From positions 382-64,381 of the forward strand of contig MFBU01000009.1 in assembly GCA_001775055.1 (NCBI GenBank): a stretch of 64,000 nucleotides of DNA, written 5' to 3'. The translations under genes and the position numbers were made by a program. Under the pieces are notes generated by a model. The model searched no databases. It was not told the origin of the DNA and saw only the letters and a list, made by a program, of their open reading frames with translations. This document shows, piece after piece, positions 1 to 64,000 of this stretch (position 1 is the stretch's first letter; the number at the start of each line of letters is the position of its first letter). The stretch is from Candidatus Curtissbacteria bacterium RIFCSPLOWO2_02_41_11 (GTDB lineage: Bacteria; Patescibacteriota; Microgenomatia; Curtissbacterales; GWA2-41-24).

Positions 1-83
1 GAATCTTTCAGTCATATAGACTAAACTTACACAAGCTAACATTATTTTGCTTGACTTTGTGCCGACTTTTGCCTGACAAAAAG

Positions 84-112
84 CTGACAAAGTGCCTTTC
101 GCTTGTTATGAT
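84..112 (+). promoter_or_regulatory. candidate sigma70-like promoter (CTGACA, 17 nt, TATGAT) upstream of first CDS
   Basis: Seen directly: -35-like CTGACA at ~84-89 and -10-like TATGAT at ~107-112 with 17-nt spacing; the first ORF starts at 121 (GTG). Pattern match only. Confidence 0.3.
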
Positions 113-120
113 TAAAGATC

Positions 121-1437
121 GTGGACAGCCCGATTATCGAGGTTAAATATCCAATTAAGTTTAGAGAGGCAGATGCCAAAGTTTTGGGAGAGCACATACG
201 CTTGCGGCATAATGTTGATCTTGTTGGCGTTAAAAGGGTAGGTATCGGCGATTTTTTGAATTTCTTCCTTTATCATAAAGATATTGTTAAAAAATATATC
301 GAAAAGGACCAAAAGCATTTATTGATCCCGATTGATCTTAATGATTTGGTCGAAATCGAACTTTTTGCCTTCTGGATTTTAACCTTAAAACGAGTCGTTG
401 ATTTTCTTGAAAAAGTTGCTATTGATCAAAAAATCAAAAAACACGCCAACACGCTTTTTTTATCAGCGATTCAATCGCAAGATCTCTTTTTAACTATCGA
501 GAGCTTAAGAGAAGTTTTGAGTCAAATTGTTAAAATTGGGTTTTTCCCGACAATTTTCTTTCTTCGCTTTGACCGCATCAGCAATTTAGCAACGGCCGAT
601 TTTTTTGCAAACTTACAGGGACTGCGGGAGTCAACAGGCCAAAAGCTTTGTTTTATTTTTACCAGTTTTCGCTCAATTTCCCGGTTGTCACCGCAAGCTT
701 TCGAGGAAAAATTGCTGTCCCTTTTTTCGCATGTGATGTATCTTAAGCCGGCAAACGAAAAAGATTCCAAAATTATACTGCGCCAAATTAGCAAGAAATA
801 CCGAATCAGAACTAGCGGCAAGACAGCTCGAAGCTTAATTAAAATTTCCGGCGGCCATGCCCAATATCTTTATTTATCTTTGATAATTTTTAATCAACTT
901 AGCCGTGAAATGAAGGTTACTGTTGATAATATCTTGAGTTTGATTCTAGAGGATGAGCGTATTTCTTTGCAATCCGAGGAAATTTGGGAAAGTCTTACAG
1001 ATGTTGAGGAAAAAATAATTGCTGATGTTGCTGGCGGCAAGAAAATCACGTCTAATGATAGGAAAGAAGCCAAGTATCTTTGGGAAACGGGATTGGTTGT
1101 AGACCAAGGAGGACTTTCTGTTTTTAGTCCCTTGTTGGCATCTTATATGCGCGAAAATGGACGAGAGAAGCAAGAGGAGAGCGTGGAGTTGACCAGAAAG
1201 GAAAACCTTTTGTTTTCGCTACTTTTTGAAAATCTTGGCAATCTTTGTGAACGGGAGAAAATTGTCGAGGTGGTTTGGGGGGAATATGAGGATTTGGGTG
1301 TTTCCGATTGGACCATTGATAGATTAGTGGCTAGACTGCGCAATAAACTGAATGATCAGAAGAGCCAATTTGAATTGCTAACAGTCAAAACCCGAGGTTT
1401 TAAATTGGTGAAGGCAAAGTATCAGCAAGAAGGTTGA
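121..1437 (+). CDS. transcriptional regulator with C-terminal OmpR/PhoB-type winged-helix DNA-binding domain; ~350-aa N-terminal domain of unknown function
   Basis: C-terminus LCEREKIVEVVWGEYEDLGVSDWTIDRLVARLRNKL...FELLTVKTRGFKL matches the trans_reg_C wHTH consensus. N-terminal region has no receiver or Walker motifs I can recognise. Start codon uncertain (GTG at 121). Confidence 0.6.
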   Translation: MDSPIIEVKYPIKFREADAKVLGEHIRLRHNVDLVGVKRVGIGDFLNFFLYHKDIVKKYIEKDQKHLLIPIDLNDLVEIELFAFWILTLKRVVDFLEKVAIDQKIKKHANTLFLSAIQSQDLFLTIESLREVLSQIVKIGFFPTIFFLRFDRISNLATADFFANLQGLRESTGQKLCFIFTSFRSISRLSPQAFEEKLLSLFSHVMYLKPANEKDSKIILRQISKKYRIRTSGKTARSLIKISGGHAQYLYLSLIIFNQLSREMKVTVDNILSLILEDERISLQSEEIWESLTDVEEKIIADVAGGKKITSNDRKEAKYLWETGLVVDQGGLSVFSPLLASYMRENGREKQEESVELTRKENLLFSLLFENLGNLCEREKIVEVVWGEYEDLGVSDWTIDRLVARLRNKLNDQKSQFELLTVKTRGFKLVKAKYQQEG

Positions 1438-1454
1438 TCTGTTAAAATATCCTC

Positions 1455-2069
1455 ATGGTAAAGCAAGATCACAAAATCCAGATTATTGACCCCAAAACTA
1501 CTTATATTGATGAACAAGCTAAGGTCGGTGAAGGCACGACGATTTATCCCAACACGACCATTTTGGGAAAAACCACAATTGGCAAAAACTGTGAAATTGG
1601 GCCAAATTCAATTATTCAAGATAGCGTTATTGGTGATGATTGTGTCATTTTCTTTTCGGTAGTTAAAGGGTCCCAGATTGCGGATGATGTTGACATCGGC
1701 CCATTTTCGCATTTGCGCGGTGATGTCAAAATCGGTAAAGGTGTGCATATCGGTAATTATGTGGAAATGGTCAGGTCGACAGTCGGTTCTCAAAGTAAAA
1801 TCGGCCATCAAGCCTATTTGGGCGATACAACGGTGGGAGAACGCGTCAATATTGGCTCCGGTACTTTAACTGCCAATTTTGACGGAGTTAGCAAGCATCA
1901 AACAATTATTGAAGACGAGGTTTTTATCGGTGCTAATACGGTTTTGGTGGCACCGGTTAAAGTAGGCAAGGGTGCTAAAACCGGAGCAGGAGCAGTAGTT
2001 AAACAGGATGTACCAGAAAAAACTTTAGTTGCGGGAGTGCCGGCAGAGGTTAAGAAAAAGCTATCTTAA
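1455..2069 (+). CDS. hexapeptide-repeat (left-handed beta-helix) acyl/acetyltransferase, GlmU C-terminal-domain-like
   Basis: Repeated [LIV]GxxxxI hexapeptide motifs throughout (IGKNCEIGPNSIIQDSVIGDDCVI..., VDIGPFSHLRGDVKIGKGVHIGN...). Confidence 0.7.
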   Translation: MVKQDHKIQIIDPKTTYIDEQAKVGEGTTIYPNTTILGKTTIGKNCEIGPNSIIQDSVIGDDCVIFFSVVKGSQIADDVDIGPFSHLRGDVKIGKGVHIGNYVEMVRSTVGSQSKIGHQAYLGDTTVGERVNIGSGTLTANFDGVSKHQTIIEDEVFIGANTVLVAPVKVGKGAKTGAGAVVKQDVPEKTLVAGVPAEVKKKLS

Positions 2070-2076
2070 ATTACTC

Positions 2077-3312
2077 ATGAAGCTTTACGAATTTGAAGGG
2101 CATCGAATTTTGGCAAAAGCCGGGATCGAGAGTCCCTTTTTTATTGTTTGTTCAAGTATTGACGAGGTCAAGCAGGCCAGAAAAAGGCTTAAATTTCCGA
2201 TTGTTGCCAAGGTTCAAGTCCTCACCGGTCGTCGGGGCAAAGCAGGTGGAGTCAAATTTTTTACAAAAGAAAAACAGCTGTTAACATTTGCCAAAGAACA
2301 TTTCGGCCAGGATTTTATGGGCGAAAAGGTGCGTTTTGTTAGTCTTTCCCAAAAAGTTGAAATTAAAAAGGAATATTACATGTCTATTACTTACGATACC
2401 GTCAAAAAACTGCCATTTCTAATTTTTTCTTTTCAGGGCGGGATAGATATTGAAGAAATCAAAAAAAAAGATCCCAGCTTAATAAAAACTTTTGATATCG
2501 ATCCAATTTCCGGCCCAAAAGACAAGGATTTAGCCAAATTCTTTGAGCAGGATAAAACAGTTCTTGCAGATTTTGCCCTACGACTTTGGGATGCTTTTAG
2601 TCGCTATGACTTGCGCCTGATTGAGGTTAACCCGATTGGTTTAACAGCTGATGGTTACCTTATGGCAATCGATGCCAAAATAATTCTTGACGACGCGGGG
2701 CTTTTGCGCCATCGGGATTTGGACATTTTGCCAAAAGGAGCGATTTCGGCAATTCCCACGGATCGTGAGATACTGGCCAAAAAGATTGACGAGGATGACT
2801 ACCGCGGGTCGGCCGGCTCAACTTTTATCGAATTTGACGGGGATGTTGTTGTCTTGGCGTCTGGTGGAGGCGCCTCGCTTTTGGTGATGGATTCGGTGAT
2901 TGATGCTGGTGGACGGCCTGCCAATTACACCGAATACTCGGGTAATCCGCCGGCTGAAAAAGTTCAGAAGTTAACTAAGATTGCTTTGGATCGTGAGGGT
3001 TTATCTGGTTGTTTGGTAGCTGGGGCGGTAGCCAACTTTACTGATATTTATGAGACATTGAGAGGTTTTATTGAGGGATTGCGCCAAGTGCGTCCAAAGC
3101 CAACTTACCCGATTGTGATCAGGCGCGGAGGGCCAAGACAGGAAGAGGCTTATGAGATGATCAAAAAAGTTGCCAGGCGTGAGGGTTTTGATATTCATCT
3201 TTTTGGACCGGAAACGCCGATTTCGGTGGCTTGCCAAAAGATGGTGGAGTTAGCAAACGATTATAAAATTCGGAACCCGAAGCACGAAAGCCGAATCGAT
3301 TCGTATCATTAG
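2077..3312 (+). CDS. ATP-grasp subunit of an acyl-CoA synthetase (ADP-forming), SucC / citryl-CoA synthetase beta-like
   Basis: N-terminus MKLYEFEGHRILAKAGIESP...FPIVAKVQVLTGRRGKAGGVKFF resembles SucC/AclB ATP-grasp N-termini. Start moved to ATG 2077, directly after the upstream stop at 2067-2069; the track ORF from 2029 overlaps the previous gene. Confidence 0.8.
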   Translation: MKLYEFEGHRILAKAGIESPFFIVCSSIDEVKQARKRLKFPIVAKVQVLTGRRGKAGGVKFFTKEKQLLTFAKEHFGQDFMGEKVRFVSLSQKVEIKKEYYMSITYDTVKKLPFLIFSFQGGIDIEEIKKKDPSLIKTFDIDPISGPKDKDLAKFFEQDKTVLADFALRLWDAFSRYDLRLIEVNPIGLTADGYLMAIDAKIILDDAGLLRHRDLDILPKGAISAIPTDREILAKKIDEDDYRGSAGSTFIEFDGDVVVLASGGGASLLVMDSVIDAGGRPANYTEYSGNPPAEKVQKLTKIALDREGLSGCLVAGAVANFTDIYETLRGFIEGLRQVRPKPTYPIVIRRGGPRQEEAYEMIKKVARREGFDIHLFGPETPISVACQKMVELANDYKIRNPKHESRIDSYH

Positions 3313-3378
3313 TATCCATTAGTATATTGGTATCGATGCTAATATACGAATTCATACTAATTATACAAATATAAGTAT

Positions 3379-4272
3379 ATGGCTATTTTGGTTGATAGAG
3401 AAACTAGAGTTTTAATTCAGGGAATTACCGGCCGCTCCGGAGTTCAGGTTACTTCCGAGCTGTTGGATTACGGCACGAAAGTAGTCGCTGGGGTGACGCC
3501 TGGCAAGGGTGGGCAAGAGATAGATACGGTGCCGGTTTTTAATTCGGTTAGTGAGGCGATTAAAACTGTCGGTGAGGTTGATGTGGCGATGGTTTATGTA
3601 CCGCCTCTTTCGGCACACGCAGCGGCGATGGAGGCGATTGAGGCTAAAATTGCGCTGGTCCATATTTTTGTAGAAAAAATGCCGGTTTTCGATGTTTGTC
3701 AAGTTTTATCACTGGCTGTCAAAAATCAGGTTCGGGTTTTGGGGCCGGCCTCGGTTGGTGCAATTTCACCGGGAGAAGGTAAAATCGGCTCGATAGGCGG
3801 GCCGGCTCCAGATAACGTTTTTAGTAAAGGTCCTATTGGCGTTATTTCCAGATCTGGTGGTATGTGTTCAGAATTGGGACTTCTAATTACCAATTCTGGA
3901 TTTGGTCAGTCGACGGTGGTGGGTATTGGCGGCGATTTGATTGTTGGGACAACCTTTTCTGATTTATTGATCGAGTTCGAGCAAGATCGAGATACAAAAG
4001 CAGTTGTCGCTTTTGGGGAAGTCGGGGGCTCAAGCGAAATTGAAGTGGCAAGGTTAATCGAGGAAGGGAAATTTACTAAACCATTTATCATTTTTCTGGC
4101 TGGCAAATTTGCCGAAAAATTACCGCGCGATACCAGTCTTGGCCATGCCGGGGCAATCGTGGGGATGGAGTCAACAATGGCTCAAAAAATTAAGGCATTA
4201 AGAGATGCTGGTGCAATTGTTGCCGAGAATTTTGAGGAAATACCAGATTTAATTAAAAAGGCAGTCGGGTAG
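3379..4272 (+). CDS. CoA-binding subunit of an acyl-CoA synthetase, SucD / citryl-CoA synthetase alpha-like
   Basis: MAILVDRETRVLIQGITGRSGVQ...VVAGVTPGKGGQEIDTVPVFNSVSEA is a typical SucD N-terminus with CoA-binding Rossmann fold and GVTPGKGG motif. Confidence 0.85.
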   Translation: MAILVDRETRVLIQGITGRSGVQVTSELLDYGTKVVAGVTPGKGGQEIDTVPVFNSVSEAIKTVGEVDVAMVYVPPLSAHAAAMEAIEAKIALVHIFVEKMPVFDVCQVLSLAVKNQVRVLGPASVGAISPGEGKIGSIGGPAPDNVFSKGPIGVISRSGGMCSELGLLITNSGFGQSTVVGIGGDLIVGTTFSDLLIEFEQDRDTKAVVAFGEVGGSSEIEVARLIEEGKFTKPFIIFLAGKFAEKLPRDTSLGHAGAIVGMESTMAQKIKALRDAGAIVAENFEEIPDLIKKAVG

Positions 4273-4318
4273 GTAGGTTGGTAGGTAAGGAGGTAATTAG
4301 GTATACTTAAGTTGGAAT

Positions 4319-5056
4319 ATGTCTAAGCAATATAGAACTGCAATTACTACTCATATTGACGGTAAACCCCATGTTTACGGTTATGATTTAAACAAACTTG
4401 CCGGAAATAGCTCTTTTGCCCGTACTATCTACCTTATTTTGAAAGGGGAGATGCCGGACAAAAATTCCGAGAAGATGTTAGACGCGATGCTTTCAATTGC
4501 TATTGATCACGGAGTCGAGCCGGCGTCGGTGGTTGCTGCCCGCAATGTTTATTCGGGTGGCAGTCCTCTGCAGGCGGCGGTAGCAGCAGGGGTCTTGGCA
4601 TTTGGTGAATATCATGGTGGGGCGATCGAGATGGCTATGGAGAACTTTAAGAAGTATCAGCCTTTTGGAGTCAAAAAATTGGTTGAGGATTTTGCCAAAA
4701 CGGGCGTTCGAGTTTCTGGATTTGGTCACCGTCTTTATACTGTTGATCCCAGGACTCAAAGACTTTTAGAACTCGCCAAAGAGTTCGGTTTTTGGGGTAA
4801 ATATGTTAGGTTCGCAGTGGATTTGGAAAGTGAATTATCCAAAGGGGTAAAACTCTTACCTCTTAATATTGACGGCGTTTTTGCAGCACTACTTTTGGAG
4901 ATGGGTTTTAATCCCAAAGTCGGCAAAGGCGTTTTTATTATCGCCAGAACACCTGGTCTGGTGGCCCATGTAGTTGAGGAGGCATTAAGAGAGAAGCCGG
5001 TGAGAAGACTAAATGAAAAAGATATTGAGTATGATGGACCAAGACCGAGAAAATAA
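4319..5056 (+). CDS. citrate-synthase-fold protein, short form (citryl-CoA lyase-like)
   Basis: Citrate synthase signature region SGFGHRLYTVDPRTQRLLELAKEFG (compare GFGHRVYK.DPRA) and an upstream HGG...A-rich segment. At 245 aa it is far shorter than a full citrate synthase and resembles Ccl or the ACL C-terminal domain. Confidence 0.7.
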   Translation: MSKQYRTAITTHIDGKPHVYGYDLNKLAGNSSFARTIYLILKGEMPDKNSEKMLDAMLSIAIDHGVEPASVVAARNVYSGGSPLQAAVAAGVLAFGEYHGGAIEMAMENFKKYQPFGVKKLVEDFAKTGVRVSGFGHRLYTVDPRTQRLLELAKEFGFWGKYVRFAVDLESELSKGVKLLPLNIDGVFAALLLEMGFNPKVGKGVFIIARTPGLVAHVVEEALREKPVRRLNEKDIEYDGPRPRK

Positions 5057-5206
5057 AAATTCGAAATCCGAAGCACGAAATCCTAAACAAATTCAAATGA
5101 TCTAAATTCAAAAGTACAAATTAAATAGTATGAAATTTTGTATTTTGAGAATTTGGATTTTAAAAATTGTTTCGAGTTTCGAAATTAGAATTTCGGATTT
5201 ACAAAT

Positions 5207-5710
5207 ATGGTAATATTTGGAGTTGATCCCGGTACAGCTACTACTGGTTATGGGATTATAAAAAGTCAGAAATCAATGTCGAAGCCGGCAGCTGAACTGA
5301 TCGATTATGGGTGTATAGTTACCCCAAAGGAGAAGGAAATGCCTCTGAGGCTATATATTATCCAAAAAGCGCTTAAAAGTCTTTTGAGACAATATAAACC
5401 TGATTGTGTTATTGTCGAACAATTGTTCTTCGGAATTAATTCCAAAACAGCAATGACAGTAGGGCAGGCTAAAGGGGTAGTTCTTTCGACTGCCGCAGGC
5501 TATAGGCTACCAGTGATTGAATATCAGGGACTTCATGTAAAACATACTTTAACCGGCAGTGGACGGGCTGACAAAAAACAAGTCCAAAAATCGGTGATGA
5601 AGTTTTTGGGGAAGCGAAAATTGAAAAAGCCTGCCAATGGATATTTAGATGATGCTGCCGATGCGCTGGCGGTGGCGATCTGTCATGCGATTAAGGTCGC
5701 TAAAGGCTAA
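5207..5710 (+). CDS. ruvC: crossover junction endodeoxyribonuclease RuvC
   Basis: MVIFGVDPGTATTGYGII...CVIVEQLFFGINSKTAMTVGQAKGV...LDDAADALAVAICHA matches the RuvC catalytic motifs. Confidence 0.9.
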   Translation: MVIFGVDPGTATTGYGIIKSQKSMSKPAAELIDYGCIVTPKEKEMPLRLYIIQKALKSLLRQYKPDCVIVEQLFFGINSKTAMTVGQAKGVVLSTAAGYRLPVIEYQGLHVKHTLTGSGRADKKQVQKSVMKFLGKRKLKKPANGYLDDAADALAVAICHAIKVAKG

Positions 5711-5789
5711 AAGACTAACGACTAACGCCTTAAAATCCAAGCATTAGTCGTTTAGCATTAGACATTAGTCGATAGGAGGAAGTGGGGAA

Positions 5790-6614
5790 GTGACTAACTT
5801 TGAGAATCTTCGCAAAACTTTCAAAAAAATAACTTCATACGAGATTACCAAAAGACAGAAGTTAATACTGATGTCCTTTTTTCTGACGGTTATTTTGTTG
5901 GCAACGCAAACAGTGGGCGAGGATATTAGATATCAGGTAATGGGCTTCATGGCGATTGCCACGGTTTTTTTGGCCGTTTTTTCTCTTTGGGGAGAACTTT
6001 CCGGTATCAAGTACTTTTTACTTTTGCTTTTACCGATCTATTTTGTGGCTGGAGCCTCCTTATTTTACTTTTTGCTGCCGGTTAGGTGGTTGACCAGGGT
6101 GCCATATGCATTTTTATTTGGGATTTCGGTCTATCTTTTGATGCTTACTTCCAATATTTATAATGTGGCGGCAATTAGAACTATTGCTTTGCTTCGCGCA
6201 GCGCATGCTGTTGGCCTTTTGTTTTCGCTGATTGCCACTTTTTTTCTTGCCAATGTTTTATTTTCTTTTCACTTGCCGTTTTATTTGCTAGTTGCTGGGA
6301 CAATTGCTATTGTCTTTCCGCTTTATCTGGTTGGATTATGGTCATATGAACTTGAGGAATTTATCTCCAAAAAAGTTTTTATTTACGCTGTTATTTTTAC
6401 CTTTGTTTCGGCGCAAGTTATACTTACTCTTTCTTTTTGGCCGATTGCGCCGATAAACGGGGCACTCGCTTTGGCAACTATTATGTATGTCTTGCTGGGG
6501 CTTTCCAGGTTGGATTTTGAGGAGAAATTAAAAAAAAGAGTAGTCTGGGAGCATGTGGCGGTTGCTTTGGTGGTTTTTGTGATTATTCTGATGACTACCA
6601 GATGGGGAGGGTGA
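5790..6614 (+). CDS. polytopic integral membrane protein, function unknown
   Basis: At least 7 hydrophobic helices. GTG start at 5790 with AGGAGGA Shine-Dalgarno (SD) 8 nt upstream. Confidence 0.6.
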   Translation: MTNFENLRKTFKKITSYEITKRQKLILMSFFLTVILLATQTVGEDIRYQVMGFMAIATVFLAVFSLWGELSGIKYFLLLLLPIYFVAGASLFYFLLPVRWLTRVPYAFLFGISVYLLMLTSNIYNVAAIRTIALLRAAHAVGLLFSLIATFFLANVLFSFHLPFYLLVAGTIAIVFPLYLVGLWSYELEEFISKKVFIYAVIFTFVSAQVILTLSFWPIAPINGALALATIMYVLLGLSRLDFEEKLKKRVVWEHVAVALVVFVIILMTTRWGG

Positions 6615-6733
6615 ACCAAGCTTCGCTTGGTAATTTTCAATTTCCAATTTTCAATTTCTAATTTCCAAAGTAATCCACGGTGTCAAGTTGGTATCAACAT
6701 CAACCACGCGAGATGTGTAATCGGTTGTAGGCT

Positions 6734-7354
6734 TTAATTTTCTATTGGGGGTCGATGGACAAATCTTTCTAGCTTTCCTTTTAATGTCGATGGTTGTAGC
6801 AATTGATGGATGTTCCTCAAATCTATTACTTCTGAAGTGAGCTCATTTAACCATTGTCGATCAATAGTTATTCCTTGAATTTGTTGGGTAGATTCTGCTC
6901 CAAATAGAAGCGTTCTTCTGGCTGTTAATAACAATGATTCAGTAATTCGTGGGTTTTTGCAAGAGAAGAGTTGTCTAGCTATAATATGGATCAGCAAAGA
7001 ACTGACAGCACTTTTACATGTCCAGCGGACAAATTGTGACTTTCTTTCTGCTGGCCAATCTTTGCCTTCTTGGTTCAAGATGCTGTTTACAAAGTCACGG
7101 AGTTTCTCGTCAAACTTGACCTCCCCGTTTCTATAGTGCTCATACCCCAATTTTTCTTTGATTGGAGCGGGGGCGGGGAAAATACGTTGAAAGTCTTCGT
7201 CAATTTCTAAATCTTTTGTATAACCGTTGACTATTTTATAAACCGTATCGGAAAGTTTTCTGAACCTTTTGGATCCAAGAAAGGCTGACAAATTTTCGAA
7301 AGCAATTTCGCCGATGGCTCTTTCTTGTACCATTTTAGAAGCGGATTTTAGCAC
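6734..7354 (-). CDS. hypothetical protein (206 aa), no recognisable motif
   Basis: Long clean ORF with an N-terminus consistent with a start; the 5' side faces an ~840-bp non-coding region. A REP-like fragment (GGTGTCAAGTTG) lies just downstream at ~6685. Confidence 0.5.
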   Translation of the reverse strand: MLKSASKMVQERAIGEIAFENLSAFLGSKRFRKLSDTVYKIVNGYTKDLEIDEDFQRIFPAPAPIKEKLGYEHYRNGEVKFDEKLRDFVNSILNQEGKDWPAERKSQFVRWTCKSAVSSLLIHIIARQLFSCKNPRITESLLLTARRTLLFGAESTQQIQGITIDRQWLNELTSEVIDLRNIHQLLQPSTLKGKLERFVHRPPIEN

Positions 7355-8222
7355 ATAGGTTTGACTAAGTCAAGCCCTATAGTGTTAATTGGGGAAGAGA
7401 AGAATTTAACAAATTTCTAATTTCTAAATCCTAACTTCTAAAATTTTAGCTTCAATTTATAAAAAATTCCCGCAAAAAAAATATGATAGAGGAGGCGGAG
7501 TAGGGGGTATAGGTTTACACTGAGCGAAAGCGAAGTGATATAGTTTGATACATTTCGTGAAAACGAGAAGAAAAAAAGCGTGAAAAATTGATCAAGCTAT
7601 AGATTATCAACTATAAGGTTTTAATTACACGGCTAAAAGGATATAGTCAGGTATAAATCAGGTATAAATATAGAGGACTATGAGGCTCTTTATCCTCTAT
7701 AAGTTGTCCAATTTGGCAATTTTAGCAAGCGATGACCATGAATGCTAATGGCTAAAGTGCTGTTTTTGAGGGTTTTTGGGGAGGGGGTCTTTTAGGACAC
7801 AATTGACAATTGACATTTAACCTTTAACATTTTTTTCTACATCTTTTGCACCATTACTCCCCACAGAATAAGGGATAATGTTGCCGTCGCCTATGCGTCG
7901 CACAATGATACTTTTGCGACATAGATTGAGGCCGAGAGAGCAGGCGAAGCTCAATTTTGGTTTCTGGTTTCCAGTTTCAGGTTTCTAGTTATATTATTGT
8001 TGTTTCTTTATTTTTGACTTTTAACTTTTAATTTTTAACTTATCCAGTTTGTTCCATTTATCCCCTATTTGTTTTTATTTGCGTATTTTAGATTCTCTTT
8101 GCTCTTAAATTAATTAAAATAATGGTGGGAAATATCTAATTAATATAAAACGGCCGTTAAAAGGGCAATAATAGGCTTGGTGAACTTGAAAAAGCTTGTT
8201 GGAAAGCCTAAAATTAAAACTT

Positions 8223-9713
8223 ATGGATGTTAAAAATATAGAGACGGAGCTTTCAAAATTTATTTACGAACTGGAAACCGAAGATCGATTGGTTCGGGTT
8301 GGTTTAAAAGAAAAAGCCGAGACTTCAAAGATTTATAAGAAGTATCAAAATCTTTTTACTAGGGAAGTTCTTGACGGTCTTAAAAAACAAATTAATAAAA
8401 CCGGCAACGCCAAAACTCGTGAGATTTTACAGCGGATTTACTTTACAATAGCGGGCAGTTTTATTGGTCTTAAAACAGCAGTCTTGGATGACAGCATCAA
8501 AACTTACTTTTCACAAGCTAAAGTCAAGGTTAGAAATGAGGAACTTGCCTATTTCCAAATTAGTCCGAAAATAGCCAAAGAGCCAGTTTTTGATCAACGC
8601 GAACTATATAGTGATGCGATTGACTATGTAATAACCAAAATAAGCCCAAAACAGCTAGAACTTTTAAACACTGAAGTAAAACTTATCCAAAATTTGGGCT
8701 ATGGCAATTACCTTGCTTTTTATGCCAAAGCCAAGAAAATGGATTACGCAAACTTTAACAAGATAGCTGACAAAATTAAAAAAGAAACTGATAATCTTTG
8801 GCAGCGAACAATTGAGAAAGTGTCAAAAGAGATATTAGGAAGGTCCTTTAAAAATCTTCGATCTTGTCACATGGTTTATCTTAGATCACTTTCGATGTTT
8901 GATAACCTTTATCCGAAGGAAAAAGTCGTCTCGACCTTTTTGCAGTTTGCAAATGACCTGGGACTGGCCGATTTACTATCAAGGGTTAAAATTGATGATA
9001 AGGACAGACCGCGAAAGAATCCAAGGGCAGTTTGTTACTGGCCAAAGCCGCCGCAAGAAGTTCACTTGGTTATTAAACCAATTGGCGGCGAGCAGGATTT
9101 TGAAGCGATGTTTCATGAAGGCGGGCATGCGCTTCATGGAGCAGCGGTTGATACCAAACTTCCTTATGCTTTAAAAACACTTTCTCGCTCCGGAGCATTG
9201 ACCGAAACTTATGCTTTTATTCTTGAAGATTTAGTTTTTAATCCCCTATGGCTTTCAACATTTTTGAATGTTTCTGCAAATAGCGCCCAGCGTATTCAGA
9301 AACAGGCTTATTTTGTCAATTTGATGATGCTGAGGCGATACCTGGGCAAATTCTCATATGAATATGAGATGTTCTCGCAGAATGCAATTGCTAAGGGTCC
9401 GGCTCTCTATGCTAAAAATTTACAGAACTTAACAGGATTTATAACCAAAAAGATCTACTGGCTTTCTGACATGGATAGTGGTTTTTACAGTGCCGATTAT
9501 TTGCGGGCTTGGATTGGGGCGGCGCAGATTAAAGATTATTTGAAGCGCAAATTTGGTCAAAAATGGTTTTTAAACCCCAAAGCCGGCAAGTTTTTGCGAG
9601 GGTTATTTGCACGAGGTGTCAGCGATGAAGTTGAGGATGTGGTGAGAAAGCTTAGCTATAGACCTTTTGATATTTCCCTATTGGTTTCCGGCTATAAAAA
9701 AGTTTTGTCCTAA
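8223..9713 (+). CDS. M3/M32-family zinc metallopeptidase (oligoendopeptidase/carboxypeptidase-like)
   Basis: HExxH zinc motif in context MFHEGGHALHG. Size ~500 aa. Start moved to in-frame ATG 8223 (MDVKNIETEL); the track start 8196 is TTG. Confidence 0.6.
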   Translation: MDVKNIETELSKFIYELETEDRLVRVGLKEKAETSKIYKKYQNLFTREVLDGLKKQINKTGNAKTREILQRIYFTIAGSFIGLKTAVLDDSIKTYFSQAKVKVRNEELAYFQISPKIAKEPVFDQRELYSDAIDYVITKISPKQLELLNTEVKLIQNLGYGNYLAFYAKAKKMDYANFNKIADKIKKETDNLWQRTIEKVSKEILGRSFKNLRSCHMVYLRSLSMFDNLYPKEKVVSTFLQFANDLGLADLLSRVKIDDKDRPRKNPRAVCYWPKPPQEVHLVIKPIGGEQDFEAMFHEGGHALHGAAVDTKLPYALKTLSRSGALTETYAFILEDLVFNPLWLSTFLNVSANSAQRIQKQAYFVNLMMLRRYLGKFSYEYEMFSQNAIAKGPALYAKNLQNLTGFITKKIYWLSDMDSGFYSADYLRAWIGAAQIKDYLKRKFGQKWFLNPKAGKFLRGLFARGVSDEVEDVVRKLSYRPFDISLLVSGYKKVLS

Positions 9714-10153
9714 GCGGCGGTTTTAACAGTTACAAGATCGTTTTCAAACTCGCTGATTACGATTGGATTGCCTTTTTGAAAATCTTTGAGGGAGCGGTAA
9801 ATATGAATTGGTAATTCATTTGCTTGAGGGTAGAAAAAATACAAGAATGTCGGCAGTTCTTTGGCCACCTGTTCAAGAGTTAATTCTTTGCACTCAACCA
9901 CCATTTCCCAGGGCTTATCCGGTTCATCGATTTCTGGAATAGTTATTGCGGTTCTGGGAACGGCTTCTATAAAATGACAGTTTGCTCCTTCTCTATTCTG
10001 CATAATTCTTAAGGCAATTATTGCTGGTTTTGGCCATGAAGTGATGACTAGGTTGACTCGACCGATTCGAACGGATCTTTTAATGCCTTTGTCAATTTCT
10101 CTTCGCCAATTTGCAAATTCGGCCTCTGATGGTATAAGGCTTCTTCTTTCCAT
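9710..10153 (-). CDS. hypothetical protein (147 aa)
   Basis: ORF only; no motif recognised. Confidence 0.45.
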   Translation of the reverse strand: MERRSLIPSEAEFANWRREIDKGIKRSVRIGRVNLVITSWPKPAIIALRIMQNREGANCHFIEAVPRTAITIPEIDEPDKPWEMVVECKELTLEQVAKELPTFLYFFYPQANELPIHIYRSLKDFQKGNPIVISEFENDLVTVKTAA

Positions 10154-10201
10154 AGAGGAAGAATTTTAGCATATTTTGGAATAGATTACTATGGGTTGAT
10201 A

Positions 10202-10918
10202 TTAGGAGATCAGGGTGCCGATTTTTTGGCCGGAGACCGCTTTTTCGATATTGCCTTCTTTGCCCAAGTCAAAAACCAGAATCGGAATTTTGTGTTCCAT
10301 ACAAAGAGAAATTGCATTGTTATCAAGAACTTCAATTTGTTTGTCGGTAAGGGCTTGTTTAAAAGTCAGATTTTCTAATTTTTTAGCATCTTTATAAACT
10401 TTGGGATCTTTGTCATAGACAGCGTCGACTTTGGTGCCTTTTAAGATAATTTCGCATTTGGTTTCTAAGGCCCGAAGGGCAGCTGTGGTATCAGTAGTAA
10501 AAAAAGGATTGCCGGTGCCGCCGGCAAAAATAACCACTCTACCCTTTTCCAAATGGCGGATAGCCCGACGTCTGACATAAGGTTCGCAGACATCTTTAAC
10601 TTCAATTGCCGAAAGAACTCGGGTATCTTGCTTTTCTTTTTCCAAAGCCGCCTGCAGGGCCAGTGAATTCATGATGGTTGCCAGCATGCCGATATAATCC
10701 CCGACTGTGCGCTCAAGACCATGTTCGGCTGCCCGCTCGCCCCTGAAAATATTGCCGCCGCCGACAACTACCGCAATTTGGACGCCACTTTTAGTCGCCT
10801 TGATGATTTCGCGGGCCAGCCATTGGCAAAAGACTGGATCAATGCCGTATTCTCTTTTTCCCAGAAAAGTTTCACCGGAAAGTTTCAGAAGCACGCGTTT
10901 GTATTTAGGTTGGGCCAT
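10202..10918 (-). CDS. pyrH: UMP kinase
   Basis: KRVLLKLSGETFLGKREYGIDP...IAVVVGGGNIFRG matches PyrH. Confidence 0.9.
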   Translation of the reverse strand: MAQPKYKRVLLKLSGETFLGKREYGIDPVFCQWLAREIIKATKSGVQIAVVVGGGNIFRGERAAEHGLERTVGDYIGMLATIMNSLALQAALEKEKQDTRVLSAIEVKDVCEPYVRRRAIRHLEKGRVVIFAGGTGNPFFTTDTTAALRALETKCEIILKGTKVDAVYDKDPKVYKDAKKLENLTFKQALTDKQIEVLDNNAISLCMEHKIPILVFDLGKEGNIEKAVSGQKIGTLIS

Positions 10919-11100
10919 TTAAGGTTATTTTAGCAGTTTCACCCTGATCATGTCGACTTTACGTCAGTTGTTGGTGAAAATAGGATTTGGGACACAGAGT
11001 CGAAGACCCTGAGCGAGTGAAACGAGTCGAAGGGTCGCAGAATTTTGGGGATAGCTTCCCCACTTCTTGATTTTTACTTTGAGAGCGTCGTACAATTGTA

Positions 11101-11156
11101 ACTGACAACTGACAACTGACAACTGACAACTGACAACTGACAACTGACAACTGACA
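11101..11156 (+). repeat. 8 perfect tandem copies of heptamer ACTGACA ending 3 nt before the xerC-like ATG
   Basis: Counted directly: 56 nt = 8 x 7. Spurious ORFs 10959..11150 and 10964..11239 are artefacts of this tract. Confidence 0.9.
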
Positions 11157-11159
11157 AAA

Positions 11160-12095
11160 ATGGCTTTTGATCTGCCCTCTTTGATTGATGAGTTTTTAGA
11201 GTATTTAGAGATTGAGCGCAATCTCTCCCCTCTTACCATTCGCGATTACCGGCATTACTTAAATCATTTTGCTGATTGGTCAAAAAACCATTCTCCGATT
11301 TTGCGACCTCAGGATATAACAGTCGAGTTAATCCGCAAATATCGAGTGTATTTAGCCCATTACAACAGCCCGAACGGCCAATTACCTCTTAAAAAAGTCA
11401 CCCAGAATTATTATGTTATTGCCTTGCGGTCGTTTCTTAAATATTTAATAAGAAAAGATTTACCGGTGATATCGCCTGATAAAATTGAGCTTCCCAAAAC
11501 CGAAAGCCGTTCTTTGAAGTTTTTGGATCGGGATCAAGTTGATCGACTCTTGGTTCAACCGAATGTATCAAGCGAGCGAGGGATTCGTGATAAGGTTATC
11601 ATGGAGATGCTTTTTTCAACGGGACTTAGGGTTTCGGAATTGTGTCGGCTGAATCGGGACCAAGTTAATCTAGAGCGAGGTGAATTTGGAGTTGTCGGCA
11701 AAGGTCAACGCTTGCGGGTGGTTTTTCTTTCTGATAGGGCTAAAATTTGGCTGGAGAAGTATTTGGCAAGAAGAACGGATAGTTTTAAGCCGCTTTTTAT
11801 TCGGTATGCCGGTAATCAGGAACCTGTGGTTAATGGGGAGAAGATGAGATTGACTCCCCGATCTGTTCAGCGAATCATTGACAAATATGTGCGAAAAGCC
11901 CGTTTGCCGGTGAAGGCCACGCCCCATGTTCTTCGTCATTCATTTGCAACCGATCTTTTAATGAATGGAGCGGATTTAAGATCAGTGCAAGAGCTTTTGG
12001 GTCACAAGAATGTTTCTACCACCCAAATTTACACCCATGTAACAAATCAACAGTTGAGAGACGTACACAAGGCCTTTCATTCAGGGAATAAATAG
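11160..12095 (+). CDS. tyrosine site-specific recombinase XerC/XerD family
   Basis: N-terminal core-binding domain (FLEYLEIERNLSPLTIRDYRHYL) and C-terminal catalytic motifs (RHSFATDLLMNGADLRSVQELLGHKNVSTTQIYTHV). Confidence 0.88.
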   Translation: MAFDLPSLIDEFLEYLEIERNLSPLTIRDYRHYLNHFADWSKNHSPILRPQDITVELIRKYRVYLAHYNSPNGQLPLKKVTQNYYVIALRSFLKYLIRKDLPVISPDKIELPKTESRSLKFLDRDQVDRLLVQPNVSSERGIRDKVIMEMLFSTGLRVSELCRLNRDQVNLERGEFGVVGKGQRLRVVFLSDRAKIWLEKYLARRTDSFKPLFIRYAGNQEPVVNGEKMRLTPRSVQRIIDKYVRKARLPVKATPHVLRHSFATDLLMNGADLRSVQELLGHKNVSTTQIYTHVTNQQLRDVHKAFHSGNK

Positions 12096-12184
12096 GCAAA
12101 ATTATTTTTAAAACGTCAAAGTATTCTTGTTTGATGCCATTAAGATGAGTGACTGGTTGACTGTTGTTGCTGGGAAGTGGTTGG

Positions 12185-12817
12185 TCATTGTTTTTCAACG
12201 AGGACGAATTTGCCGGCAGTGAATACTATTTGCAGCTGACAAATTTCCAGTAGAGCGCGCATTTGAGTGACGTGATTAATTGGTTTTTCAATTGAATCAA
12301 GAAATATAAGGGCAGAAGCACCATGCAGGAGCAGCCTACTATAAATGGGAATAACTGATTGGCCTTGTATTTCAACTGAAGTCTGTCGGTCATAGTAGGC
12401 GGCTCCGCAAAGGTCTAGGATAAAGTGGTAACCTTGGACGAATAGTCCTTTCTCCCAACAAGTCTGAATAGGACCAATGATTAACCTGTCAATTCCACAG
12501 TCGGGATTTTTTGGAATGTGGCGTTCGGCAAGAGTAATTCCGGTGGTAGTGATTGGTTTACCAATTTTTGTTTCTAGTCTTTTGAATCCTTTTAAGGCAA
12601 GACCATAACCACAACCTCCTTCCAAAACCAGCAGAGCGGAGCTGTCTGGGAAGCGACTAGCTAAACCACGAAAATGTTCCTGGAAGTCAAAGCGGATTCC
12701 CTTTTGGGCAAGGCCAAGTTCAATTTCCCCTAAGGTCCGTGATTCAAACTCGCCGTTCAGACGAACAGCCCAGGGTTCTCGCTGATCAGTTGGTTGAAAT
12801 CTAACAATTTCGGTCAT
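12185..12817 (-). CDS. putative class I SAM-dependent methyltransferase-like protein
   Basis: Motif-I-like LVLEGGCGYGLAL followed by an acidic residue ~20 aa later (ITLAE). Weak assignment. Confidence 0.4.
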   Translation of the reverse strand: MTEIVRFQPTDQREPWAVRLNGEFESRTLGEIELGLAQKGIRFDFQEHFRGLASRFPDSSALLVLEGGCGYGLALKGFKRLETKIGKPITTTGITLAERHIPKNPDCGIDRLIIGPIQTCWEKGLFVQGYHFILDLCGAAYYDRQTSVEIQGQSVIPIYSRLLLHGASALIFLDSIEKPINHVTQMRALLEICQLQIVFTAGKFVLVEKQ

Positions 12818-12914
12818 TGCCCATCAAAAATGGCTGACCGTCTGGTATCAGCCAATTGTAATGTATGATAAACTAGATTATTCCCAAAATCAACTATGGG
12901 GTTAATTTCCCGAG

Positions 12915-15900
12915 TTAATTTTTGAAGGTTACATACTGATTCCAGGGAAGAATTTTGAGATCGGCGGGTTTTTTGAGGGAAATTGCCTTGACAAAAAGCT
13001 GAGCGGCTTGCATGTTGGCAAGTAGCGGTATGCCAAAGTCAATTGATGCTCGGCGGATTAAATAATCATCATCGAACTCTTTTTTAAAGTAAGGATCAAA
13101 GATATTGATGACCAGATCAATCTTTTTGGCCAAAAGAAAGTCCAGGACATTGGGTTTTTGATGTTCGTGAATTTTATAAAGTTTGGTAACATCAATACCG
13201 TGGTTTTTGAAAAATTGGGCGGTGCCGGCCGTGGCATAAATTTTAAGACCCATTTTAAAAAGAGTTTTGGCGGCTTCTTGGAATTTGATCTTGTTTTCTT
13301 CACCAGCCAGGGAGATAAAGACCGATTTTTTGGGTAAGGAGACACCGGTTGCTATTTGCGATTTTAAATAGGCCTCATAGATATCATCACCAAAACAGGC
13401 GACTTCACCGGTTGAGGCCATTTCGACTCGCAAAATCGGATCTGCGCCTTTGATACGGGCGAACGAAAACTGGGGAGCTTTGACCGCGACATAATCTGGT
13501 CTCTGGTCTCTGGTCTCTGGTCTCTGGTCAATGCCTAGTATTGCTTCGGTGGCTAATTTGGCAAAGTTGATGCCGGTGACTTTAGAGACAAAAGGAAGTG
13601 AGCGGCTGGCACGCAAATTGCACTCAATAACCATTACCCGGTTGTTTTCGGCCAAAAATTGGATGTTGAAAGGACCAGTGATGTTAAGTTCCCTAGCAAT
13701 TTTTTGGGCAATTTTTTTGATTTGTTCAATTGTTTGAGTGTAGAGCTTTTGGGCGGGCAAAACCATACTGGAGTCTCCGCTGTGTACGCCGGCATTTTCG
13801 ACGTGTTCTATGATCGCCTGACATAAAACTTTGCCGTTTTTGGCCACAGCATCGATTTCGATTTCTTTGGAATTTTGATGGAACTGAGAAATAACTACAG
13901 GGTATTCTGCGGAAACTTGTGAAGCAGCCAAAAGATAAGCTTCAAGGTCCTGCGGGTTAAAGGCCACATTCATGGCTGCTCCGGAAAGAACATATGATGG
14001 GCGTACTAAAACCGGATAGCCGATTTTTTGGGCAAAGACAATTGCCTCCCCGACATTTTTAAGTTTGGCCCAAACGGGTTGAGCGATATCAAGCTCGTCG
14101 CAAAGCTTGGAAAATTTGCTTCTGTCCTCTGCCCTATCGATTGAAGTGACTTTAGTTCCTAAAATTGCCAAGCCCCTTTGGGTAAGTTTGGTGGCCAGAT
14201 TGTTGGGGGTTTGGCCGCCCATGGAAACAATTAGGCCGCTCGGTTTTTCTTTGTGGTAAATTTCTGTGATTGTCTCTTCGGTTAATTCTTCAAAATAGAG
14301 TTTTTGGGCCATGTCAAAGTCGGTAGAAACAGTTTCGGGGTTACAGTTGATAATGATTGTCGAAAAATTGCAACTTTCGGCTGTTTGGGCACAAGTGACC
14401 GAACACCAGTCAAATTCGACAGAGGAACCAATGCGGTAAGGACCGGAGCCCAAGACGATAACCTTTGACATTTGACCTTTGACATTTGACCTTTGACTTA
14501 CAACATCATCTGATTCTCCATTGTAAGTCAGATAAAGGTAATTAGTCTCGGCCGGGTATTCGGCAGCTAAAGTGTCGATTTGTTTGACGGATGGATGAAT
14601 GTCGAATTTGTGTCGAAGTTGGCGGATTTTGTCTTTCGTTGAACCCGTTAAAGTTGTTAATCGTTTATCGGAAAACCCAAGTTGTTTGGCTAAAAGAAGA
14701 GCATCACGGCTATTAAAAGTATCAGGGGTACCATGAGTTTTTTGTTTTGAGACTTTGATACTTTTTTCAAAATCGCAGATATTCTTAAGTTTGTAAAGGA
14801 AGAATGGATCGATACCGGTGGCTTGGGCAATTTTTTCGACGGCAGTTTTTTGGCGGATAGCGCGGGCGATGGCAAAAATCCGCCAAGGGGTTGGTTTGGC
14901 CCAGGAAACCTTTGGTGCCTTTTCATCCAAAATTCCCTCAAAACCGATATCAAGCATACGCACGGCTTTTTGAATTGCCTCTTCAAATTTTCGACCGACA
15001 GCCATAACTTCGCCAACCGATTGCATCGAGGAGCCGATTTCTGTTTGGCTTTTTAAGAATTTGGCAAGATCCCATCTGGGGAACTTGACGACCAGATAAT
15101 CAAGAGCCGGTTCAAAGCAGGCAATGGTTTTTTTGGTAACCGAGTTTTGAAGATCGGTTAGTGAGTAGCCCAGCGCCAATTTGGCGGCAATATAGGCTAA
15201 GGGATAACCAGTGGCTTTGGAGGCCAATGCCGAGGAGCGGGAAAGACGGGCATTAACTTCGATGATGCGGTAGTCGAGGCTGGAAGTGAGAGATGAGAAG
15301 TGAGAAGCTGGATCCCACTTCGGATTTGGGTTCAGAGCGAATTGGATATTGCATTCGCCGACAATACCCAGGTGTCTAATGACTTTGATAGAAATCTCAC
15401 GAAGCTTGTGATATTCGAAGTTGTTAAGGGTTTGGGAAGGAGCAACGACGATTGATTCGCCCGTGTGGATGCCCATTGGGTCGATATTTTCCATGTTGCA
15501 AACAGTGATGCAGTTGTCAAATTTGTCTCTGACTACTTCATATTCAACCTCCTTCCACTTATCGAGATATTCCTCAATTAAGATTTGGCCAACTTTGGCA
15601 AGAGCCCGAGTGGCAATTTCCACAAGTTGTTTTCGATTTTGAGCCATACCGCTGTCTTGACCGCCTAGTGAAAAGCCGCCTCTTATCATTATCGGGTAGC
15701 CGATTGTGGTGGCGACAGCCAATGCTTGTTTGACGGTTTTAACTGCCTGACTTTGAGGGCACTTCAGGTTAATTTGATCTAAGGTGTTGACAAAAAGTTG
15801 TCGGTCTTCAGTCTTCTCGATTGTTTCAATGGATGTTCCTAATACTTCGACTTGGTATTTTTGAAAAATCCGATCCTTGGCCAGTAATAGACCGCAATTT

Positions 15901-16178
15901 AAGGCGGTTTGACCGCCAAAGGAAAGGATAATGCCGTCGGGTTTTTCTTTTTGGATGATTTTCTTAACGAAATAAGGTTCAATTGGCAAGAAATAAACGG
16001 TGTTGGCAAAGCCTTGAGAAGTCTGGATGGTGGCAATGTTGGGATTGACCAGAATGACTTTGATGCTTTCCTCTTTTAAGGCTTTAATGGCTTGTGAGCC
16101 GGAGTAATCGAATTCGCCGGCTTGGCCGATTTTGAGGGCTCCGGAGCCAAGAAGCAGAACTTTTTTGATTTTTTTCAT
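12915..16178 (-). CDS. carB: carbamoyl-phosphate synthase large subunit
   Basis: 1087 aa with duplicated ATP-grasp halves; N-terminus KKVLLLGSGALKIGQAGEFDYSGSQA. Contains in-frame heptamer-repeat-encoded insertions (RPETRDQ repeats; SQRSNVKGQM; HFSSLTSSL). Confidence 0.95.
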   Translation of the reverse strand: MKKIKKVLLLGSGALKIGQAGEFDYSGSQAIKALKEESIKVILVNPNIATIQTSQGFANTVYFLPIEPYFVKKIIQKEKPDGIILSFGGQTALNCGLLLAKDRIFQKYQVEVLGTSIETIEKTEDRQLFVNTLDQINLKCPQSQAVKTVKQALAVATTIGYPIMIRGGFSLGGQDSGMAQNRKQLVEIATRALAKVGQILIEEYLDKWKEVEYEVVRDKFDNCITVCNMENIDPMGIHTGESIVVAPSQTLNNFEYHKLREISIKVIRHLGIVGECNIQFALNPNPKWDPASHFSSLTSSLDYRIIEVNARLSRSSALASKATGYPLAYIAAKLALGYSLTDLQNSVTKKTIACFEPALDYLVVKFPRWDLAKFLKSQTEIGSSMQSVGEVMAVGRKFEEAIQKAVRMLDIGFEGILDEKAPKVSWAKPTPWRIFAIARAIRQKTAVEKIAQATGIDPFFLYKLKNICDFEKSIKVSKQKTHGTPDTFNSRDALLLAKQLGFSDKRLTTLTGSTKDKIRQLRHKFDIHPSVKQIDTLAAEYPAETNYLYLTYNGESDDVVSQRSNVKGQMSKVIVLGSGPYRIGSSVEFDWCSVTCAQTAESCNFSTIIINCNPETVSTDFDMAQKLYFEELTEETITEIYHKEKPSGLIVSMGGQTPNNLATKLTQRGLAILGTKVTSIDRAEDRSKFSKLCDELDIAQPVWAKLKNVGEAIVFAQKIGYPVLVRPSYVLSGAAMNVAFNPQDLEAYLLAASQVSAEYPVVISQFHQNSKEIEIDAVAKNGKVLCQAIIEHVENAGVHSGDSSMVLPAQKLYTQTIEQIKKIAQKIARELNITGPFNIQFLAENNRVMVIECNLRASRSLPFVSKVTGINFAKLATEAILGIDQRPETRDQRPDYVAVKAPQFSFARIKGADPILRVEMASTGEVACFGDDIYEAYLKSQIATGVSLPKKSVFISLAGEENKIKFQEAAKTLFKMGLKIYATAGTAQFFKNHGIDVTKLYKIHEHQKPNVLDFLLAKKIDLVINIFDPYFKKEFDDDYLIRRASIDFGIPLLANMQAAQLFVKAISLKKPADLKILPWNQYVTFKN
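13495..13529 (+). repeat. 5 tandem copies of heptamer TCTGGTC inside the carB coding sequence
   Basis: Counted directly; encodes QRPETRDQRPETRDQRP on the minus strand. Confidence 0.85.
14465..14499 (+). repeat. 5 tandem copies of heptamer TTTGAC[A/C/T] inside carB
   Basis: Counted directly; encodes the VVSQRSNVKGQM segment between the two CarB halves. Confidence 0.8.
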
Positions 16179-17242
16179 TTAAATTTCTCCATAAAGTAAT
16201 CAAACAGCCATTCGGTGTCGGTTGGGCCGGGAGTTGCCTCCGGATGAAATTGGACGGAGAAAAAAGGCAGCTTCTCATGAATAATCCCCTCATTGGTGTT
16301 GTCGTTAGCATTATAAAACCATCTTTTGAAACCATCAGGTAGTTTTTTTTCGTCAACCGCATAGCCGTGATTTTGGGTGGTGATGTAACAGCGTTTGGAG
16401 TTTACCTCGATTGTTGGTTGATTTTGGGCGCGATGACCGAATTTAAGTTTATAAGTGTTGCCACTGGCAGCAAGAGCTAAAAGTTGATTGCCCAGACAAA
16501 TGCCAAAAGTGGGGATTTTTTTATCTAGAGCTTTTTTAATAATAGCAATTGATTCTTTGGCCATTTTGGGGTCACCCGGGCCGTTGGAGATAACCAGACC
16601 GTCAATTGGTAGATTGTTTTCAAATGGATCATAATTCCATGGAAGTTCATAGACAGTAACCCCTCGAGAGAGAAAACTGCGAAGGATATTTCTTTTTGCA
16701 CCGCAGTTTAATAAGCCAATTTTTATACCTTTAAAGGAGTCTCCTTGAAATGGGGTGTGAATGATAGGTTTTGTTGGTGAGACTTTAGCAACGAGGTTTT
16801 CGGTATTGGGGTCCCAAAAATCGACATTTTGATTATCTGCGACTATTTTGCCAAGCATAACTCCCTTTTCTCGGAGTTTTTGAGTTAGGCGTCTGGTGTC
16901 GATACCAACAATTGCTGATATATTTTCTTTCTTTAACCACTGATCAAGCGTCATTTGGGATTGCCAGTGAGAAGGAATTATAGTCAGATCGCTGATGACA
17001 AGGCCGGCAACCTGGATTTTTTCGGATTCCCAATAATCTTTAGGTGGTACTCCCCAATTGCCAATTAAGGGATAGGTAAAAGTTAAAACTTGGCCGGCGT
17101 ACGATGGGTCAGTTAGGCTCATGTCATAGCCGACCATACCGGTGGCAAAAACCACCTCCCCGGCCACCGATCGTTTGGAGCCGGCAGCTTGACCATGGAA
17201 AATTGTTCCGTCTTCCAGGATTAATTTTGCTTTTTGCATCAT
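16175..17242 (-). CDS. carA: carbamoyl-phosphate synthase small subunit (glutamine amidotransferase)
   Basis: GICLGNQLLALA triad-Cys motif, VQFHPE. 4-nt ATGA overlap with carB. Confidence 0.93.
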   Translation of the reverse strand: MMQKAKLILEDGTIFHGQAAGSKRSVAGEVVFATGMVGYDMSLTDPSYAGQVLTFTYPLIGNWGVPPKDYWESEKIQVAGLVISDLTIIPSHWQSQMTLDQWLKKENISAIVGIDTRRLTQKLREKGVMLGKIVADNQNVDFWDPNTENLVAKVSPTKPIIHTPFQGDSFKGIKIGLLNCGAKRNILRSFLSRGVTVYELPWNYDPFENNLPIDGLVISNGPGDPKMAKESIAIIKKALDKKIPTFGICLGNQLLALAASGNTYKLKFGHRAQNQPTIEVNSKRCYITTQNHGYAVDEKKLPDGFKRWFYNANDNTNEGIIHEKLPFFSVQFHPEATPGPTDTEWLFDYFMEKFK

Positions 17243-17324
17243 TTTTCAAAAAAAAGAAGCCCCTCGGCTTCTTTTGTCGGATACTTTAGTTTTTGGCCTA
17301 TTGGCATTTCTTTAAGTTACAACC

Positions 17325-19997
17325 TTACCTCTTTTTAACTTTTTTGACAACCCTAGTTTTAGTTTTTGGTTTGGCTTTTGGCTTTGCCTTTTTGGCTTTA
17401 ATCTTGAGTTTGTGTTTAGGCCTATTCTTGACTATAGATTTAGTTTTTGCTTTTGGTTTAGGTTTTGGCTTTTGTTGGGTTTTCGTTTGGGCGGCTACCT
17501 TTGAAGATTCGGGTTTTACAGATCCGTTTTCTACCTCCTCATCCTCCTTCTTTTTTTGAATGACAGTGGTGGCTGCGACTTTGTCGCCTACTGACAAGCG
17601 CATAATAATTACGCCCTGAGTATCCCGAGTAAGCCTAGGAATAGACCGTAGAGTTGTCCGCATGACCTGGCCTTTTTGGGAAGTCAAAATTAAGGCTTCA
17701 TCGGCCTTAGTTAGAATTTGGGCGCAGACAATCTCACCGGTTTTTTCGGTTAAGTTTGCCGCTTTTACACCGACGCCACCCCGAAGCTGCAATGGCCAGG
17801 CCAAAACCTGGGTTTTCTTACCAATTCCTTTATCGGTAATGACCAAAAGGTCAGCTTTTACGTCTCCTTTATCAATTACATCCATGCCGATTAGTTCATC
17901 ATTCGGTTTTAGTTTTATGCCGCGAACCCCCATGGTATCCCGAGCCATTGGTCGGACATCTTTTTCAGCGAATTTAATGGACAAGCCGTGCTTGGAAATC
18001 AGAAAAATGAGGTTGTCGCCGGCTGTTAATTTAGCCCAGCGCAGATGATCGCCGGAGGCAAGTTTAATAGCGATTATGCCTGATCTTCTAATCGATTCGT
18101 ATTGGGAAATTGCGGTTTTTTTGACAACGCCGTTTTTGGTTGCCATCAGCACATATTTGTGATTACTGGTCATTTGAGTCTTTTGTTTTTTAACTGGCAA
18201 GATCGATAGAACTTTTTCATTTTGTTGCAGGTCTAAAAGATTGACAATTGCTACCCCTTTGGAAACTCTGGAACTTTCAGGGAGATCATAGACTTTAAGC
18301 TGAAATACGCGGCCTATATTGGTAAAGAAAAGAAGGTTGTCATGGGTGTAGGCGGCAAATAGATGGGCAACGGTGTCCTCTTCTTTGGTGGTGATACCAG
18401 AGATACCCTTGCCGCCGCGGCGTTGAGTGCGGAAAGAAGAAAGATCTTGTCTTTTGACATAACCGCCCACGGTAACGGTAACGATAGTCGATTCATTGGC
18501 AATTAAATCCTCTTCGGAGAATTCACCGATTTTTTGTTTAAACACACGGGTGCGCCTGTCATCGCCGAAACGCTCTTTAAGCTTTAAAAGTTCTCCTTTG
18601 GCGACTGTTAAGATTTTTTCAGGGTGACTCAAGAGATCTTCCAAATAGGTAATTTCCTCAAGAGTCATGGTCAGTTCTTCCTCGATTTTTTGCCGCTCAA
18701 GACCCGAAAGCCTTTTGAGCTGCATATCCAGAATCGCCAGAGCCTGGACTTCGGTTAATTTAAATTTTTGCATTAGGTTGACTTTGGCGACTTGAGGATC
18801 CTGGCTTTTTTTAATGGTTTCGATGACGGCATCAATATTGTCAACGGCAATTTTTAAACCTTCCAAGATATGAGCTCGTTTTCTGGCTTCATCGAGTTCA
18901 AACTGGCTTCTTCTCTTAATGACTTTTTGGCGGTGTTTAATAAACTCACTCAAGATCATTTTGAGGGTTAGTGTTTGGGGAGTGCCATCAACAAGAGCCA
19001 CCATGTTGACCGGGAAGGATTGTTGCAGAGAGGTATGCTTGTAAAGATTATTTAGAACCGATTGCGGGCGGGCATCGCGCTTAAGTTCGATAACAATGCG
19101 CATACCTCGACGGTCGGATTCATCGCGAAGATCAGAAATCCCTTCCAGTTTCTTATCCTTGGCAAGCTCGGCAATTCTGGTGACAAGCGTTGCTTTGTTT
19201 ACCTGATATGGGATTTCGGAAACGGTTATTTGGAATTTAGCGCCTTTTGTTTCTTCAATATCGGCTTTGGCGCGCATTAAAATTTTACCGCGACCGGTGG
19301 CATAGGCGGCTGTAATTTCGGAAATGTCATAGATCTGGGCAGCAGTTGGGAAATCCGGTCCCTTAATATGTTCCATTAAATCCTCGACAGATAATTCCGA
19401 GTTGTCGATTAAAGCGCAGGCGGCATCAATGACTTCTGCCAAATTATGAGGCGGAATGTTGGTTGCCATACCGACGGCGATACCGGAGGCGCCGTTAATT
19501 AAAAGGTTTGGCAAAAGCGCCGGTAAAAATACCGGCTCTTTTAAAGTGCCGTCGAAATTCTCGGTAAAATCAACGGTTTTTTTATCGAGGTCGTAAAGCA
19601 GAGTTTCGGTAATGAGAGCCATGCGAGTTTCGGTGTAGCGCATAGCAGCCGGCGGGTCACCATCGATTGAGCCAAAGTTGCCTTGGCCATCGATTAACGG
19701 GTAACGCATGGAAAAGTCCTGAGCCATGCGCACCAGCGCCTCATAGACCGGAGCGTCGCCATGGGGATGGTATTTGCCTAAAACCTCACCGACAACTTTG
19801 GCGCTTTTGGAGTAGTGGGCACTGTGAGTTGTGCCCATTCGCTGCATGGCGTAGATGATTCGTCGGTGAACCGGTTTTAAGCCGTCGCGAACATCTGGCA
19901 GCGCGCGGGAAACAATAACCGACATAGCGTAGTCGAGATACGACCTTTGCATTTCATCTATAATTTCGACTTGCTGGATTTTGCCGATATCAGCCAT
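17325..19997 (-). CDS. gyrA: DNA gyrase subunit A, with lysine-rich C-terminal tail
   Basis: [21 protein letters not shown] and the rest of the GyrA N-terminus. ~50-aa KPKAKPK-type tail at the C-terminus. Confidence 0.95.
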
Positions 19998-20043
19998 GAT
20001 TAGTTTTGGGTTATGAGTGATGAGTCCTGAGTTTTTAGGAATT

Positions 20044-20538
20044 TCATTTCGAAAGATCTATAAACGAAAACGCAACTTTAGGAAGATTGGGCGCGTCTTC
20101 AATTAATGGGTTAGGTTCGGTAGAAGGATGACCAGATTGTTCCTGTTCTACAAATTGCTGCGGACTAGCCCATCTATCAAAGATAATTTTTTGAAAGTCA
20201 AGCTTACTAGGGTTTGGTTGTTGGAACCCTAGAAGAGTTTTTTTATTAAGGAGAGTGACTTTTACTTCAAGGTATTGATGCCAATTGGCTAGTTCTCGAC
20301 TGGTGAGTCGTGGAGATAATTGGACTTCTACAGTAACACAATAGGGTTTCGAAAAAAGAGATGTTTTGAGATTATCATCGGGCTGAGTTGCTTGAAGCTT
20401 GAAGATCGCTTCACCGATACCAGGTAGTACTTGTGGTTCTGTTGCGAAATCAGGAGGAATGGCATCAGTATCTAAGTCCTTAAATGGTGTAAAGGTATGT
20501 GTTTCTGAATGTGGTTGTTCGGCTGTAACTTCTGGCAT
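20044..20538 (-). CDS. hypothetical acidic, Pro/Gln-rich protein translationally coupled to gyrB
   Basis: Start moved to ATG at 20538, 1 nt after the gyrB TAA (TAAAATG). The track ORF 20044..20652 overlaps gyrB by 113 nt. Confidence 0.45.
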
Positions 20539-20539
20539 T

Positions 20540-22507
<1,968 letters not shown>

Positions 22508-22586
22508 TTAGCTGATACATTAATTAATTTTATCAGAAACGGTTTGGCAATTGCAAGCTGTTTTGAAGCTATTTTAGTGACTTTAT

Positions 22587-23255
22587 TTAAAGAGAATTTA
22601 TTTGAAAAAACAAATTTGCCAGAACGAATTTGGCGTTGACATTAGCCTCAATCATTGTCTTAGCCTTGGCGCTTTTTTCGATTATTTCGGCAAGATCCTC
22701 TGGCGTAAAGTTCGAATTTCCTCCACCTATTTTTTTTAAGAGTTTTGTGTAAGCCATTTGAATTTGGCTACTTAGCCAGATACTTGGGTTTTCAACTTGG
22801 ACAATTTTTTCAATAGCGGCTAAAGTGTCTGATTCGTCCAAAATATTAAAATCCGAACTAGCTGATAGCTTGGGTTGTTTGGCCCTTTTAATAATTACTC
22901 TTGAGAGAATTGTCGGCAAAAATTGTTGTTTATTGTCGGCTTCCAAAACAATAATGGCAGATGCCGGAGGCTCCTCGAGGATTTTTAAAAGGGCGTTTTG
23001 AGCCTCATCGGTCAGCTTGTTTGCCTCTTCAATAATTACAAACTTGAAATTAGATTTTAACGGTTTTTGAAATATATGTCTTTTAAGATTTCGAACTTGA
23101 TCAATGGTTATAAATTGGCCTTGCGGCTCAATTATAAAAATATCCGGGGAAGTTTTCAGAAGGTTGATACCAAAGCTTTTGGCAAGATCTTTGGCTTCGC
23201 TCCGCCTAGTTATTTGATCTCCGATGATTAAATAGCTTTGGAATATTGTCTTCAT
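22587..23255 (-). CDS. holB: DNA polymerase III delta-prime subunit-like clamp-loader protein
   Basis: FVIIEEANKLTDEAQNALLKILEEPP...LPTILSRV matches delta-prime sensor motifs. Confidence 0.7.
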   Translation of the reverse strand: MKTIFQSYLIIGDQITRRSEAKDLAKSFGINLLKTSPDIFIIEPQGQFITIDQVRNLKRHIFQKPLKSNFKFVIIEEANKLTDEAQNALLKILEEPPASAIIVLEADNKQQFLPTILSRVIIKRAKQPKLSASSDFNILDESDTLAAIEKIVQVENPSIWLSSQIQMAYTKLLKKIGGGNSNFTPEDLAEIIEKSAKAKTMIEANVNAKFVLANLFFQINSL

Positions 23256-23399
23256 TGCAAATTTGATTTTACAGTGATTGGACTAATATTTCCAATTTAT
23301 ATCCGAGATTTGTTATGATCAAATTAGAGTCAAGATATGAGCTAGCGTTTAGCGTCTAGCCATTTTATGGCACCTAAAAGTAAGGAGAACTGAATTATC

Positions 23400-25151
23400 A
23401 TGGCTGATTCTGCCCAAGGCGCAAACATTAAGAGAGATATTCAGACTAAAGCAAAACCTTCATTTATCGAAGATGTTTTAGAATTCCGTGGTTTACTGAC
23501 TGCCCAGCAACTTAGCTTTGTTAAGAACGAGGCTAAAAGAAGACAGGAATCTGTTGAGAAAATTTTAACGCAGATGGGTTGGGTAACTGATGAACAGTTA
23601 GCCGCAGCCAAGAGTGACGTACTTGGTGTGCCTTATGTTGATCTTTCGCAGCAGCCAATTTCTCCTGAAGTTCTAGCTTATCTACCTGAAGAGGTGGCCA
23701 GAAGATTTATAGTTATTCCGATTGCCAGGGAAGGCGAAACGTTATCAGTAGCCATGTCAGACCCCCTAGACTTGCAAGTCTTAGAGTTTATCGAGAAAAA
23801 ATCTGGTCTGGCTGTTCGGCCGTATATGGCTACTGTTGGTTCAATTCAAAGGGCGATAGCAGAACAATACAGCCGCGGTCTTTCTTTTGAAGTCGGTGAA
23901 GCTTTAAAAGAAGCGGCGCCGGGACTGACTACGCCTTTGGCAATTCAAACCGGAGTTTCCGGAATTTTGGGTGAAGCTCCGGTTGCCAGGATTGTTTCGA
24001 CACTTCTTGAGTATGGTATTAAAGTCAGAGCCTCTGATATCCACATCGAGCCACTCGAGAATGAAACTAGGATTCGTTATCGAATCGACGGAATTTTGCA
24101 TGAAAAGCTGATTTTACCAAGACGCATTCATGATGCGATAGTTTCCAGAATTAAAATTTTGGGTAATATGAAGATTGACGAAAAACGCTTACCCCAAGAC
24201 GCCCGTTTTAACTTTAAAGTCGGCCAAGAAGAGTTAGATTTGAGGCTTTCAACAATGCCTACCGCCTATGGAGAGAAAGTGGTAATGAGGCTTCTTAAGA
24301 AAACCGGTGGCGTGCCGACACTGCCGGAATTGGGGCTTCGCGGCAGCGCGCTTAAACATTTAGATGAAAATATTGCCAGACCACACGGAATTATTCTGAT
24401 TTGTGGTCCAACCGGTTCGGGAAAAACGACTAGCTTGTATTCGATTCTTTCAAAGTTAAATTCGACAAAAGTTAATATCATGACCTTGGAGGATCCGATT
24501 GAATATCAAATACCGGGGGTTAATCAGGTTCAGGTAAATACTCAGGCGGGATTAAACTTTGCTTCTGGACTGCGCTCATTTTTACGGCAAGACCCTAATA
24601 TTATTATGGTTGGAGAGGTTCGCGATTCTGAAACTACTGATTTGGCTATTCAGGCTGCTCTAACCGGTCATTTAGTTTTTTCGACTCTGCACACTAACGA
24701 TGCCGCCGGAGCTCTTCCCCGACTGTTGGATATGCAGGCAGAACCTTATTTAATTGCTTCAACGGTTACCTGTGTTGCCGGCCAGCGGGTTGTGCGTAGA
24801 GTTTGTGCGGCTTGTAAAATTGCTAAAGCTCCGTCTGAGGAAATATTTATAGAAATTAAAAAAACTTTAGGTGATCTTTATAAATTTGAAAAAAGTAACC
24901 CCCCAACTTTTTTTGTGGGTAAAGGATGCAGGGAGTGTAATAATACCGGCTATTTAGATCGAATTGGTATATTTGAGGTATTGGTTGTTTCAGAAAAAAT
25001 TGCCAGGATGATTCTTACTCGTGAACCGGTCCAAGCAATTGCCAATCAAGCGATCAGCGAAGGCATGATTACGATGAAACAAGACGGTTTTTTGAAAGTG
25101 ATTGAGGGTATAACGACTGTTGAGGAAGTCTTGAGAGTAGCGGAAGAATAA
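23400..25151 (+). CDS. pilB: type IV pilus assembly ATPase PilB (GspE family)
   Basis: Walker A GPTGSGKTTSLYS, Asp and His boxes, tetracysteine CxxC...CxxC. Confidence 0.92.
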   Translation: MADSAQGANIKRDIQTKAKPSFIEDVLEFRGLLTAQQLSFVKNEAKRRQESVEKILTQMGWVTDEQLAAAKSDVLGVPYVDLSQQPISPEVLAYLPEEVARRFIVIPIAREGETLSVAMSDPLDLQVLEFIEKKSGLAVRPYMATVGSIQRAIAEQYSRGLSFEVGEALKEAAPGLTTPLAIQTGVSGILGEAPVARIVSTLLEYGIKVRASDIHIEPLENETRIRYRIDGILHEKLILPRRIHDAIVSRIKILGNMKIDEKRLPQDARFNFKVGQEELDLRLSTMPTAYGEKVVMRLLKKTGGVPTLPELGLRGSALKHLDENIARPHGIILICGPTGSGKTTSLYSILSKLNSTKVNIMTLEDPIEYQIPGVNQVQVNTQAGLNFASGLRSFLRQDPNIIMVGEVRDSETTDLAIQAALTGHLVFSTLHTNDAAGALPRLLDMQAEPYLIASTVTCVAGQRVVRRVCAACKIAKAPSEEIFIEIKKTLGDLYKFEKSNPPTFFVGKGCRECNNTGYLDRIGIFEVLVVSEKIARMILTREPVQAIANQAISEGMITMKQDGFLKVIEGITTVEEVLRVAEE

Positions 25152-25247
25152 GGGTATCACGGGCGCCAAGGGTATCACGAGTACCACAGGCTTAAAACAA
25201 AAAGCTCTTGATACTTTTGGTACATTTGATACCTTTGGTACTCTTAA
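25152..25247. repeat. copy A of a ~95-nt dyad-symmetric intercistronic repeat family (GGGTATCACGAG...AGCTCTTGATAC...GGTAC arms)
   Basis: Shares >60% identity and the same arm order with the copies at 37605, 40886 and 50511. Confidence 0.7.
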
Positions 25248-25254
25248 CATAAAC

Positions 25255-26319
25255 ATGTCTATCCAAGAGTATTTAGAAATTGTTGTTAAAAAGGAAGCTT
25301 CAGACCTTCATTTGGTTACCGGAATGCCGCCAATGGTGCGTATTGACGGGCAACTATTACCTGTTACCGGTTCTTTCTTGACACCAGAGGATACGGAAAG
25401 CCTGGTTTTTGAGCTTCTCTCCCCTGAGCAAAAGGAGATGCTTTTGGTTAACAGGGAGCTCGACTTTTCTTTTGCTCTTGGTGAAGTGGCTCGCTTTCGC
25501 GTCAATGCCTACTTTCAGAAAGGTTATCTGGCGGCAGCTTTAAGGCTGATTCCTTCATACATTAAGACGATTGAAGAACTAAACCTGCCCAAAATTTTGC
25601 ATAATTTTGCTAGACTTCGTCAAGGATTTATTTTGATTACAGGACCGACCGGTCACGGCAAGTCAACGACTTTGGCTTCGGTAATTAATGAAATTAACCA
25701 GACACGCGCGGTACACATAGTGACGATTGAAGATCCGATTGAGTATGTTTACCCTAAAGGCAAATCCCTAATTTCCCAAAGAGAGATGCATCTGGATACT
25801 CATTCATGGGAAATATCTTTGCGATCGGCTCTTCGAGAGGATCCTGATGTGGTTTTGGTTGGCGAGATGCGCGATTATGAAACAATCGCCTCGGCAATTA
25901 CCATCGCCGAGACTGGTCATTTGGTTTTTGCCACTCTGCACACCAATTCGGCTGCCCAGTCGGTCGACCGAATAATTGACGTTTTCCCCCAAAATCAACA
26001 GGCCCAAGTCCGGTTGCAACTTGCCGAGACAATTGCAGCTATTGTTTCGATGAGGTTGGTTCCAGCAATAGGTGGTGGAAGATTGCCAGCCGTAGAAATT
26101 CTTTTGACCAGTGGTGCAGTGCAGACGGTAATTAGAGAGGCCAAGAGTCACATGATTGACAATATTATTCAAACTTCGGGTGAAGCAGGCATGATTCTAC
26201 TTGATGCCTCTTTGGCCTATTTGGTTCGTTCTGGCAGGGTATCTCTGGATGTTGCCAAAAGTTACTGCATTAGGCCGGAGGAATTGGATCGCTTAGTGGG
26301 AAACAACACTAGTTCCTAG
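25255..26319 (+). CDS. pilT: type IV pilus retraction ATPase PilT
   Basis: ITGPTGHGKSTTLAS Walker A, AIRNLIRE-like segment VIREAKSHMIDNIIQTS. Confidence 0.92.
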   Translation: MSIQEYLEIVVKKEASDLHLVTGMPPMVRIDGQLLPVTGSFLTPEDTESLVFELLSPEQKEMLLVNRELDFSFALGEVARFRVNAYFQKGYLAAALRLIPSYIKTIEELNLPKILHNFARLRQGFILITGPTGHGKSTTLASVINEINQTRAVHIVTIEDPIEYVYPKGKSLISQREMHLDTHSWEISLRSALREDPDVVLVGEMRDYETIASAITIAETGHLVFATLHTNSAAQSVDRIIDVFPQNQQAQVRLQLAETIAAIVSMRLVPAIGGGRLPAVEILLTSGAVQTVIREAKSHMIDNIIQTSGEAGMILLDASLAYLVRSGRVSLDVAKSYCIRPEELDRLVGNNTSS

Positions 26320-26343
26320 CGACTAGTGACTAGCGTCTAGATT

Positions 26344-27558
26344 ATGTCACTTTACCGTTATACAGCCAAGGATTTAAGCGGCAAAAAGTTTACCGGCGAA
26401 GTCGAAGCAATTGACGAGAAAGCCTTGGTAACCACTCTTCAAGGCGAAGGGCTGGTGCCGATTGAGGTTAGAGAACGCAATGCCCAAGGTTCTATAACTA
26501 TTGAGAAAGTCTTGCCTAAGACTGGCGGAGTTTCTTCCTCTGAAATTGTGGGTTTTACCAGACAGCTTTCGACAATGATTTCAGCAGGTCTTCCTTTAAC
26601 CGATGCCTTGGTAATTTTGGAAAAACAGGCTAAAAATAAGCATTTTGCGCGGGTACTTGCAGAAGTTGTGGCTGATGTCGAAGGCGGTACGTCGCTTTCG
26701 GCGGCTTTTGCCAAACATCCCAGAGTTTTTGACATTATCTATGTGAAACTGGTTGAGGCCGGTGAAACCGGCGGAGTTTTGGATAAGATTTTAAATAAAC
26801 TGGCCGAGTCTTTAGAGAAAGAAAGGGAATTTAAGGCGAAAACCCGGGGCGCTTTTATTTATCCGGCAATTGTGGTTGTGGTTATGATTATCGTAATGAG
26901 TATTATGATGATTTTTGTAATCCCCAAACTGACCAGTCTTTACACTGAAATCGGAGCAGCCCTGCCGCTTCCAACGAGAATTTTAATTGTCATGTCTAAT
27001 TTCATGAGGTCGTTCTGGTGGCTTTTAATAATGATGGTAATAGCCGGTACTTATAGCTTTAGGACATATTCCAAAACAGTCAGGGGCGGCCAGATTGTCT
27101 CAAAATTTGTTTTATGGTTGCCCATTTGGGGAAAAATCCGCAAAACCTTAATTTTAGCTCAATTCACGCGCACGCTTGGACTTTTAATCGGTAGTGGAAT
27201 CCCAATTATTACTGCCCTAAAAGTGGTGGCCGATCTTTTGGCCGCTCCTACTTATAAGGAAGGTATTGAATTTGCAATTTCCCGGGTGGAGCGTGGTGCG
27301 CCGCTTTATCAACCGCTGGCTGCCAGTCCCGATTTTCCGCCGATTATCGGGCAAATGATCAGAGTTGGTGAGGAAACAGGTAAGATGGACGAGGTCTTGA
27401 TTAGACTTTCTGTTTACTTTGAAGCGGAAAGCGAGAATTTGATTCGAAATTTAACAACGGCACTCGAGCCGGTAATTTTAGTGATTTTGGGTGCGGGCGT
27501 TGGTGTTTTAGTGCTTTCTATTATCCTGCCGATCTACAATTTGACAGCGCAATTCTAA
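26344..27558 (+). CDS. pilC: type IV pilus platform protein PilC (GspF family)
   Basis: Two GspF repeats and three transmembrane segments. Confidence 0.9.
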   Translation: MSLYRYTAKDLSGKKFTGEVEAIDEKALVTTLQGEGLVPIEVRERNAQGSITIEKVLPKTGGVSSSEIVGFTRQLSTMISAGLPLTDALVILEKQAKNKHFARVLAEVVADVEGGTSLSAAFAKHPRVFDIIYVKLVEAGETGGVLDKILNKLAESLEKEREFKAKTRGAFIYPAIVVVVMIIVMSIMMIFVIPKLTSLYTEIGAALPLPTRILIVMSNFMRSFWWLLIMMVIAGTYSFRTYSKTVRGGQIVSKFVLWLPIWGKIRKTLILAQFTRTLGLLIGSGIPIITALKVVADLLAAPTYKEGIEFAISRVERGAPLYQPLAASPDFPPIIGQMIRVGEETGKMDEVLIRLSVYFEAESENLIRNLTTALEPVILVILGAGVGVLVLSIILPIYNLTAQF

Positions 27559-27580
27559 CTGGAAACTAGAAACTATAAAC

Positions 27581-27946
27581 TTGGAACCAGACACAGTAAA
27601 TTTTAGATTCTTAAATTTTAAGGTCTACAAAGACGCAAAAAAATTTTATCATGAGATTGTTAGGATAACTGCTAACTTTCCTAGGCAATATTGGGAGTTG
27701 GGAGACCAGATGAGAAGAAGCGCTCTTTCTGTAATTCTTAATCTAGCAGAGGGTTCAGCCAAGAAGTCAGACAGAGATTTTAACCGTTACATTAAAAATA
27801 GTTTAGGGTCAATAAATGAGTGCGCAGCGGGTATTGACGTGGCTTTTGGCGAAAAACTTGTAAATGAGGAGGTTTTTAAAAATCTAATGATTAAAGCGTC
27901 AGAAATCGCAAATCAATTAGGCGGGTTCTCAAAATCTTTGAGGTAA
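27581..27946 (+). CDS. four-helix-bundle protein (23S rRNA IVS protein / Avd-like family)
   Basis: FRFLNFKVYKDAKKFYHEIVRITANFP...RRSALSVILNLAEGSAK...SLGSINEC fits the TIGR02436/Avd pattern. TTG start. Confidence 0.75.
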   Translation: MEPDTVNFRFLNFKVYKDAKKFYHEIVRITANFPRQYWELGDQMRRSALSVILNLAEGSAKKSDRDFNRYIKNSLGSINECAAGIDVAFGEKLVNEEVFKNLMIKASEIANQLGGFSKSLR

Positions 27947-28124
27947 CTCGAAACATTAAACCTTAAACTTGAAACCATAAACTGAACAGAGACTAAGTGG
28001 TGGTAGCTTGTGAAGTATTTCATGTTTCCAGTTTATTGTTTCCTGTTTCACGTTAGGTATCTTGACAACAGTTAACTTATCCCCAATACTTAAATAGAAG
28101 AGGAAATTTGAAAAGTTTATCCTC

Positions 28125-28136
28125 AGGAGGAGGTGA
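28125..28136 (+). promoter_or_regulatory. strong Shine-Dalgarno AGGAGGAGGTGA for the major pilin gene
   Basis: 10 nt upstream of ATG 28147. Confidence 0.5.
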
Positions 28137-28146
28137 ATAAATTTTT

Positions 28147-28623
28147 ATGGTTATTCCTGCCCGAAAGAAATTATTCAGGGGCTTCACATTAATTGAGCTT
28201 TTAATCGTCATTGCTATTCTGGGAATTTTGGCAGCCGCTGTTTTGGTTGCAGTCAATCCGAAAAAGAGACAAGATCAGGCTAAAGATGCAAATATTAAAG
28301 CTGATGTTGGATCAATTGCAACAGGACTTCAGGCATACTTTACTTCACCTGGTCAAGGATCTTACCCGCTTACTTTGCTAAAACTCGAAGAAAATAAAGA
28401 TTTGGTGAAGGTTCCAACACCTCCTGCTGGAGCCGGTGCCGAGTACGTATATGCAGTAAACCCATCAGCGACTTGTGATGGTACGGCAACAGCTCAATGT
28501 ATATCTGCAAGCGTTTCTGCGCCATTATTTGATAAGACTGCAACAGATGAGGTATGGTGTTGGCAATCATCAACCGGTAAGGGTCAGCCTGTGACTGCCG
28601 CTGTAGGTTGTCCGGCAAACTGA
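28147..28623 (+). CDS. type IV pilin (prepilin with class III signal)
   Basis: Leader MVIPARKKLFRG|FTLIELLIVIAILGILAA, with Glu at +5 and a C-terminal Cys pair. Confidence 0.9.
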   Translation: MVIPARKKLFRGFTLIELLIVIAILGILAAAVLVAVNPKKRQDQAKDANIKADVGSIATGLQAYFTSPGQGSYPLTLLKLEENKDLVKVPTPPAGAGAEYVYAVNPSATCDGTATAQCISASVSAPLFDKTATDEVWCWQSSTGKGQPVTAAVGCPAN

Positions 28624-28659
28624 TAATTTAACAATAAGTCTTTTAAGAGTTAAGTTATT

Positions 28660-29115
28660 ATGTGTCGGCAACATGGATTTACATTAATCGAGCTTTTGAT
28701 TGTTGTTGCAATCTTGGGAATATTAGCCTTGGTGGCGTTCATGGCAATTAATCCGGCAAAACGCCAAAATCAGGCCAAAGATGCTAGGACTAAAGCTGAT
28801 ATTGACCAAATAGCCACTGGGCTCGGAGTCTACTTTACCACGCATCAACCACAAACCTACCCCGTGGATCTTTCAGAGGTTGTCAATAACAAAGATCTTA
28901 AATCTTTACCTACCCCTCCTAATAGTGGTACATACGGGAGTGGATACGCGGCAGTTGCCGAGGATGGAGGGACGTGTGACGGAGGTACGATTGTTTGTAG
29001 CCGGGCAAAGCTTTCATGGACCCTTAATGACCCTCAAAATGGTAATAGCGTATGGTGTTGGCAATCATCAACCGGCAAAGCACAACCTCTTACTCCCGTT
29101 TTGTGCACCCCTTAG
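28660..29115 (+). CDS. type IV pilin paralog
   Basis: MCRQHG|FTLIELLIVVAILGILA; C-terminal WCWQSSTGK segment shared with the preceding pilin. Confidence 0.9.
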   Translation: MCRQHGFTLIELLIVVAILGILALVAFMAINPAKRQNQAKDARTKADIDQIATGLGVYFTTHQPQTYPVDLSEVVNNKDLKSLPTPPNSGTYGSGYAAVAEDGGTCDGGTIVCSRAKLSWTLNDPQNGNSVWCWQSSTGKAQPLTPVLCTP

Positions 29116-29152
29116 TTGCGCCAGTTTTTAAATTTGGCTATTCTTAGATTTA

Positions 29153-29920
29153 GTGGTTTTATTTCTTATTCTCTTTTTTATTCTAGGAACCGCCGTTGGC
29201 AGTTTTTTGAATGTGGTTATTGACAGGACTACTCAAGGCCAGTCGATACTCGGCAGGTCTTATTGCGATTACTGCCGCGCGACGCTTGGGGTAGTCGATC
29301 TTATTCCCATTTTAAGTTTTACGGCGCTTTCTGGCCGATGCCGGCATTGTCGAAAAAAACTTTCATGGCAATATCCAATTGTAGAGACGGTGACAGGCTT
29401 ACTTTTTGTTCTCTCATTTCTTATATTGACAGTAAGTGGCCAGCTTACGATTACTACTCTACTCTACTATTTTTTTCTCATATCAATTTTAATCGTGGTG
29501 GCGGTTGTTGATTTTAAATTCTCGCTAGTACCGACAACTTTGGTTTTTTTGGCATCACTGCTCGCGCTTTTTTATAATTATTTTTTTCTAACATCAGGTC
29601 AATTTGTCCAAAGTGTAGCGGCAGCATTTGGCACAGCTGTTTTTTTTCTGGTGATTGTTATTTTAACTCGCGGCCGGGGCATGGGCGAAGGCGATGTGGT
29701 GCTTGGTTTTTTGATCGGCATGGTTTTGGGCCTAAAAGAGTCGGTGCTGGCCATATTTCTGGCGTTTTTAATAGGAGCAATTATTTCACTTTTTCTTATA
29801 ACACTTGGCAAAAAGCACTTTGGTCAGACTGTTCCCTTTGCCCCGTTTTTGTCTTTGGGATTTTTGATTAGTCTTTTTTGGGCAAAGGAGATTATTAACT
29901 GGTATTTAATGCTATATTGA
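29153..29920 (+). CDS. pilD: prepilin peptidase (A24 family) PilD
   Basis: GSFLNVVIDR...CDYC...CRHC zinc-binding N-terminus and a polytopic membrane domain. GTG start. Confidence 0.88.
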   Translation: MVLFLILFFILGTAVGSFLNVVIDRTTQGQSILGRSYCDYCRATLGVVDLIPILSFTALSGRCRHCRKKLSWQYPIVETVTGLLFVLSFLILTVSGQLTITTLLYYFFLISILIVVAVVDFKFSLVPTTLVFLASLLALFYNYFFLTSGQFVQSVAAAFGTAVFFLVIVILTRGRGMGEGDVVLGFLIGMVLGLKESVLAIFLAFLIGAIISLFLITLGKKHFGQTVPFAPFLSLGFLISLFWAKEIINWYLMLY

Positions 29921-29924
29921 TGTT

Positions 29925-30539
29925 ATGAGGAAGGGTTTTGGTCTGATCGAATTTATGATCGTGATTACGGTTTTTGGAATCGCGACTGCCGTTATCACCG
30001 CCTCATTTTTAACATTTGAGCGCAATCAACGCCTAAAAAGCGCCGCCAGTATGTTAAAAAATGACATCAGGCTAATTCAAAACAAGGCACTCGGTGGGGA
30101 TAAAAGTACACCTAACTGTTCCAAAGTAACCGATCCTGCTCCGGTTTTGGTTGGTTGGTACCTGAACGTGGTTAAAGGTTCGAGTGAGTATACGTTAAAT
30201 AGCGATTGTAGAAATAAAGATAGTATTGAAGACCCTGATATTCTAATTAAAATTGTTTCATTGCCACGGGGGGTTAAAATTAGCGATGTACAATACGGGA
30301 ACAGTTCTCCTGTTTCAAAGGATGCCATCAACGTTTTATTCCAACCTTTAACACATAACACATCATTCCATGATGCTTTGCTGGCAATTACTCCCCCTTT
30401 TCTTGATAATTCGGGAAATCTAAAAGATCTATTGGGTTCATTACCTCAGGAAATGCTTAGTATTATTTTAGCCGGAGACCAAGGTGGAACTTATAAAGTT
30501 ATTGTCCAGCCTTCAGGAGAAGTTAATGAGCAAAAATAA
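29925..30539 (+). CDS. pseudopilin/minor pilin with prepilin-type N-terminus
   Basis: MRKG|FGLIEFMIVITVFGIA. Confidence 0.75.
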   Translation: MRKGFGLIEFMIVITVFGIATAVITASFLTFERNQRLKSAASMLKNDIRLIQNKALGGDKSTPNCSKVTDPAPVLVGWYLNVVKGSSEYTLNSDCRNKDSIEDPDILIKIVSLPRGVKISDVQYGNSSPVSKDAINVLFQPLTHNTSFHDALLAITPPFLDNSGNLKDLLGSLPQEMLSIILAGDQGGTYKVIVQPSGEVNEQK

Positions 30540-31017
30540 GCCAGATACCAGATACCAGATACCAGATACCAAATTTCTCGGTCAATCTCTCATCGAGGTT
30601 GTCATCGCCATGGCTGTTATTGTCGGTTTGGCTGTGGCTTTGGTGACTACGACTTTGGTTGTCCAGAAAGCATCAAGGACGGCCAAAAATAATACTCAGG
30701 CTACGAAGTTAGTCCAGCAAAATATCGAGCAGGTAAGAGTTTATAGGGACCGCAAAGGCTATGCTTCTATCCCCGATGGAGGTAGCTGTTATACACTATC
30801 CTCAGGTGATCCAGATCCCCTTAGCTGGTTCTTTTCTGCTTCTTTTGACTGTTCTGGAAGTGGGCAGCAAATTACTTTGGGTAAGACCAATTTCGACAGA
30901 AAAATAAAGATTGAAACTGATGCTAGTACAAAAAAGGTTACTGTTACCGTTTCTTGGACAGATTCTGGCGGAACCCAGTCGGTTAGTAATCAAACCATTC
31001 TATCTTCAGGCCTCTAG
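30526..31017 (+). CDS. minor pilin-like protein; leader region contains 4x heptamer CAGATAC
   Basis: ...KFLG|QSLIEVVIAMAVIVGL prepilin-like. ATG 30526 preferred over the track start 30484. Heptamer tract at 30541-30568. Confidence 0.65.
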   Translation: MSKNKPDTRYQIPDTKFLGQSLIEVVIAMAVIVGLAVALVTTTLVVQKASRTAKNNTQATKLVQQNIEQVRVYRDRKGYASIPDGGSCYTLSSGDPDPLSWFFSASFDCSGSGQQITLGKTNFDRKIKIETDASTKKVTVTVSWTDSGGTQSVSNQTILSSGL

Positions 31018-31061
31018 GTTTTTTTGCCTCTCGAATCCTCATTTGTGGTAAATTGTAATTA

Positions 31062-31739
31062 ATGCCCTTCCATAAAGTATCTAGTATCTGGTATCTAGTA
31101 TCTGGTATTAAATATACTAAATACAAAATACTAAATACAAAATACTGTAAAACCAAAGGCTTTACCCTCATTGAGCTTTTGGTTGTTTTGGGGATTTTGG
31201 CGGCGGCTGTTGGGGCTTCCATGATTTTTCTTACCTCTGTTTTAAAAGGGACTAATCAGGCTAATGTGACGGCCGAAGTTAAGCAAAACGGCCAAGTAGT
31301 TTTAGATTCACTGGAAAAACAGATTCGTGGTGCTACTGATGTGGAGTGTGCCAATAGTGCGGGGAACTCCGTTGATTGTTCCGATGCATCTGCTTCTCTT
31401 AAATACTTAAAGCTTGTGAGATCGGATGAAGACCCGTTACATATCGGGTGTTTTTTGGATAGTCTACCCAAAACAGAAAATGGCTGGATAGGCATTGTTG
31501 AGTCAGCTCTAGCTTATCCTTCATCAACAAACTATGTATCGGTTACAAATAAAGATGCTATTTCAGGAGTTGATATTCAGGATTGTAATTTTAAGGTATC
31601 CTCTGCATCTTCTGGAACAACTTCGCCATCGGTAGTTTCCATTAGCTTTATAGTCAATCAAGGAATTGACGCACCTTCACGCGCGGATTTTTTGGCTAAT
31701 GCTAAATTCGAGACGACGATATCGCTGAGAAACTATTAA
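31062..31739 (+). CDS. pilin-like protein with unusually long, repeat-encoded leader
   Basis: ...CKTKG|FTLIELLVVLGILAAA. The 33-aa leader is encoded by heptamer/14-mer tandem repeats at 31080-31145. True start uncertain. Confidence 0.65.
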   Translation: MPFHKVSSIWYLVSGIKYTKYKILNTKYCKTKGFTLIELLVVLGILAAAVGASMIFLTSVLKGTNQANVTAEVKQNGQVVLDSLEKQIRGATDVECANSAGNSVDCSDASASLKYLKLVRSDEDPLHIGCFLDSLPKTENGWIGIVESALAYPSSTNYVSVTNKDAISGVDIQDCNFKVSSASSGTTSPSVVSISFIVNQGIDAPSRADFLANAKFETTISLRNY

Positions 31740-31832
31740 AGTTACAACTGACATTTGACCCACCTTCGCTAAAGCTACGGTGGGCAAGCAATTGACAACA
31801 GAGGGCTATTCTACCTAAACTGGAGTTAGGAG

Positions 31833-32618
31833 ATGAAAAAGAAGAAGGGACAGGTTTTGGTACTTGTTTTATTGGTTGTCGTAGTAGCCTTGGCTGTTGG
31901 CCTTTCGGTGGCTAGCAGAAACCTGACCAATCTTAGAACGACTACTCAAACCGAACAGTCTCAGAGAGCCTTTAATGCAGCCGAAGGCGGGATAGAGAGT
32001 ATTCTTCCAAATTTAGCTACAGTTGCGGAAGGGCCTCAACCAGCAATTCAAGTGGGTAATCTTGAAGCCAATGTCACTGTTAATAAAGAGACTGAATACT
32101 TCTGGACGATTCCAGAAGGAGAAGTTGGTCAGGTTAAATTGGATGACGCAACCGGTAGCCCGACTGAGATTCAAATTGAGTGGGTCAAAACCGGTGATCC
32201 TCAAGAAGATCCGACACCGCCGCTCAGCGGTACTCCTGCCTCGGTTGAGATTACGAGAATCGATGAGACTGCAGGTAATTTTACCCAACAGAGATTTGCC
32301 TTGACAGGTGGATCGGCAGGGGTAAACGAGCAGGGTTTTGATTCTCCAAGTAATTGTTCTGCCGACTTTGTGAAATGTACAAAAATTGGTTTTCCAAGTA
32401 ATTCGCGAATTTTAAGAATCAGACCCTTTTGGAATCAGGCGACGGTTAAGGTAACATCTGTTGGCGGTAGCCTTCCCGATCAGCAATATACTATTACTTC
32501 ATCGGCAACGTCCGAACTTGGATTGACTAGAAAAATTGAAGTTACCAAAACAGTTTTGCCGCAGCTGCCGGCGGTTTTTGACTATGTTTTGTATTCTGAA
32601 CGAGATATTGTTAAGTAA
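31833..32618 (+). CDS. hypothetical membrane-anchored protein in pilus locus
   Basis: N-terminal transmembrane segment VLVLVLLVVVVALAVGL, rest T/S/G-rich. Confidence 0.55.
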   Translation: MKKKKGQVLVLVLLVVVVALAVGLSVASRNLTNLRTTTQTEQSQRAFNAAEGGIESILPNLATVAEGPQPAIQVGNLEANVTVNKETEYFWTIPEGEVGQVKLDDATGSPTEIQIEWVKTGDPQEDPTPPLSGTPASVEITRIDETAGNFTQQRFALTGGSAGVNEQGFDSPSNCSADFVKCTKIGFPSNSRILRIRPFWNQATVKVTSVGGSLPDQQYTITSSATSELGLTRKIEVTKTVLPQLPAVFDYVLYSERDIVK

Positions 32619-32647
32619 CAACTGACAACTGACATTTGACAAAAAAT

Positions 32648-32902
32648 ATGAATAAACGGACAAAATTGATACTTTCCATAATTGGCGCCAGCGCTATTAT
32701 AATTCCGGTGATTTTACTTTTAGTGTTAACTAAAAATCCCGGTCAAGATCTTCAACTTTCCTCCGACAAAAGATCGATTGATACAAAAACCATCGAGGAG
32801 TCCGTTAAGAATGTTCCAAAGCAACAACAAATTTTTCCCACGCCTAGTCCAGCAACTCCTTCGGCAAGTCCAGCCTCCGAAGGAAGCCCTTCTGCTAACT
32901 AA
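32648..32902 (+). CDS. small membrane protein with Pro/Ser/Ala-rich tail
   Basis: ATG 32648 preferred over TTG 32636. Confidence 0.45.
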   Translation: MNKRTKLILSIIGASAIIIPVILLLVLTKNPGQDLQLSSDKRSIDTKTIEESVKNVPKQQQIFPTPSPATPSASPASEGSPSAN

Positions 32903-32976
32903 ATATTATGTCTGCCCGCACATTTGGTCTTGATATAAATTTCAGGTATGTTTTTTAGATTGTTTTAAAAGTATTT

Positions 32977-33999
32977 ATGAGTGCTAAATCATTTGGCCTT
33001 GATATTGGAAGATCGTTTATTAAAGCTGTGCAAGTCGAGGCCAAAAATAATAAAAAGGTCTTAATGGCGGCTGTCAGTAAACAAACACCTTCAGGCGGTA
33101 TACAGTCAGAATCGCCAGTTGATTTAGGTAAGGTATCCGATGCCATTAAGGCTTGTGTTGATGAAGCTAAAATAAGTACGGACAAATGTGTTGTTTCACT
33201 AATTGAATCTCAAGTGGTGGCCAGATTAATACAATTGCCCACTCTAACAGATAAAGAGCTTGCAGCAGCAATTAATTGGGAAGCGGAACAGTATATTCCT
33301 TTGCCGATTAAAGATGTTTTTCTTCAATACAAAGTTGTCTCGCGGCCTCAAGAATCAAGCACCTCCGGCAAGATGGATGTACTTTTAATTGCTTCGCCAA
33401 AAAGAGTTATTCAAAAATACTTAAATGTGGTTAGAAATGCCAATCTTCGACCAGAGATACTTGAAACTGAATCAATTGCTCTTGTTAGGGCTCTTACCAA
33501 GAGTGAGGATCCTGCTACTATTGTTGTCTCGCTGGGAGCGCTTTCCAGTGAATTAATTATTGCTTACGGAGGCAACGTGCTTTTTACCAGATCAATCGCA
33601 ACCGGGGGCGTGACTTTGACGCGCGCGGTTATGGCTGAATTTAACCTGCCTCAGGCTCAAGCAGAAGAATATAAGCAAACATATGGTATTTTAGAGGATA
33701 AGCTATCTGGAAAGGTTGCGGCAGTCCTCAAGCCAATTTTAGATATTTTAATTTCCGAAATTCTTAAAGCAGTTGAATTTGCCCACTCTCATGTCGAAAA
33801 TTCTCAGATATCACGCATTGTCATCTGCGGCGGGGGTGCTTATTTACCTGGACTCCCAGAATTTTTAGCAGAGAGGACTAGCTTTGAAGTTTCATTAGGT
33901 GATGCTTGGACTGATTTTGTCAAAGAGGGTTTGATATTAAAACTACCGGGTCAAGGCAGTTTCTATTGTGTAGCGACTGGTCTTGCACTGAGACGTTAG
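32977..33999 (+). CDS. pilM: type IV pilus assembly protein PilM (actin-like)
   Basis: FGLDIGRSFIKAVQV... actin-fold N-terminus, followed by pilN/pilO. Confidence 0.88.
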   Translation: MSAKSFGLDIGRSFIKAVQVEAKNNKKVLMAAVSKQTPSGGIQSESPVDLGKVSDAIKACVDEAKISTDKCVVSLIESQVVARLIQLPTLTDKELAAAINWEAEQYIPLPIKDVFLQYKVVSRPQESSTSGKMDVLLIASPKRVIQKYLNVVRNANLRPEILETESIALVRALTKSEDPATIVVSLGALSSELIIAYGGNVLFTRSIATGGVTLTRAVMAEFNLPQAQAEEYKQTYGILEDKLSGKVAAVLKPILDILISEILKAVEFAHSHVENSQISRIVICGGGAYLPGLPEFLAERTSFEVSLGDAWTDFVKEGLILKLPGQGSFYCVATGLALRR

Positions 34000-34050
34000 G
34001 TTTGGACAAATAGAATGAGTTTTTGTTACTCTTAAAAGAGAGAGTCTAGT

Positions 34051-34590
34051 ATGGCAGACATAAATTTATTGCCAAGTGAAGAAAGAACCGCGGAAAGGAT
34101 TGATTTAGCCAGAAAAAAATTACTGGCAGTGTCAATTGTAATATTGGTTTTTACGGCTATATCAACTTTAGCAACACTTGGTTTTTATACCTCGCTTGTT
34201 TCTAAAAGGTCGCAGTTTGTAAAAGATGTTCAGAGCAGTTCAGTTGCCATCAGTGATCTCCAGGCAACCGAAGAGTTAATTACTGTTCTTAAAGCTAAAG
34301 CCTCAATTGCAGACAAAATTCTTTCAACAAGGAGTAACCTGCCTAGTTTTTTTAGTCAACTGGAAGAACTTGTTCCACAGAGTCTGTATTTTTCAGATCT
34401 CAGGCTATCCGCTGATAAGGTAGTAATTTCCGGAAAAGCCAGATCATCTGCAGATATGGCTGGGTTTGTTACTGGGCTTTCATCACAAAAAGGGGCACAG
34501 ATTGTTTCAAATGTAACTATTGATTCTTTAAGTTCAGACGAGTCAGGGGCCTATACTTTTGTGGTTTCTGCTCAACTTGTGGGTAAGTAA
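34051..34590 (+). CDS. pilN: type IV pilus assembly protein PilN
   Basis: MADINLLPSE motif and one transmembrane segment. Confidence 0.8.
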   Translation: MADINLLPSEERTAERIDLARKKLLAVSIVILVFTAISTLATLGFYTSLVSKRSQFVKDVQSSSVAISDLQATEELITVLKAKASIADKILSTRSNLPSFFSQLEELVPQSLYFSDLRLSADKVVISGKARSSADMAGFVTGLSSQKGAQIVSNVTIDSLSSDESGAYTFVVSAQLVGK

Positions 34591-34592
34591 AA

Positions 34593-35375
34593 ATGAATTT
34601 ACCAACCGTTGCACTGCCAAAAATCGGTAATGAGGTTGATTTATCAAGATGGATAAGTTTAGGGGCGCCTGGAGGTGCGATAGCGATCTCTTTAATTATA
34701 TTGCTATTTATCATTTGGCCGAAGTTCACCCAAATATTGCAGCTAAAAAGCGATAATCAAGAACTTTCTGGACGAGTTCAAAATCTTAATTTAAAAGCCC
34801 AAAAATTGGCAAGTTTTGATAAAGAATCTCTTGATTTGAAACTGGGAGCAAGTGAGCAGCTTTTGCCTTCAGACAAGGGCGTTTTTTCTTTGGTTACGCA
34901 AATAGAAAGGACAGCAGCTACATCTGGCGTTCTCCTTAATAGGGTAGATCTTGCTCCGGGATCGTTACATGATACTGGAGACAGTAAAAAAACAGCCAGT
35001 AGCTCTAAACCGGGTTCCCAAGCTGATATAGGCCAAAATTTTCAGTTAAAGGTGTCGGTAACGGGCGATTATAAATCATTTGAACAATTTTTAAAAAACA
35101 TATTTTCTGTTTCTCGGATTTTGGCAATTAAGGATTTAAATCTTTCTGCCTCCACTTCATCATCCGGCGAAGGTTCTCAGATGAGGGCTGCAATGACCAT
35201 AGATGCTTATTGGCAACCGTTGCCAAAAGAACTCAATTCTATTGAATCTCCTATCGAGGATTTAACGGAGACTGAGCTTGCTATTTTAAATCAAGTAAGT
35301 TCAACTGGAACAGTTAGCACACCTTCGATTCCTTCAGTGCCCACAGGAAAAACCGATCTCTTTTCTTCATTTTAA
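34593..35375 (+). CDS. pilO: type IV pilus assembly protein PilO-like
   Basis: Position after pilN, single transmembrane segment, coiled coil. Confidence 0.65.
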   Translation: MNLPTVALPKIGNEVDLSRWISLGAPGGAIAISLIILLFIIWPKFTQILQLKSDNQELSGRVQNLNLKAQKLASFDKESLDLKLGASEQLLPSDKGVFSLVTQIERTAATSGVLLNRVDLAPGSLHDTGDSKKTASSSKPGSQADIGQNFQLKVSVTGDYKSFEQFLKNIFSVSRILAIKDLNLSASTSSSGEGSQMRAAMTIDAYWQPLPKELNSIESPIEDLTETELAILNQVSSTGTVSTPSIPSVPTGKTDLFSSF

Positions 35376-35392
35376 GAACCGTTTACTTTCTT

Positions 35393-36088
35393 TCATTTAT
35401 TTTTATCTATTTTTATCAAATCCGGCCGATACTTTCTGGTGCGTTTGGCAGCTTGTTTCCGTCGCCAATCGGATATTTGTTGATGATTGCCGGATAGAAG
35501 GATTTTAGGAATTTTGAGGCCACGGAAGTTTGCTGGACGGGTGTATTGAGGATATTCGAGATTACCCCACGCTTCGCGTGGGGACCCCAAAGAGAAGGAC
35601 TCGGACTTTAGAGATTCCGGGTGGATGACATCTGGAATGAGCCGGGCGACCGAATCGACTACGGCCATGGCAGCGATTTCGCCGCCTGTCAGGATAAAAT
35701 CGCCGATTGAGATTACTTCGTCGACATATTTTTCAATTCGGGCGTCAGTGCCTTCGTAATGGCCGCAAATGATTGACAATCGTTTCTTTCTCGAAAAAAA
35801 GACTGCTTTCTGCTGGTCATATTTTTTACCAGACGGCGAAAGAAGAACCGTATATGGCTTGGGTTTGATAGTTTCCAGCGCATTGACCAAAACATCAACT
35901 TTAAGGATCATGCCTTTTCCTCCACCATACGGTTTGTCATCAACGATTTTGTGTTTATCTTTGGTAAAGTCACGAATATTGACCAATTTAATCTTGATTA
36001 TCTTTTTTTCTCTTGCACGCTTGAGGATGCTCGATGCGGTAATCGTCTCAAACATTTCGGGGAAAAGAGTTAAGATGAAGAATGTCAT
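35393..36088 (-). CDS. trmD: tRNA (guanine37-N1)-methyltransferase
   Basis: LTLFPEMFE...PYGGGKGMILK matches TrmD. Confidence 0.92.
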   Translation of the reverse strand: MTFFILTLFPEMFETITASSILKRAREKKIIKIKLVNIRDFTKDKHKIVDDKPYGGGKGMILKVDVLVNALETIKPKPYTVLLSPSGKKYDQQKAVFFSRKKRLSIICGHYEGTDARIEKYVDEVISIGDFILTGGEIAAMAVVDSVARLIPDVIHPESLKSESFSLGSPREAWGNLEYPQYTRPANFRGLKIPKILLSGNHQQISDWRRKQAAKRTRKYRPDLIKIDKNK

Positions 36089-36115
36089 TTGCGTTTTTAC
36101 AGAAACTTCGAAGAC

Positions 36116-36349
36116 TTAGGCCTCTTGAACTTCTACAGTTGCAAAAATATTTTCTTTAATAGCTCTAATTTTAAGAAGATTTTTAATAGATTTAATCATT
36201 TTGCCGTCTTTGCCGATAACTTTAGCAATATCGTCCTTGGGAATGGTTATTAAATATTTGAGACCGTTTTCTTGCTGAATTGGATCTATTTTGATTTTTT
36301 TGATATCAGAAACCAAAGGCTCGATTAAGGTTTTGAGAAGATCTTCCAT
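36116..36349 (-). CDS. KH-domain RNA-binding protein (YlqC/UPF0109-like)
   Basis: VIGKDGKMIKSIKNL GxxG KH motif; sits between rpsP and trmD. Confidence 0.75.
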   Translation of the reverse strand: MEDLLKTLIEPLVSDIKKIKIDPIQQENGLKYLITIPKDDIAKVIGKDGKMIKSIKNLLKIRAIKENIFATVEVQEA

Positions 36350-36372
36350 AAGATTTGTCTAATGCAGAATGA

Positions 36373-36660
36373 CTAAGGTCTAATGCTTGATTTTTCTTCT
36401 GGTTTTGCGTTGGTCGTTCGTCTTTTGTCATTTAGCTCACTGAGAAGTTTGGTTACTGCTTCGGTTGGTTTTGCTCCTCGCAAAATCCAAAAATTCATTC
36501 TATCATCTTTAATCTTTAACTCGGGTTTGGCATGCGGATTATAAAAACCCAGGTTCTCCAAAAATTTACCGTCTCTTTTGCTCTTGGCATCTTGGGCAAC
36601 TATGCGAAAAGAAACTTGATGTTTTTTACCAACTTTTGTAAGACGAATTCTGACGGACAT
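36373..36660 (-). CDS. rpsP: 30S ribosomal protein S16
   Basis: MSVRIRLTKVGKKHQVSFRIVAQDAKSKRDGKFLENLGFYNP. Confidence 0.92.
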   Translation of the reverse strand: MSVRIRLTKVGKKHQVSFRIVAQDAKSKRDGKFLENLGFYNPHAKPELKIKDDRMNFWILRGAKPTEAVTKLLSELNDKRRTTNAKPEEKSSIRP

Positions 36661-36679
36661 TTTGCAATTATCTCAAACT

Positions 36680-37384
36680 TTAGCCTTTTAGTCTAGCTAA
36701 GGCATTTTCGGCGGCATTTTGAGCAGCTTCCTGTTTATTTTTACCGACACCTTTGCCTAGCAGTTTTTCTTCCAAATAAACGCCGATTTCAAAAATGCGG
36801 GCATGATCGGGTCCCCAACTGCTTTGCAGCCGATAGGTGGGAGAATGATGGTATTTGCGTTGCAGAAATTCTTGAAGTTTGGATTTATTGTCAGAAACGG
36901 CTGATTTGGCCAGAGTTTGCCAATTTGTCAGCATCATTTTTTTCAAAAATTCCTCGGTTTTTTCGATTCCTTGATCAATAAAGATTGCTCCGACTAATGC
37001 CTCGAAACAATTAGCCAGAATTGAACTATTAATCCTGCCGCCGGATTCTTCTTCCCCCTTTGAAAGATATAAATAATTGCCCAGTTTTAGACTTTGAGCC
37101 AATTTTGCCAAAGTTTCGGTTCGAACCAGCGATGCGCGGATTTGAGTTAATCTTCCTTCGGTACTTTTTGGTAACTTTTCATACAAAAAGCGCGAAACTA
37201 CCAGTGAAAGAATCGAATCTCCAAAAAATTCAAGGCGTTCATTTGAAGGGCCTTTATAGTCCTTATGCTCGTTTAGATATGACCGATGGACAAAAGCATT
37301 TTTAAGGAGCTTTTGGTCGTTGAACTGAAATTTTAGGTCTTTTTGAAGGTCCAACAATTTAGCCGGCATTGTCAATGTTTTCAA
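36680..37384 (-). CDS. rnc: ribonuclease III
   Basis: ERLEFFGDSILSLVV signature and a C-terminal dsRBD. Confidence 0.92.
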   Translation of the reverse strand: MKTLTMPAKLLDLQKDLKFQFNDQKLLKNAFVHRSYLNEHKDYKGPSNERLEFFGDSILSLVVSRFLYEKLPKSTEGRLTQIRASLVRTETLAKLAQSLKLGNYLYLSKGEEESGGRINSSILANCFEALVGAIFIDQGIEKTEEFLKKMMLTNWQTLAKSAVSDNKSKLQEFLQRKYHHSPTYRLQSSWGPDHARIFEIGVYLEEKLLGKGVGKNKQEAAQNAAENALARLKG

Positions 37385-37604
37385 AGAGATAATTAACTAT
37401 ATCGGAAACTTTTTTGAAAGTTGAAACCTTTTCAGGCGGAATTTGAATTTGGTATTTATCCTGAATAGTTTCTATCAAATCTTCAAGATCAAGCTCGGTA
37501 ATATTAAGGTCCGCCTCAAGTGAGGAATCTTCCTCGATATTTTCCGGATCAATGCCAAATTGTTTTACGATTAAGTTTTTAAGATCTTCGAGATAATCGA
37601 CCAT
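37359..37604 (-). CDS. acyl-carrier-protein-like small acidic protein
   Basis: ACP-like helix pattern EEDSSLEADLNITELDLEDLIETI. The canonical DSL serine position is not obviously conserved. Confidence 0.55.
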   Translation of the reverse strand: MVDYLEDLKNLIVKQFGIDPENIEEDSSLEADLNITELDLEDLIETIQDKYQIQIPPEKVSTFKKVSDIVNYLFENIDNAG

Positions 37605-37700
37605 GGTTTAAGGGTATCACGAGTTGTCAGAGTACCACGAGTATCAGGAGCTCTCTTGACTTTTCAGCTCGTGGTACTTTTGATACTCTTGGTACCCATA
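37605..37700. repeat. copy B of the dyad-symmetric intercistronic repeat; overlaps the last 11 codons of nusB
   Basis: GGGTATCACGAGTTGTCAGAGTACCACGAG...AGCTCGTGGTACTTTTGATACTCTTGGTACCC. Confidence 0.7.
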
Positions 37701-38065
37701 ATACTCTTTGATTTGACTATTGAGCCTAAAACGCCATTAACAAAGCTACCGGATGCTTCAGAACCATATTGTTTGGCGATTTCGACTGCTTCATCAATGA
37801 CAACTTTATACGGTTCTTTGTTTTTTTTGAACAAGAGTTCAAAGATAGCAAGCCTAAGCGTTGCCAGGTCAATTGGGGCGATTTGGTTAAGTGGCCAGGT
37901 AGGTGCGTGTTGGGTAATTAGCTTGTCGATTGCTTTTTGTTTGGTAATAATCTTTGCGACCATTGAGGTTTTGGCAATTTTCAAATTTGATCTAAAGTTT
38001 TTTTCAAACAAAGCTTTAACTGTTTGAACTCTCATTTTATGTCTTGGATCACTTTTTCTTTTCAT
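37664..38065 (-). CDS. nusB: transcription antitermination factor NusB
   Basis: RHKMRVQTVKALF...VIDEAVEIAKQYGSEASGSFVNGVL. Confidence 0.88.
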   Translation of the reverse strand: MKRKSDPRHKMRVQTVKALFEKNFRSNLKIAKTSMVAKIITKQKAIDKLITQHAPTWPLNQIAPIDLATLRLAIFELLFKKNKEPYKVVIDEAVEIAKQYGSEASGSFVNGVLGSIVKSKSIMGTKSIKSTTS

Positions 38066-38243
38066 TGGCCATTTTTAACGCTACCCCCTCTTTATAGAAC
38101 CCGCAGGTAGGACAGACTCGATGTGGTAATTTGAGATTTTGACATTTTGAGCAGGTTACAAGATGCGGTAAGGATAGGTTAATTGCAGCCTTTCTGGTTT
38201 TGGTTCTGGCCTTAGCGTGTTTTTTCTTAGGTAAGGGAGCCAT
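38049..38243 (-). CDS. rpmF: 50S ribosomal protein L32
   Basis: MAPLPKKKHAKARTKTRKAA...CSKCQNLKLPHRVCPTCGFY zinc ribbon. Confidence 0.9.
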   Translation of the reverse strand: MAPLPKKKHAKARTKTRKAAINLSLPHLVTCSKCQNLKLPHRVCPTCGFYKEGVALKMANEKKK

Positions 38244-38405
38244 ATAAATAATTTAAAATTTAAAATTTAAAATTTTTTCTACCACCTACTAACTATCTAA
38301 CTACAAACTAATCTGGGGTATCAAGGAGTCAAGGGATCAAAAAATTGCTTTTGGCTCTTTGACTTTTCGATACCGGTTGGCATTATATCAGAAATAGCTT
38401 TGTCG

Positions 38406-38777
38406 TCAACTTCTTCGTCTTGATTTCCTTTTTGCCCTACGGATTGCTTCATAACTAGTACCTCCGCCGATAGTTCTGGTGCCTCCGACAGGTATTTTCT
38501 TTGGCGGGAGGAGCGGTTTGATCCCCGTGGGTACTAAGGATACAGCTTTTATGATACCTCTTTTGGAATCGTGAATTGTTGTTTCTGTCAATTGCATTCG
38601 GCATTCCGGTTGAAAACAAGATCCGGGATTAGGGATAATCATTTCGATTTCTCTAAACAGAAGCGGATCAGGAGAAATACAATCTTGTGGATTGTTGACT
38701 GGTTTTGATTCTCGACCCCTTTGAGGATATATTCGTCGCGTGTATAATTGACGTTCGTTTCTCATTTTTCCAAACAA
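38406..38777 (-). CDS. hypothetical protein upstream of rpmF (possibly a degenerate YceD/DUF177-like protein)
   Basis: Position only. Composition is odd (Gly/Arg-rich C-terminus), so this may not be a real gene. Confidence 0.3.
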   Translation of the reverse strand: MFGKMRNERQLYTRRIYPQRGRESKPVNNPQDCISPDPLLFREIEMIIPNPGSCFQPECRMQLTETTIHDSKRGIIKAVSLVPTGIKPLLPPKKIPVGGTRTIGGGTSYEAIRRAKRKSRRRS

Positions 38778-38845
38778 AAAACTGCTAAGTTTTCCCTTGC
38801 AGTTGTGGTAATCTTACTATTTTTGTGAAAAATGTGTCAACTAAG

Positions 38846-40885
38846 TCAATTTGGTTGGGCGAGTTCGGATTGGAAACGGGAGAGTTTATTAGCGAGTAAG
38901 GGGTATTTGGTAAGCTGCCAATCTTCTTCGATAAGTTTTTTGGCCTCACTTTGGGCCTGGCTGATCATTTTTTGATCGGAAAGATCGGCGATTTTGAGAT
39001 TGACAAAGCCGGATTGTTTAAGGCCGAAAACTTCGCCAGGGCCGCGCATTTTAAGATCGATTTCAGCAAGTTCAAAACCAACGTGGATTTTTTCCATGCT
39101 TTTTAAGCGCCTGAGAGAGTTTTCGGCGCGTGAATCGGTAAAGAGAAGACAATATGACTGATATTTACCCCTACCGACTCTTCCGCGCAACTGATGGAGT
39201 TGGGCCAGCCCAAAGCGTTCTGCTGATTCAATCATCATAACAACCGCATTGGGTACATCAATACCGACTTCAACAACGGGTGTGGCAACTAGAATGTCGA
39301 TCTTACCCTCTCTGAACTCTTTGATGATTTTCTCTTTCTCTTTTGATTTGAGACGACCATGCAAAAGTCCTAGTTTAATTTTTGAAGAGAACTTAGTCTT
39401 TAACTTTTCAAATTCATCGGTGGCAGCTTTCACAGAAAGCATTGTTTCTGAAGGTTCAACAAAAGGGGTAATGATAAAAGCCTGTCGTTTGTTTGCAATT
39501 TGCTTTTCGATAAATTTATAGGCGTCGGCTCTTTTGTAATTTGGGACAACATATGTTGCGATTTTTTGACGGCCGGCGGGCATTTCATCAAGAACAGAAA
39601 GATCAAGATCTCCATACAAGGTTAAGGCGAGTGTTCTGGGAATAGGTGTGGCTGTCATTGTTAGAAGATGAGGGGTTAGATCTTTTGCTTGACCAAGAAA
39701 AAGTTTGGCCCTTTGGGCAACTCCAAAGCGATGTTGTTCGTCGACAACGACTAAGCCGATTTGTCTTTCATCTTTATAGCTTAAGAGAAGGGCATGAGTA
39801 CCACAGGTGATGTGACCTTTGATTTTTTTACTGCCTGTCCAGATACCGACTTTCATGCCTAAAGGCGAAAGAATATCCTCAAGGGTTTTTTGGTGCTGGA
39901 ATGCCAGTATTTCCGTAGGTGCGGCCAAAAGCGTATCAAAACCGTTTAAATAAGCGACATAAGCGGCAATGGCGGCAACCACTGTTTTTCCAGAGCCGAC
40001 GTCTCCTTCCAAAAGGCGATTAGTTGGAATTTCCCTTTGCATATCGGAAAGAATTTCTTTGGTTGCTTTTAACTGGGCTGAAGTTAGCTTAAAGGGAAGT
40101 TTTTTTACAAAATTATTGATTTTTGGTATATCAATTTTCATTTTGTGAGCAATTTTAGTCTCTTGCCGATCTTTTTTTCGCATCAGTGCCAAAAACTGAA
40201 GTAAAAAAAGCTCGTCAAAAGAAAGCCTGTGTCTTGCCCTTTCAACCTCTTGATAATTTTTAGGAAAGTGGATTTTATAAAGTGCTTCTTTTAAATCCAA
40301 AAATTTTTGGTGAGGTACGATCTTGTTGGGTATAAAATCCTTGACTGATTTTAGGTAAGAGGGAAAAATTTGAGCGATCTTGGCACGGATCCATTTTGAG
40401 GAGACTCCTTCGGTTTCCGGATAAATTGGAACCAATCGACCGGTGTGCAAGGTTGAATTTTCCATTTTCAAATTTGAATGTCTGATTATTTCATATGCAG
40501 GTGAGATGAGTTGAAGATGGTTGCCCTTAATCTCAACTTTTCCAGAGAGCGATATTTGCATGCCGGATTTGATGTTTTTGGTTAAAAAAGGTTGATTGAA
40601 CCAGATAATATCAATAGCCCCTGATTGATCGGCAACAGTAGCAGTAGTTACGAATTTGCCTCTTGGAGTTCTGATATTTTTTATTTGCCAGACGACTCCA
40701 TGGACACTTAGTTTTTCGCCAGGTGCTACATTTTGGATTTTTTCAATCTTTGAAAAATCGTCGTAACGAAACGGTAAATGATAGATTAAATCCTCAACTG
40801 TTTTAATCTCAAGCCTTCTTAATTTTTGGGAAAAGTACCTACCGATGCCTGGTAATTTTTCAATTGGAGTTTGTGGATTCATCAT
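38846..40885 (-). CDS. recG: ATP-dependent DNA helicase RecG
   Basis: Wedge domain N-terminus; helicase motif I GDVGSGKTVVA, DEQHRFGV, and motif VI. Confidence 0.93.
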   Translation of the reverse strand: MMNPQTPIEKLPGIGRYFSQKLRRLEIKTVEDLIYHLPFRYDDFSKIEKIQNVAPGEKLSVHGVVWQIKNIRTPRGKFVTTATVADQSGAIDIIWFNQPFLTKNIKSGMQISLSGKVEIKGNHLQLISPAYEIIRHSNLKMENSTLHTGRLVPIYPETEGVSSKWIRAKIAQIFPSYLKSVKDFIPNKIVPHQKFLDLKEALYKIHFPKNYQEVERARHRLSFDELFLLQFLALMRKKDRQETKIAHKMKIDIPKINNFVKKLPFKLTSAQLKATKEILSDMQREIPTNRLLEGDVGSGKTVVAAIAAYVAYLNGFDTLLAAPTEILAFQHQKTLEDILSPLGMKVGIWTGSKKIKGHITCGTHALLLSYKDERQIGLVVVDEQHRFGVAQRAKLFLGQAKDLTPHLLTMTATPIPRTLALTLYGDLDLSVLDEMPAGRQKIATYVVPNYKRADAYKFIEKQIANKRQAFIITPFVEPSETMLSVKAATDEFEKLKTKFSSKIKLGLLHGRLKSKEKEKIIKEFREGKIDILVATPVVEVGIDVPNAVVMMIESAERFGLAQLHQLRGRVGRGKYQSYCLLFTDSRAENSLRRLKSMEKIHVGFELAEIDLKMRGPGEVFGLKQSGFVNLKIADLSDQKMISQAQSEAKKLIEEDWQLTKYPLLANKLSRFQSELAQPN

Positions 40886-40985
40886 GATAAGAGTATCACG
40901 AGTTTCAAGTGAATCAAGAGCATCAAAAGCTTTTTGATTAATTATAGCCAGTGGTACCCGTGGTGTTTTTGGAGTTCGTATTGCT
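40886..40985. repeat. copy C of the dyad-symmetric intercistronic repeat
   Basis: AGAGTATCACGAG...AGCTTTTTGAT...GGTACCCGTGGTG. Coordinates are ±10 because of the display inconsistency. Confidence 0.6.
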
Positions 40986-40990
40986 TTTAT

Positions 40991-41107
40991 TTAATTAAAT
41001 CCGTACAAAAGATAGATAGCAAATTGGCCAATAATAAAGCTTAAGCCGGCAATAACAATAATGGCAATCCAGATTTTTTTAAGATAAGAGCGTTTGAATA
41101 ATTTCAT
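40991..41107 (-). CDS. 38-aa single-TM peptide overlapping the tyrS stop by ATGA
   Basis: Hand translation gives MKLFKRSYLKKIWIAIIVIAGLSFIIGQFAIYLLYGFN. Coordinates are approximate (±10) because the display line 41101 carries only 50 nt. Confidence 0.35.
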   Translation of the reverse strand: MKLFKRSYLKKIWIAIIVIAGLSFIIGQFAIYLLYGFN

Positions 41108-42306
41108 TTTTCTTCCTTTTCAAGTTTAACAATATTTATGCCCTTTTTGACGTATATATCACTCTCAAAGGGTGCTTTGGGGTTTGTTATCGGCTTAAAC
41201 GGTTCTTGGAGACTCGTAGTCCCGCTAAGTCCGCTTTGGTTTATCAATTGCTTCGTTTGAGAAATACTGCTACTAACTCCAGAACTTACTATTGCTTCCG
41301 AAATTGTTGCACCCGATGCCCTAACAGTTGGAATAAAAGTAGGGAGTTCTTTTTTTTGAACAACTTTTTCAAATTCTTCTTGCGTCCTTTGGGCCGTGAT
41401 TTGACCATCGAGTTGTTTGACTACCTCAAATGCCAGCGTCTTTTTGAATTGTAGCGGATTCTGGCCGCGCTGGATTGCGTTTTTCGCGGATTTAATCTCT
41501 TCATGGGGTACATTGGTTAAACATTCAAGACCTTTGACTATAACATCATCGGGGACATTCATGATGGCTCCGAATATTTTTTGAGGAGTGTCTGTCAGCG
41601 CAATCGCATTTCCTTCTGTTTTGCCTATCTTGTTCCCTTGACTGTCAACTAGAAGTTGGGTTGTCATCACAAATTTGTTTTTGTGTTTCATCTTATGCAT
41701 TAAATCCCTTCCTATCATCATATTGAACAATTGATCACGGCCGCCCACCTCGACATCAACGTCCATGGCGACAGAGTCATAACCCTGCATGATTGGGTAA
41801 GTAATTTCATTGAATGAGATGTCTTCGTCTTTTTCGAGCCTTTTTTTAAACATTCCTCTTTTAATAATTTGTTGATAGGTGACCTGTGAGTATAAATTTA
41901 AAATTTCCGGGACAGAAAGTTTTTCCAGCCACTCGCTGTTAAACTTAATTTTGACTGGATTCTTGCCTGAAAAATCTAAAATTTTTCCTGCCTGTTCTTG
42001 GTATGTTTTCGCGTTTTCTTCTACGGTCTTTTTAGACAGAAGCGGCCTAGTTTTTTCCCTACCGGTCGGGTCGCCGATTCTTCCGGTAAAATCACCGATT
42101 AAGAAAATGACTTCGTGACCAAGGTCTTGCCACTCTCTAAGTTTTCGCAGCCCAATCATATGGCCGATATGCAAAAGTGGTGATGACGGATCAAATCCCT
42201 GGTAAACGCGTAGCTTCTTACTGGTTCTTAAAACATTTCTAAGCTTCTGTTTTGAGGGAATGACTTGGTCTACCCCCCTGTTTAACAATTCCTCAATTTT
42301 ATCCAT
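41104..42306 (-). CDS. tyrS: tyrosyl-tRNA synthetase
   Basis: HIGH motif (PLLHIGHMIGL) and a KMSKS-like KIGKTEGNAI. Confidence 0.9.
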   Translation of the reverse strand: MDKIEELLNRGVDQVIPSKQKLRNVLRTSKKLRVYQGFDPSSPLLHIGHMIGLRKLREWQDLGHEVIFLIGDFTGRIGDPTGREKTRPLLSKKTVEENAKTYQEQAGKILDFSGKNPVKIKFNSEWLEKLSVPEILNLYSQVTYQQIIKRGMFKKRLEKDEDISFNEITYPIMQGYDSVAMDVDVEVGGRDQLFNMMIGRDLMHKMKHKNKFVMTTQLLVDSQGNKIGKTEGNAIALTDTPQKIFGAIMNVPDDVIVKGLECLTNVPHEEIKSAKNAIQRGQNPLQFKKTLAFEVVKQLDGQITAQRTQEEFEKVVQKKELPTFIPTVRASGATISEAIVSSGVSSSISQTKQLINQSGLSGTTSLQEPFKPITNPKAPFESDIYVKKGINIVKLEKEEK

Positions 42307-42374
42307 GTCTGAATCTTAGCTTGTTTTAGACTTTATATCAACGCTTTGTAAAAATTAAAATGTGATTGGGGAAA

Positions 42375-43463
42375 TTATTTTCTTTTTTGGACTTTGACTA
42401 CTTGAAAACCTTGTTCTCTCAGGTTGATGATTGTTTGATCGATTGCTGCTTGAGGAGTACCGCGGTCTTGGCCAAACATAAACTTGACGCCCCCATCTGG
42501 TGTATGTGAATCGGCTGCTGTTAAATTAATCCCATTTTGGGCAAAAACTCCCGTAATTTGATGGAGGACACCAGGCTGGTCTATTGGTCCAAGTACCCGA
42601 ATCGATTGAATTCTCAAGTTAGCCATTCTTTCAAGGATTATGGTGGTACTTTCGGTCATTTCACTGGCCATGTTGTCTTTGTTTAGTGCATCGAATGTTT
42701 GCTTTAACATTGCTGCAAGTTTTTCCTCGTCTGGCGCTTGGGTTATTTCTTGGAGACTTGATATTAGGAGATGGACTATTTTTCTTCCATCCTCATCTTC
42801 TAGGTAGTTTTGGATAATATTTGCTGATATGTTTGGGTCTTGGATTAGAGTTCTCCAAGTGCTCAAGAAAAATAGTTCGGCATTGGCTGGTGCTAAATCC
42901 CAGAGCTCGCGCGGGCTGTCTCCTAATTTTTCAAGTACTCTACCAACTGTTCTCATTACCAAATGAGGGAGCAGTTGTTCCCTGATCATTCTTCGGTCAT
43001 GTTCTTCAAGGGAATGGTCAATGATTATCATGCCGGAGGTATCATAAAAATCTTCAGCAAAAAGTCTAGCTGGTTTTGAATTTTTCCCAACATCCATTAC
43101 TACTACCTTTTGACCTCTGGGAGGCAGATCATGGCGCGCTAAAGGGTGGATTGAGCAAACGCTTACCCCACGTGCATCAAGTCCCTGTAAGACTGGAATT
43201 ATTCTTCTTTTAATGGTGGTATTGTCCAGTACTCTTTGGTCTTCCCTAATCTTTTGCCCATGTTTTTCGAGGACTTCAAGTAAATCTTTTGGGAATAACG
43301 AAAAATAGATGACAGTTGCCCATGCAATGGCTTCTTCTGGATCTATTTGAATTTCGGCACGTGGGTCAACAACTTTTGTTTCGTGACCTTGCTTTTGAGC
43401 TTCGTTATTAGTGCGGTTGCCCATATTGCCGGCACCGCCAAAAATTACAATTCGTTCAGTCAT
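42375..43463 (-). CDS. prephenate/arogenate dehydrogenase-like NAD(P)-binding protein with C-terminal ACT domain
   Basis: IVIFGGAGNMG Rossmann motif; C-terminal ACT-like RVLGPIDQPGVLHQITGVFAQNGINL. Confidence 0.55.
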   Translation of the reverse strand: MTERIVIFGGAGNMGNRTNNEAQKQGHETKVVDPRAEIQIDPEEAIAWATVIYFSLFPKDLLEVLEKHGQKIREDQRVLDNTTIKRRIIPVLQGLDARGVSVCSIHPLARHDLPPRGQKVVVMDVGKNSKPARLFAEDFYDTSGMIIIDHSLEEHDRRMIREQLLPHLVMRTVGRVLEKLGDSPRELWDLAPANAELFFLSTWRTLIQDPNISANIIQNYLEDEDGRKIVHLLISSLQEITQAPDEEKLAAMLKQTFDALNKDNMASEMTESTTIILERMANLRIQSIRVLGPIDQPGVLHQITGVFAQNGINLTAADSHTPDGGVKFMFGQDRGTPQAAIDQTIINLREQGFQVVKVQKRK

Positions 43464-43510
43464 AGCTAAATTGTGCCTTATAGTTTATCACGGGTGTCAA
43501 GAAATGCAAA

Positions 43511-43569
43511 ATCCGAAGGTGTCAAGCTACTTCACCCTTGGGGTGAATTAGGTTTACACCTGCGGATTA
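43511..43569. repeat. REP-like imperfect palindrome, left flank of the RAYT
   Basis: ATCCGAAGGTGTCAAGCTACTTCACCCTTGGGGTGAATTAGGTTTACACCTGCGGAT. Terminal arms are inverted, with a central CACCCTTGGGGTG palindrome. Confidence 0.75.
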
Positions 43570-44214
43570 TTTAGGTAAATCAAGTGTTTGATGCTTGATT
43601 CTTTCGAGCTCCTTTCCGTAATTTTCTTGATCAAGGACGAATTGTTTATACTTTTGTGATGATTTAAATTGTTTGACGATTATGTCTTTTGAGCAAACTG
43701 AGGTTTTGTTTATACCAATGTACTCCAAATAAGAGGACAGTGGGTATAATTCTAAATTGTCTGTTAAATAACTGACAAGCGGATTAAGATGAATGTATCT
43801 TGACAGGTGAACAAGTTGTTCATTAGTTTCAACGAGGACCGATTTAAACTCCCCTTGCAGTATGGGTCCTGCCCTTTCATTTTTGGTGTTAAAGTATTTG
43901 GTGTAGCTATTGCTAATCTTGCTGGTAAATTCCGTGATACCGCCATTAACTTTTTGCTGAAGTAGAAAATGGAAATGATTAGGCATTAGACAGTAGCAGA
44001 CTAATTCAACAATTTTATTGTGTGTATCCAACTTATTATTATCAGGGTTAAAAATAGAGAATTTTGGCTTGGGTCCTTTAAGCTGATAATAAAGAAATGT
44101 TTTGATGAATCTTTTGTAGTCCCATTTGTCATTGAATATTGGCATATGAGCCACGCCTCTATTGAAGATATGGTAAAAATGGTTATTGACGAAAGGAATA
44201 ATCCTTGATGGCAT
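43567..44214 (-). CDS. IS200/IS605-family Y1 transposase (REP-associated tyrosine transposase, RAYT-like)
   Basis: HUH motif in CLMPNHFHFLL; catalytic-Tyr region SRYIHLNPL. Size 215 aa. Flanked by REP-like palindromes. Confidence 0.75.
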   Translation of the reverse strand: MPSRIIPFVNNHFYHIFNRGVAHMPIFNDKWDYKRFIKTFLYYQLKGPKPKFSIFNPDNNKLDTHNKIVELVCYCLMPNHFHFLLQQKVNGGITEFTSKISNSYTKYFNTKNERAGPILQGEFKSVLVETNEQLVHLSRYIHLNPLVSYLTDNLELYPLSSYLEYIGINKTSVCSKDIIVKQFKSSQKYKQFVLDQENYGKELERIKHQTLDLPK

Positions 44215-44247
44215 TGTTTTTAGGATTTGAGGCTAATAAATCATATA

Positions 44248-44310
44248 AATCCGCAGGTGTCAAGTTGAATCACCCTTGGGGTGGATTCCGTTGGCACCTT
44301 GGGCAGATTC
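44248..44310. repeat. REP-like imperfect palindrome, right flank of the RAYT
   Basis: ATCCGCAGGTGTCAAGTTGAATCACCCTTGGGGTGGATTCCGTTGGCACCTTGGGCAGATTC, ~80% identical to the left copy. Confidence 0.75.
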
Positions 44311-44435
44311 TGTTTTATTGTTAGAAAAATGGAAGTACAAAAGTTATATTTTCCTTGTTTGTTGCGAAAAAGCGATGTATCTCAACTTTTCTTGGAGCAA
44401 AATTAAGTTATAATATCCGTTAGGCCTAAAAGTTT

Positions 44436-46997
44436 ATGAAGTTTTCAGCATATCGACCGGGGGGCCGCAAGTTTTCATCAAGACTTGCCAAACTTTCCTC
44501 CCGAACTTCTTCTCATCCGTTCTTGCGCCAAGGAAGTTTTAACAAGCGGCGGTTTTGGATTCGTTTTTTTGGCTTAGTTTCAACTCTTGTCTTCTTTTCA
44601 TTAATCGGCCTAGTTATTTTTACCATTTTTTCGTTTATAGTATTTGCCAAAGATTTGCCCTCACCGTACAAATTAACAACCAGAGATGCTTCTCTTTCGA
44701 CCAAAATTTATGACCGAAACGGTAAGCTTCTATACGATATTTTCGGTGAGAAAAATCGCGCACTGGTTAACTGGAATAATTTACCGCCTTATGTAAAGCA
44801 AGCGACAATTTCCATTGAGGATAAGGATTTCTATAAACATCGGGGATTTTCCTTTTTGGGTATTTTTAGGGCTTTTTTTAATATTTTAATTTTCCATAAA
44901 CTGCAGGGAGGTTCGACCATAACCCAGCAGGTTGTCAAAAATACCCTGCTTTCACCAGAGCGCACTCTGACTCGCAAAATTAAGGAATTTATTCTCTCCA
45001 TTCAGGTTGAGCGTAAATACACCAAAGATGAGATTTTACAAATTTATTTAAATGAGGTTCCTTACGGCGGTACTGCTTGGGGGATCGAAGCGGCTGCCCA
45101 AGCTTATTTTAACAAAGAGGCCAAGGATTTAACCTTACCAGAAGCGATAATTTTAGCGGGTATGCCGCAGCGACCATCATATTATTCGCCTTTTGGATCA
45201 AATCCTAAAGCATATATTAGTCGGGCCGAAGATGTCGCCAGAAGGATGCGGGAAGATGATTATATTTCCCGTGATCAGCAAGATCAGCTCAAAAAGCAAG
45301 TAACGGATGTTAAATTTTCAGCTAACGAGCAGGGTATCCGTGCTCCCCATTTTGTCTTTTATGTCCGTGATCTTTTGGCAGAAAGATACGGTGAGAAATT
45401 TTTAGAGCAGGGCGGTCTTAAAGTAACGACTTCACTTGATCTTGACTTGCAGGAAAAAGTTCAAAAAATCGTGACTGAAGAGGTTGCTAAAGTTGCCGAT
45501 CTTCGTGTCGGCAACGGTGCGGCAGTAGTCATCGATCCTGCGAATGCCGAAGTTTTGGCTATGATCGGCTCCAAGGATTATTTTGCCAAAGAGTACGATG
45601 GACAAGTTAATGTAACAATGTCTCTTCGCCAGCCGGGTTCGGCACTAAAACCTTTTACTTATGCTACGGCTTTTAAGGCCGGTTACACGCCTTCCTACGT
45701 TTTAATGGATGTAGCGACTGAGTTTCCCGGAGGCGCCGGTCAACCGTTCTATAAACCGGTCAATTACGACGGAAAATACCGCGGGCCGGTCCAAATCCGC
45801 TTTGCTCTGGGTAATTCGATCAATATCGCGGCTGTTAAAATGACAGCTTTGGTCGGTATTAAAAACATGCTGCGGACTGCCTATGAGGCCGGACTTAAGT
45901 CATTGGAGCCAACCGACGAAAATCTTAAACGATTCGGTCTTTCAATTACCCTTGGAGGTGGTGAAGTTAGGCTTTTGGATCTAACTTCCGGCTATGCCAC
46001 TTTGGCAAATCGCGGCAAATACCTCGAGCCTGCTGCCATTTTAAAAGTTGAGGACAAAAACGGGAAAGTGCTTGAGGAGGTTAAGGATAGACGCGCCAAG
46101 CAGGTTATTGATGAGGATATTACTTTTTTGATTTCGCACATTCTTTCCGACAACAACGCCAGAAGTCTGGTTTTTGGCCCTTCTTCACTTTTAAACATTG
46201 GGGGGAAAACAGTTGCCGTTAAAACCGGAACTACCGATGACAAACGCGATAACTGGGCTGTTGGCTACACGCCGTCGGTAGTGGTTGGCACCTGGGTTGG
46301 CAACAATGATAATTCAGAGATGGATCAAAAAGTTTCCTCAGGTGTAACCGGTGCGACGCCGATTTGGAATCGGGTGATGTCAGAAATTTTAAAAAATAAG
46401 AGTGCGGAAAATTTTGCTAAACCCGATAATGTTACTGCTTTGGAAATTGACGCTCTTGGAGGTGGACTCCCCTGCCGGGATTATCCAAAAAGAAGCGAGT
46501 ATTTCATTCGCGGAACCGAGCCTACCCGCGATTGCTTAGTAGAAAAGACTTTAGACGGTAAAGAATATTTTGTTTTTGTCGAGTTTGATCCGGTTTCAAC
46601 TGATGGTAAAAATCGCTGGCAGGAAGGTATTGACGCTTGGTCGCAGAGCCAGTCAGATCCGAAGTACAAACCGCCGAGTGAACTTAAAAACGAGCCAACT
46701 AAAAATCCGGATGAAATAACAGTTAATATTAAAAAACCTTCTGACCATGATCAAGTCGATTATACTTTTGAGACTGAGGTAGAGGTTTCAACCGGCCGTA
46801 AAGTAACTAAAATCGAGTTTTACATAGACGGATCAATTAGGGATACCAAGACTTCTGATGCTTCCTATAAGTTTAATTTCACTTTTGCTGAGGCTAACAA
46901 GGGTAAGCATAAGATAAAAGCGAAAGCTTATAACGAAGCGGGGCGCGACGCCGAAAGGGAGATTACCGTTTCCGTCGGACAGCCTTGGACTGACTAG
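44436..46997 (+). CDS. class A penicillin-binding protein (PBP1A: glycosyltransferase + transpeptidase) with C-terminal extension
   Basis: GT51 motifs (ISIEDKDFYKHRGFSF, GGSTITQQ) and transpeptidase motifs (SALKPF, SxN, KTGT). Confidence 0.9.
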   Translation: MKFSAYRPGGRKFSSRLAKLSSRTSSHPFLRQGSFNKRRFWIRFFGLVSTLVFFSLIGLVIFTIFSFIVFAKDLPSPYKLTTRDASLSTKIYDRNGKLLYDIFGEKNRALVNWNNLPPYVKQATISIEDKDFYKHRGFSFLGIFRAFFNILIFHKLQGGSTITQQVVKNTLLSPERTLTRKIKEFILSIQVERKYTKDEILQIYLNEVPYGGTAWGIEAAAQAYFNKEAKDLTLPEAIILAGMPQRPSYYSPFGSNPKAYISRAEDVARRMREDDYISRDQQDQLKKQVTDVKFSANEQGIRAPHFVFYVRDLLAERYGEKFLEQGGLKVTTSLDLDLQEKVQKIVTEEVAKVADLRVGNGAAVVIDPANAEVLAMIGSKDYFAKEYDGQVNVTMSLRQPGSALKPFTYATAFKAGYTPSYVLMDVATEFPGGAGQPFYKPVNYDGKYRGPVQIRFALGNSINIAAVKMTALVGIKNMLRTAYEAGLKSLEPTDENLKRFGLSITLGGGEVRLLDLTSGYATLANRGKYLEPAAILKVEDKNGKVLEEVKDRRAKQVIDEDITFLISHILSDNNARSLVFGPSSLLNIGGKTVAVKTGTTDDKRDNWAVGYTPSVVVGTWVGNNDNSEMDQKVSSGVTGATPIWNRVMSEILKNKSAENFAKPDNVTALEIDALGGGLPCRDYPKRSEYFIRGTEPTRDCLVEKTLDGKEYFVFVEFDPVSTDGKNRWQEGIDAWSQSQSDPKYKPPSELKNEPTKNPDEITVNIKKPSDHDQVDYTFETEVEVSTGRKVTKIEFYIDGSIRDTKTSDASYKFNFTFAEANKGKHKIKAKAYNEAGRDAEREITVSVGQPWTD

Positions 46998-47002
46998 CTA
47001 AT

Positions 47003-49039
47003 TTATCTTCTAATTATTGCCTGGAAGGATTTGGAAAAAGCATCGATAATTTTTTCGCGAACTATTATTACCTCTTCTTGTGTTGGGGTTCGGTCGGATC
47101 GTTGATAAGTTAGTCTGAGGGTCACCGATTTTTTATCCTTACCGATTTTTTCGTCTTTAAAAATGTCGATCACATCAACCTTTTTAACTAATGGACTGCC
47201 GGCTTTTTTGACTTGGGCAATAATTTCTGCAAGTAGTGTTTTTTGGTTAAATATCGCTGAAATATCTTCAATTACAGCTGAGTATTTAGGTACCGGTTTA
47301 TACGAAAGTTGGAAGGTTGGTAGTTGGTAGATTGTCGATAAATTGATCTCGCAAGCAGCGACTTGACCTTCGAGATTAAAGTAATCGATGATCTGGTCAT
47401 TTAAGATGCCGCAAGTTCCAACAAGACTTTCTCCTACTTTGATTTGAGCAACCTCTTCTTTTTCAAAAAGATGATTTTCTCCTGTGAACTTTTGAAATTT
47501 GGGAATGCGCAAGAGTATCTCAAAAACATTTTCAACTAGGCCTTTAATCTGATAAAAATCGGCATTTTGCCAAGCGATAGCCAGCATCAAGTCTTGTTTG
47601 GGTAGATCGCCTTCATTTTTAATATAGGTTTTGGCCACTTCAAAAACTTTAATATCTTTCTCTATATTTTGATTTTCGGCAATAACTTGGGCAAGAGATA
47701 CTAGAACGGTCGGTCTCATAAATTGCCACTCGGAAGTTAAAGGGTTGGCGAGCTCAACCGCTTCTTTTTCTTTAGTTTTGGAAAGTTCAAACAGTTCTTT
47801 CGCGATAATCGAATAAGAGATAACTTCTGTTAGGCTTAAATATTTAAGGGCTTTTTTAAGCTCAATGACGCCAGCTAAATCACTCTCTCCTCCTTGGGGA
47901 ATTTGGCCTTCAGGTAGATTGGAAGGCAAATGATGATAGCCGTAAACTCTAGCAATTTCTTCAATTAAATCAACATCATCTTTAACATCAAGAATGCGCC
48001 AGCTCGGGACAACCGCACTGATAACTTGTGGTGTTGTTTTAACCGCAAACCCTAAAAGCCCCAAAATTTTAGTAGTTTTTTCGACGGAAATTTCCACACC
48101 AAGATAATTTTTAAGTTTATTTAGGGAAAGAGAAATAGTTTTTTCTACGGATTTTACGGCCGTTATATCAATTAGTTCAGAAGCAATTTTGGCATTTGAA
48201 ACTTGTTTAGTAAGATAAACTGCACGCGAGAGCGCCGGTACAATTCCTTCAAGATCAATACCCTTTTCGAATCTGGTAGCCGCTTCGGTTCTAAAAGCAA
48301 GAGCCTGACAGGTTTTTCTGATGGTTTGCGGATCGTAGGCTTGGACAAAAAGAACTACCTTTTTGGTCCTTCTGGTAATTTGGGAGTTTTCGCCTCCCAT
48401 GATCCCGCAAAGATCAATTAGTCTGCCTTCGTCTTCAATAACGATTGCTCCTTTTGGAAGTTTTTGTACTTTGCCGTCTAAAGTTTTGATTTTTTCTCCT
48501 TCGCGTGATGGGCGAAGGGTCATTTTGTGGTTTTTGATTTTGTCGAAGTCGAAGGTATGCATTGGTTGTCCGAGCTCAAGCATTATGTAATTGGAAATAT
48601 CCACAATATTATTGATTGCGCGGATACCTACGGATTCCAGTCTTTTGCAAATAATTGCCGGTGAAGGTTTTATTTTGACATTATCAACAATAATAGCTGT
48701 AAAGCGGGGGCAAAGCCGATGGTCTGTGATTTTAACATCCAAAGTTAGAGGGTTGGTTCTGTCCGGTTCTAGAGGCAAATTCAAACCTTTAGGTGAAATC
48801 AGTTCTGACTTGATGTTTTCATTTGTAAGTATGGCGTTAGCTTCACGGGCTATACCAAAGACGGAAAAAGCATCGCTGCGGTTACTGGTTACTTCGACAT
48901 CAAAAATGTAATCATCGCCGCGCTTTTCGACTCTTTCAATCGATGGGCCGGAAAGTGAAAGTAAATTGGCAATTGTTTTGGCAGCAATATTGGCCTTTAA
49001 ATAATCTCTAAGCCAAGAGACGGGAACGCGAATATTCAT
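47003..49039 (-). CDS. pheT: phenylalanyl-tRNA synthetase beta subunit (short form)
   Basis: MNIRVPVSWLRDYL...B3/B4, B5 and catalytic-like domains. 678 aa, lacking the N-terminal tRNA-binding domain. Confidence 0.88.
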   Translation of the reverse strand: MNIRVPVSWLRDYLKANIAAKTIANLLSLSGPSIERVEKRGDDYIFDVEVTSNRSDAFSVFGIAREANAILTNENIKSELISPKGLNLPLEPDRTNPLTLDVKITDHRLCPRFTAIIVDNVKIKPSPAIICKRLESVGIRAINNIVDISNYIMLELGQPMHTFDFDKIKNHKMTLRPSREGEKIKTLDGKVQKLPKGAIVIEDEGRLIDLCGIMGGENSQITRRTKKVVLFVQAYDPQTIRKTCQALAFRTEAATRFEKGIDLEGIVPALSRAVYLTKQVSNAKIASELIDITAVKSVEKTISLSLNKLKNYLGVEISVEKTTKILGLLGFAVKTTPQVISAVVPSWRILDVKDDVDLIEEIARVYGYHHLPSNLPEGQIPQGGESDLAGVIELKKALKYLSLTEVISYSIIAKELFELSKTKEKEAVELANPLTSEWQFMRPTVLVSLAQVIAENQNIEKDIKVFEVAKTYIKNEGDLPKQDLMLAIAWQNADFYQIKGLVENVFEILLRIPKFQKFTGENHLFEKEEVAQIKVGESLVGTCGILNDQIIDYFNLEGQVAACEINLSTIYQLPTFQLSYKPVPKYSAVIEDISAIFNQKTLLAEIIAQVKKAGSPLVKKVDVIDIFKDEKIGKDKKSVTLRLTYQRSDRTPTQEEVIIVREKIIDAFSKSFQAIIRR

Positions 49040-50061
49040 TAAAATTGTTCTAAGAATCTTATGTCGTTTTGATATAAAAGCCTGATATCGCCGATTCCGG
49101 TTTTTATGGCAATCGTGCGTTCAATACCCCAACCGAAAGCAAAACCTGTATATTTATGAGGATTAATGTTGCCGGCTTCAAGGACTTTCGGATGGACCAT
49201 GCCGGCTCCTCCTAACTCGACCCAACCGGATTTACAAAAACGACAGCCAGATCCTTGGCAGACTCCGCAAGTAACATCTACTTCAAATGACGGTTCAGTG
49301 AAACGGAAATAATGCGGTCTAAGACGCATCTGGCGTTTTGGCCCGAAAAATTTTGCGGTGAAATAATTAAGAGTACCCTTGAGATTAGCAATGGTGATGT
49401 ATTCATCAATAAAAAGCCCTTCGAATTGATGAAACATCGGTGTATGAGAAACATCAATTTGTCTCCTGTAGCAACGGGCGATATTAAGCATTCTAATAGG
49501 CGGTTTTTTTAACTTTTCCATTTCCCTTACTTGACCGTTAGAGGTATGGGGGGTTAAGACTTGACTGCCAAAATGAGGTTTGGGTGCAGATTTTATGAAA
49601 AAGGTTTCCCAATCGTCTCTGGCTGGATGATTTTTGGGCATGTTTAAAGATTCAAAAGCATACCAGTCCCAATCCACTTCCGGGTAACTCTCAAGAGAAA
49701 AGCCGAGTTTAGAAAAAATGGCAACTATTTCGTCAATTGCTTGGGAAATTAGATGAAGATGGCCTAATTTTAATTTTTTGCCGGGAGCAGTTATGTCGAT
49801 AAATTCCTTCGGCCTTTTCTTTTTGAGAAAGTTGTGTCTTTGTTCAAATGTTTTCTCTATTTCCTTTTTAGCTTCGTTGAGAAGTTGGCCTATTTTGGGC
49901 TTTTTTGATTTGGGTATTGAGGAGAGTTGTTTGGTAAGATTTGTGAATGTTCCACTTTTACCGAAAATTTCAAGGTATATTTTTTCTAGATCGGCAAGGA
50001 CACTTGCTGAGTTAATACCTGTACGGGCATGTGTTGCTAACTTTTTTATTTCTTTATCCAT
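49039..50061 (-). CDS. pheS: phenylalanyl-tRNA synthetase alpha subunit
   Basis: HPARDDWETFF and class II motifs 2 and 3 (FRFTEPSFEVD, GFAFGWGIERT). Confidence 0.92.
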   Translation of the reverse strand: MDKEIKKLATHARTGINSASVLADLEKIYLEIFGKSGTFTNLTKQLSSIPKSKKPKIGQLLNEAKKEIEKTFEQRHNFLKKKRPKEFIDITAPGKKLKLGHLHLISQAIDEIVAIFSKLGFSLESYPEVDWDWYAFESLNMPKNHPARDDWETFFIKSAPKPHFGSQVLTPHTSNGQVREMEKLKKPPIRMLNIARCYRRQIDVSHTPMFHQFEGLFIDEYITIANLKGTLNYFTAKFFGPKRQMRLRPHYFRFTEPSFEVDVTCGVCQGSGCRFCKSGWVELGGAGMVHPKVLEAGNINPHKYTGFAFGWGIERTIAIKTGIGDIRLLYQNDIRFLEQF

Positions 50062-50164
50062 GGGGAAATTTTAACACAAAAATACCTCTCGAACTTAAAA
50101 AATGCTTTAAGAACGAGAGGCGAAATGATTTATATCAATTGAAAATTTTTTTGTCAACTCCGCA

Positions 50165-50506
50165 CTAGCTAACTTTTTTGACAATTTCATCAAAAGCTTG
50201 CGGGTCTTCGATGGCAATTTGAGAAAGAATTTTACGGTCCAGTTCTATTTTTTTGGATTTAAGCTTGTTAATGAATTGACTGTAAGAAAGATTGTGGGGT
50301 GTAAGCGCACCGTTGATTCTGGTAATCCAAAGAGACCTATTTGTGCGTTTTTTTTCTTTTCGACCGCGGTAGGCATCGACTCCGGCATGAATGACTGCTT
50401 CTTTGGCGAGTTTTATAAGTTTTGATCTGCCACCACGATAACCTTTGGCATGAGCTAAAAGCTTTTTATGTCTTTTGTGAGTGGTTACTCCTCGTTTGAC
50501 GCGCAT
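50165..50506 (-). CDS. rplT: 50S ribosomal protein L20
   Basis: MRVKRGVTTHKRHKKLLAHAKGYRG. Confidence 0.93.
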   Translation of the reverse strand: MRVKRGVTTHKRHKKLLAHAKGYRGGRSKLIKLAKEAVIHAGVDAYRGRKEKKRTNRSLWITRINGALTPHNLSYSQFINKLKSKKIELDRKILSQIAIEDPQAFDEIVKKVS

Positions 50507-50510
50507 AATG

Positions 50511-50608
50511 GTAAGAGTACCATGGGAATCAAGGGTATCAAGAGTATCATGAGCTTTTTGATTTATAGCTCTTGGTACCCGTGGTACTCTTGGAACCCGT
50601 GATACTTT
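50511..50608. repeat. copy D of the dyad-symmetric intercistronic repeat, filling the rpmI–rplT spacer
   Basis: AGAGTACCATGGG...GGGTATCAAGAGTATCATGAGC...AGCTCTTGGTACCCGTGGTACTCTTGG; long imperfect hairpin. Confidence 0.75.
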
Positions 50609-50610
50609 TT

Positions 50611-50805
50611 CTAATCATAGGGCATTAGTCTTTCAATTCTTTTCTTTTCCGGTTTTGAAATGTAGGCAATTCGTTTGTATCGCACCTTGGCGCTTTTGGT
50701 TTTTGCGGCTTTGAGATGACCGGCCATTTGGCGTCTTCTTAAAATTTTGCCGCTTTTTGTAATTTTAAAGCGTTTGGCTGCTGCTTTCTTGGTTTTTTGT
50801 TTCAT
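50611..50805 (-). CDS. rpmI: 50S ribosomal protein L35
   Basis: MKQKTKKAAAKRFKITKSGKI. Confidence 0.92.
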   Translation of the reverse strand: MKQKTKKAAAKRFKITKSGKILRRRQMAGHLKAAKTKSAKVRYKRIAYISKPEKKRIERLMPYD

Positions 50806-50846
50806 ATTCGAACTTTAAACTGTAAACTTTAAACTTGAAACTAATT

Positions 50847-51419
50847 TTATGTTGCAGGTTTATTGTTTCCGGTTTCTGGTTGTTTTGAGTGAGTTCTTAC
50901 TGGTTTGATTATAGTGACAAACCTTCTTCCTTCGAATTTTGCTTCTCTTTCCGTTACGGCTATATCTGAAAGCTCTCTTAGAATTCTTTCCAAAAGTTTT
51001 GGCCCGAATTCAGTATGAGCCATCTGTCTTCCCATAAAGACTATTGATATTTTAACCAGATCGCCTACAGAAAGAAATTTTTTAACTCTTTCCAGCGCGG
51101 TTTGTAAATCATGCTCGCCTATAAACGGCGAAAAACGAACTTCTTTAAGTTCTGCCTGCTTGGTGTGTTTTCTGGCTTCTTTTTCCTTTTTTTCTTCTAA
51201 ATATCTGAATTTTTTAAAATCGACTATTTTGACGACCGGTGGCTTGGCGTTTGATGCTATTTCAACTAAATCCAAATTTATTTCTTGAGCTTTTTTTAAA
51301 GCTTCAGGAAGCGATAAAATTCCAATTTGTTTATGTTCTTGGTCGATGACCCGAACTTGATTTGCCCTAATTTGGTGATTTATTCTAAATTGTTTCTTGA
51401 CGGCCAGCCTCCTAATAAT
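50847..51419 (-). CDS. infC: translation initiation factor IF-3, probably with a non-AUG (AUU/AUC) start
   Basis: The track ORF starts at an internal TTG (MDLVEIASNAKPPVVKIVDFKKF). The frame stays open upstream and encodes the IF3 N-domain (...RINHQIRANQVRVIDQEHKQIGILSLPEALKKAQEINLDLVE) with no in-frame ATG. Candidate ATT at 51419/51416, ATC at 51431. 5' end uncertain. Confidence 0.7.
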   Translation of the reverse strand: MIRRLAVKKQFRINHQIRANQVRVIDQEHKQIGILSLPEALKKAQEINLDLVEIASNAKPPVVKIVDFKKFRYLEEKKEKEARKHTKQAELKEVRFSPFIGEHDLQTALERVKKFLSVGDLVKISIVFMGRQMAHTEFGPKLLERILRELSDIAVTEREAKFEGRRFVTIIKPVRTHSKQPETGNNKPAT

Positions 51420-51464
51420 AGACTTGGCGATATTATCATGTTTAGTGAATCGTTGGCAAGAAAA

Positions 51465-52649
51465 TTATGTGTTGGAGTTTTCACCGGCGATCTTTTTTTT
51501 AAAGGCGCTGATTTCCATTTGTCCAAGATCTTTGCCCTCACGAGTACGCACGGCAATTTTTTGGCCCTCTTTTTCTTTTTCTCCGATTACCAAAAGATAA
51601 GGAATTTTTTGCAAAGTTGCATTTCTGATTTTTGCCTCTAGTCTTTCGTTTCTTAAGTCAATTTCTGTGCGGATGTTGGCGACTTTAAGTTCTTCAAAAA
51701 CTTTATGGGCGTATGAGGCGACTTTATCGGAAATTGGCAAGATGACTACCTGAATGGGTGAAAGCCAAAAAGACAGATTGCCTTGAGTGTGTTCAAGCAA
51801 AATACCGATGAAGCGCTCGAGGGATCCAAAAATTCCCCGATGGATCATGGCAGGCCGCTCCTTTTGTCCGTCTTGATTGATAAAGGAAAGGTTCATGCTT
51901 TGGGGGATTTGAAAATCAAGCTGGATGGTAGCTAGTTGCCAGTCGCGGCCTTGGGAGTCATTGATGTGGATGTCGATTTTTGGACCATAAAAGGCGCCCT
52001 CCTTGAGTTTCATGCCAAATTTGACCTTAGCGCTCTTGAGGGCTTCTTCTAAATCTTTCTCGGCCTCTTGCCAGCTTTTTGTATCCCCCATTGCTTTTTC
52101 AGGTCGGGTCGCCAGATAGAATTTTGGTACAAAATCCAGTGTTTTATAAACATCCATTACCAAGAGTAATAATTTGTGTATTTCTTCTTGGATTTGATCT
52201 CGTCTAACAAAAAGATGGGCATCATCAATAACGAATTGACGGACCCGCAATAAGCCCCCTAAAACACCCGAAAGTTCATTTCTATGGAGAATTCCAAACT
52301 CGGAAAGCTTGAGTGGTAAATCATGGTAGCTTCTGATTTTAGAAGAATAAACAATTGTTGATTCTGGGCAATTCATTGGTTTTAAGGAATAATCCTCTTT
52401 ATCAACTTTTAGATTGAAGATGTCATCGCCAAAGTGTTCCCAGTGGCCTGATTGTTTAAAAAGAGCGGATTTAACCATAACGGGTGTGGAGGTTTCCATA
52501 TAACCTTCATCTTTGGTTTTTTCTCTAATGAAGTTGACAAGGGTCTGATAGATCAACCAGCCTTTTGGGTGCCAGAAAATCGCACCTGGTGCGAATTGGT
52601 GGAATGAAAAAAGATCGAGTTCGCGGCCAATTTGCCGGTGGTCTTTCAT
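51465..52649 (-). CDS. thrS: threonyl-tRNA synthetase, catalytic + anticodon-binding core only (394 aa)
   Basis: Starts MKDHRQIGRELDLFSF (class II core); no room upstream for the N-terminal TGS or editing domains. Confidence 0.85.
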   Translation of the reverse strand: MKDHRQIGRELDLFSFHQFAPGAIFWHPKGWLIYQTLVNFIREKTKDEGYMETSTPVMVKSALFKQSGHWEHFGDDIFNLKVDKEDYSLKPMNCPESTIVYSSKIRSYHDLPLKLSEFGILHRNELSGVLGGLLRVRQFVIDDAHLFVRRDQIQEEIHKLLLLVMDVYKTLDFVPKFYLATRPEKAMGDTKSWQEAEKDLEEALKSAKVKFGMKLKEGAFYGPKIDIHINDSQGRDWQLATIQLDFQIPQSMNLSFINQDGQKERPAMIHRGIFGSLERFIGILLEHTQGNLSFWLSPIQVVILPISDKVASYAHKVFEELKVANIRTEIDLRNERLEAKIRNATLQKIPYLLVIGEKEKEGQKIAVRTREGKDLGQMEISAFKKKIAGENSNT

Positions 52650-52658
52650 TGTTTTCGG

Positions 52659-52928
52659 TTATTGGACTGGCATTTGTACTTTAGAAGTTGCATCCTGAAG
52701 GATTTGGGCAACCCAAGTACCAATGATTGGAATAAGGTTTATTTTTGAAACAAAGTATCCGGCAGCCATTGCCAAAATAGCTAGACCTACAAAAGTCCCA
52801 AAACTCCAGGCAAGTCCGCCCAGAAAATTATCAAGCAAAATCTTCCAGCGGCTTTTGTAGGGCTGCAAGTATTTATTGGCACCGGTTGCCTTTTGTGGTT
52901 CCTGTTCTGCTTGTTGGTTAGGGTCCAT
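52659..52928 (-). CDS. small two-TM membrane protein
   Basis: ORF plus hydrophobic segments. Confidence 0.45.
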   Translation of the reverse strand: MDPNQQAEQEPQKATGANKYLQPYKSRWKILLDNFLGGLAWSFGTFVGLAILAMAAGYFVSKINLIPIIGTWVAQILQDATSKVQMPVQ

Positions 52929-52974
52929 AAGTTAATTCTAAGCTAAATTATTGAAGTACTGCAAGGAAATAATG

Positions 52975-53331
52975 TTAGACTGGTGTCTCGATGGGAGTTG
53001 ATTTTCTTTGTTTTTCTAGTTCTTTTCTGTTTCTAATTTGATAGTAAAGTTTAACTCTGCTTTCCAGATCATAAGGCGGCTCTTTATTTAAAAGTTCATA
53101 ATATACTTCTACCCATTGGGATTTTCCAAGAGCTACTTCGTCACCAGTTTCAGGATCTACAGCTTTATAAGGGAAGTTAGCGATATCTGTACCTACGATT
53201 TGTACCATTCTTATACTTTTTATTGTACCGTCCCTTCTTCGTGTTAGTTTTTGATAAAAGACTGGGTTAGAACGACCATCAGGGTTAGGACCTATTTCTT
53301 GCGATGATTCATTCATTTCTATCCCCACCAA
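52975..53331 (-). CDS. hypothetical protein (118 aa)
   Basis: ORF, overlaps the upstream gene by 13 nt. Confidence 0.45.
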   Translation of the reverse strand: MVGIEMNESSQEIGPNPDGRSNPVFYQKLTRRRDGTIKSIRMVQIVGTDIANFPYKAVDPETGDEVALGKSQWVEVYYELLNKEPPYDLESRVKLYYQIRNRKELEKQRKSTPIETPV

Positions 53332-53669
53332 ATTTCCTTTATGCGGCTATTTTCTTTATCAACGCCAAAGAATTTTAGACAATAATCAAGGGCGAGTTCT
53401 TTATTAAATTCCTTACAAGAGAAGATATCAATGAGGGCTTCATCGTATTTGGTAAATGAGTGAACCGAGATATCGGAATAATCAATGATGACAACAGCTG
53501 ATAGACCGGGGTTTTCGGGAAGACCTTCGGCAATTATTGGCCCTTCCAAAATTGTCATATTAAGCATTTTGACAAAACCTTCGAGGAATTCGCGGATAGC
53601 CTGTTTATCTTTGATTTTTTCGTTGCAGTTTTTAAGATCGCAGATGATGTGGTAGCGTTTTGTTTGCAT
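53319..53669 (-). CDS. speH: S-adenosylmethionine decarboxylase proenzyme, small bacterial/archaeal type (SpeH-like)
   Basis: RYHIICDLKNCN (compare HIIAELYGCD) and AVVIIDYSDISVHSFTKYDEALIDIFSCKEF (compare [29 protein letters not shown]), including the processing-site Ser region. Confidence 0.7.
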   Translation of the reverse strand: MQTKRYHIICDLKNCNEKIKDKQAIREFLEGFVKMLNMTILEGPIIAEGLPENPGLSAVVIIDYSDISVHSFTKYDEALIDIFSCKEFNKELALDYCLKFFGVDKENSRIKEIWWG

Positions 53670-53763
53670 TTCAAGTTTTATTGTAAGTGAAAATGCTTAC
53701 TTGAGCAAGAAGAGATGATTTGAATGTATTTGAGATTTCTTGTAAAATCATCTGTGGCTCATC

Positions 53764-53837
53764 GGGCTCATAGCTCAGTTGGTTAGAGCGTCACGTTGAC
53801 ATCGTGGAGGTCAGAGGTTCAAATCCTCTTGAGCCCA
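53764..53837 (+). tRNA. tRNA-Val (anticodon GAC)
   Basis: Cloverleaf folded by hand: acceptor GGGCTCA/TGAGCCC, D-arm GCTC-AGTTGGTTA-GAGC, anticodon arm TCACG-TTGACAT-CGTGG, T-arm AGAGG-TTCAAAT-CCTCT, discriminator A. CCA not encoded. Confidence 0.9.
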
Positions 53838-53872
53838 CATTGTGAAACTTTGGAGCATTTCTATTTTGGGAT

Positions 53873-54355
53873 TTACTCCACCCCACCTATATGATCAATC
53901 ATTTCTTGAGTAGGACCCTTTATGGAGTAATTTGTTGCGAGTCTTCGGAGTTGTTCTTCGCTTGTATCAGTAGTATTTCCTACGGGACTATAAAAATAAG
54001 GTAATCCTTGTTCATTCAATCTTAAAGAAACAACATAGTATTCAATTTTCTTCCAATAAGGTTTGTACTGGTCAATAGTTCTTTCGACAGTCCAGCTGGC
54101 AAGCAAGCTATTATCAAAAGGACGGAATTCTGAATTAAATAAAACAGCCTGTCCATCTAATTGGAAGACTTCATCGTTTTGTCTGAACGTTGTTCTGTAT
54201 CCAAAACGCCCCCATCCTTTTCGAGCTAAGTTTCTAATAACCGCATCCGTGTATTTTTTAACTGGCGTTAAATGTTCTGCAACTTTTTTTCTTTGAGCAG
54301 AAGTTTGTTCTTCATTTTTAATTAAATTTCTTGGTAGGCTTTCTTGATCTTTCAT
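53873..54355 (-). CDS. hypothetical protein (160 aa), last gene of the 7-gene operon
   Basis: ORF only. Confidence 0.5.
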   Translation of the reverse strand: MKDQESLPRNLIKNEEQTSAQRKKVAEHLTPVKKYTDAVIRNLARKGWGRFGYRTTFRQNDEVFQLDGQAVLFNSEFRPFDNSLLASWTVERTIDQYKPYWKKIEYYVVSLRLNEQGLPYFYSPVGNTTDTSEEQLRRLATNYSIKGPTQEMIDHIGGVE

Positions 54356-54420
54356 TGTTATACGGCGTCTATTGTTATCCTTGGAGTTGTAAAGTGTCCT
54401 TCGGTAGCGCTCAGGATACT

Positions 54421-55032
54421 TTACCCTTGCAATTGTAAAGTACCTTGTTCGTAGACTTTCATTTGCTTACCAGAAACCCAAGCCAGCATGCCGGTCGTGC
54501 GTTTGGCATTTTGTCTTTGGGCAACAAGCTCTTGAGCGCTTTTTGACTCTTCCGCTTTAATCCTTAAATATCTGACAATTGAAGTTAGTCTTTTTATGTC
54601 CAAGATCCCCACTTTTTTAGGTGTTGTTTCGATATGTGCTTTGGTTTCAACTCCAGCTGCTTTGGCCAATTTGGCGACTTCTGTCTGAAGCTGGCCGAAT
54701 TCTTCTTTCAGTTGTGTCTGTTCCTTTTGTGATCTGTTTTCTTGAACTCTGTATTCGTTTTGAATGACGCTAAATAATTCCGAAGCTTTTGATTGTGAGT
54801 CTTGATCGTCTTTATTTCCCATCTCATCAAGTCTTTGTTTATTTCTGGCCCTTTGCAGTTCTTCATGGGCAATAGCTTGGGGATTCTTGCCAACTCCCCT
54901 TTTAGTACCAAAAAAACTACCCAGTTCCGAAGCTGCTTCCTCAAGCATTGGCCCGGCAACTTGAGATTTAAGAGTTTCCAATGGCTCAAATGCGGCTTGT
55001 GCCACACCTTTAGCAACCTGTGTTGGTTTCAT
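54421..55032 (-). CDS. hypothetical coiled-coil protein (203 aa)
   Basis: ORF; charged, heptad-like regions, no transmembrane segment. Confidence 0.5.
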   Translation of the reverse strand: MKPTQVAKGVAQAAFEPLETLKSQVAGPMLEEAASELGSFFGTKRGVGKNPQAIAHEELQRARNKQRLDEMGNKDDQDSQSKASELFSVIQNEYRVQENRSQKEQTQLKEEFGQLQTEVAKLAKAAGVETKAHIETTPKKVGILDIKRLTSIVRYLRIKAEESKSAQELVAQRQNAKRTTGMLAWVSGKQMKVYEQGTLQLQG

Positions 55033-55047
55033 GTCATGCGTATTTTA

Positions 55048-55452
55048 TTACTTTTCAAAGCTAATATCAAGTTGGACTTGGGGAGACGCTAATTTTTTTT
55101 GATAGTCGCGAAAATTATCGAGTTGATTATTATAAGTTTCTATTTCTTTTGAAAGATCGGCAAATTGCGGATTAATCAAAGACTTGGGACTGGTTGTTGT
55201 TGTTAGCGGTGGAGGTGCCGTGACGATTTCGTCTTGGCCTTTTGATGAAAGCAAAAGCAATCCGAGGTAAATAACAAAAATAAGACCAACAAGACTAACC
55301 AAGGTAATTAACTTTGGCTTTTTAAGCGTAAGATGAATCTTAATTTTCGGCAGTTTCAGCTTAGGACATTCATTTTTCTGATTAACTGGTTCTGAAATGT
55401 TCTCTTCAGTAATGATTTCTTGTTCCATTGGGCCGGTACTTTCAATGTTCAT
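55048..55452 (-). CDS. hypothetical single-TM membrane protein
   Basis: Transmembrane segment LITLVSLVGLIFVIYLGLLLL; 4-nt overlap with the upstream gene. Confidence 0.5.
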   Translation of the reverse strand: MNIESTGPMEQEIITEENISEPVNQKNECPKLKLPKIKIHLTLKKPKLITLVSLVGLIFVIYLGLLLLSSKGQDEIVTAPPPLTTTTSPKSLINPQFADLSKEIETYNNQLDNFRDYQKKLASPQVQLDISFEK

Positions 55453-56297
55453 AGAATTCCGATTACCTCCTTAAATAAAGGTTTTGACCTCAGAAGTTCA
55501 TTTTTAGCAAGTTGGGCAAAGCTTGAAATGTCTTTAAGTTCGTCCCCAGACGCTGTTTGCTCTTTGGTTTTTTCAAGTAATTCTTTTGCTTTTGTCAGGT
55601 AATTTTGGGTTTTAGCCTTGATATTTGTGATTTCCGAGATCCAGTTGGCAAGGATCGATTGGTTTTGGTCTTTTTCAATTTTTGATGTGATAATTTTGTC
55701 CAAATCTCGGGCGAGTTTGTTGAAATCGGCAATTGCCGACTGTGCTTCAATTACCTCGAAAGTAGCCAAAATTTTATTGATTTTTAGATTAAATTCTTTG
55801 TCACGGTGGCTGCGAAGATCAGTTGCCAGATCGGGTAACTGCTCAAGAGTTTTGGCATCTTTAACTTTTTTTCGGTGATTGTCAAAAAAGGCAATTTCCT
55901 CATCAATAATTTGATTGATATGATCTTTTGAGATATCGCTATTTTGCCAACCGAGGCTGTTGCCGTTTTCATTAACTAAAAATAAATAGGCGTGATAAAG
56001 ATCGTCGATTTTTAAAAGGTAATCACTGGTTGCAAGATAGGCATTATTTTTGGCAGTTGCCGTCTGAAAAGTTAGATAACTTGAGCGAGCATTTATATAC
56101 TTATTTTGTGCTTCTCGATACTTAGTGAACTGGAAAGTATAGTCGTTTTGAGCTTTATCAAGCGCAGTCAAAGGCACAGGTGACTGCGCCAGTGAATAGT
56201 TAATAGTCAATAGTGAATAGATTGCGAGTAGTATAAAAAGTTTGATAAATGTATGGACTATTTTGTTTTTGAAATTAGAAATTTGAAGAGTGGGCAT
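55449..56297 (-). CDS. hypothetical secreted/membrane-anchored coiled-coil protein
   Basis: N-terminal signal/anchor FIKLFILLAIYSLLTINYSLA. Confidence 0.5.
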   Translation of the reverse strand: MPTLQISNFKNKIVHTFIKLFILLAIYSLLTINYSLAQSPVPLTALDKAQNDYTFQFTKYREAQNKYINARSSYLTFQTATAKNNAYLATSDYLLKIDDLYHAYLFLVNENGNSLGWQNSDISKDHINQIIDEEIAFFDNHRKKVKDAKTLEQLPDLATDLRSHRDKEFNLKINKILATFEVIEAQSAIADFNKLARDLDKIITSKIEKDQNQSILANWISEITNIKAKTQNYLTKAKELLEKTKEQTASGDELKDISSFAQLAKNELLRSKPLFKEVIGIL

Positions 56298-56314
56298 TAC
56301 TCCAATTTTAGTGC

Positions 56315-57508
56315 TTATTCGTGGCGAAGAGCAACAATCGGTTCAAGCCGAGACGCTCGAATAGCTGGAGCAACTCCAAAGATAATACCAACTAGTGACG
56401 AGAAACCAAAGCCTAATAAAACTGCCCATAGGGGTACGGCAGTTTGGATAAATCTGGCAAGAGCAAGTGAGCCCAAGTATCCAATTAAAATGCCGATTGC
56501 GCCGCCCGAAATTGAAAGAATAACGGCTTCTGTTAAAAACTGTCCGAGGATGTCGCCCGATCTGGCACCGACAGCTTTCCTAAGGCCAATTTCGCGAGTC
56601 CTTTCAGTTACCGAGACTAACATAATATTGGAAATGCCGACCCCACCGACGATTAGAGAAATAGCAGCAATGCCACCGAGTGCAAAAGTTAAAACCCCTA
56701 AGATTTGCAAGATTGAAGATAGCAATTGTTCTTGGGTAAGAATGGAAAAATCATCCTCGGATAAGGTACGTTTGAGAATTTTTTCAACATGAGTTTTAGC
56801 TGTTGGAATAGTTTGAGCTGATGTGGTTCTCACTAAAATCGAGTTGACCTGATCGCTGCCTGTTAGGGCGCGCGCCGAATTTAAGGGGATAATGGCTTGG
56901 TTATCGACGTCGACTCCGCCAACGTTGCCTTGAGGTTCTAAAACACCAATGACAGTAAAGGATTTTTTGGAAAGCGAGATTGTTTGGCCTATCGGATCCT
57001 GTGCTGAATAGAGGTCGCTGGCTAATGTTTTACCAATGACTGCGACTTTTCTGGAGGTTTGATTATCCTTTTCGCTAAAAGGTCTGCCGCTTTCGGTTTT
57101 GATGTCAAAGATTGAAAAATAAGTGCTCCTGGTACCTGCCAACGTTGTCACTTTACTTTTATTTCGGTAAGTGGCTGTGATGTTTATTTCAATAAAAGGT
57201 GCAATGTCAATAATGGCTTCACTTTTTTCTTTTTCGAGTTTTTCGGCCAGCTTGAAGGTGATTTTGTTGACTGCTCGTGGAGGTCCTCCCTGGGGTCCAA
57301 ATTGGACCTTGCCCGGTAAAATAAAAATGGTGTTGGTGCCCAGTTTTTCAAATTGAGCCGAAATGTAGCTTTGGAGTCCCGAGCCAATCGATATCAAAAG
57401 AATAATTGCCGCCACACCAATAATTATTCCAAGAGAAGTCAAAAATGATCTGAGTTTATTTATTCTTAGTGCTTCTTGAGCGCTGTTAATTGTTTCAAGA
57501 ATTTCCAT
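56315..57508 (-). CDS. ABC transporter permease, FtsX/MacB family
   Basis: N-terminal transmembrane segment, large periplasmic domain, three C-terminal transmembrane helices ending in a VALRHE-like motif. Confidence 0.85.
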   Translation of the reverse strand: MEILETINSAQEALRINKLRSFLTSLGIIIGVAAIILLISIGSGLQSYISAQFEKLGTNTIFILPGKVQFGPQGGPPRAVNKITFKLAEKLEKEKSEAIIDIAPFIEINITATYRNKSKVTTLAGTRSTYFSIFDIKTESGRPFSEKDNQTSRKVAVIGKTLASDLYSAQDPIGQTISLSKKSFTVIGVLEPQGNVGGVDVDNQAIIPLNSARALTGSDQVNSILVRTTSAQTIPTAKTHVEKILKRTLSEDDFSILTQEQLLSSILQILGVLTFALGGIAAISLIVGGVGISNIMLVSVTERTREIGLRKAVGARSGDILGQFLTEAVILSISGGAIGILIGYLGSLALARFIQTAVPLWAVLLGFGFSSLVGIIFGVAPAIRASRLEPIVALRHE

Positions 57509-57519
57509 ATTTGACCTCT

Positions 57520-58224
57520 TTATGCTCTGATTCTTGTCGATCTGTTCTTTTTATCACTTACGATTTGGCCATCGCGAATGGTGATAATTCGCGAGGCATT
57601 TTTGGCAATATCAGCTTCGTGAGTAATCATGATGATGGTTCGGCCCTCTCGATTGAATTTTTTAAAAATTGCCATGATTTCAGCTGATGATTTAGTGTCT
57701 AGGTTGCCGGTCGGTTCATCGGCAAAGATGACCAGAGGATTGTTAATCAGGGCTCGGGCAATGGCCACTCTTTGTTGTTGACCGCCGGAAAGTTGGGCGG
57801 GGGTAGACTCAAGTTTATCAGAAAGACCCACTTCTTTGAGGGCTTGGATTGTTCTCTTTAGTCTTTCCTGTTTTCCGACTCCAGCATAAACAAGCGGTAG
57901 TTGAACATTTTTAATAGATGTTGTTCTGGGCAAGAGATTGAAGAATTGGAAGACAAAACCGATCTTTTGGCTTCTAATTTTGGCAAATTCGTTATCTGAT
58001 AGTTTTGAGGCGAGTTTGCCGTCAAACAAATACTCACCCGAGGTTGGTTTATCAAGGCAGCCTAAAATATGCATCAGCGTTGATTTACCTGATCCTGAAG
58101 GACCGATAATAGCCACAAACTCCCCCTTTTTGACCTCAAGTGAAACTTTATTTAAGGCAACTGTTTCATTGGGGGATTCCCCATATATTTTTATTAAATT
58201 TTTGGCAGAAATTATGCCACTCAT
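57520..58224 (-). CDS. ABC transporter ATP-binding protein (MacB/LolD-type)
   Basis: Walker A GPSGSGKST, signature LSGGQQQRVAIARAL, Walker B IIFADEPT. Confidence 0.9.
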   Translation of the reverse strand: MSGIISAKNLIKIYGESPNETVALNKVSLEVKKGEFVAIIGPSGSGKSTLMHILGCLDKPTSGEYLFDGKLASKLSDNEFAKIRSQKIGFVFQFFNLLPRTTSIKNVQLPLVYAGVGKQERLKRTIQALKEVGLSDKLESTPAQLSGGQQQRVAIARALINNPLVIFADEPTGNLDTKSSAEIMAIFKKFNREGRTIIMITHEADIAKNASRIITIRDGQIVSDKKNRSTRIRA

Positions 58225-59327
58225 TTAAAGAAGCTTAGAATTTTTTGGACTAAGTTTTTCTTGTCAATTTGATCAAAACCGGAAATGGCAAGTTGATCAC
58301 CTTTATTAAGTCCTGAAGTGATTTGAACTTCCAGTTCCGACTCAAGGCCTTTCTGGATCTCTCTTTTTTGAAAAGTATCATTGGTTTTAAGCCAAACGTA
58401 TTTATCATTGACTAGGGCGTCAAGGGGGATCGTCAGGGATTGTGGGACCTCTTGGATAATAATTTCGGCTTCGCCGTTCATGCCCAGACGTAAGTTTTCA
58501 GGCGGATCAAGGTTGATTTTAACTTCAAAGGCAGTTGCACCGGTTGAAGTGGTGATAGTTTTGGGACCGATAAAGTCGACTTGGGTTTCAATTGGCTGAT
58601 TGTCAAAAGCATCCAAAGTAATATAGGCTTTTTGGCCGACTTTGACTTGGCCGATTTCAGACTCGTCAACTTCGGCTACGAATTGCAGTTTACCAAAATC
58701 GGCAACTGTCGCAATGGTGTCGGTTGGGAAAACAAAATTACCGGCAAAAAACTCTCCCTTGTTGATAATGTATCCATTGATCGGCGAAGTTAGTCTTGAA
58801 AACTGAATTGCCAAATCTCGTATTTCAACATCAATAACAGAGTTATCCAAATCAGCCTGAGACCTTTGAGCAATTCTTTTTAAAGTGTCAGTGATGACTT
58901 TATCTTTTTGCGAATCTTTAACATCCTCAAAATCAAGGCGAGTTTTAAAATAAGTATTCAGATCTCTCCTTAATCTTTTTTCAAGCTCTTGGGAATCTAG
59001 TGAAGCGATTGTTTGACCCCTTCTGACATAATTCCCTTCTTTAGCGCTAATCCAGGCTAGTTTGCCGGAAGTTAAAAAACGCAAAGTACTTTCATTTTCG
59101 GAAGCTATTTTACCCGAGGCCGTTACCTGAGTTTCCAAAGTTTTTTCGGTAACTTGGGTAGTTTTGATTTTGCTGGTCTCTGCCCCACCGCGGGTGGCAA
59201 AAAAGATGATAAGAACAACGGCAACGACTGCCACGATTGTCCTTCGTGATTTGGCAAATTTGGTTAGCTTTTTAAAGATGTTATTGTTCGAGCCTCGTCG
59301 AGAACTTTTTATGCTTGGAATTTTCAT
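58221..59327 (-). CDS. periplasmic adaptor (HlyD/MacA membrane-fusion protein family)
   Basis: N-terminal transmembrane segment, coiled coil, biotinyl-lipoyl-like and beta-barrel segments. 4-nt overlap with the ATPase gene. Confidence 0.75.
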   Translation of the reverse strand: MKIPSIKSSRRGSNNNIFKKLTKFAKSRRTIVAVVAVVLIIFFATRGGAETSKIKTTQVTEKTLETQVTASGKIASENESTLRFLTSGKLAWISAKEGNYVRRGQTIASLDSQELEKRLRRDLNTYFKTRLDFEDVKDSQKDKVITDTLKRIAQRSQADLDNSVIDVEIRDLAIQFSRLTSPINGYIINKGEFFAGNFVFPTDTIATVADFGKLQFVAEVDESEIGQVKVGQKAYITLDAFDNQPIETQVDFIGPKTITTSTGATAFEVKINLDPPENLRLGMNGEAEIIIQEVPQSLTIPLDALVNDKYVWLKTNDTFQKREIQKGLESELEVQITSGLNKGDQLAISGFDQIDKKNLVQKILSFFK

Positions 59328-59390
59328 AGGCCGATATTATAGCCTAAATTATAGGTTATATCAAGTGCTGGATTTGTGGATGTGATAAAT

Positions 59391-60182
59391 TTAAACTACA
59401 AGCTCTAAGGTGTCAAAGGCGATGTGGAAGGATGGGCCGGCGTTTTGGCGCAAGTACTCTTCTAAAAATTTATGCGTGCCGGTTTTGTGGCCGATGTGCA
59501 CAAAATAAACGTTTTTGGCGCGTAAATTTTTGGCGATTTGGATGCCATCATTAATTGAAATGTGACCTTTTGTCTGTCCTATTTTGGAAAGTGATGATCC
59601 GTCAATTATTAAAACATGACAGTCACGGATAATTTTTTGGGAGGAGGGCAAAATTTTGTTGAAATCCGGAATGTACGCAAGGATAGGTCCATCCTTGACT
59701 TTAATTCCAAAAGCCGGAGTTTTGCCATGGATTACCGGGAAATACTCAACTTTTGCATGGTTGATCTCAAACGGCTGATTGGGTTTGACTACATGTGTTT
59801 TAAGGTTTTGTCCATGGATGCCAATAAATTTGCGGACATCATTTAAGACAGATTGGACAATATAGACAGGTATTGGTTTGTAAGCGTTGTAAATATGAGT
59901 TAGATCCCAGAAGCCTTCTATATGATCAAGGTGGGCATGAGAGACGAGAATTGCTTCTATTTTTGTCGGATCAACGCTCCTGTCATTCTGAGCCTTTGGC
60001 GAAGAATCTCCTGTAAGATGATGATAAGTGTCTGGACCGGCGTCAAGAAGAATTGATTCATTTATCAAAATTTGGGTTCTGGTTCGCCTGTCTTTGGGAT
60101 CGGTCGATTTGCAGATTTCGCAATTGCAGCCAAGTCGTGGCAGCGGCCATCCGGCAGAGGTTCCCAAAAACTTAATTTTCAT
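59391..60182 (-). CDS. MBL-fold metallo-hydrolase
   Basis: HAHLDHIEG (HxHxDH) motif. Confidence 0.75.
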   Translation of the reverse strand: MKIKFLGTSAGWPLPRLGCNCEICKSTDPKDRRTRTQILINESILLDAGPDTYHHLTGDSSPKAQNDRSVDPTKIEAILVSHAHLDHIEGFWDLTHIYNAYKPIPVYIVQSVLNDVRKFIGIHGQNLKTHVVKPNQPFEINHAKVEYFPVIHGKTPAFGIKVKDGPILAYIPDFNKILPSSQKIIRDCHVLIIDGSSLSKIGQTKGHISINDGIQIAKNLRAKNVYFVHIGHKTGTHKFLEEYLRQNAGPSFHIAFDTLELVV

Positions 60183-60212
60183 TGTGTCTGGTTCTTGTGG
60201 GTGGTTTGAGAT

Positions 60213-60449
60213 TTAAAAAATACTTCTAATTTGTTTTCTCAGCTCCGTAATAAGCTTATGTGTTTGATGCCAATGTTTTAAAGCCTGATCCTTTCTTTCA
60301 TTTGTACCGGGTTGAACTTGTGTTTTCCATCCTTCGACTTCACTAATGTTTTGGTCAATTTGATCCAGTGTTCCGTCAAAAGTGTCCTCGATTCGCACTA
60401 GGATTTCTTGAGAAGTTGGTGATTGATCAGTTTTATGCTCAGGACTCAT
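60213..60449 (-). CDS. hypothetical small protein
   Basis: Start trimmed to internal Met (MSPEHKT) to avoid overlap with tRNA-Leu. Confidence 0.35.
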   Translation of the reverse strand: MSPEHKTDQSPTSQEILVRIEDTFDGTLDQIDQNISEVEGWKTQVQPGTNERKDQALKHWHQTHKLITELRKQIRSIF

Positions 60450-60470
60450 AAGTTTGATTTTGATAAAAAG

Positions 60471-60552
60471 TGCCGAGGACAGGAGTCGAACCTGCACACC
60501 TTGCGGTACACGGTCCTAAACCGTGCGCGTCTGCCAGTTCCGCCACCTCGGC
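60471..60552 (-). tRNA. tRNA-Leu (anticodon TAG)
   Basis: Hand-folded class II tRNA: acceptor GCCGAGG/CCTCGGC, anticodon arm CACGG-TTTAGGA-CCGTG, long variable arm, T-loop TTCGACT. Confidence 0.88.
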
Positions 60553-60580
60553 GTAAGAAGAATTCTACCAAATTTTGGAC

Positions 60581-61390
60581 TTATGGGCGAGTTCTGTCGA
60601 TTGCTGCTTGATGGGCTTGCCATTCGATTGAATCATCAAGTGGCTCAAGTTTTACCTTGCCGTAACGTCGCTCTAAAGCCTTTGAGATTAAGAAGTCTGC
60701 AAAATGGGGATTTTTGGGCAGAAGTGAACCATGTAAATAACAGCCGAAGGCATTTTTATAGATTGCTCCTTCTGTTTGGTCTTCCCCATTATTGCCTGTA
60801 CCGATAATTACTTTGCCAAGCGGCTGGACTGCTTGGTCTAGATAAGTTTTGCCGCTATGATTTTCAAATCCTATTAAGTTAGTTGTCAATTGTCCGTTGT
60901 CAATTGTTGGATAGATTTCCTTAATTTCCTTTACTAAATTTTCTTCCAAGTCTATCCACAGGTTTTGGATCATGCGATCATGTGAGCCGATGGTATAAGC
61001 ATTAAATAGACCAATGCCTTTGATGATTTTCCCATCAAGAGTTTTAAAGTACTTTTGAAGTAGTTGATAGCCGCCACAAATTGATAAAAGGACACAACCA
61101 TTCTCAATAGCTTTTTTAAGATAATTAGCCTTAGATTGCAGATCACGGCCGACAATTATTTGCTGTCTGTCTTGACCTCCGCCGAAGAAATAAAAGTCCC
61201 AGCCGAGGGCTGGTCCGCCTTTGGCGGAAAAATCAGATAGCGAATCCCCTACACTGATATTGGTAATTTTTACATTTATCCCCCGCCATTGGCATCTCTT
61301 AACAAGATCGATGATATTACCTTTGTCTCCATAAGTGTCCATTAAATCAGGGTACAAATGACAGATATTTAGGCTTATTGGTTTTGCCAT
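60581..61390 (-). CDS. gatD: lipid II isoglutaminyl synthase glutaminase subunit GatD (CobQ-type GATase)
   Basis: ...ICGGYQLL... catalytic Cys context and ...GCYLHGSLLPKNP His. Overlaps murT. Confidence 0.75.
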   Translation of the reverse strand: MAKPISLNICHLYPDLMDTYGDKGNIIDLVKRCQWRGINVKITNISVGDSLSDFSAKGGPALGWDFYFFGGGQDRQQIIVGRDLQSKANYLKKAIENGCVLLSICGGYQLLQKYFKTLDGKIIKGIGLFNAYTIGSHDRMIQNLWIDLEENLVKEIKEIYPTIDNGQLTTNLIGFENHSGKTYLDQAVQPLGKVIIGTGNNGEDQTEGAIYKNAFGCYLHGSLLPKNPHFADFLISKALERRYGKVKLEPLDDSIEWQAHQAAIDRTRP

Positions 61391-62787
61391 TGAGTTTTGC
61401 CCCCCATTTTATTTAAGGATTTTTGGACTTCAAGCATGGCGGTATAGGTTGGCAAAACTAATAGAGTATCTTTCTTATTCATATTTTTAAGGGCTTGCTT
61501 TATTGAGTAATATATTTTCCTGTATATATTATTTTTACTCAATTTATAACCTGCGTACTTTAGTCTTGTAGCTAAGTCCCAAGCGCGCGTGCCGGCAATC
61601 TGAACCTTTTTAGTTTTTGAAGTTAATAACTCCCAATCGGTATCCCAAATCCAGGAAACGTCACGACCATCGGCAATATTGTCGTTTAAGATCAGCAGAA
61701 GATTTAATTTGTCTTTTTGCCCAAGAATTCTAATTACCTCGTTAGCGCCAGCCGGGTTTTTAATTAGAAAAATTATGATATTTTTGTTGTTGATTTTAAT
61801 CTTTTGAAATCTGCCAAAGGCAGATGTGTATTTTTCTATAGCATCTTTTGATATTTTGTGATCTATTTTGAAAATATTGGCAATGCAAAGTGCAGCCAGA
61901 ACGTTGTATACATTGTAAAGACCGGGCAAATTATAGTGAATACGAGAGCGTATTTTCGAGGAATCGAAAAGAGTAAATGGTGAATAGTCAATAGTGAGAT
62001 TAGCAGTAGTTGAGAAGTTGGGATTGAATATTAGATTTGAGGCTGTGATATTTGGATTTGGACGCTTGAAAGTGCAATTTGGGCAGGTGTAATGCCCCAT
62101 ATGGGCAGAAAGCAAAGCCGTATATTTCAGGCTTGATTGACAATTCAGACAATGTTTGATATCGGCGACGTTGGCAATTTTGGGTAGATCTATTTGCTTG
62201 TCATAGATCCCAAAATAGATAACTTTACCTCTAAAAGATTTTGTCAAAAAGCTAATGCCTGGATCGTCGGCATTGAGAATAAGAGTAGAGCTTTTCGGTA
62301 GTCTCGAGAGGCTCTTTTGCCATTTGGTTCTAATACTGTCAACTTCCCCGTATCTATCCAGTTGATCACGAAAGAGATTAAGAAGAACAATAATTTTAGG
62401 CGCTGTATTTTCAATTGCTTCAGGAAGAGTTGCTTCATCAACTTCCCAAATCGCCAGATTACTCTTAAGTTTACCTATAAGGCTGGACTTAGAAGTAAGT
62501 GTTGAGGCAATTCCTCTCAGCAGATTTGATCCTGCCCGATTATGGATAATGTTGTATTTTTTAGAAAGTATCGTCGAAATAAGTCTGGCAGTGGTCGTTT
62601 TACCGTTGGTACCCGAAATAATTATGGAACCTGATTGAATTTGTTTTGAGAGTTTTTTAACCAGTTGCGGGTCAACTTTAAGGGCAAAAAGACCAGGAGC
62701 TGTAGTTGCACCGGTTTTGCCAAATATTCTGATAATAAGGGCAATGAGCTTTCCAGCGAAAATAGCCAGTAATAATTTTAAGTCCAT
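61375..62787 (-). CDS. murT: lipid II isoglutaminyl synthase ligase subunit MurT (Mur ligase family)
   Basis: ISGTNGKTTT P-loop, Cys4 ribbon CLNCQ...CPNC, DUF1727-like C-terminus. Confidence 0.8.
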   Translation of the reverse strand: MDLKLLLAIFAGKLIALIIRIFGKTGATTAPGLFALKVDPQLVKKLSKQIQSGSIIISGTNGKTTTARLISTILSKKYNIIHNRAGSNLLRGIASTLTSKSSLIGKLKSNLAIWEVDEATLPEAIENTAPKIIVLLNLFRDQLDRYGEVDSIRTKWQKSLSRLPKSSTLILNADDPGISFLTKSFRGKVIYFGIYDKQIDLPKIANVADIKHCLNCQSSLKYTALLSAHMGHYTCPNCTFKRPNPNITASNLIFNPNFSTTANLTIDYSPFTLFDSSKIRSRIHYNLPGLYNVYNVLAALCIANIFKIDHKISKDAIEKYTSAFGRFQKIKINNKNIIIFLIKNPAGANEVIRILGQKDKLNLLLILNDNIADGRDVSWIWDTDWELLTSKTKKVQIAGTRAWDLATRLKYAGYKLSKNNIYRKIYYSIKQALKNMNKKDTLLVLPTYTAMLEVQKSLNKMGGKTQWQNQ

Positions 62788-62849
62788 TAGCTAGCTGATT
62801 CTACTCTTTTGGCAAGGTTTGCAGCAAGATTTATTGGGGATAGGAAAAA

Positions 62850-63416
62850 TTAAAGTTGTTCTAACTTCGAAAATAAGAAATTAATGTCTTGTGCCCACTT
62901 GCCTCCATTTTCAATCTGAGGCGGGGCGTAGACGGGCATGATTTCCTCGGGCGTTGTTAAGCCTTTAGCTATGTATTTTTCTTTAAGGGTTTTGGCGACT
63001 GTTTCGATGGCGCTTTCCCAGGAGTCAAACACAGTACGGCCGTTTTCAAAACCCCAGGCATTGTGGGTTACTTCTTTGATGGCATTGCCTCCTCCGGACT
63101 CTCTCATGGCTATTGCCGGAATTAGACGATAATCGATTCCGTATTTGTCGGAAGTTTCGACCATTAACTGGGCATAAGGTTCAAGCTTGGTGTTTTTAAG
63201 GAAATTGGCAACATAATATGGGCGCAGATCATGAATTTGAGTGCCTAAAACTTGTCCGTCAATATGGTTTTGAGAATTTAGTTCAATACCTATTTGTGAG
63301 GCGTCTGCATTTAATTTACCTGTGATGCTATTTTTTTGGAGTATTAAAAATCCCGATAGCAAAAGAACCAAGGGAGTAACAAGAAGCCAAAATAAAATTA
63401 GCCCGAGTTTAAACAT
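62850..63416 (-). CDS. membrane-anchored peptidoglycan hydrolase-like protein (glucosaminidase/lysozyme-like fold)
   Basis: N-terminal transmembrane segment; IAMRESGGGN...AWGF resembles muramidase/glucosaminidase catalytic-Glu regions. Weak assignment. Confidence 0.4.
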   Translation of the reverse strand: MFKLGLILFWLLVTPLVLLLSGFLILQKNSITGKLNADASQIGIELNSQNHIDGQVLGTQIHDLRPYYVANFLKNTKLEPYAQLMVETSDKYGIDYRLIPAIAMRESGGGNAIKEVTHNAWGFENGRTVFDSWESAIETVAKTLKEKYIAKGLTTPEEIMPVYAPPQIENGGKWAQDINFLFSKLEQL

Positions 63417-63514
63417 GAGGCCTTACTCTTTTAATATCGCATGTGGAAACGTAAGTGTCAATTGGTATGGACGGTAGTTATGAAGTTGATTTTATGCTAA
63501 AATTAGCCTCAGGC

Positions 63515-63598
63515 GCCGAAGTGGCGGAACCGGTAGACGCGCAGCGTTCAGAGCGCTGTGAGCATTAGCTCGTGGAGGTTCAAATCCTCTCTTCGGCA
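63515..63598 (+). tRNA. tRNA-Leu (anticodon CAG)
   Basis: Hand-folded: acceptor GCCGAAG/CTTCGGC, anticodon arm CAGCG-TTCAGAG-CGCTG, long variable arm, T-arm GGAGG-TTCAAAT-CCTCT. Confidence 0.88.
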
Positions 63599-63602
63599 CA
63601 GC

Positions 63603-63685
63603 GCGGACGTGGCGGAATTTGGTATACGCGTACGCTTGAGGTGCGTATCCCGCAAGGGTTGGAGGTTCGAGTCCTCTCGTCCGCA
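63603..63685 (+). tRNA. tRNA-Leu (anticodon GAG)
   Basis: Hand-folded: acceptor GCGGACG/CGTCCGC, anticodon arm TACGC-TTGAGGT-GCGTA, long variable arm, T-loop TTCGAGT. Confidence 0.88.
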
Positions 63686-63699
63686 CAACTGTTGACTTC

Positions 63700-64000
63700 T
63701 TTGCCGCAATGTCGGTGATTAGATTGAATGGAAGGGCTAATCGTTGGTTTGAAAACTCCCTGCCATCAAAACTAACTCCGTCCGGGAAAATTAGCCTCTG
63801 ATATTTTAGACGGGCATCAGAAAGACTGTCGTACCAGACTAAATCAGCGGTTCTAATAAAAGCATAAGCATAACTAAGAAGTGAATCTATACTCACTTCT
63901 TCTGCGTGCATATCCGTTAAAGAGAACTTAGACAGAGTTATTTTTTGTTCAAGATCTTTTAACTGCTTTTCGAGTAGATCGTCCGGAATAACTCCTTTTT
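63700..64000 (-). CDS. possible 3' part of a gene continuing beyond the window end
   Basis: Minus-strand frame is open to the window edge; the track's downstream continuation (to 63492) runs through both tRNA-Leu genes and is not credible. Confidence 0.25.

Follow-up and report, generated by a model that had tools for sequence, protein, structure and literature searches.

The carB gene of a Candidatus Curtissbacteria genome carries several short tandem repeats with a 7-nt period inside its coding sequence. These tracts are probably heptanucleotide microsatellites that lie in frame within permissive surface loops and linkers of a functional CarB, are maintained by slippage and belong to an operon, carAB, that is conditionally dispensable. 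The window analyzed here is a stretch of 64,000 nucleotides of contig MFBU01000009.1 (Candidatus Curtissbacteria bacterium RIFCSPLOWO2_02_41_11). The three tracts that an earlier note had placed in carB are real, and TRF finds each of them within one ORF (Table 1). They behave as simple sequence repeats (SSRs) in that unit numbers are polymorphic between close relatives, at least three copies are arranged head to tail, and the units undergo concerted evolution.

The carB ORF matches human CPS1 (5dot, E = 0) and E. coli CarB (1bxr, E = 1e-245) from end to end; its sequence is of the eukaryote/archaea-like CPS type, and the named homologues closest to it belong to Candidatus Curtissbacteria. Its AF2 model has a pLDDT of 81 and a pTM of 0.85. 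As carA and carB overlap by 4 nt, they form one operon. No match to carB was obtained in Rfam and tRNA scans, and an intein or excised intervening sequence was rejected, since the inserts are 6-14 aa long, of low complexity and different in every lineage.

Table 1. Positions of the carAB genes, repeat tracts and associated elements in the window
Feature	Position	Strand	Basis
carA (glutaminase subunit)	16175..17242	-	Pfam CPSase_sm_chain + GATase in syntenic loci
carB (CPS large subunit)	12915..16178	-	1087 aa, intact ORF (ORF list and translation)
Site 1 array	13495..13529	-	TRF TCTGGTC x5.0, 100% matches, score 70
Polymorphic cassette enclosing site 1	13491..13536	-	window vs L081 differences
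Site 2 array	14461..14498	-	TRF 14-mer ACCTTTGACATTTG x2.6, 100%, score 74 (14461-14497)
Fourth repeat-derived insertion	14709..14753	-	residues 476-490 (SKQKTHGTPDTFNSRD), oligomerisation domain
Site 3 array	15283..15307	-	TRF GAAGTGA x3.6, 77%, score 36
Residual 9-bp stem GAAGUGGGA / UCUCACUUC on mRNA	15297..15321	-	fold -12.3 kcal/mol, z = -1.98

On the coding strand, site 1 is a perfect (GACCAGA)x5.0 array, whose unit occurs in the window at this site only and whose RNA is unstructured on folding. Site 2 consists of alternating GGTCAAA and TGTCAAA units and is thus a 14-nt higher-order repeat in 2.6 copies, a description that fits better than that of a 7-mer (TRF 14464-14497, TTTGACA x4.9, 88%). 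Site 3 is made of degenerate (TCTCACT)-type units in 3.6 copies. All of the carB arrays are stop-free and in frame, and the codon view revises the peptides first assigned to them. Site 1 encodes DQRPETRDQRP(D), 11-12 residues, in place of the claimed 17-residue QRPETRDQRPETRDQRP, and the peptide of site 2 has to be corrected to SQRSNVKGQMSK(V). Site 3 encodes SHFSSLTSS, where SHFSSLTSSL had been proposed.

All three tracts fall in loops between secondary-structure elements, as judged from the AF2 model and from aligned solved CPS structures. In the model, site 1 occupies the loop of residues 881-896 in the carbamoyl-phosphate domain, between H872-880 and E897-902; site 2 forms a coil, flanked by E546-551 and E572-576, in the linker joining the two homologous CPS halves; and site 3 is the loop that connects E274-282 with E303-309. 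The pLDDT falls below 50 at residues 562-565 of the coil at site 2 and 292-298 of the loop at site 3. Alignments and the model bear out the proposal that the tracts are translated, in-frame, low-complexity loop segments absent from canonical CPS. That they are insertions into canonical CarB applies to two of the three. At site 2 the anchor-to-anchor distance is 33 aa vs 27 in outgroups (a net insertion of ~6 aa). The site 3 peptide is part of a 14-aa insertion (residues 286-299) just ahead of the active-site strand IIEVNARL, opposite which CPS1 and E. coli CarB show a 14-residue gap in the alignment. Site 1 is not a net insertion: its anchor-to-anchor segment measures 29 aa in the window and outgroups alike, a net length change of 0, and therefore an ancestral 14-aa loop has been overwritten at constant length. 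In at least 16/80 short variants (at least 20% of lineages) this 14-aa loop is almost wholly array with its length unchanged, and the constant-length loops of different lineages are built from unrelated units. A 14-aa loop turned almost wholly into array at constant length speaks against slippage alone.

A fourth hot spot, overlooked in the earlier note, adds ~9 aa relative to most homologues (anchor-to-anchor 40 aa, mode 30-31). It has a 9-nt periodicity (lag-9 autocorrelation 22/48) and belongs, in decayed form, to a family of GGTACC/GATAC-like 9-nt repeats; P0003, P0008, P0035 and P0037 contain peptides like it.

Site 3 is not a simple array. With a TRF score of 36 the tract on its own could be due to chance; its validation comes from longer homologous arrays that relatives have at this site, and there is peptide homology with P0006, P0007, P0051 and P0054. 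It is the decayed right arm of a ~110-nt palindromic element. The full palindrome is present at site 3 of L087, with arms (GAAGTGG)n and (TCTCACC)n and z = -4 to -4.6; in the window ~66 nt (22 codons) are missing, and the residual stem listed in Table 1 is what is left of both arms.

The carB tracts share their 7-nt period with the intergenic repeats, as had been claimed, and belong to a class of arrays for which chance is excluded. The window has 29 period-7 arrays vs 1.6 expected and 10 period-14 arrays vs 0.4 (20 dinucleotide shuffles each), and four perfect period-7 arrays vs 0.0 in shuffles. Seventeen of the 29 are intergenic, although intergenic DNA makes up only ~8%, and 12 lie in ORFs. 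Array density is 4.5 per 10 kb in the window; most Curtissbacteria loci, the window included, have 4-9 per 10 kb, as against mostly 0-1 per 10 kb in outgroups, and L088, a locus of the same synteny whose CarB is insert-free (1058 aa), has 0.4 per 10 kb. The period-7 habit is thus genome-wide and specific to a subclade of Candidatus Curtissbacteria. It is a habit of period rather than of sequence: 160 arrays comprise 86 different canonical units, mostly A/T-rich, of which the commonest, AAATTGG, is found only eight times, and a period of 7 or 14 is strictly preferred whatever the unit.

Within genes, the arrays accumulate in carAB. Internal coding arrays in 19 related loci reach 0.66 per kb in carB and 0.47 in carA compared with 0.034 in other ORFs; the resulting enrichment (~20-fold for carB, 14-fold for carA) counts related genomes and could thus stem from four or five old seeding events instead of a large number of independent ones. 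The build-up is not seen in gyrA, gyrB or pilB. The carA of the window contains no array (0), and the carA interdomain linker is a repeat hot spot in relatives L085, L086, L088, L107, L109 and L173.

The same CarB loops are repeat hot spots in ~100 Curtissbacteria homologues, in which the heptamers differ by lineage and the reading frame is kept. In an alignment of 120 sequences (107 Curtissbacteria-type homologues and 12 outgroups among them), identity at a lag of 7 aa is 16.1% at site 1, 12.7% at site 2 and 9.9% at site 3 vs 5-8% at other lags or in the rest of the protein. DNA-level arrays are present at the same carB sites in L001, L002, L003, L085-L087, L100-L109 and L173; a CarB scan of genome contigs yielded mostly distant CPS genes, with Curtissbacteria represented only by L001-L003 and the others serving as outgroups in the comparison of array density. 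The units evolve in concert: site 1 is (AAATGTC)5 in L081 vs (AACTGTC)5.4 in L003 in the same codon register, site 2 is (AACCGTG)n in L085 vs (AACCGTC)n in L003, and site 3 has TCTCACT-type units in the window vs (TCTCACC)3 in L087. Orthologues therefore carry different peptides at these sites and still show 7-nt periodicity in their nucleotides, the opposite of conserved peptides without tandem periodicity, so that the reading of the segments as repeats stands. As for the suggested process that invades coding DNA, the arrays are not simply recent invaders, given concerted evolution and inheritance in common with relatives. Both the site 3 tract and the alternative (TGTCAAA)n array found at site 1 of some conspecific strains have a common origin with those of relatives at ~70% protein identity, and the site 2 unit type is common to several relatives.

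Comparison of 13 conspecific contigs (at least 99.7% identical) shows that the carB arrays are polymorphic at the strain level. Between the window and L081, 28/43 differences over 23.3 kb fall inside the cassette enclosing site 1. In two conspecific contigs the whole cassette is (TGTCAAA)x5 with different flanking codons and a net change of +3 nt; the swap alters three flanking codons, two synonymous sites among them (CTA/CTC and TAT/TAC). This exchange of (GACCAGA)5 for (TGTCAAA)5 on a 99.8% identical background is a further observation against slippage alone. Among 12 contigs the site 1 alleles are 5-unit (GACCAGA) in nine, the same array shortened by 7 nt in one, and (TGTCAAA) in two. The (TGTCAAA) allele is old, being common to L087 and L003.

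Slippage by whole units frameshifts carB, as predicted, and natural alleles of this kind exist on backgrounds 99.8-99.9% identical to the window, read from assemblies rather than from reads. L083 has four units instead of five at site 1 (-7 nt), which leaves carB as ORFs of 935 + 168 aa. L084 lacks 14 nt at site 2, and its carB is split at the inter-half linker into 584 + 512 aa, with a 16-residue out-of-frame tail on the split product. The statement that arrays are tolerated only when in frame was thus too strong, as an out-of-frame allele is the assembled sequence in 2/13 conspecific contigs. Site 2 contains an in-frame ATG (M570) preceded by AAGG, and in the -14 allele ATG TCA AAG GTT (MSKV...) stays in frame for the C-terminal half. 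CarB is naturally split, with separate genes for the N- and C-terminal halves, in Aquifex aeolicus and Methanocaldococcus jannaschii. The L084 allele resembles this arrangement in that it cuts the same linker and offers an ATG in frame for the C-terminal half, but it is a strain-level slippage product whose function in two pieces is putative.

Variation is confined to few arrays. Length changes at carB sites 1 and 2 were seen in 2/21 comparisons, and in 0/170 for the other arrays of the conspecific contigs; general array instability was therefore dropped, and with it the picture of sequences hypermutable everywhere. Site 3 is constant across the 13 contigs. The longest perfect array (11100-11157, x8.3) is identical in seven contigs, and its invariance, where variation would be expected, speaks against simple slippage-proneness. 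L092 lacks 21 nt in the array at 30541. The P0002 species also has a broken carB (P0132/P0133). The break lies outside the hot spots, for which reason it was rejected as an array break, and null carB alleles thus arise by a non-array route as well. A diversity-generating retroelement (DGR) variable region was likewise rejected, because the alleles are unit indels or whole-tract replacements and no RT domain occurs among the scanned ORFs. The only DGR-type feature found is an Avd-like four-helix-bundle gene at 27581-27946.

These observations can be joined in a single model. Arrays would be born, homogenized and resized through strand slippage or unequal exchange, and selection would let survive only arrays that are free of stops in their orientation, lie at tolerated positions and restore the frame by their length. 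Now and then a whole tract would be replaced, as in the site 1 swap, most likely through short-patch recombination between alleles that circulate within the species. Since 7 is not divisible by 3, array turnover leads through null alleles, and arrays therefore persist mainly where a transient loss of the gene can be survived. In a host-dependent CPR bacterium, carAB may well be such a conditionally dispensable operon, which would account for the presence of arrays in carAB and not in gyrA, gyrB and pilB.

Alternatively, the non-triplet arrays might have been selected as reversible switches, making carAB a true contingency (phase-variable) operon in which site 1 toggles CarB on and off and site 2 makes the enzyme either fused or split, with translation of the C-terminal half starting anew at the array ATG. 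If so, carbamoyl phosphate synthesis could track host supply. Such selection would suit the restriction of conspecific variation to carB, where the two swapped contigs add to the length changes, the enrichment of frameshift-prone arrays in both genes across the clade, and arrays that remain perfect over long divergence; unit changes yield alleles that can be read as ON and OFF, and the -14 allele cuts exactly at the inter-half linker with MSKV... in frame. A precedent is neuO, the phage-borne gene of the K1 capsule O-acetyltransferase in E. coli, whose coding sequence contains a heptanucleotide 5′-AAGACTC-3′ repeat; neuO is ON only if the copy number is divisible by 3 (PMC13001214). Still, both the site 1 and the site 2 switch seem unlikely. 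CarB is a cytoplasmic housekeeping biosynthetic enzyme, and not the product of a surface, host-interaction or restriction-modification gene; OFF alleles are limited to the two frameshifted contigs, and neither a 6-copy nor any other intermediate allele was seen among the contigs. Moreover, decay has set in at sites 3 and 4, neither of which varies; no more than 4 nt separate the SD-like AAGG from the ATG; and the nonsense-type break outside the arrays in a relative fits relaxed selection equally well.

The palindrome at site 3 raises the question of whether the tracts are remnants of small mobile palindromes (MITE- or RPE-like, with arms of heptamer arrays), perhaps mobilized by a RAYT-like Y1 transposase, single arrays being half-elements left after deletion. 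Full palindromes occur at site 2 as well as site 3 of L087; a composite of (ACAGTTC)n, an A-rich spacer and (AACCGTG)n is found in carB site 2 of L085, L099 and L003, and (ACAGTTC)n..(AACCGTG)n also at the 5′ end of a pilin-like gene in L092. Units from the window itself seldom recur, GACCAGA being confined to site 1. A second family, translated as RNPKQYQNSNDKNSKRFE..LFRASDLEIRN, is located at site 3 or site 2 depending on the genome, GC-rich hairpins are nested within arrays in L086 and L087, and in-frame, stop-free tracts at permissive coils, with the low pLDDT of sites 2 and 3, are what such elements would leave. The RAYT-like gene of the window, at 43509-44299, is flanked by REP-like copies, but its match scores 44 bits vs the NCBIfam cut-off of 80, and within the window the REP-like motif is confined to these two copies, so that RAYT-driven spread is unsupported. 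An inverted partner is lacking at sites 1 and 2, whose folds (MFE 0 to -3 kcal/mol) are not more stable than those of shuffled sequences, perfect hairpins accompany arrays in only 1/23, no target-site duplications were seen, and the diversity of units argues against a few element families. Mobile origin in general, and half-elements as the source of single arrays, are both quite improbable. As improbable, or somewhat more so, is an active process that writes 7-nt arrays over existing DNA at roughly constant length whatever the unit, for which reiterative gap-filling or templated repair would be candidates and the carAB loops merely the places where products survive. The whole-cassette swap on a nearly identical background, the constant-length overwriting of site 1 with unrelated units and the strict period are in keeping with it. 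The flanking codons changed by the swap, however, look like the recombinational import of a diverged allele and not like rewriting in situ; the imported allele is old, selection on loop length alone could yield constant length, and no candidate enzyme or template was found, including a reverse transcriptase among the ORFs scanned. Although all sequences derive from short-read metagenome assemblies, it is scarcely credible that the tracts or their variants are assembly artefacts, as arrays of 25-38 nt are far below read and assembler k-mer lengths, an identical carB allele recurs across independent samples and assemblers (ENA, JGI and NCBI records), variants differ by exact unit multiples, and the frame is preserved among the homologues.

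Taken as microsatellites of a conditionally dispensable operon, the carB arrays share traits with several known systems. As in neuO, the array is part of an ORF and translated in all three phases, a one-unit slip changes the frame, and natural genomes include in-frame as well as out-of-frame alleles. neuO, however, is an accessory gene for surface modification in which switching has been measured and whose single long array (3-53 copies) is 5′-terminal (PMC13001214), whereas carB, the gene of a core metabolic enzyme, has several short arrays (~5 copies) in internal loops, with alleles known from assemblies, units that differ per site and lineage, and replacement of whole arrays. SSR-mediated phase variation at the contingency loci of Haemophilus and Neisseria (PMC2651432, PMC8262952) similarly involves non-triplet SSRs and unit-number polymorphism between close strains that switches expression. 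Those loci lie in ORFs or promoters of surface or host-interaction genes and usually have many copies of tetra- or pentanucleotide units, unlike a biosynthetic operon with three to four arrays per gene at low copy numbers. Cyanobacteria, too, have heptamer unit sequences in their STRR repeats. Heptameric SSRs are over-represented in Xanthomonas (GGGAATC) and Nostoc/Anabaena (GGGGAYT) (PMC4692102). With these and the STRR repeats the present arrays have in common a lineage-specific, genome-wide excess of period 7, mostly intergenic and near gene ends, some inverted pairs, and variation in length and sequence between related genomes. They differ in their CPR host, in the many arrays in frame within carAB, and in having 86 mostly A/T-rich units, where those families have one or a few consensus units that are rich in G and could form G-quadruplexes. 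Rickettsia palindromic elements (RPE) are in-frame insertions in protein-coding genes (reviewed in PMC10969869), and here also selfish or neutral repeats survive in housekeeping ORFs, in frame and at fold-compatible positions; the ~110-nt palindromes at sites 2 and 3 of relatives, with the site 3 remnant of the window, behave in an RPE-like manner. RPE, in contrast, are ~150 bp long and form ten conserved families, each with a conserved peptide, while the tracts of the window measure 25-38 nt, differ in sequence from site to site and in two of three cases lack a palindromic partner. No report of heptamer or tandem repeats in CPR, Microgenomates or Curtissbacteria was found in the literature.

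As a rule, core enzyme genes are cleared of non-triplet microsatellites, since any slip in them amounts to a null mutation. In carAB several of them reside, stay homogeneous and undergo turnover throughout a CPR clade, and broken and swapped natural alleles are visible. In practice, such arrays will give rise to spurious 'pseudogene' or 'split gene' calls and to length outliers in the annotation of CPR MAGs. They also provide a natural map of loop tolerance in CPS, with four or five positions taking 6-60 arbitrary residues, one of which is able to split the enzyme at the inter-half linker, and a clean system for asking why some bacteria favor 7-nt units, a question that dates from the cyanobacterial STRR repeats. 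For the organisms themselves, they offer a way to read from natural genomes which biosynthetic functions host-dependent CPR bacteria can do without under some conditions.

Translated heptanucleotide repeats occupy three sites in the window's carB, whose product can be aligned over its full length with both human CPS1 (5dot, E = 0) and the CarB of E. coli (1bxr, E = 1e-245) and has as its closest named relatives carbamoyl-phosphate synthase large subunits of Candidatus Curtissbacteria, in the CPR/Microgenomates lineage. On the coding strand, site 1 reads (GACCAGA)5 and encodes DQRPETRDQRP, site 2 alternates GGTCAAA with TGTCAAA to give SQRSNVKGQMSK, and site 3 consists of TCTCACT-like units encoding SHFSSLTSS. 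The earlier note had described these tracts correctly except for a 17-residue peptide at the first of them, which is too long in codon view. Its view of them as in-frame repeats with 7-nt periodicity in the DNA is upheld: the same peptides were not found in orthologues lacking that periodicity, and the relatives' DNA has arrays of other units at these sites.

Repeat tracts and associated genes in the window
Feature	Position	Strand	Description
carB, CPS large subunit	12915-16178	minus	single ORF of 1087 codons holding all three tracts
carA	16175-17242		directly upstream of carB
Site 1	13495-13529		TCTGGTC x5.0, 100% matches (Tandem Repeats Finder)
Site 2	14464-14497		TTTGACA x4.9 (Tandem Repeats Finder); better as perfect 14-mer x2.6 from 14461
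Site 3	15283-15307		GAAGTGA x3.6, 77% matches (Tandem Repeats Finder)
Start-abutting intergenic heptamer arrays	11100-11157, 26316-26340, 32618-32642, 38250-38275, 50811-50842		end 0-8 nt from start codons
Period 9/18 family	25208-25241, 40889-40926, 50513-50606; carB 14709-14753		GGTACC/GATAC-like
pheT array	47307-47330		AGTTGGT x3.3, in frame, YQLPTFQL; pheT 47003-49039, minus
Inverted array pair	31062-31146		(AGTATCT)4.7 + (ATACTAA)4.7, adjacent
Avd-like gene	27581-27946		four-helix bundle (PF05635, TIGR02436)
RAYT-like ORF	43567-44214	minus	215 aa; IS200-like Y1 transposase (Pfam, 24 bits)
REP-like palindromic copies	43509-43561, 44247-44299		53 nt each, 81% identical, flanking the RAYT-like ORF

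Loop lengths were taken from a 120-sequence CarB alignment, counting between conserved anchors. Site 3 (NIQFAL to IIEVNARL) spans 36 aa in the window against 22 aa in outgroups (26 in minimal Curtissbacteria) and at most 86 aa in relatives; site 2 (YLTYN to VLGSGPY) spans 33 aa against ~27 aa, with a maximum of 79 aa in relatives; site 1 (ATEAILG to VAVKAPQF) is 29 aa long in window and outgroups alike. Of the three insertions proposed in the earlier note, those at sites 3 and 2 are net insertions, whereas site 1 is an ancestral loop rewritten at equal length. An AlphaFold model of the window CarB (pLDDT 81, pTM 0.85) places all three in coils: site 3 at residues 283-302, flanked by E274-282 and by E303-309, the active-site strand (pLDDT <50 at 292-298), site 2 at 552-571, in the linker joining the two homologous halves (pLDDT <50 at 562-565), and site 1 at 881-896, flanked by H872-880 and E897-902. 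A fourth hot spot, previously overlooked, at residues 476-490 adds ~9 aa (peptide GTPDTFNSRD) and appears to be a decayed copy of the 9-nt repeat family; akin peptides such as TRDTLTTRDT stand at the equivalent place in relatives.

A comparison of the window with 12 further conspecific contigs (identity 99.7% or higher) shows no variation at site 3. At site 2, 12 contigs have 36 nt and one, L084, has 22 nt (-14 nt); its carB is called in two pieces, 584 + 512 aa. This -14 allele interrupts carB precisely at the linker between the halves, and ATG TCA AAG GTT (MSKV) of the array is still in frame with the C-terminal half. Nine contigs have (GACCAGA)5 at site 1, L083 has (GACCAGA)4 (-7 nt) and a carB called in pieces of 935 + 168 aa, and L081 and L082 both carry (TGTCAAA)5. 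Of the 43 differences that separate the window from L081 over 23.3 kb, 28 fall inside 13491-13536; this swap brings three flanking codon changes (CTA/CTC, GGC/GAG and TAT/TAC), and the nearest differences outside it lie >1.9 kb off. Other arrays had no length change in 170 array-by-contig comparisons, and the perfect x8.3 array at 11100-11157 was unchanged in 7 conspecific contigs. In L092, from a strain diverged by ~5%, one array differs by an in-frame -21 nt, arrays are present or absent relative to the window, and one inverted array pair is exchanged for another. The conspecific MAG L180 (GenBank LCBC01000012.1) is without 111 nt (12892-13002) corresponding to the last 29 codons of carB and 105 nt (11098-11202) holding the entire (AACTGAC)8 array and the start of the integrase gene; both losses may be real deletions or assembly joins.

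The three tracts are unequal in age. Site 3 is old: the orthologue of its right arm is (TCTCACC)3 of L087 (70% protein identity), in which a (GAAGTGG)n left arm pairs with (TCTCACC)3 to form a ~110-nt palindrome with a strong fold (z = -4 to -4.6); the window lacks ~66 nt relative to this palindrome and retains a 9-bp stem. The unit type of site 2 is common to the window and several relatives. The alternative site 1 allele, (AAATGTC)5, matches (AACTGTC)5.4 of the relative L003 in identical codon register, and also an interrupted array in L087. The substitution separating (AAATGTC)5 from (AACTGTC)5.4 is carried by every copy within each lineage, a pattern repeated at site 2 by AACCGTG and AACCGTC. 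By these comparisons, copies within an array evolve in concert, and the arrays are long-lived, with continual re-homogenisation.

Homologues show the same loops to be repeat hot spots. Over ~96 distinct segments per site, identity at a lag of 7 aa (three heptamers) was 16.1% at site 1, 12.7% at site 2 and 9.9% at site 3, against 5-8% at other lags and elsewhere in CarB. The DNA of 20-odd relatives has arrays of different units at these sites, for example (AAGTTCG)4.7 in L101 at site 1, where L003 has its (AACTGTC)5.4, (AGTTCAC)4.4..(AACCGTC)4.4 in L003 at site 2, and (GACCAGA)n..(AACTGGA)n in L002 at site 3. Of the 80 distinct site 1 variants with the ancestral length (<=16 aa), at least 16 have three or more lag-7 identities, against 1 and 0 in the lag-6 and lag-8 controls. 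The carA interdomain linker is a fifth hot spot in L085, L086, L088, L107, L109 and L173 (window equivalent ~16700-16760), with repeat peptides such as QSETRNQKLETRN and KPESRIQNPESR and, in L173, a palindromic element; the carA linker of the window has no array. GC-rich hairpins nested within heptamer arrays at L086 site 2, L087 site 1 and window 31724-31787, as in (GTCAAAC)n - gcccgcttcgcgagcgaagcgaggc - (GTCAAAT)n, suggest that small elements of a second kind use the arrays as landing sites.

The window contains 29 arrays of period 7 where dinucleotide shuffles give 1.6, and 10 of period 14 where they give 0.4; periods 5, 6 and 8 stay near background in the same comparison. Seventeen of the 29 lie in non-coding DNA (~8% of the sequence), often touching start codons, and 12 within ORFs. 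Since their density per 10 kb is 4.5 in the window and 4-9 in most Curtissbacteria loci, but 0.4 in L088 (same gene order, insert-free 1058-aa CarB) and mostly 0-1 in outgroup loci, the habit is a property of a subclade. The start-abutting arrays, which precede genes for an xerC-like integrase, pilC, an 84-aa ORF, rpmF-like and rpmI-like products, occupy the position expected for a Shine-Dalgarno sequence. For the period 9/18 family TRF lists 10 rows, where shuffles give 1.9.

A count over 19 Curtissbacteria loci of period-7 arrays lying inside ORFs of 150 aa or more gave 41 in carB (0.66 per kb), six in carA, all in the interdomain linker (0.47 per kb), and six in the remaining genes, including gyrA, gyrB, pilB and xerC-like (0.034 per kb). 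This carAB enrichment has a binomial p of ~1e-15, but the genomes are related and the events therefore not independent. Because pheT also carries an array, in the linker that separates the catalytic-like domain of the phenylalanyl-tRNA synthetase beta chain from its FDX-ACB domain, carAB is not the sole housekeeping carrier. The Lys/Ala-rich C-terminal tail of GyrA (17363-17488, 3′ end of gyrA) has overlapping repeats of periods 6, 7, 13/14 and 19, and GyrA length ranges from 839 to 900 aa among relatives. P0132/P0133 (P0002 cluster) belong to a species at 75% identity and are two pieces of a split carB, 429 + 713 aa, on a single contig; its break (KSQT|EIGSS|MQSV) falls outside every hot spot, and carB null alleles therefore arise by other routes too.

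Both strands of the inverted pair at 31062-31146 give strong folds (z = -4.6 and -5.6), with perfect pairing on the minus strand when G-U is used, and a type IV pilin-like gene has its leader peptide encoded by this pair. L092 has in its place (ACAGTTC/ACAGTTA)n..(AACCGTG)n, the composite of carB site 2 in L085 and L003. Three heptamer arrays (27557-28049) bracket the Avd-like gene, whose called length differs between conspecific contigs (78 or 121 aa); the ORFs scanned included no reverse transcriptase.

These observations show that heptanucleotide microsatellites in permissive loops are translated, that the hot spots extend across the clade, that array copies evolve in concert and that alleles arising by unit slippage break or split carB. 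Arrays would be created and homogenised by slippage or unequal exchange, and selection would filter them for stop-free orientation, tolerated position and frame. For the 7-nt period, a polymerase footprint favouring 7-nt slippage, a published idea cited in PMC4692102, is the only candidate mechanism available. The site 1 cassette swap was rejected as a slippage product; the synonymous changes in its flanks suggest short-patch import of a diverged allele, for which no donor was found. Slippage also leaves unaccounted for the constant-length overwriting of the site 1 loop in many lineages and the confinement of variation to the arrays of carB, the longest intergenic one being frozen. This last contrast, together with the carAB enrichment, keeps alive adaptive phase variation of carAB, for which the coding heptanucleotide switch of neuO (PMC13001214) is an exact precedent, though we consider it unlikely. 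An origin of the tracts from mobile elements is demonstrable only for site 3; the RAYT-like gene with its REP-like flanks speaks for it, although that ORF scores 44 bits against the REP-associated tyrosine transposase (NCBIfam), under the cut-off of 80, and the REP-like motif is not dispersed, having no further occurrence in the window.

The carAB case differs from each of the closest known systems. Among contingency loci, neuO has a single 5′ array in a surface gene, whereas here a core biosynthetic enzyme has several short arrays in its internal loops; the excess of heptameric SSRs known from Xanthomonas, Nostoc and the STRR repeats (PMC4692102) differs from the many unrelated A/T-rich units here, which are not one family; and unlike the Rickettsia palindromic elements inserted in frame (PMC10969869), two of the three carB tracts are non-palindromic. 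No report of such repeats in CPR bacteria was found in the literature. As 7 is not divisible by 3, a 5-copy array being homogenised by slippage or exchange would have to pass through null states, such as the 4-copy allele seen here, and arrays would then persist only where transient gene loss is survivable. Such survivable loss fits a host-dependent CPR bacterium and would explain the concentration of arrays in carAB without invoking a function.

Follow-up and report, generated by a model that had tools for sequence, protein, structure and literature searches.

To our knowledge, ORF-bearing rRNA IVSs and 'S23p' proteins have been known since 1993 with neither function nor origin explained, and the heptamer tandem repeats (STRR and relatives), known since about 1990, are equally unexplained. 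The ORF-bearing IVS of Leptospira 23S rRNA was reportedly described by Ralph and McClelland in 1993. We know of no catalytic function for PF05635, the Pfam family of these proteins. Avd-like proteins match this family too, and Avd itself is a pentamer that binds nucleic acid/RNPs. The Coxiella burnetii IVS carries tandem heptamers beside the S23p start and a 28-bp terminal stem and is excised by RNase III (PMC4990558). A catalogue of 23S_rRNA_IVP ORFs is confined to CPR rRNA; the word 'repeat' has 0 occurrences in it, and flanking repeats and non-rRNA copies are unmentioned (bioRxiv 10.1101/2024.02.27.582315). Heptamer SSRs have been described as convergent GGGAATC pairs in Xanthomonas and GGGGAYT in Nostoc (PMC4692102), and as TAACTGA in Beggiatoaceae (PMC4679880). 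In both papers the repeats figure as SSRs of a G-quadruplex or regulatory kind, and PF05635, S23p and IVSs go unmentioned. No statement that arrays bracket PF05635 genes as a rule was found in the literature.

The window, a 64,000-nucleotide stretch of a Candidatus Curtissbacteria genome, contains a PF05635 ORF between two pilus genes. Upstream lies pilC (26344–27558, + strand; T2SSF, PF00482 in orthologous loci), whose TAA stop codon (27556–27558) abuts a repeat array, A1 (27559–27590, +). This array, CTGGAAAC TAGAAAC TATAAAC TTGGAAC CAG, is composed of degenerate (G/T)AAACNN heptamers and overlaps the start codon of the ORF (27581–27946, +), a TTG without a Shine-Dalgarno sequence. A second array, A2 (27947–27987, +), repeats A1 directly with CTCGAAAC ATTAAAC CTTAAAC TTGAAAC CATAAAC TGAAC, and forms the left arm of a local hairpin downstream of the ORF. 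The hairpin continues through a loop without a detectable PF05635 remnant (27988–28020, +) into the inverted heptamers of A' (28021–28057, +), CATGTTTC CAGTTTA TTGTTTC CTGTTTC ACGTTAGG. Downstream lies the major pilin gene (28147–28623, +), with an N-methyl motif and a strong Shine-Dalgarno sequence, GGAGGAGG. Its promoter-like site, TTGACA-17-AATACT (28062–28090, +), is kept in all relatives, directly 3' of the hairpin or cassette. The segment formed by A1 and the ORF is bounded on both sides by TAACTNGAAAC, and no clear target-site duplication was found at the pil-locus cassette beyond this shared sequence.

The heptamers of A' complement those of A1 and A2 alike. Folding of 27540–28075 pairs A1 with A' around the whole ORF in the MFE structure as well as in the centroid. 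The A1/A' duplex has a predicted energy of −29.6 kcal/mol (z −5.4, 0 of 300 shuffles), and the A2/A' duplex one of −21.5 kcal/mol (z −4.0). A1 and A' can form an interrupted stem of about 30 bp that encloses the ORF; the full 536-nt fold (27540–28075) is not more stable than shuffled sequences (z −0.9). The stems at this locus are A/U-rich, and those of the window are broken every 5–7 bp by mismatches of 1–2 nt, which makes them poor canonical RNase III substrates. An Rfam scan of 27400–28200 at E ≤ 1 returned no relevant RNA family, and a known RNA family at the pil locus was rejected.

The 121-aa protein matches PF05635 23S_rRNA_IVP (E 7.9e-25; 87.6 bits, Pfam HMM cutoff 33.8) and TIGR02436 (82.4 bits, HMM cutoff 24), bearing out the preliminary description of a four-helix-bundle gene between pilC and pilin. 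Its AF2 monomer model (pLDDT 94.9) is an up-down bundle of four helices like Xcc0516 and BT_0352, the helices spanning residues 14–30, 35–59, 64–90 and 96–119. The model superimposes on 2GSC, the structure of the Xanthomonas XCC0516 protein, with a TM of 0.92 and an rmsd of 1.2 Å, and on 2RLD with a TM of 0.80. Helix 2 carries the signature R-x3-S-x3-N-x2-E-G, read in the window as QMRRSALSVILNLAEG; R46, S50, E57 and G58 are invariant, and N54 nearly so, in an alignment of PF05635 homologues. The four-helix-bundle family has been assigned the motif GxxRxxxSxxxNxxE (PMC3936711). With a dN/dS of 0.09 against the ortholog in L061, the ORF is under purifying selection. PADLOC found no defence-system match for it, and a defence-system protein was rejected as its identity.

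The preliminary description had placed this protein in the 23S-rRNA-IVS / DGR Avd family, and the fold is indeed that of Avd (TM 0.73–0.76 to 4DWL and the Avd chains of 8UB7). The gene also lies beside two paralogous pilin genes with a stretch of 49 nt in common, 84% identical. Both observations would suit a DGR remnant or accessory, in which an Avd works with a reverse transcriptase elsewhere in the genome to diversify pilin C-termini. Membership in the Avd family did not hold up, however: the Avd equivalog NF033474 scores 17.1 bits against a cutoff of 80, PF22296 (bAvd) does not match, and the protein is closer in structure to the free-standing 2GSC and 2RLD than to Avd. No RVT domain occurs in 20 window ORFs (230–505 aa) or in the called neighbours in L011–L017, and the 64 kb hold no TR/VR-like direct repeat with adenine-specific differences, in agreement with the earlier reading that the window lacks a reverse transcriptase and a template repeat. 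The stretch shared by the pilins is ordinary paralogy, in frame in both genes and with differences that are not adenine-specific. The gene, moreover, is absent from close relatives and inverted in others. A DGR origin is thus extremely improbable, and PF05635 matches outside DGRs should not be annotated as Avd.

A comparison of 80 loci from PilC relatives shows how sporadic the cassette is. An ORF homologue is detectable by tblastn in seven and not detected in 73, five of which carry divergent PF05635 alleles instead; the gene is not fixed at the pilC–pilin site. Loci without any PF05635 gene include relatives whose PilC is 92%, 84% and 79% identical. The closest of these (L020/L021, 92%) lack 27559–27946, are about 95% identical to window positions 27944–28150, and keep the A2-loop-A' hairpin alone. 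In L061 (PilC 98% identical), A1 and the ORF are followed directly by A'. Array copy number shifts between otherwise identical sequences, with 8, 9 or 12 units in A' where the ORF and pilC are identical. Close homologues of 72% identity lie in a different gene context (L016/17), and homologues of 72% and 55–60% identity are found after radA-like genes, next to rpmB and inside 16S rRNA. The proposal that the Avd-like gene arrived as a cassette is supported by its absence from L020/L021 and by these displaced homologues.

The same comparison bears on whether the ORF is instead a vertically inherited component of the pilus operon, such as a pilin regulator or chaperone, flanked by incidental SSRs. 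The order pilB-pilT-pilC-ORF-pilin recurs in several Curtissbacteria with ORFs 75–88% identical (L001, L011–15, L052, L061), as this explanation would predict, and purifying selection on the ORF is compatible with it. The 73 loci without a tblastn-detectable homologue and the homologues beside unrelated genes argue against it, as do the unrelated PF05635 alleles in opposite orientation in the same spacer. One element, which has a perfect CTGTTTC x12 arm, carries an ORF 75% identical to that of the window although the PilC of its host is only 67% identical (L052). Inheritance as a pilus component is therefore very improbable.

The spacer itself has a varied occupancy. Unrelated, Pfam-confirmed PF05635 alleles are present in L041/56, L042, L046, L051 and L059, and L047 has one on the opposite strand; inverted arrays of other repeat units flank each of them. 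PF05635 alleles have entered the pilC–pilin spacer independently in other relatives and in both orientations. Three further loci (L022–24) have different heptamer hairpins, without an ORF, in the corresponding place before the pilin promoter. In L050, a RelE-like TA pair rather than a PF05635 gene lies between TAAAC/GTTTA arrays, indicating that a hairpin can host other cargo.

ORF-less hairpins also occur within the window. The preliminary description had recognized that the segment 3' of the ORF resembles 50806–50885 and had taken it for a duplicated infC 3' end and rpmI leader, possibly a portable terminator or regulatory module. Formal alignment confirms a similarity beyond that of shuffled sequences. 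The right arms (28017–28054 and 50844–50881) are 82% identical, their best local alignment matching at 28 of 33 positions with a score of 41 against 16 ± 2.6 for shuffles (maximum 28), and the left arms (27945–27975 and 50811–50841) are 84% identical. The infC/rpmI segment is the best non-self match of the pil-locus segment within the window, and the variant heptamers follow the same order in both, as a duplication would have them.

The direction of derivation, however, is the reverse of that proposed. The left arm of the second hairpin (50809–50841), which reads CGAACTT TAAACTG TAAACTT TAAACTT GAAAC on the + strand, precedes the rpmI start (minus strand) by 4 nt. The minus strand of the right arm (50850–50882) encodes the last 10 infC codons, PETGNNKPAT, and the infC stop codon (50847–50849, minus strand) is in the loop. 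In the 205-residue protein, Pfam IF3_C stops at residue 188, and hairpin-arm heptamers make up the tail of 17 residues that follows. The derivation therefore runs from the hairpin into the infC tail and not from infC into the pil locus. The segment is an ORF-less hairpin of the same (G/T)AAACNN arrays rather than a copied ribosomal junction, and C-terminal tails like that of IF3 here can be repeat-array read-through, a warning for annotation.

Three further observations oppose a copied infC end. L020, which lacks the ORF, has the same hairpin at its pil site; a third family member, the solo GTTTC-type array TGGTTTC TGGTTTC CAGTTTC AGGTTTC TAG (7958–7990), sits in an 841-nt ORF-free stretch (7355–8195); and no T-tract terminator was found at the pil locus. 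The search for intrinsic terminators (GC-rich stem plus T-run) in 27300–28300 returned 0 terminator-like sites, and this candidate was rejected. The infC-rpmI hairpin is also weak as sense RNA, its fold (−9.4 kcal/mol, z −0.8) being no better than shuffles. Duplication of the infC end is quite improbable. What survives of the module is its portability, as a dispersed hairpin family.

Other intergenic arrays and hairpins of 7- and 9-nt repeats fill the window, among them ORF-less families of GGTATCAAG 9-mers, AACTGAC and CTAGCG, and many arrays stand directly before start codons. These, array A1 and the locus at 7958–7990 extend the preliminary description. The window has at least 12 array or hairpin loci and one PF05635 gene; six-frame hmmsearch --max found no PF05635 remnant in the ORF-less hairpins or in the 7355–8195 gap. 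Twelve hairpins folded on both strands showed no stability advantage for the transcribed strand, and their G.U strand asymmetry gave no support either way for selection at the RNA level. Relatives of the infC-rpmI spacer retrieved by exact L35 sequence came from 10 contigs, all identical across both spacers and so of no use for comparison.

The bracket of arrays recurs far beyond this spacer. Five homologues lie inside SSU (16S) rRNA genes (L002, L003, L104, L106 and L107); they are 49–60% identical to the window ORF, carry the same array bracket and are CPR rRNA insertions of the catalogued type. This shared architecture indicates that the arrays are part of what was inserted rather than of the site that received it. 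The first contig scan used a single protein query rather than an alignment and yielded at least 10 loci, diverse enough to reveal the pattern. The same bracket was found in about 30 PF05635 genes from CPR bacteria, Gemmatimonadota, Planctomycetota and cyanobacteria, including genes on finished cyanobacterial plasmids. In Xanthomonas XCC0516, a GGGAATC array overlaps the start codon, and a Nostoc edaphicum element has GTAGGGA x8 and TCCCTAC x5. The two flanking arrays of a Pseudanabaena element are direct and not inverted, like A1 and A2, an arrangement more suited to protein-binding or recombination sites than to a stem. A scan of viral contigs for PF05635 gave one locus, L111, also with inverted heptamer arrays; three archaeal homologues have no clear arrays.

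The association is also evident statistically. PF05635 genes have a median flank inverted-repeat score of 30, compared with 16 in 348 control ORFs taken from those loci, and 65% of them lie above the 95th percentile of the controls (p 1.8e-5). The median flank duplex z is −3.7 against 0.06 for controls (p 1.5e-7). Owing to the degeneracy of the arrays, a strict tandem-period score (mismatch −2) sets the genes apart from controls only weakly, and the inverted-repeat and duplex measures are more discriminating. The 5-mer similarity between arrays rises with the identity of their ORFs (Spearman 0.58, Mantel p 2e-4).

These data bear on a different explanation, in which the host itself encodes the heptamer hairpins, as landing pads or for a regulatory role such as that of operon insulators, mRNA-stability elements or SD-less translation leaders. 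PF05635 genes would then be just the cargo that most often recombines into them, and the arrays no part of a PF05635 element. The excess of arrays over PF05635 genes in the window, the ORF-less hairpins upstream of the pilin promoter in L022–24, the TA pair of L050 and the many arrays right before start codons, which recall the TAACTGA repeats of Beggiatoaceae (PMC4679880), are all in its favour. Against it, in the 16S rRNA insertions the arrays come with the ORF, and rRNA helix 6 is without such arrays. The array type follows the ORF clade, also where related hosts are compared at a single spacer, and the bracket recurs in phyla that differ widely in GC content and have a unit of their own in each case. 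A host origin of the arrays is rather unlikely.

The pil-locus element is instead probably an IVS-type selfish cassette in an mRNA spacer rather than an rRNA helix. The most likely reading is a selfish cassette that RNase III may excise, with an inferred mobility and protein function. Its unit is a PF05635 ORF set tightly between degenerate arrays, (G/T)AAACNN upstream and the reverse complement downstream. Several observations weigh against this reading: the interrupted stems, a full-length fold no more stable than shuffles, the lack of a stability bias toward the transcribed strand together with the weak sense hairpin at infC-rpmI, the direct arrays in Pseudanabaena, the TA pair of L050, the archaeal homologues with no clear arrays, and ORF-less hairpins in which no ORF remnant is detectable. 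In a pilBTC transcript that reads through the element, A1 (or A2) would pair with A', and RNase III may cut the duplex, by analogy with the Coxiella 23S IVS. Excision would remove the ORF RNA without harm to pilC or to the pilin gene, which is promoted separately. Such harmless excision would explain why the element is tolerated in both rRNA and operon spacers. The protein, a probable Avd-like pentamer, may bind the nucleic acid of its cognate arrays and act in processing, stability or propagation.

The hairpins at infC-rpmI (50809–50882) and A2-loop-A' would be non-autonomous or deletion derivatives of such a cassette and could arise by recombination or slippage between directly repeated arrays. 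A check for MITE-like derivatives found arms 82–84% identical and an L020 hairpin about 95% identical to A2-loop-A', but no detectable ORF remnant in any hairpin, and we know of no trans-acting mobilization.

Extended across phyla, this leads to a bolder and rather doubtful proposal. PF05635 proteins may be the trans-acting part of a very large cross-phylum family of repeat-array elements, whose autonomous copies, an ORF with cognate arrays, would lie in rRNA as the classical IVSs and outside it. ORF-less arrays and hairpins (STRR, the Xanthomonas GGGAATC pairs and those of this CPR genome) would be their non-autonomous progeny, with each protein clade recognizing its own unit.

The window locus and its relatives show that IVS architecture is not confined to rRNA. 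They also show that an ORF and the arrays around it behave as a single unit with sporadic insertion, and that the type of repeat changes with the clade of the protein. Two old puzzles thereby become one hypothesis: the protein would bind or propagate its cognate arrays, and the stem would render the insertion harmless via RNase III.

The element shares features with several known systems. Avd (4DWL, 8UB7) has the same four-helix-bundle fold as the window protein and offers a functional analogy, but the two are only 7–10% identical, the window protein scores below the equivalog cutoff, and RT, TR and VR are lacking. The window hairpin family resembles the autonomous and non-autonomous pattern of MITEs and REP-type hairpins, in that dispersed ORF-less homologous hairpins accompany one ORF-bearing copy with related arms. 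In contrast to MITEs and REPs, its arms are tandem arrays rather than unique TIRs, and neither a transposase nor a RAYT is present. Like heptamer SSRs, including cyanobacterial STRR, the window arrays are intergenic tandem heptamers in convergent (inverted) pairs or before start codons, with lineage-specific units and variable copy number. XCC0516 and the PF05635 genes of cyanobacterial plasmids are flanked by exactly such SSRs; the window repeats differ from them in being A/T-rich and tied to an ORF cassette.

The CPR 16S and 23S rRNA insertions share both superphylum and protein family with the window ORF. With the 23S rRNA IVSs of Leptospira and Coxiella, the element has in common a PF05635 ORF in the loop, terminal inverted repeats that form a stem of about 28–30 bp, tandem heptamers that abut the ORF start and vary in copy number between strains, a poor or absent SD on the ORF, and a sporadic distribution like that of a selfish element. 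In contrast to these IVSs, the window copy occupies the pilC–pilin spacer rather than the tip of an rRNA helix and has an extra direct array, A2, and a loop between the ORF and A'. Finally, its ORF is under purifying selection (dN/dS 0.09), whereas the ORF of Coxiella is decaying.

The 121-aa ORF (27581-27946, + strand, TTG start) lies between pilC (26344-27558), its direct 5' neighbour, and the major pilin gene (28147-28623) of a Candidatus Curtissbacteria genome (Microgenomates, CPR). Its product, 100% identical to a protein of the Candidatus Curtissbacteria RIFCSPHIGHO2_12_41_11 MAG, matches PF05635 23S_rRNA_IVP (E 7.9e-25) and TIGR02436 'four helix bundle protein', and folds as a four-helix bundle (AlphaFold model, pLDDT 94.9). 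The preliminary description placed it in the Avd family of diversity-generating retroelements (DGRs). The nearest structures to the model are the free-standing Xcc0516 (2GSC, TM 0.92) and BT_0352 (2RLD), DGR Avd ranking behind them (TM 0.73-0.76, 7-10% identity), while the DGR Avd equivalog model gives 17 bits against a cutoff of 80. The fold is therefore Avd-like, but the protein is not Avd. As first noted from the sequence, the window holds neither a reverse transcriptase (no RVT domain in 20 candidate ORFs) nor any template/variable (TR/VR)-like repeat, and together with the Avd score this rejects the DGR reading. Towards the C-terminus (VWCWQSSTGK...), the two tandem pilin genes have 49 nt in common at 84% identity (28552-28600 and 29050-29098), which reflects ordinary paralogy and not a TR/VR pair. 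The ORF has no Shine-Dalgarno sequence, and PADLOC and Rfam returned nothing for the locus. A dN/dS of 0.09 against the ortholog in L061, one of the loci (L001-L111) compared with the window, indicates purifying selection.

The locus runs pilC - A1 - ORF - A2 - loop - A' - pilin promoter - pilin, where A1, A2 and A' are arrays of degenerate (G/T)AAACNN heptamers. A1 (27559-27590), a third array that was not noticed initially, extends from the pilC stop across the start of the ORF; A2 is its direct repeat, and A' is complementary to both. In the fold of 27540-28075, A1 pairs with A' around the entire ORF in the MFE and centroid structures. As isolated duplexes, A1/A' reaches -29.6 kcal/mol (z -5.4, 0/300 shuffles) and A2/A' -21.5 kcal/mol (z -4.0). 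This A1-ORF-A' layout is the anatomy of ORF-bearing rRNA intervening sequences (IVSs), and the locus is classified as an IVS-type element outside rRNA.

The reported similarity between the sequence downstream of the ORF and a segment at infC/rpmI was confirmed. Identity is 84% between the left arms (27945-75 and 50811-41) and 82% between the right arms (28017-28054 and 50844-50881), with a best local alignment of the right arms of 28/33 (score 41 vs 16 +/- 2.6 for shuffles). Variant heptamers keep the same order at the two loci, which favours homology over a mere likeness in composition. The suggestion that a piece of the infC/rpmI junction had been copied does not hold: both loci are hairpins, with tandem degenerate (G/T)AAACNN heptamers in the left arm and their complement in the right; the IF3_C domain stops at residue 188/205 of IF3; and the last 10 infC codons (PETGNNKPAT) are the right hairpin arm read in frame. 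The family has a third member, at 7958-7990. Folded as sense RNA, the infC-rpmI hairpin is weak, folding of both strands of the window hairpins gave no bias toward the sense strand, and no PF05635 ORF remnant is detectable in any ORF-less hairpin.

Comparison with relatives shows that the gene is a cassette and not an operon gene. The pilB-pilT-pilC-ORF-pilin order recurs in some Curtissbacteria with ORFs 75-88% identical and a simpler A1-ORF-A' layout (L001, L011-15, L052, L061), and synteny is not universal: tblastn detects a homolog in 7 of 80 metagenomic loci with PilC relatives. L020 and L021 (PilC 92%) are ~95% identical to 27944-28150 of the window and lack 27559-27946, keeping the A2-loop-A' hairpin alone; the indel is bordered by TAACTNGAAAC on each side. 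L061 (PilC 98%) has A1 and the ORF and lacks A2 and the loop. In other relatives this spacer holds PF05635 alleles that are only 20-30% identical. Several of these divergent alleles are on the opposite strand, and each lies between inverted arrays built from a different unit, for instance TCAGCTAAAA 10-mers or heptamers of the GAAGTGG type. A 62%-identical allele is inverted (L047), and in L016/17 a 72%-identical one, accompanied by the TAAAC/GAAAC arrays seen in the window, lies downstream of a radA-like operon. The earlier proposal of a cassette or portable module is supported and sharpened. The CTGTTTC array downstream of the ORF has 8, 9 and 12 units in three assemblies (L001/L011/L052) that do not differ in the ORF (354 nt) or in 1070 nt of pilC, reflecting either rapid slippage or assembly collapse of the repeat.

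In relatives, the pilC-pilin spacer is a hot spot that also harbours small selfish modules of other kinds (L035 3787-4451; L037 3822-4363; L050 3758-4300; L060): a PIN-domain pair in L035, and toxin/antitoxin pairs of the RelE type. At least 7 relatives have a 75-80-nt element, absent from the window and without an Rfam match, directly behind the pilC stop, either as a single copy or as a tandem pair (L020 3716-3790; also L030, L037, L040, L043 (x2), L044 (x2), L047). It has the form GGAAGTnAGATTGCGG - inner hairpin, varying by compensatory changes - TTGCGGGCCTAAATnTnAC...TTTTAA and ends in a copy of the last ~25 nt of pilC, stop included.

The same bracket is found inside rRNA. Homologs 49-60% identical lie within 16S rRNA genes near position 70 (L002, L003, L104, L106, L107), flanked by inverted heptamer arrays, and Rfam SSU matches span the insertions. 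Since rRNA has no such arrays of its own, they must belong to the inserted element. Two of these 16S genes carry group I introns further downstream (L106 2503-2776, L107 2312-2732). The bracket also occurs between the fmt operon and rpmB (L108-110), on a viral contig (L111), and around PF05635 genes of Gemmatimonadaceae (GGGGCCG/CCCCCGG) and Phycisphaeraceae (GGGGGTT/AACCCCC); a Bacteroidales case, with a downstream array only, is less clear. Bracketed genes also occur on finished cyanobacterial plasmids. In Nostoc edaphicum, for example, the gene separates nrdB from nrdA and lies on the other strand, preceded by (GTAGGGA)x8 and followed by (TCCCTAC)x5. In the GGGAATC list published for Xanthomonas campestris, repeat #15 covers the start codon of XCC0516, whose protein is that of PDB 2GSC. 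Flanks of PF05635 genes have a median inverted-repeat score of 30 vs 16 for 348 control ORFs from the same loci (p 1.8e-5) and a median duplex z of -3.7 vs 0.06 (p 1.5e-7), and the similarity of two flanks in 5-mer content rises with the identity of their proteins (Spearman 0.58, Mantel p 2e-4). Exceptions are three archaeal homologs without clear arrays and Pseudanabaena, whose arrays are direct, not inverted. There, on Pseudanabaena galeata plasmid pPg_01 (L098, 46268-46627), (AAAAGCT)x15 and (AAAAGCC)x9 flank the gene, whose neighbours on either side are cas6 and cas4. PF05635 genes near cas genes were already known, and arrays beside cas genes might contribute to the reported 'CRISPR-linked' calls for 23S_rRNA_IVP.

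Repeat arrays of 7 and 9 nt, frequently paired in inverted orientation, abound between the genes of the window. A second family of dispersed hairpins, with 9-nt units of the GGTATCAAG / CTTGATACC type, occupies five loci between pilB/pilT, rpmI/rplT and other gene pairs (25152-25254, 37605-37663, 38300-38405, 40886-41000, 50507-50610). Its stems are strong (e.g. -33 to -45 kcal/mol, z about -6), and no ORF is associated with it within the window. Several arrays stand in place of a Shine-Dalgarno sequence. A perfect (AACTGAC)x8 array (11100-11157) stops 2 nt short of the ATG that begins a XerC/D-like tyrosine recombinase gene (11160-12095), and the unit also precedes two pilus-operon ORFs (31745-31760, 32619-32635). 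Beggiatoaceae and cyanobacteria are reported to have a similar repeat, TAACTGA, ahead of start codons. The 841 nt of 7355-8195 contain no ORF of at least 60 aa and no PF05635 remnant, and hold several distinct arrays (AATTTCT, ACAATTG/ACATTTA, TGGTTTC, TTTTAAC).

The ORF and its arrays thus form a sporadically distributed unit able to enclose itself in a stem. It inserts, in both orientations, in helices of rRNA and in spacers of operons, and ORF-less hairpins are sites that it leaves behind or occupies. Transcription through the unit would produce a duplex that RNase III can cut, excising the ORF RNA with the flanking genes undamaged; the pilin gene has a conserved promoter to itself, a short way past A' (TTGACA-17-AATACT, 28062-90). 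The element may be tolerated because such excision would leave its neighbours unharmed. The product of the conserved, SD-less ORF would be a multimer resembling Avd, with its cognate arrays as the probable binding site, and the direct repeats A1 and A2 could allow precise ORF loss, yielding hairpins like that at infC-rpmI. The stems at the locus are interrupted, which counts against RNase III excision. The absent sense-strand bias, the weak sense fold at infC-rpmI, the direct arrays of some loci and the lack of any ORF remnant in the hairpins also speak against this model, and a RelE-like toxin/antitoxin pair between TAAAC/GTTTA arrays in L050 is a weak point for an IVS-type cassette.

PF05635 ORFs were already known in 23S IVSs and in CPR rRNA insertions (PMC4990558; bioRxiv 10.1101/2024.02.27.582315), and heptamer repeats are over-represented in Xanthomonas, Nostoc and Beggiatoaceae (PMC4692102; PMC4679880). 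A full-text literature search of incomplete coverage found no paper tying non-rRNA PF05635 genes to bracketing arrays, or STRR-type repeats to a PF05635 protein; an earlier description is possible. A precedent is the Coxiella IVS, where a 28-bp terminal stem, cleaved by RNase III, encloses a PF05635 ORF in its loop and two or three tandem heptamers, strain-variable in number, directly precede the start codon (PMC4990558). The ORF described here is likewise enclosed by a possible stem, with heptamers at its start.

Follow-up and report, generated by a model that had tools for sequence, protein, structure and literature searches.

Organization of the minor-pilin locus

The stretch of DNA analysed here, 64,000 nucleotides long and referred to as the window, carries a pilus gene cluster in the order pilB-pilT-pilC-pilins-pilD-minor pilins-pilX-pilMNO, and the homologues of its products carry the name Candidatus Curtissbacteria (Microgenomates/CPR). 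The prepilin peptidase PilD, the enzyme expected to remove the prepilin leaders, is followed by an upstream minor pilin and by two further pilin genes, called gene 1 and gene 3 (Table 1). The 3' end of the upstream minor pilin overlaps the start of gene 1 and provides its Shine-Dalgarno sequence; this overlap (...GGAGAAGTTAATGA) is kept in relatives, and the AGGAG/ATG context is found again in gene 1 homologues from other species. The Pfam search gave no match for gene 1 itself, and its cleavage motif G/QSLIEVVIAMAVIVGLAVALV was recognised by inspection. Some of its 85 homologues are named pseudopilin PulG, PilV or T2SS protein, and all 85 have Gly or Ala directly before QSLIEV, with Glu at +5. 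The hallmarks of PilD substrates are present: Gly(-1), Glu(+5), a hydrophobic stretch of about 20 residues and a neighbouring prepilin peptidase gene. PilD would cleave leaders of 19 aa in gene 1 and 32 aa in gene 3.

Table 1. Features of the minor-pilin locus (positions in the window; a slash within a protein sequence marks the cleavage site)
Feature	Position	Strand	Description	Evidence
Prepilin peptidase PilD	29153..29920	+	A24 family, expected leader-removing enzyme	Pfam A24_N_bact 1.4e-28, Peptidase_A24 1.3e-13
Upstream minor pilin	29925..30539	+	leader MRKG/FGLIEF	Pfam N_methyl 3.4e-05
Gene 1 Shine-Dalgarno	30515..30519	+	AGGAG, 6 nt 5' of ATG 30526	sequence reading
Gene 1	30526..31017	+	pilin-like protein, 163 aa, prepilin leader MSKNKPDTRYQIPDTKFLG/QSLIEVVIAMAV...	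ORF list
Array 1	30541..30571	+	(CCAGATA)x4.4, encodes leader segment PDTRYQIPDT	TRF, 100% matches
Putative extended -10 promoter element	31046..31054	+	TGgTAAATT, ends 7 nt before ATG 31062	start-context alignment
Gene 3	31062..31739	+	minor pilin, 225 aa, leader MPFHKVSSIWYLVSGIKYTKYKILNTKYCKTKG/FTLIELLVVLGIL	Pfam N_methyl 1.4e-06, residues 30-52
Array 2	31076..31108	+	(GTATCTA GTATCTG)x2.3, i.e. (GTATCT[A/G])x4.7; 5' arm of local hairpin	TRF
Array 3	31114..31146	+	(ATACTAA ATACAAA)x2.4, i.e. (ATACTAAATACAAA)x2.4; 3' arm of local hairpin	TRF

Three tandem arrays lie in the leader-coding regions of these two genes. Array 1 is preceded by ATG 30526 and followed by the Gly(-1) codon (30580-30582) of G/QSLIEV in gene 1, and its unit has no stop codon in any of the three phases. 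The first-pass annotation had listed it as CAGATAC x4 at 30541-30568, which is the same tract in a phase shifted by one base. In gene 3, arrays 2 and 3 are enclosed by ATG 31062 on one side and the Gly(-1) codon (31158-31160) of G/FTLIELL on the other. Array 2 can also be read as a perfect 14-mer, GTATCTAGTATCTG x2.3, at 31077-31108, and TRF finds a 14-mer duplication common to both hairpin arms. Both tracts had been recognised before, as GTATCT[A/G] x4 and as a 14-mer x2, and TRF recovers them; the positions given at that time, 31080-31107 (about 3 nt off) and 31113-31142, are replaced by those in Table 1. According to the sequence, the G variant in unit 2 of array 2 escapes an in-frame TAG and the ATACAAA variant in unit 2 of array 3 escapes an in-frame TAA; likewise, the array of one relative (L013) has its variant unit precisely at the would-be in-frame stop. 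Arrays 1 and 2 are mutual reverse complements (30541-30569, 29 nt, 93%, separation 507 nt), a relation that had not been described earlier.

Translation through the arrays

The proposal that the repeats belong to prepilin leaders is borne out by conserved starts and in-frame alleles. For gene 3, ATG 31062 is the sole in-frame start codon (ATG, GTG or TTG) and the ATGCCC start is kept across species; between the arrays and Gly(-1), neither gene 1 nor gene 3 contains an in-frame ATG, GTG or TTG. An in-frame start is present in every assessable allele among 126 unique leader alleles of relatives, with GTG replacing ATG at the conserved position in two of the 126. The leaders of relatives begin with a conserved N-terminus (M-K/S-x-N-x-K or MP..), which is followed by peptides with a 7-aa period. 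Minimal leaders such as MKANHKG/QSLIEV and MPKG/YTLIEF occur in the same family, in which leader length ranges from 3 to 67 aa. Gene 1 is in frame only when array 1 has n = 1, 4 or 7 units, so that gaining or losing one or two units puts it out of frame, as had been anticipated for ±1 unit.

It is very unlikely that the tracts form an untranslated 5' UTR with the true starts 3' of the repeats. The lack of a Shine-Dalgarno sequence before ATG 31062 would agree with such a reading, as would four homologues (P0045, P0181, P0214 and P0220) that were called with starts inside the mature region. However, a later start has no in-frame codon to use from the arrays to Gly(-1) in either gene and would delete both the cleavage motif and the Glu+5 helix, while the upstream starts and their contexts are kept and the alleles are all open across the arrays. 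Apart from one genuine frameshift (L120), the truncated calls arise from the start picked by the caller or from N-gaps. P0045 and P0181, considered as OFF alleles, are both in frame and reflect only the start chosen by the caller, and the truncation of P0220 is accounted for by an N-gap. Repeat-built leaders explain the wrong starts that gene callers assign in these pilins.

Natural alleles and stability of the arrays

Counted in assembly consensus sequences, array 1 has three natural alleles: the majority allele has 4 units and is ON, a -21 nt allele with 1 unit is in frame and also ON, and a -14 nt allele with 2 units is frameshifted and occurs in one contig. The last is an exact two-unit loss in L120, by which gene 1 is frameshifted and left with no alternative start. 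It is the only OFF allele that the strain group shows in its roughly 70 contigs, and none was found among the assessable ones of the 126 leader alleles of relatives. The ON alleles are 7 aa, that is 3 units, apart in two independent allele groups, and the 163-aa call of gene 1 is found in about 45 contigs. Copy-number polymorphism, which the first-pass annotation had taken as decisive for both tracts, was found at array 1; arrays 2 and 3 did not vary in 24 assemblies. They are also the same base for base in a relative, L019, whose mature protein is only 49% identical. In all, 22 loci share identical arrays 2 and 3, and in 18 loci all three arrays are identical. In L047 the 4 units of array 1 are retained with one point mutation.

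When near-identical strains were compared over about 13 kb, array 1 accounted for 2 of about 8 indel events. In L041, a deletion of 8 nt disrupts gene 1. Two variants of the carB array occur, one of -7 nt that is frameshifted (L137) and one that is +1/+2 compensated (L135), and a perfect 8-unit array at 11100, used as a mutability control, did not vary in 5 loci. The perfect-unit tract is 4.4 units long in array 1; in the whole family, the medians are 1.4 and 2.1 and the maximum is 5.4.

A genome-wide class of heptamer arrays

The window contains 22 period-7 arrays of at least 3 units, where shuffles predict 0.3. Period 6 is modestly enriched (9 versus 1.9 in shuffles), and periods 4, 5, 8 and 9-12 show no clear enrichment in the window relative to shuffles. 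Intergenic sequence makes up 10% of the window and harbours 11 of 20 period-7 arrays, and mutually inverted array pairs occur in intergenic spacers. In-frame arrays are found in CarB, where two of them lie between Pfam domains, and near the 3' end of gyrA; another lies within the ORF at 55449-56297, in a hydrophobic stretch at the N-terminus that is a putative signal peptide. The three leader arrays are members of this genome-wide repeat class and are not pilin-specific. In the literature searched, neither heptamer arrays of Patescibacteria/CPR nor prepilin leaders built from repeats were described. As a separate observation, TRF returns about 30 rows for such arrays within the window, an abundance that had been overlooked.

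Start context of gene 3

The putative extended -10 element of gene 3 was identified by aligning start contexts across species. A TAnnnT motif ends 7-8 nt before the ATG in 41 of 43 unique ATGCC-start alleles (background 9.6%), and 30 of the 43 have the TG extension (background 0.9%). No Shine-Dalgarno sequence is seen ahead of ATG 31062. Because ATGCCC stands 7 nt after the extended -10 box, the mRNA of gene 3 is probably leaderless; the arrangement expected of leaderless genes, a -10 box about 7 nt before AUG without a Shine-Dalgarno sequence, is present in the window as TGgTAAATT-N7-ATG. This promoter was not reported by a consensus sigma-70 scan, since the scan needs a -35 box.

Tolerated insertions as the probable explanation, and competing readings

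On balance we favour the reading that slippage-prone, frame-constrained arrays are tolerated in a disposable leader and are not a dedicated high-frequency pilin switch. The Curtissbacteria genome is scattered with short heptanucleotide arrays, very often as inverted pairs with a short spacer. Here they sit in the N-terminal leader that PilD would cut off, the part of a pilin that can accept nearly any sequence. As conservation shows, gene 1 is translated from the Shine-Dalgarno-coupled ATG that overlaps the upstream gene, and gene 3 from the ATGCCC placed 7 nt 3' of the putative extended -10 box. Selection on the leader would then be limited to the reading frame and the avoidance of stop codons, and could therefore leave leaders of such unequal length with a 7-residue peptide periodicity. 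The arrays slip now and then, with in-frame 3-unit changes surviving as alleles and one- or two-unit changes giving null alleles, which are rare; slippage would thus be a property of the repeat class and not a dedicated pilin switch. Since the arrays occur genome-wide, even in essential genes, and are nearly always in frame, they look like tolerated insertions, and we infer that they are tolerated rather than selected. A counterpoint is the excess of structure in gene 3 leaders together with the identical arrays in L019, which hints at a constraint on the gene 3 arrays beyond mere tolerance.

The first-pass annotation had regarded both genes as candidate phase-variable pilins with the classic architecture of contingency loci. 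Were this a true contingency locus, the minor pilins would be switched ON and OFF at high frequency as an adaptation, for example to phage or host-cell pressure on the pilus, by slipped-strand mispairing at array 1 and perhaps also at the two gene 3 arrays; we consider this unlikely here. The unit is not divisible by three and lies in the ORF, upstream of the functional part, between the start and the cleavage site; the frame dependence of gene 1, the natural alleles with the OFF state of L120 and the hotspot behaviour of array 1 in near-identical strains all speak for switching. Two older scaffolds (L010 and L119) end at the arrays, and gene 1 may be dispensable, given the 8-nt deletion that disrupts it in L041. 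However, ON and OFF alleles are not both common, and the tract is not of the long, perfect and hypermutable kind; known contingency tracts, such as the Haemophilus and Neisseria loci, are usually far longer. Copy number is kept while point mutation erodes the units, as in L047 and in the series of leader alleles, an equivalent frameshift allele exists in carB, a housekeeping gene for which switching would have no evident purpose, and the longer perfect array at 11100 is unchanged. The frame-shifting capacity and the polymorphism of array 1 thus stand, while the invariant arrays 2 and 3, the short tracts and the carB parallel speak against phase-variable pilins, and the label of a classic architecture was overstated for arrays that belong to a genome-wide class and whose ON alleles differ by 3-unit steps. 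An invertible switch, in which the inverted repeat of arrays 1 and 2 on both sides of the gene 1 body would flip the 507-bp segment with mature gene 1, is hardly credible: all of about 45 independent contigs have one orientation and none is inverted, the inverted product as read from the sequence is nonsense and leaves neither gene a sensible ORF, no recombinase gene adjoins the segment (the closest one for a tyrosine recombinase, at 11160, is some 19 kb off), and relatives are without the array 1/2 combination.

The arrays could also be selected nucleic-acid structures that tune the translation or stability of minor-pilin mRNA, with leader coding incidental, through an array 2/3 hairpin at +15..+85 of a leaderless gene 3 mRNA and, in this strain, a long-range helix of arrays 1 and 2; this is quite unlikely in our view, even though it has several observations behind it. 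In the RNA fold of 31040-31175, positions 31076-31146 are paired at -25 kcal/mol (z -2.7, with 3 of 200 shuffles as good), and over 30500-31180 (z -3.7) array 1 is paired with array 2 in the MFE as well as in the centroid structure. Gene 3 leaders are more folded than control coding sequence (Wilcoxon p = 5e-5), with z < -2 in 22 of 69 leader regions versus 2 of 69 controls. Inverted array pairs recur in most gene 3 alleles with unrelated units, and their best-pairing duplexes reach -10 to -30 kcal/mol, values that are qualitative only, as single arrays are partly split (negative gaps). The spacing of -10 box and ATG is conserved, the 14-mer duplication is present in both arms, and the ATG of L011 occupies the loop that separates its two arrays. 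On the other side, z exceeds -2 in about two thirds of gene 3 alleles, gene 1 leaders have no excess structure, and the array 1/array 2 combination is specific to the strain when compared with L047 and L019. Of 70 leaders, 53 have their better fold on the antisense strand (p = 3e-6), with controls showing the opposite; RNA pairing on the sense strand is thus relaxed and not favoured, which weakens the idea of a sense-strand RNA stabiliser. No Rfam family matched; only sub-threshold microRNA-precursor matches on both strands of 31078-31144 were obtained, which reflect the hairpin shape alone.

Beyond tolerated insertion, a broader and speculative proposal, to which we give a low probability, is that paired inverted 7- or 9-nt arrays ('periodic palindromes') constitute an undescribed class that is actively turning over and is exchanged as cassettes between strains and species. 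Such elements might prefer the 5' end of leaderless minor pilins, inside disposable leader codons, as a combined module of structure and slippage by which expression is set or switched, in Curtissbacteria and probably in other Microgenomates.

Significance and comparison with known systems

In CPR bacteria, host attachment and DNA uptake are generally held to depend largely on type IV pili, and to our knowledge almost nothing is known of CPR gene regulation. The arrays represent a lineage-wide repeat class that remodels N-terminal leaders, up to 67 aa in length, and enters essential enzymes, and a conserved promoter signature of a probably leaderless minor-pilin mRNA is obtained. The natural 4-, 1- and 2-unit alleles are material for testing the co-option of slippage for phase variation in an uncultured phylum. 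The case also advises caution, as a 5' heptamer tract alone is not sufficient for the label of a contingency locus.

Several known systems share part of these properties. The short tandemly repeated repetitive (STRR) heptanucleotide sequences of heterocystous cyanobacteria, the function of which is unknown, likewise consist of tandem 7-nt units in few copies, with many dispersed and mostly intergenic arrays and several unit families. In contrast to STRR, the arrays described here belong to CPR/Microgenomates, have other units than STRR1-3, are typically inverted arms and also occur in frame within coding sequence. Simple-sequence contingency loci are known from Neisseria opa (CTCTT), from Haemophilus with tetranucleotide repeats, and from H. 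influenzae HMW1/2 and E. coli K1 neuO with heptanucleotide repeats. As in these, a non-triplet unit lies close to the 5' end of a gene for a surface structure and one natural OFF allele exists; unlike in these, the tract is very short, with 4 units, OFF alleles are seldom met, copy number is kept over deep divergence and the repeat class is also found in housekeeping genes and spacers. The genes resemble type IVb or long-leader prepilins (class III signal peptides) in Gly(-1), Glu(+5), the hydrophobic helix and the adjacent PilD, and both the 19-aa and the 32-aa leader are within the type IVb range. However, the leaders of a single orthologous family are hypervariable in length here (3-67 aa) and are built by repeat insertion. 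Finally, like REP/BIME palindromes, imperfect palindromes are found in spacers and are swapped between close strains (L004), but they have no common consensus, their arms are tandem arrays of period 7 or 9, and they also occur in coding sequence.

Repeat tracts in two prepilin leaders

The three tracts that the first-pass annotation placed in the leaders of two prepilin genes are real; Tandem Repeats Finder (TRF) and the sequence itself recover the same tracts at positions shifted by 1–3 nt. They lie in a type IV pilus cluster composed of pilB, pilT, pilC, a 23S rRNA intervening-sequence (IVS) protein gene and two pilins, continuing with pilD (29153–29920), three minor pilins, a PilX_N protein and then pilM, pilN and pilO. 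The IVS protein gene (27581–27946; PF05635, 7.9e-25), which separates pilC from the major pilins, has heptamer arrays on both sides, and its start differs among gene callers (78-aa versus 121-aa product).

Gene 1 (30526–31017) encodes the pilin-like protein MSKNKPDTRYQIPDTKFLG/QSLIEVVIAMAV..., in which the slash marks the expected cleavage site and PDTRYQIPDT is array 1 in translation. The minor pilin of gene 3 (31062–31739) reads MPFHKVSSIWYLVSGIKYTKYKILNTKYCKTKG/FTLIELLVV..., and most of the 32 residues preceding Gly(−1) come from arrays 2 and 3. Judged by sequence, both proteins qualify as substrates of the prepilin peptidase PilD. Homologues carry the name Candidatus Curtissbacteria, which places the window in the CPR/Microgenomates, and the exact window proteins are also present in groundwater-type metagenome assemblies.

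A heptamer class across the window

The leader arrays exceed chance, yet they are not confined to pilins. The window contains 22 period-7 arrays of at least 3 units against 0.3 in shuffles; period 6 is modestly enriched (9 versus 1.9), and no other period matches the enrichment of period 7. Non-coding sequence holds 11 of 20 arrays, though it makes up 10% of the window, and the inverted two-array arrangement is frequent in spacers. The period-9 pairs at 25152 and 50513 are alike, which suggests a dispersed element family. The coding arrays include the three leader tracts and three in carB, whose array peptides include DQRPETRDQRPD and SQRSNVKGQMSKV; the carB arrays at 13495 and 14461 fall between Pfam domains.

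Repeat arrays in and around genes of the window
Array	Position	Location	Basis or remark
Array 1, (CCAGATA)x4.4	30541–30571 (+)	gene-1 leader	TRF, 100% matches; sequence read directly
Array 2, (GTATCTA GTATCTG)x2.3	31077–31108 (+)	gene-3 leader	TRF, sequence; period 7 visible from 31076
Array 3, (ATACTAA ATACAAA)x2.4	31114–31146 (+)	gene-3 leader	TRF, sequence
carB arrays	13495–13529, 14461–14497, 15283–15307	carB, 12915–16178 (−)	in frame; Pfam CPSase domains
Degenerate TTTGGCT array	17363–17399	gyrA, 17325–19997 (−)	C-terminal tail, 38 nt from the 3' end
Array in ORF	56191–56220	ORF 55449–56297 (−)	within hydrophobic N-terminal segment, putative signal peptide (..LLAIYSLLTINYSLA/QSP)
(AAACNNN)5 ... 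(GTTTNNN)5	27951/28018	spacer	inverted pair
Similar to 27951/28018	50811/50846	spacer	inverted pair
GGTATC/GATACC-type units	25152–25250, 38320–38375, 50513–50606	spacers	period-9 inverted pairs

Of the perfect arrays in the window, the longest is (AACTGAC)x8.3 at 11100–11157; 2 nt separate it from the start codon, ATG, of a gene for a XerC/D-like tyrosine recombinase (11160–12095). A few unit families return at unrelated sites (window 7799–7815, 14461–14497, 32618–32642, 60881–60907; many loci) and in other species; one of them is TTGACAN/GTCAANN, which holds the −35-like hexamer TTGACA; the array 1 unit CCAGATA and the carB unit CCAGAGA are one base apart. The ORF at 55449–56297, encoding a protein of unknown function, has the start context TAAAAT-N7-ATGCCC, matching gene 3.

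Translation through the tracts

As far as sequence comparison can tell, the tracts are translated. From the arrays to Gly(−1), neither gene 1 nor gene 3 contains an in-frame ATG, GTG or TTG. An AGGAG lies 6 nt ahead of the gene-1 start, within the conserved 3'-terminal stretch of the preceding gene (...TCAGGAGAAGTTAATGA), and this overlap arrangement recurs across species. The gene-3 start has no Shine-Dalgarno sequence. Upstream of its ATGCC start, 41 of 43 unique alleles show a TAnnnT hexamer ending 7 nt (37) or 8 nt (4) away, which carries a TG extension in 30, against background rates of 9.6% (TAnnnT) and 0.9% (extended); in the window the context is TGgTAAATT-N7-ATG (31046–31064). From this promoter-start signature, the gene-3 mRNA is probably leaderless.

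In both protein families, the leaders consist of a conserved N-terminus followed by 7-residue-periodic peptides (SVVSCQLSVVS, NFQFSIFNFQFS, SKLQTPNSKLQTP), which are heptamer arrays in translation. Array-free relatives have minimal leaders, such as MKANHKG/QSLIEV, MPKG/YTLIEF and MRRRG/FTLVE, and leaders span 3–67 aa across the gene-1 family and 4–65 aa across the gene-3 family. A survey at the DNA level, independent of gene calls, covered 24 species-representative genomes and 78 metagenome loci and yielded 126 unique leader regions; all assessable ones have an in-frame start, with GTG at the conserved position in two. Unit variants occupy the positions where an in-frame stop would otherwise fall: the second unit of array 3 is ATACAAA where ATACTAA would give TAA, that of array 2 is GTATCTG where GTATCTA would give TAG, and one relative (L013) has a single AAACGCT amid TAACGCT units at the would-be stop.

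Turnover of leaders and spacers

As far as the gene-3 ATGCCC, locus L002 matches the window at 98.7% identity, and beyond it at 81–87%; its gene-3 leader is built of the unrelated arrays (GTTAACA/GTTCACA)x4 and then (AACCGTG)x3, with the frame kept. The homologue P0210 (L121, L123) has mature gene 1 as in the window behind a (CAGTTGT)n leader, MSKNSKSVVSCQLSVVSRPA/QSLIEV, and the upstream gene of these loci diverges from that of the window. In P0087 and L042 the gene-3 leader of the window is joined to a mature part 68–70% identical. The pilB-pilT spacer of L004, a locus otherwise 99.7% identical, holds an unrelated heptamer hairpin, (AAACNNN)5 and (GTTTNNN)3, at 2046–2102 (window 25152–25254), with a few SNPs in the flanks. 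Because of these swaps, leaders and spacers act as exchangeable cassettes, and the codons of the conserved N-terminal helix are likely the recombination anchors.

Possible phase variation and RNA structure

The first-pass annotation took the leader heptamers for candidate contingency loci of phase-variable pilins. This reading is borne out in part, and for array 1 the anatomy stands. Gene 1 is in frame only with 1, 4 or 7 units, and the alleles, counted in assemblies and thus in consensus sequence only, carry 4, 1 or 2. The window, 18 retrieved loci and about 45 contigs whose gene-1 call is 163 aa long have four units; L002, L045 and L125 have one, after an in-frame loss of 21 nt that leaves the leader MSKNKPDTRFFG. 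The two-unit allele of L120 (−14 nt) puts the conserved ATG out of frame, and its mature frame has no start codon inside its 36-nt open stretch; this locus is 99% identical to the window across 2.7 kb, with the 14-nt loss as the sole indel. Of the roughly eight indel events that separate near-identical strains in this region, 2 are also at array 1. However, 24 loci do not differ in arrays 2 and 3, and L019 (3000–3150) repeats both base for base with a mature gene-3 protein that shares just 49% identity; L019 has a 54-nt insert between the array arms and a different promoter immediately upstream. Related leader alleles keep their length while point mutations degrade them (leader series; L047), ON alleles in two independent groups are 7 aa, that is 3 units, apart, and neither the frequency of OFF alleles nor tract length (at most 5.4 perfect units, medians 1.4 and 2.1 in the two families) bears out the claim. 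The control arrays behave likewise or are stable: at (TCTGGTC)x5 of carB, L137 is one unit short (−7 nt) and frameshifted and L135 shows a +1/+2 compensated frame change, while (AACTGAC)x8 upstream of the XerC/D-like gene did not vary in 5 related loci. On this evidence, slippage looks like a general, modest trait of the repeat class, filtered for frame by selection, and not a pilin-specific switch; a true contingency function of array 1 seems unlikely to us.

Arrays 1 and 2 are also reverse complements (29 nt, 93%, 507 nt between), which the first-pass annotation overlooked. In 30500–31180 folded as a single RNA they pair in both the MFE and the centroid structure (z −3.7, 20 shuffles), and a local, imperfect hairpin joins arrays 2 and 3 (−25 kcal/mol, z −2.7, matched by 3 of 200 shuffles). 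Inverted pairs of unrelated units recur in gene-3 leaders, the strongest duplexes reaching −30 kcal/mol, and the leader-coding part of gene 3 shows more structure than coding segments of equal length from the same genes (z < −2 in 22/69 versus 2/69, Wilcoxon p = 5e-5), which favours a role in the structure or regulation of the gene-3 mRNA. The same comparison found no excess structure in gene-1 leaders. The combination of arrays 1 and 2 is strain-specific: in L047 array 1 goes with another gene-3 leader, and L019 lacks array 1 but has arrays 2 and 3. In L011 the ATG sits in the loop separating the two arms, so that the second arm alone is translated. Against such a role, antisense folding beats sense in 53 of 70 leaders (p = 3e-6), with controls showing the opposite, and sense-strand mismatches are mainly C·A rather than G·U. 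For these reasons a DNA-level origin of the inverted arrays with relaxed pairing in the mRNA fits, a selected mRNA hairpin does not, and we consider the structural role quite improbable. We think it fairly probable instead that a genome-wide heptamer class inserts into a disposable leader, where its arrays would be prone to slippage and constrained by frame.

DNA inversion between arrays 1 and 2 is not supported, because about 45 contigs all have a single orientation. In two older scaffolds, N-gaps abut the pilin-leader arrays exactly (L010, 4426–4440; L119, 1409–1463), and may reflect assembly trouble due to inverted arrays or heterogeneity. The carB of L137 is broken into ORFs of 935 and 168 aa just ahead of the MGS-like domain. 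A metagenome contig (L041) has an 8-nt deletion within gene 1 (window 30906), a frameshift unrelated to the repeat, and an 18-nt in-frame deletion in the PilX_N gene (window 32199).

Comparison with known systems

A literature search found no description of CPR heptamer arrays or repeat-built prepilin leaders. The cyanobacterial STRR heptamer repeats are dispersed, mostly intergenic and of unknown function. They are the nearest likeness of the Curtissbacteria class, itself dispersed and mostly intergenic, but the Curtissbacteria arrays differ in phylum and units, pair as inverted arms and run in frame through proteins. With SSR contingency loci the leader arrays share the anatomy, while tract length and OFF-allele frequency fall short. 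The leader lengths of gene 1 and gene 3 are within the range of type IVb prepilins, but they are made by repeat insertion.
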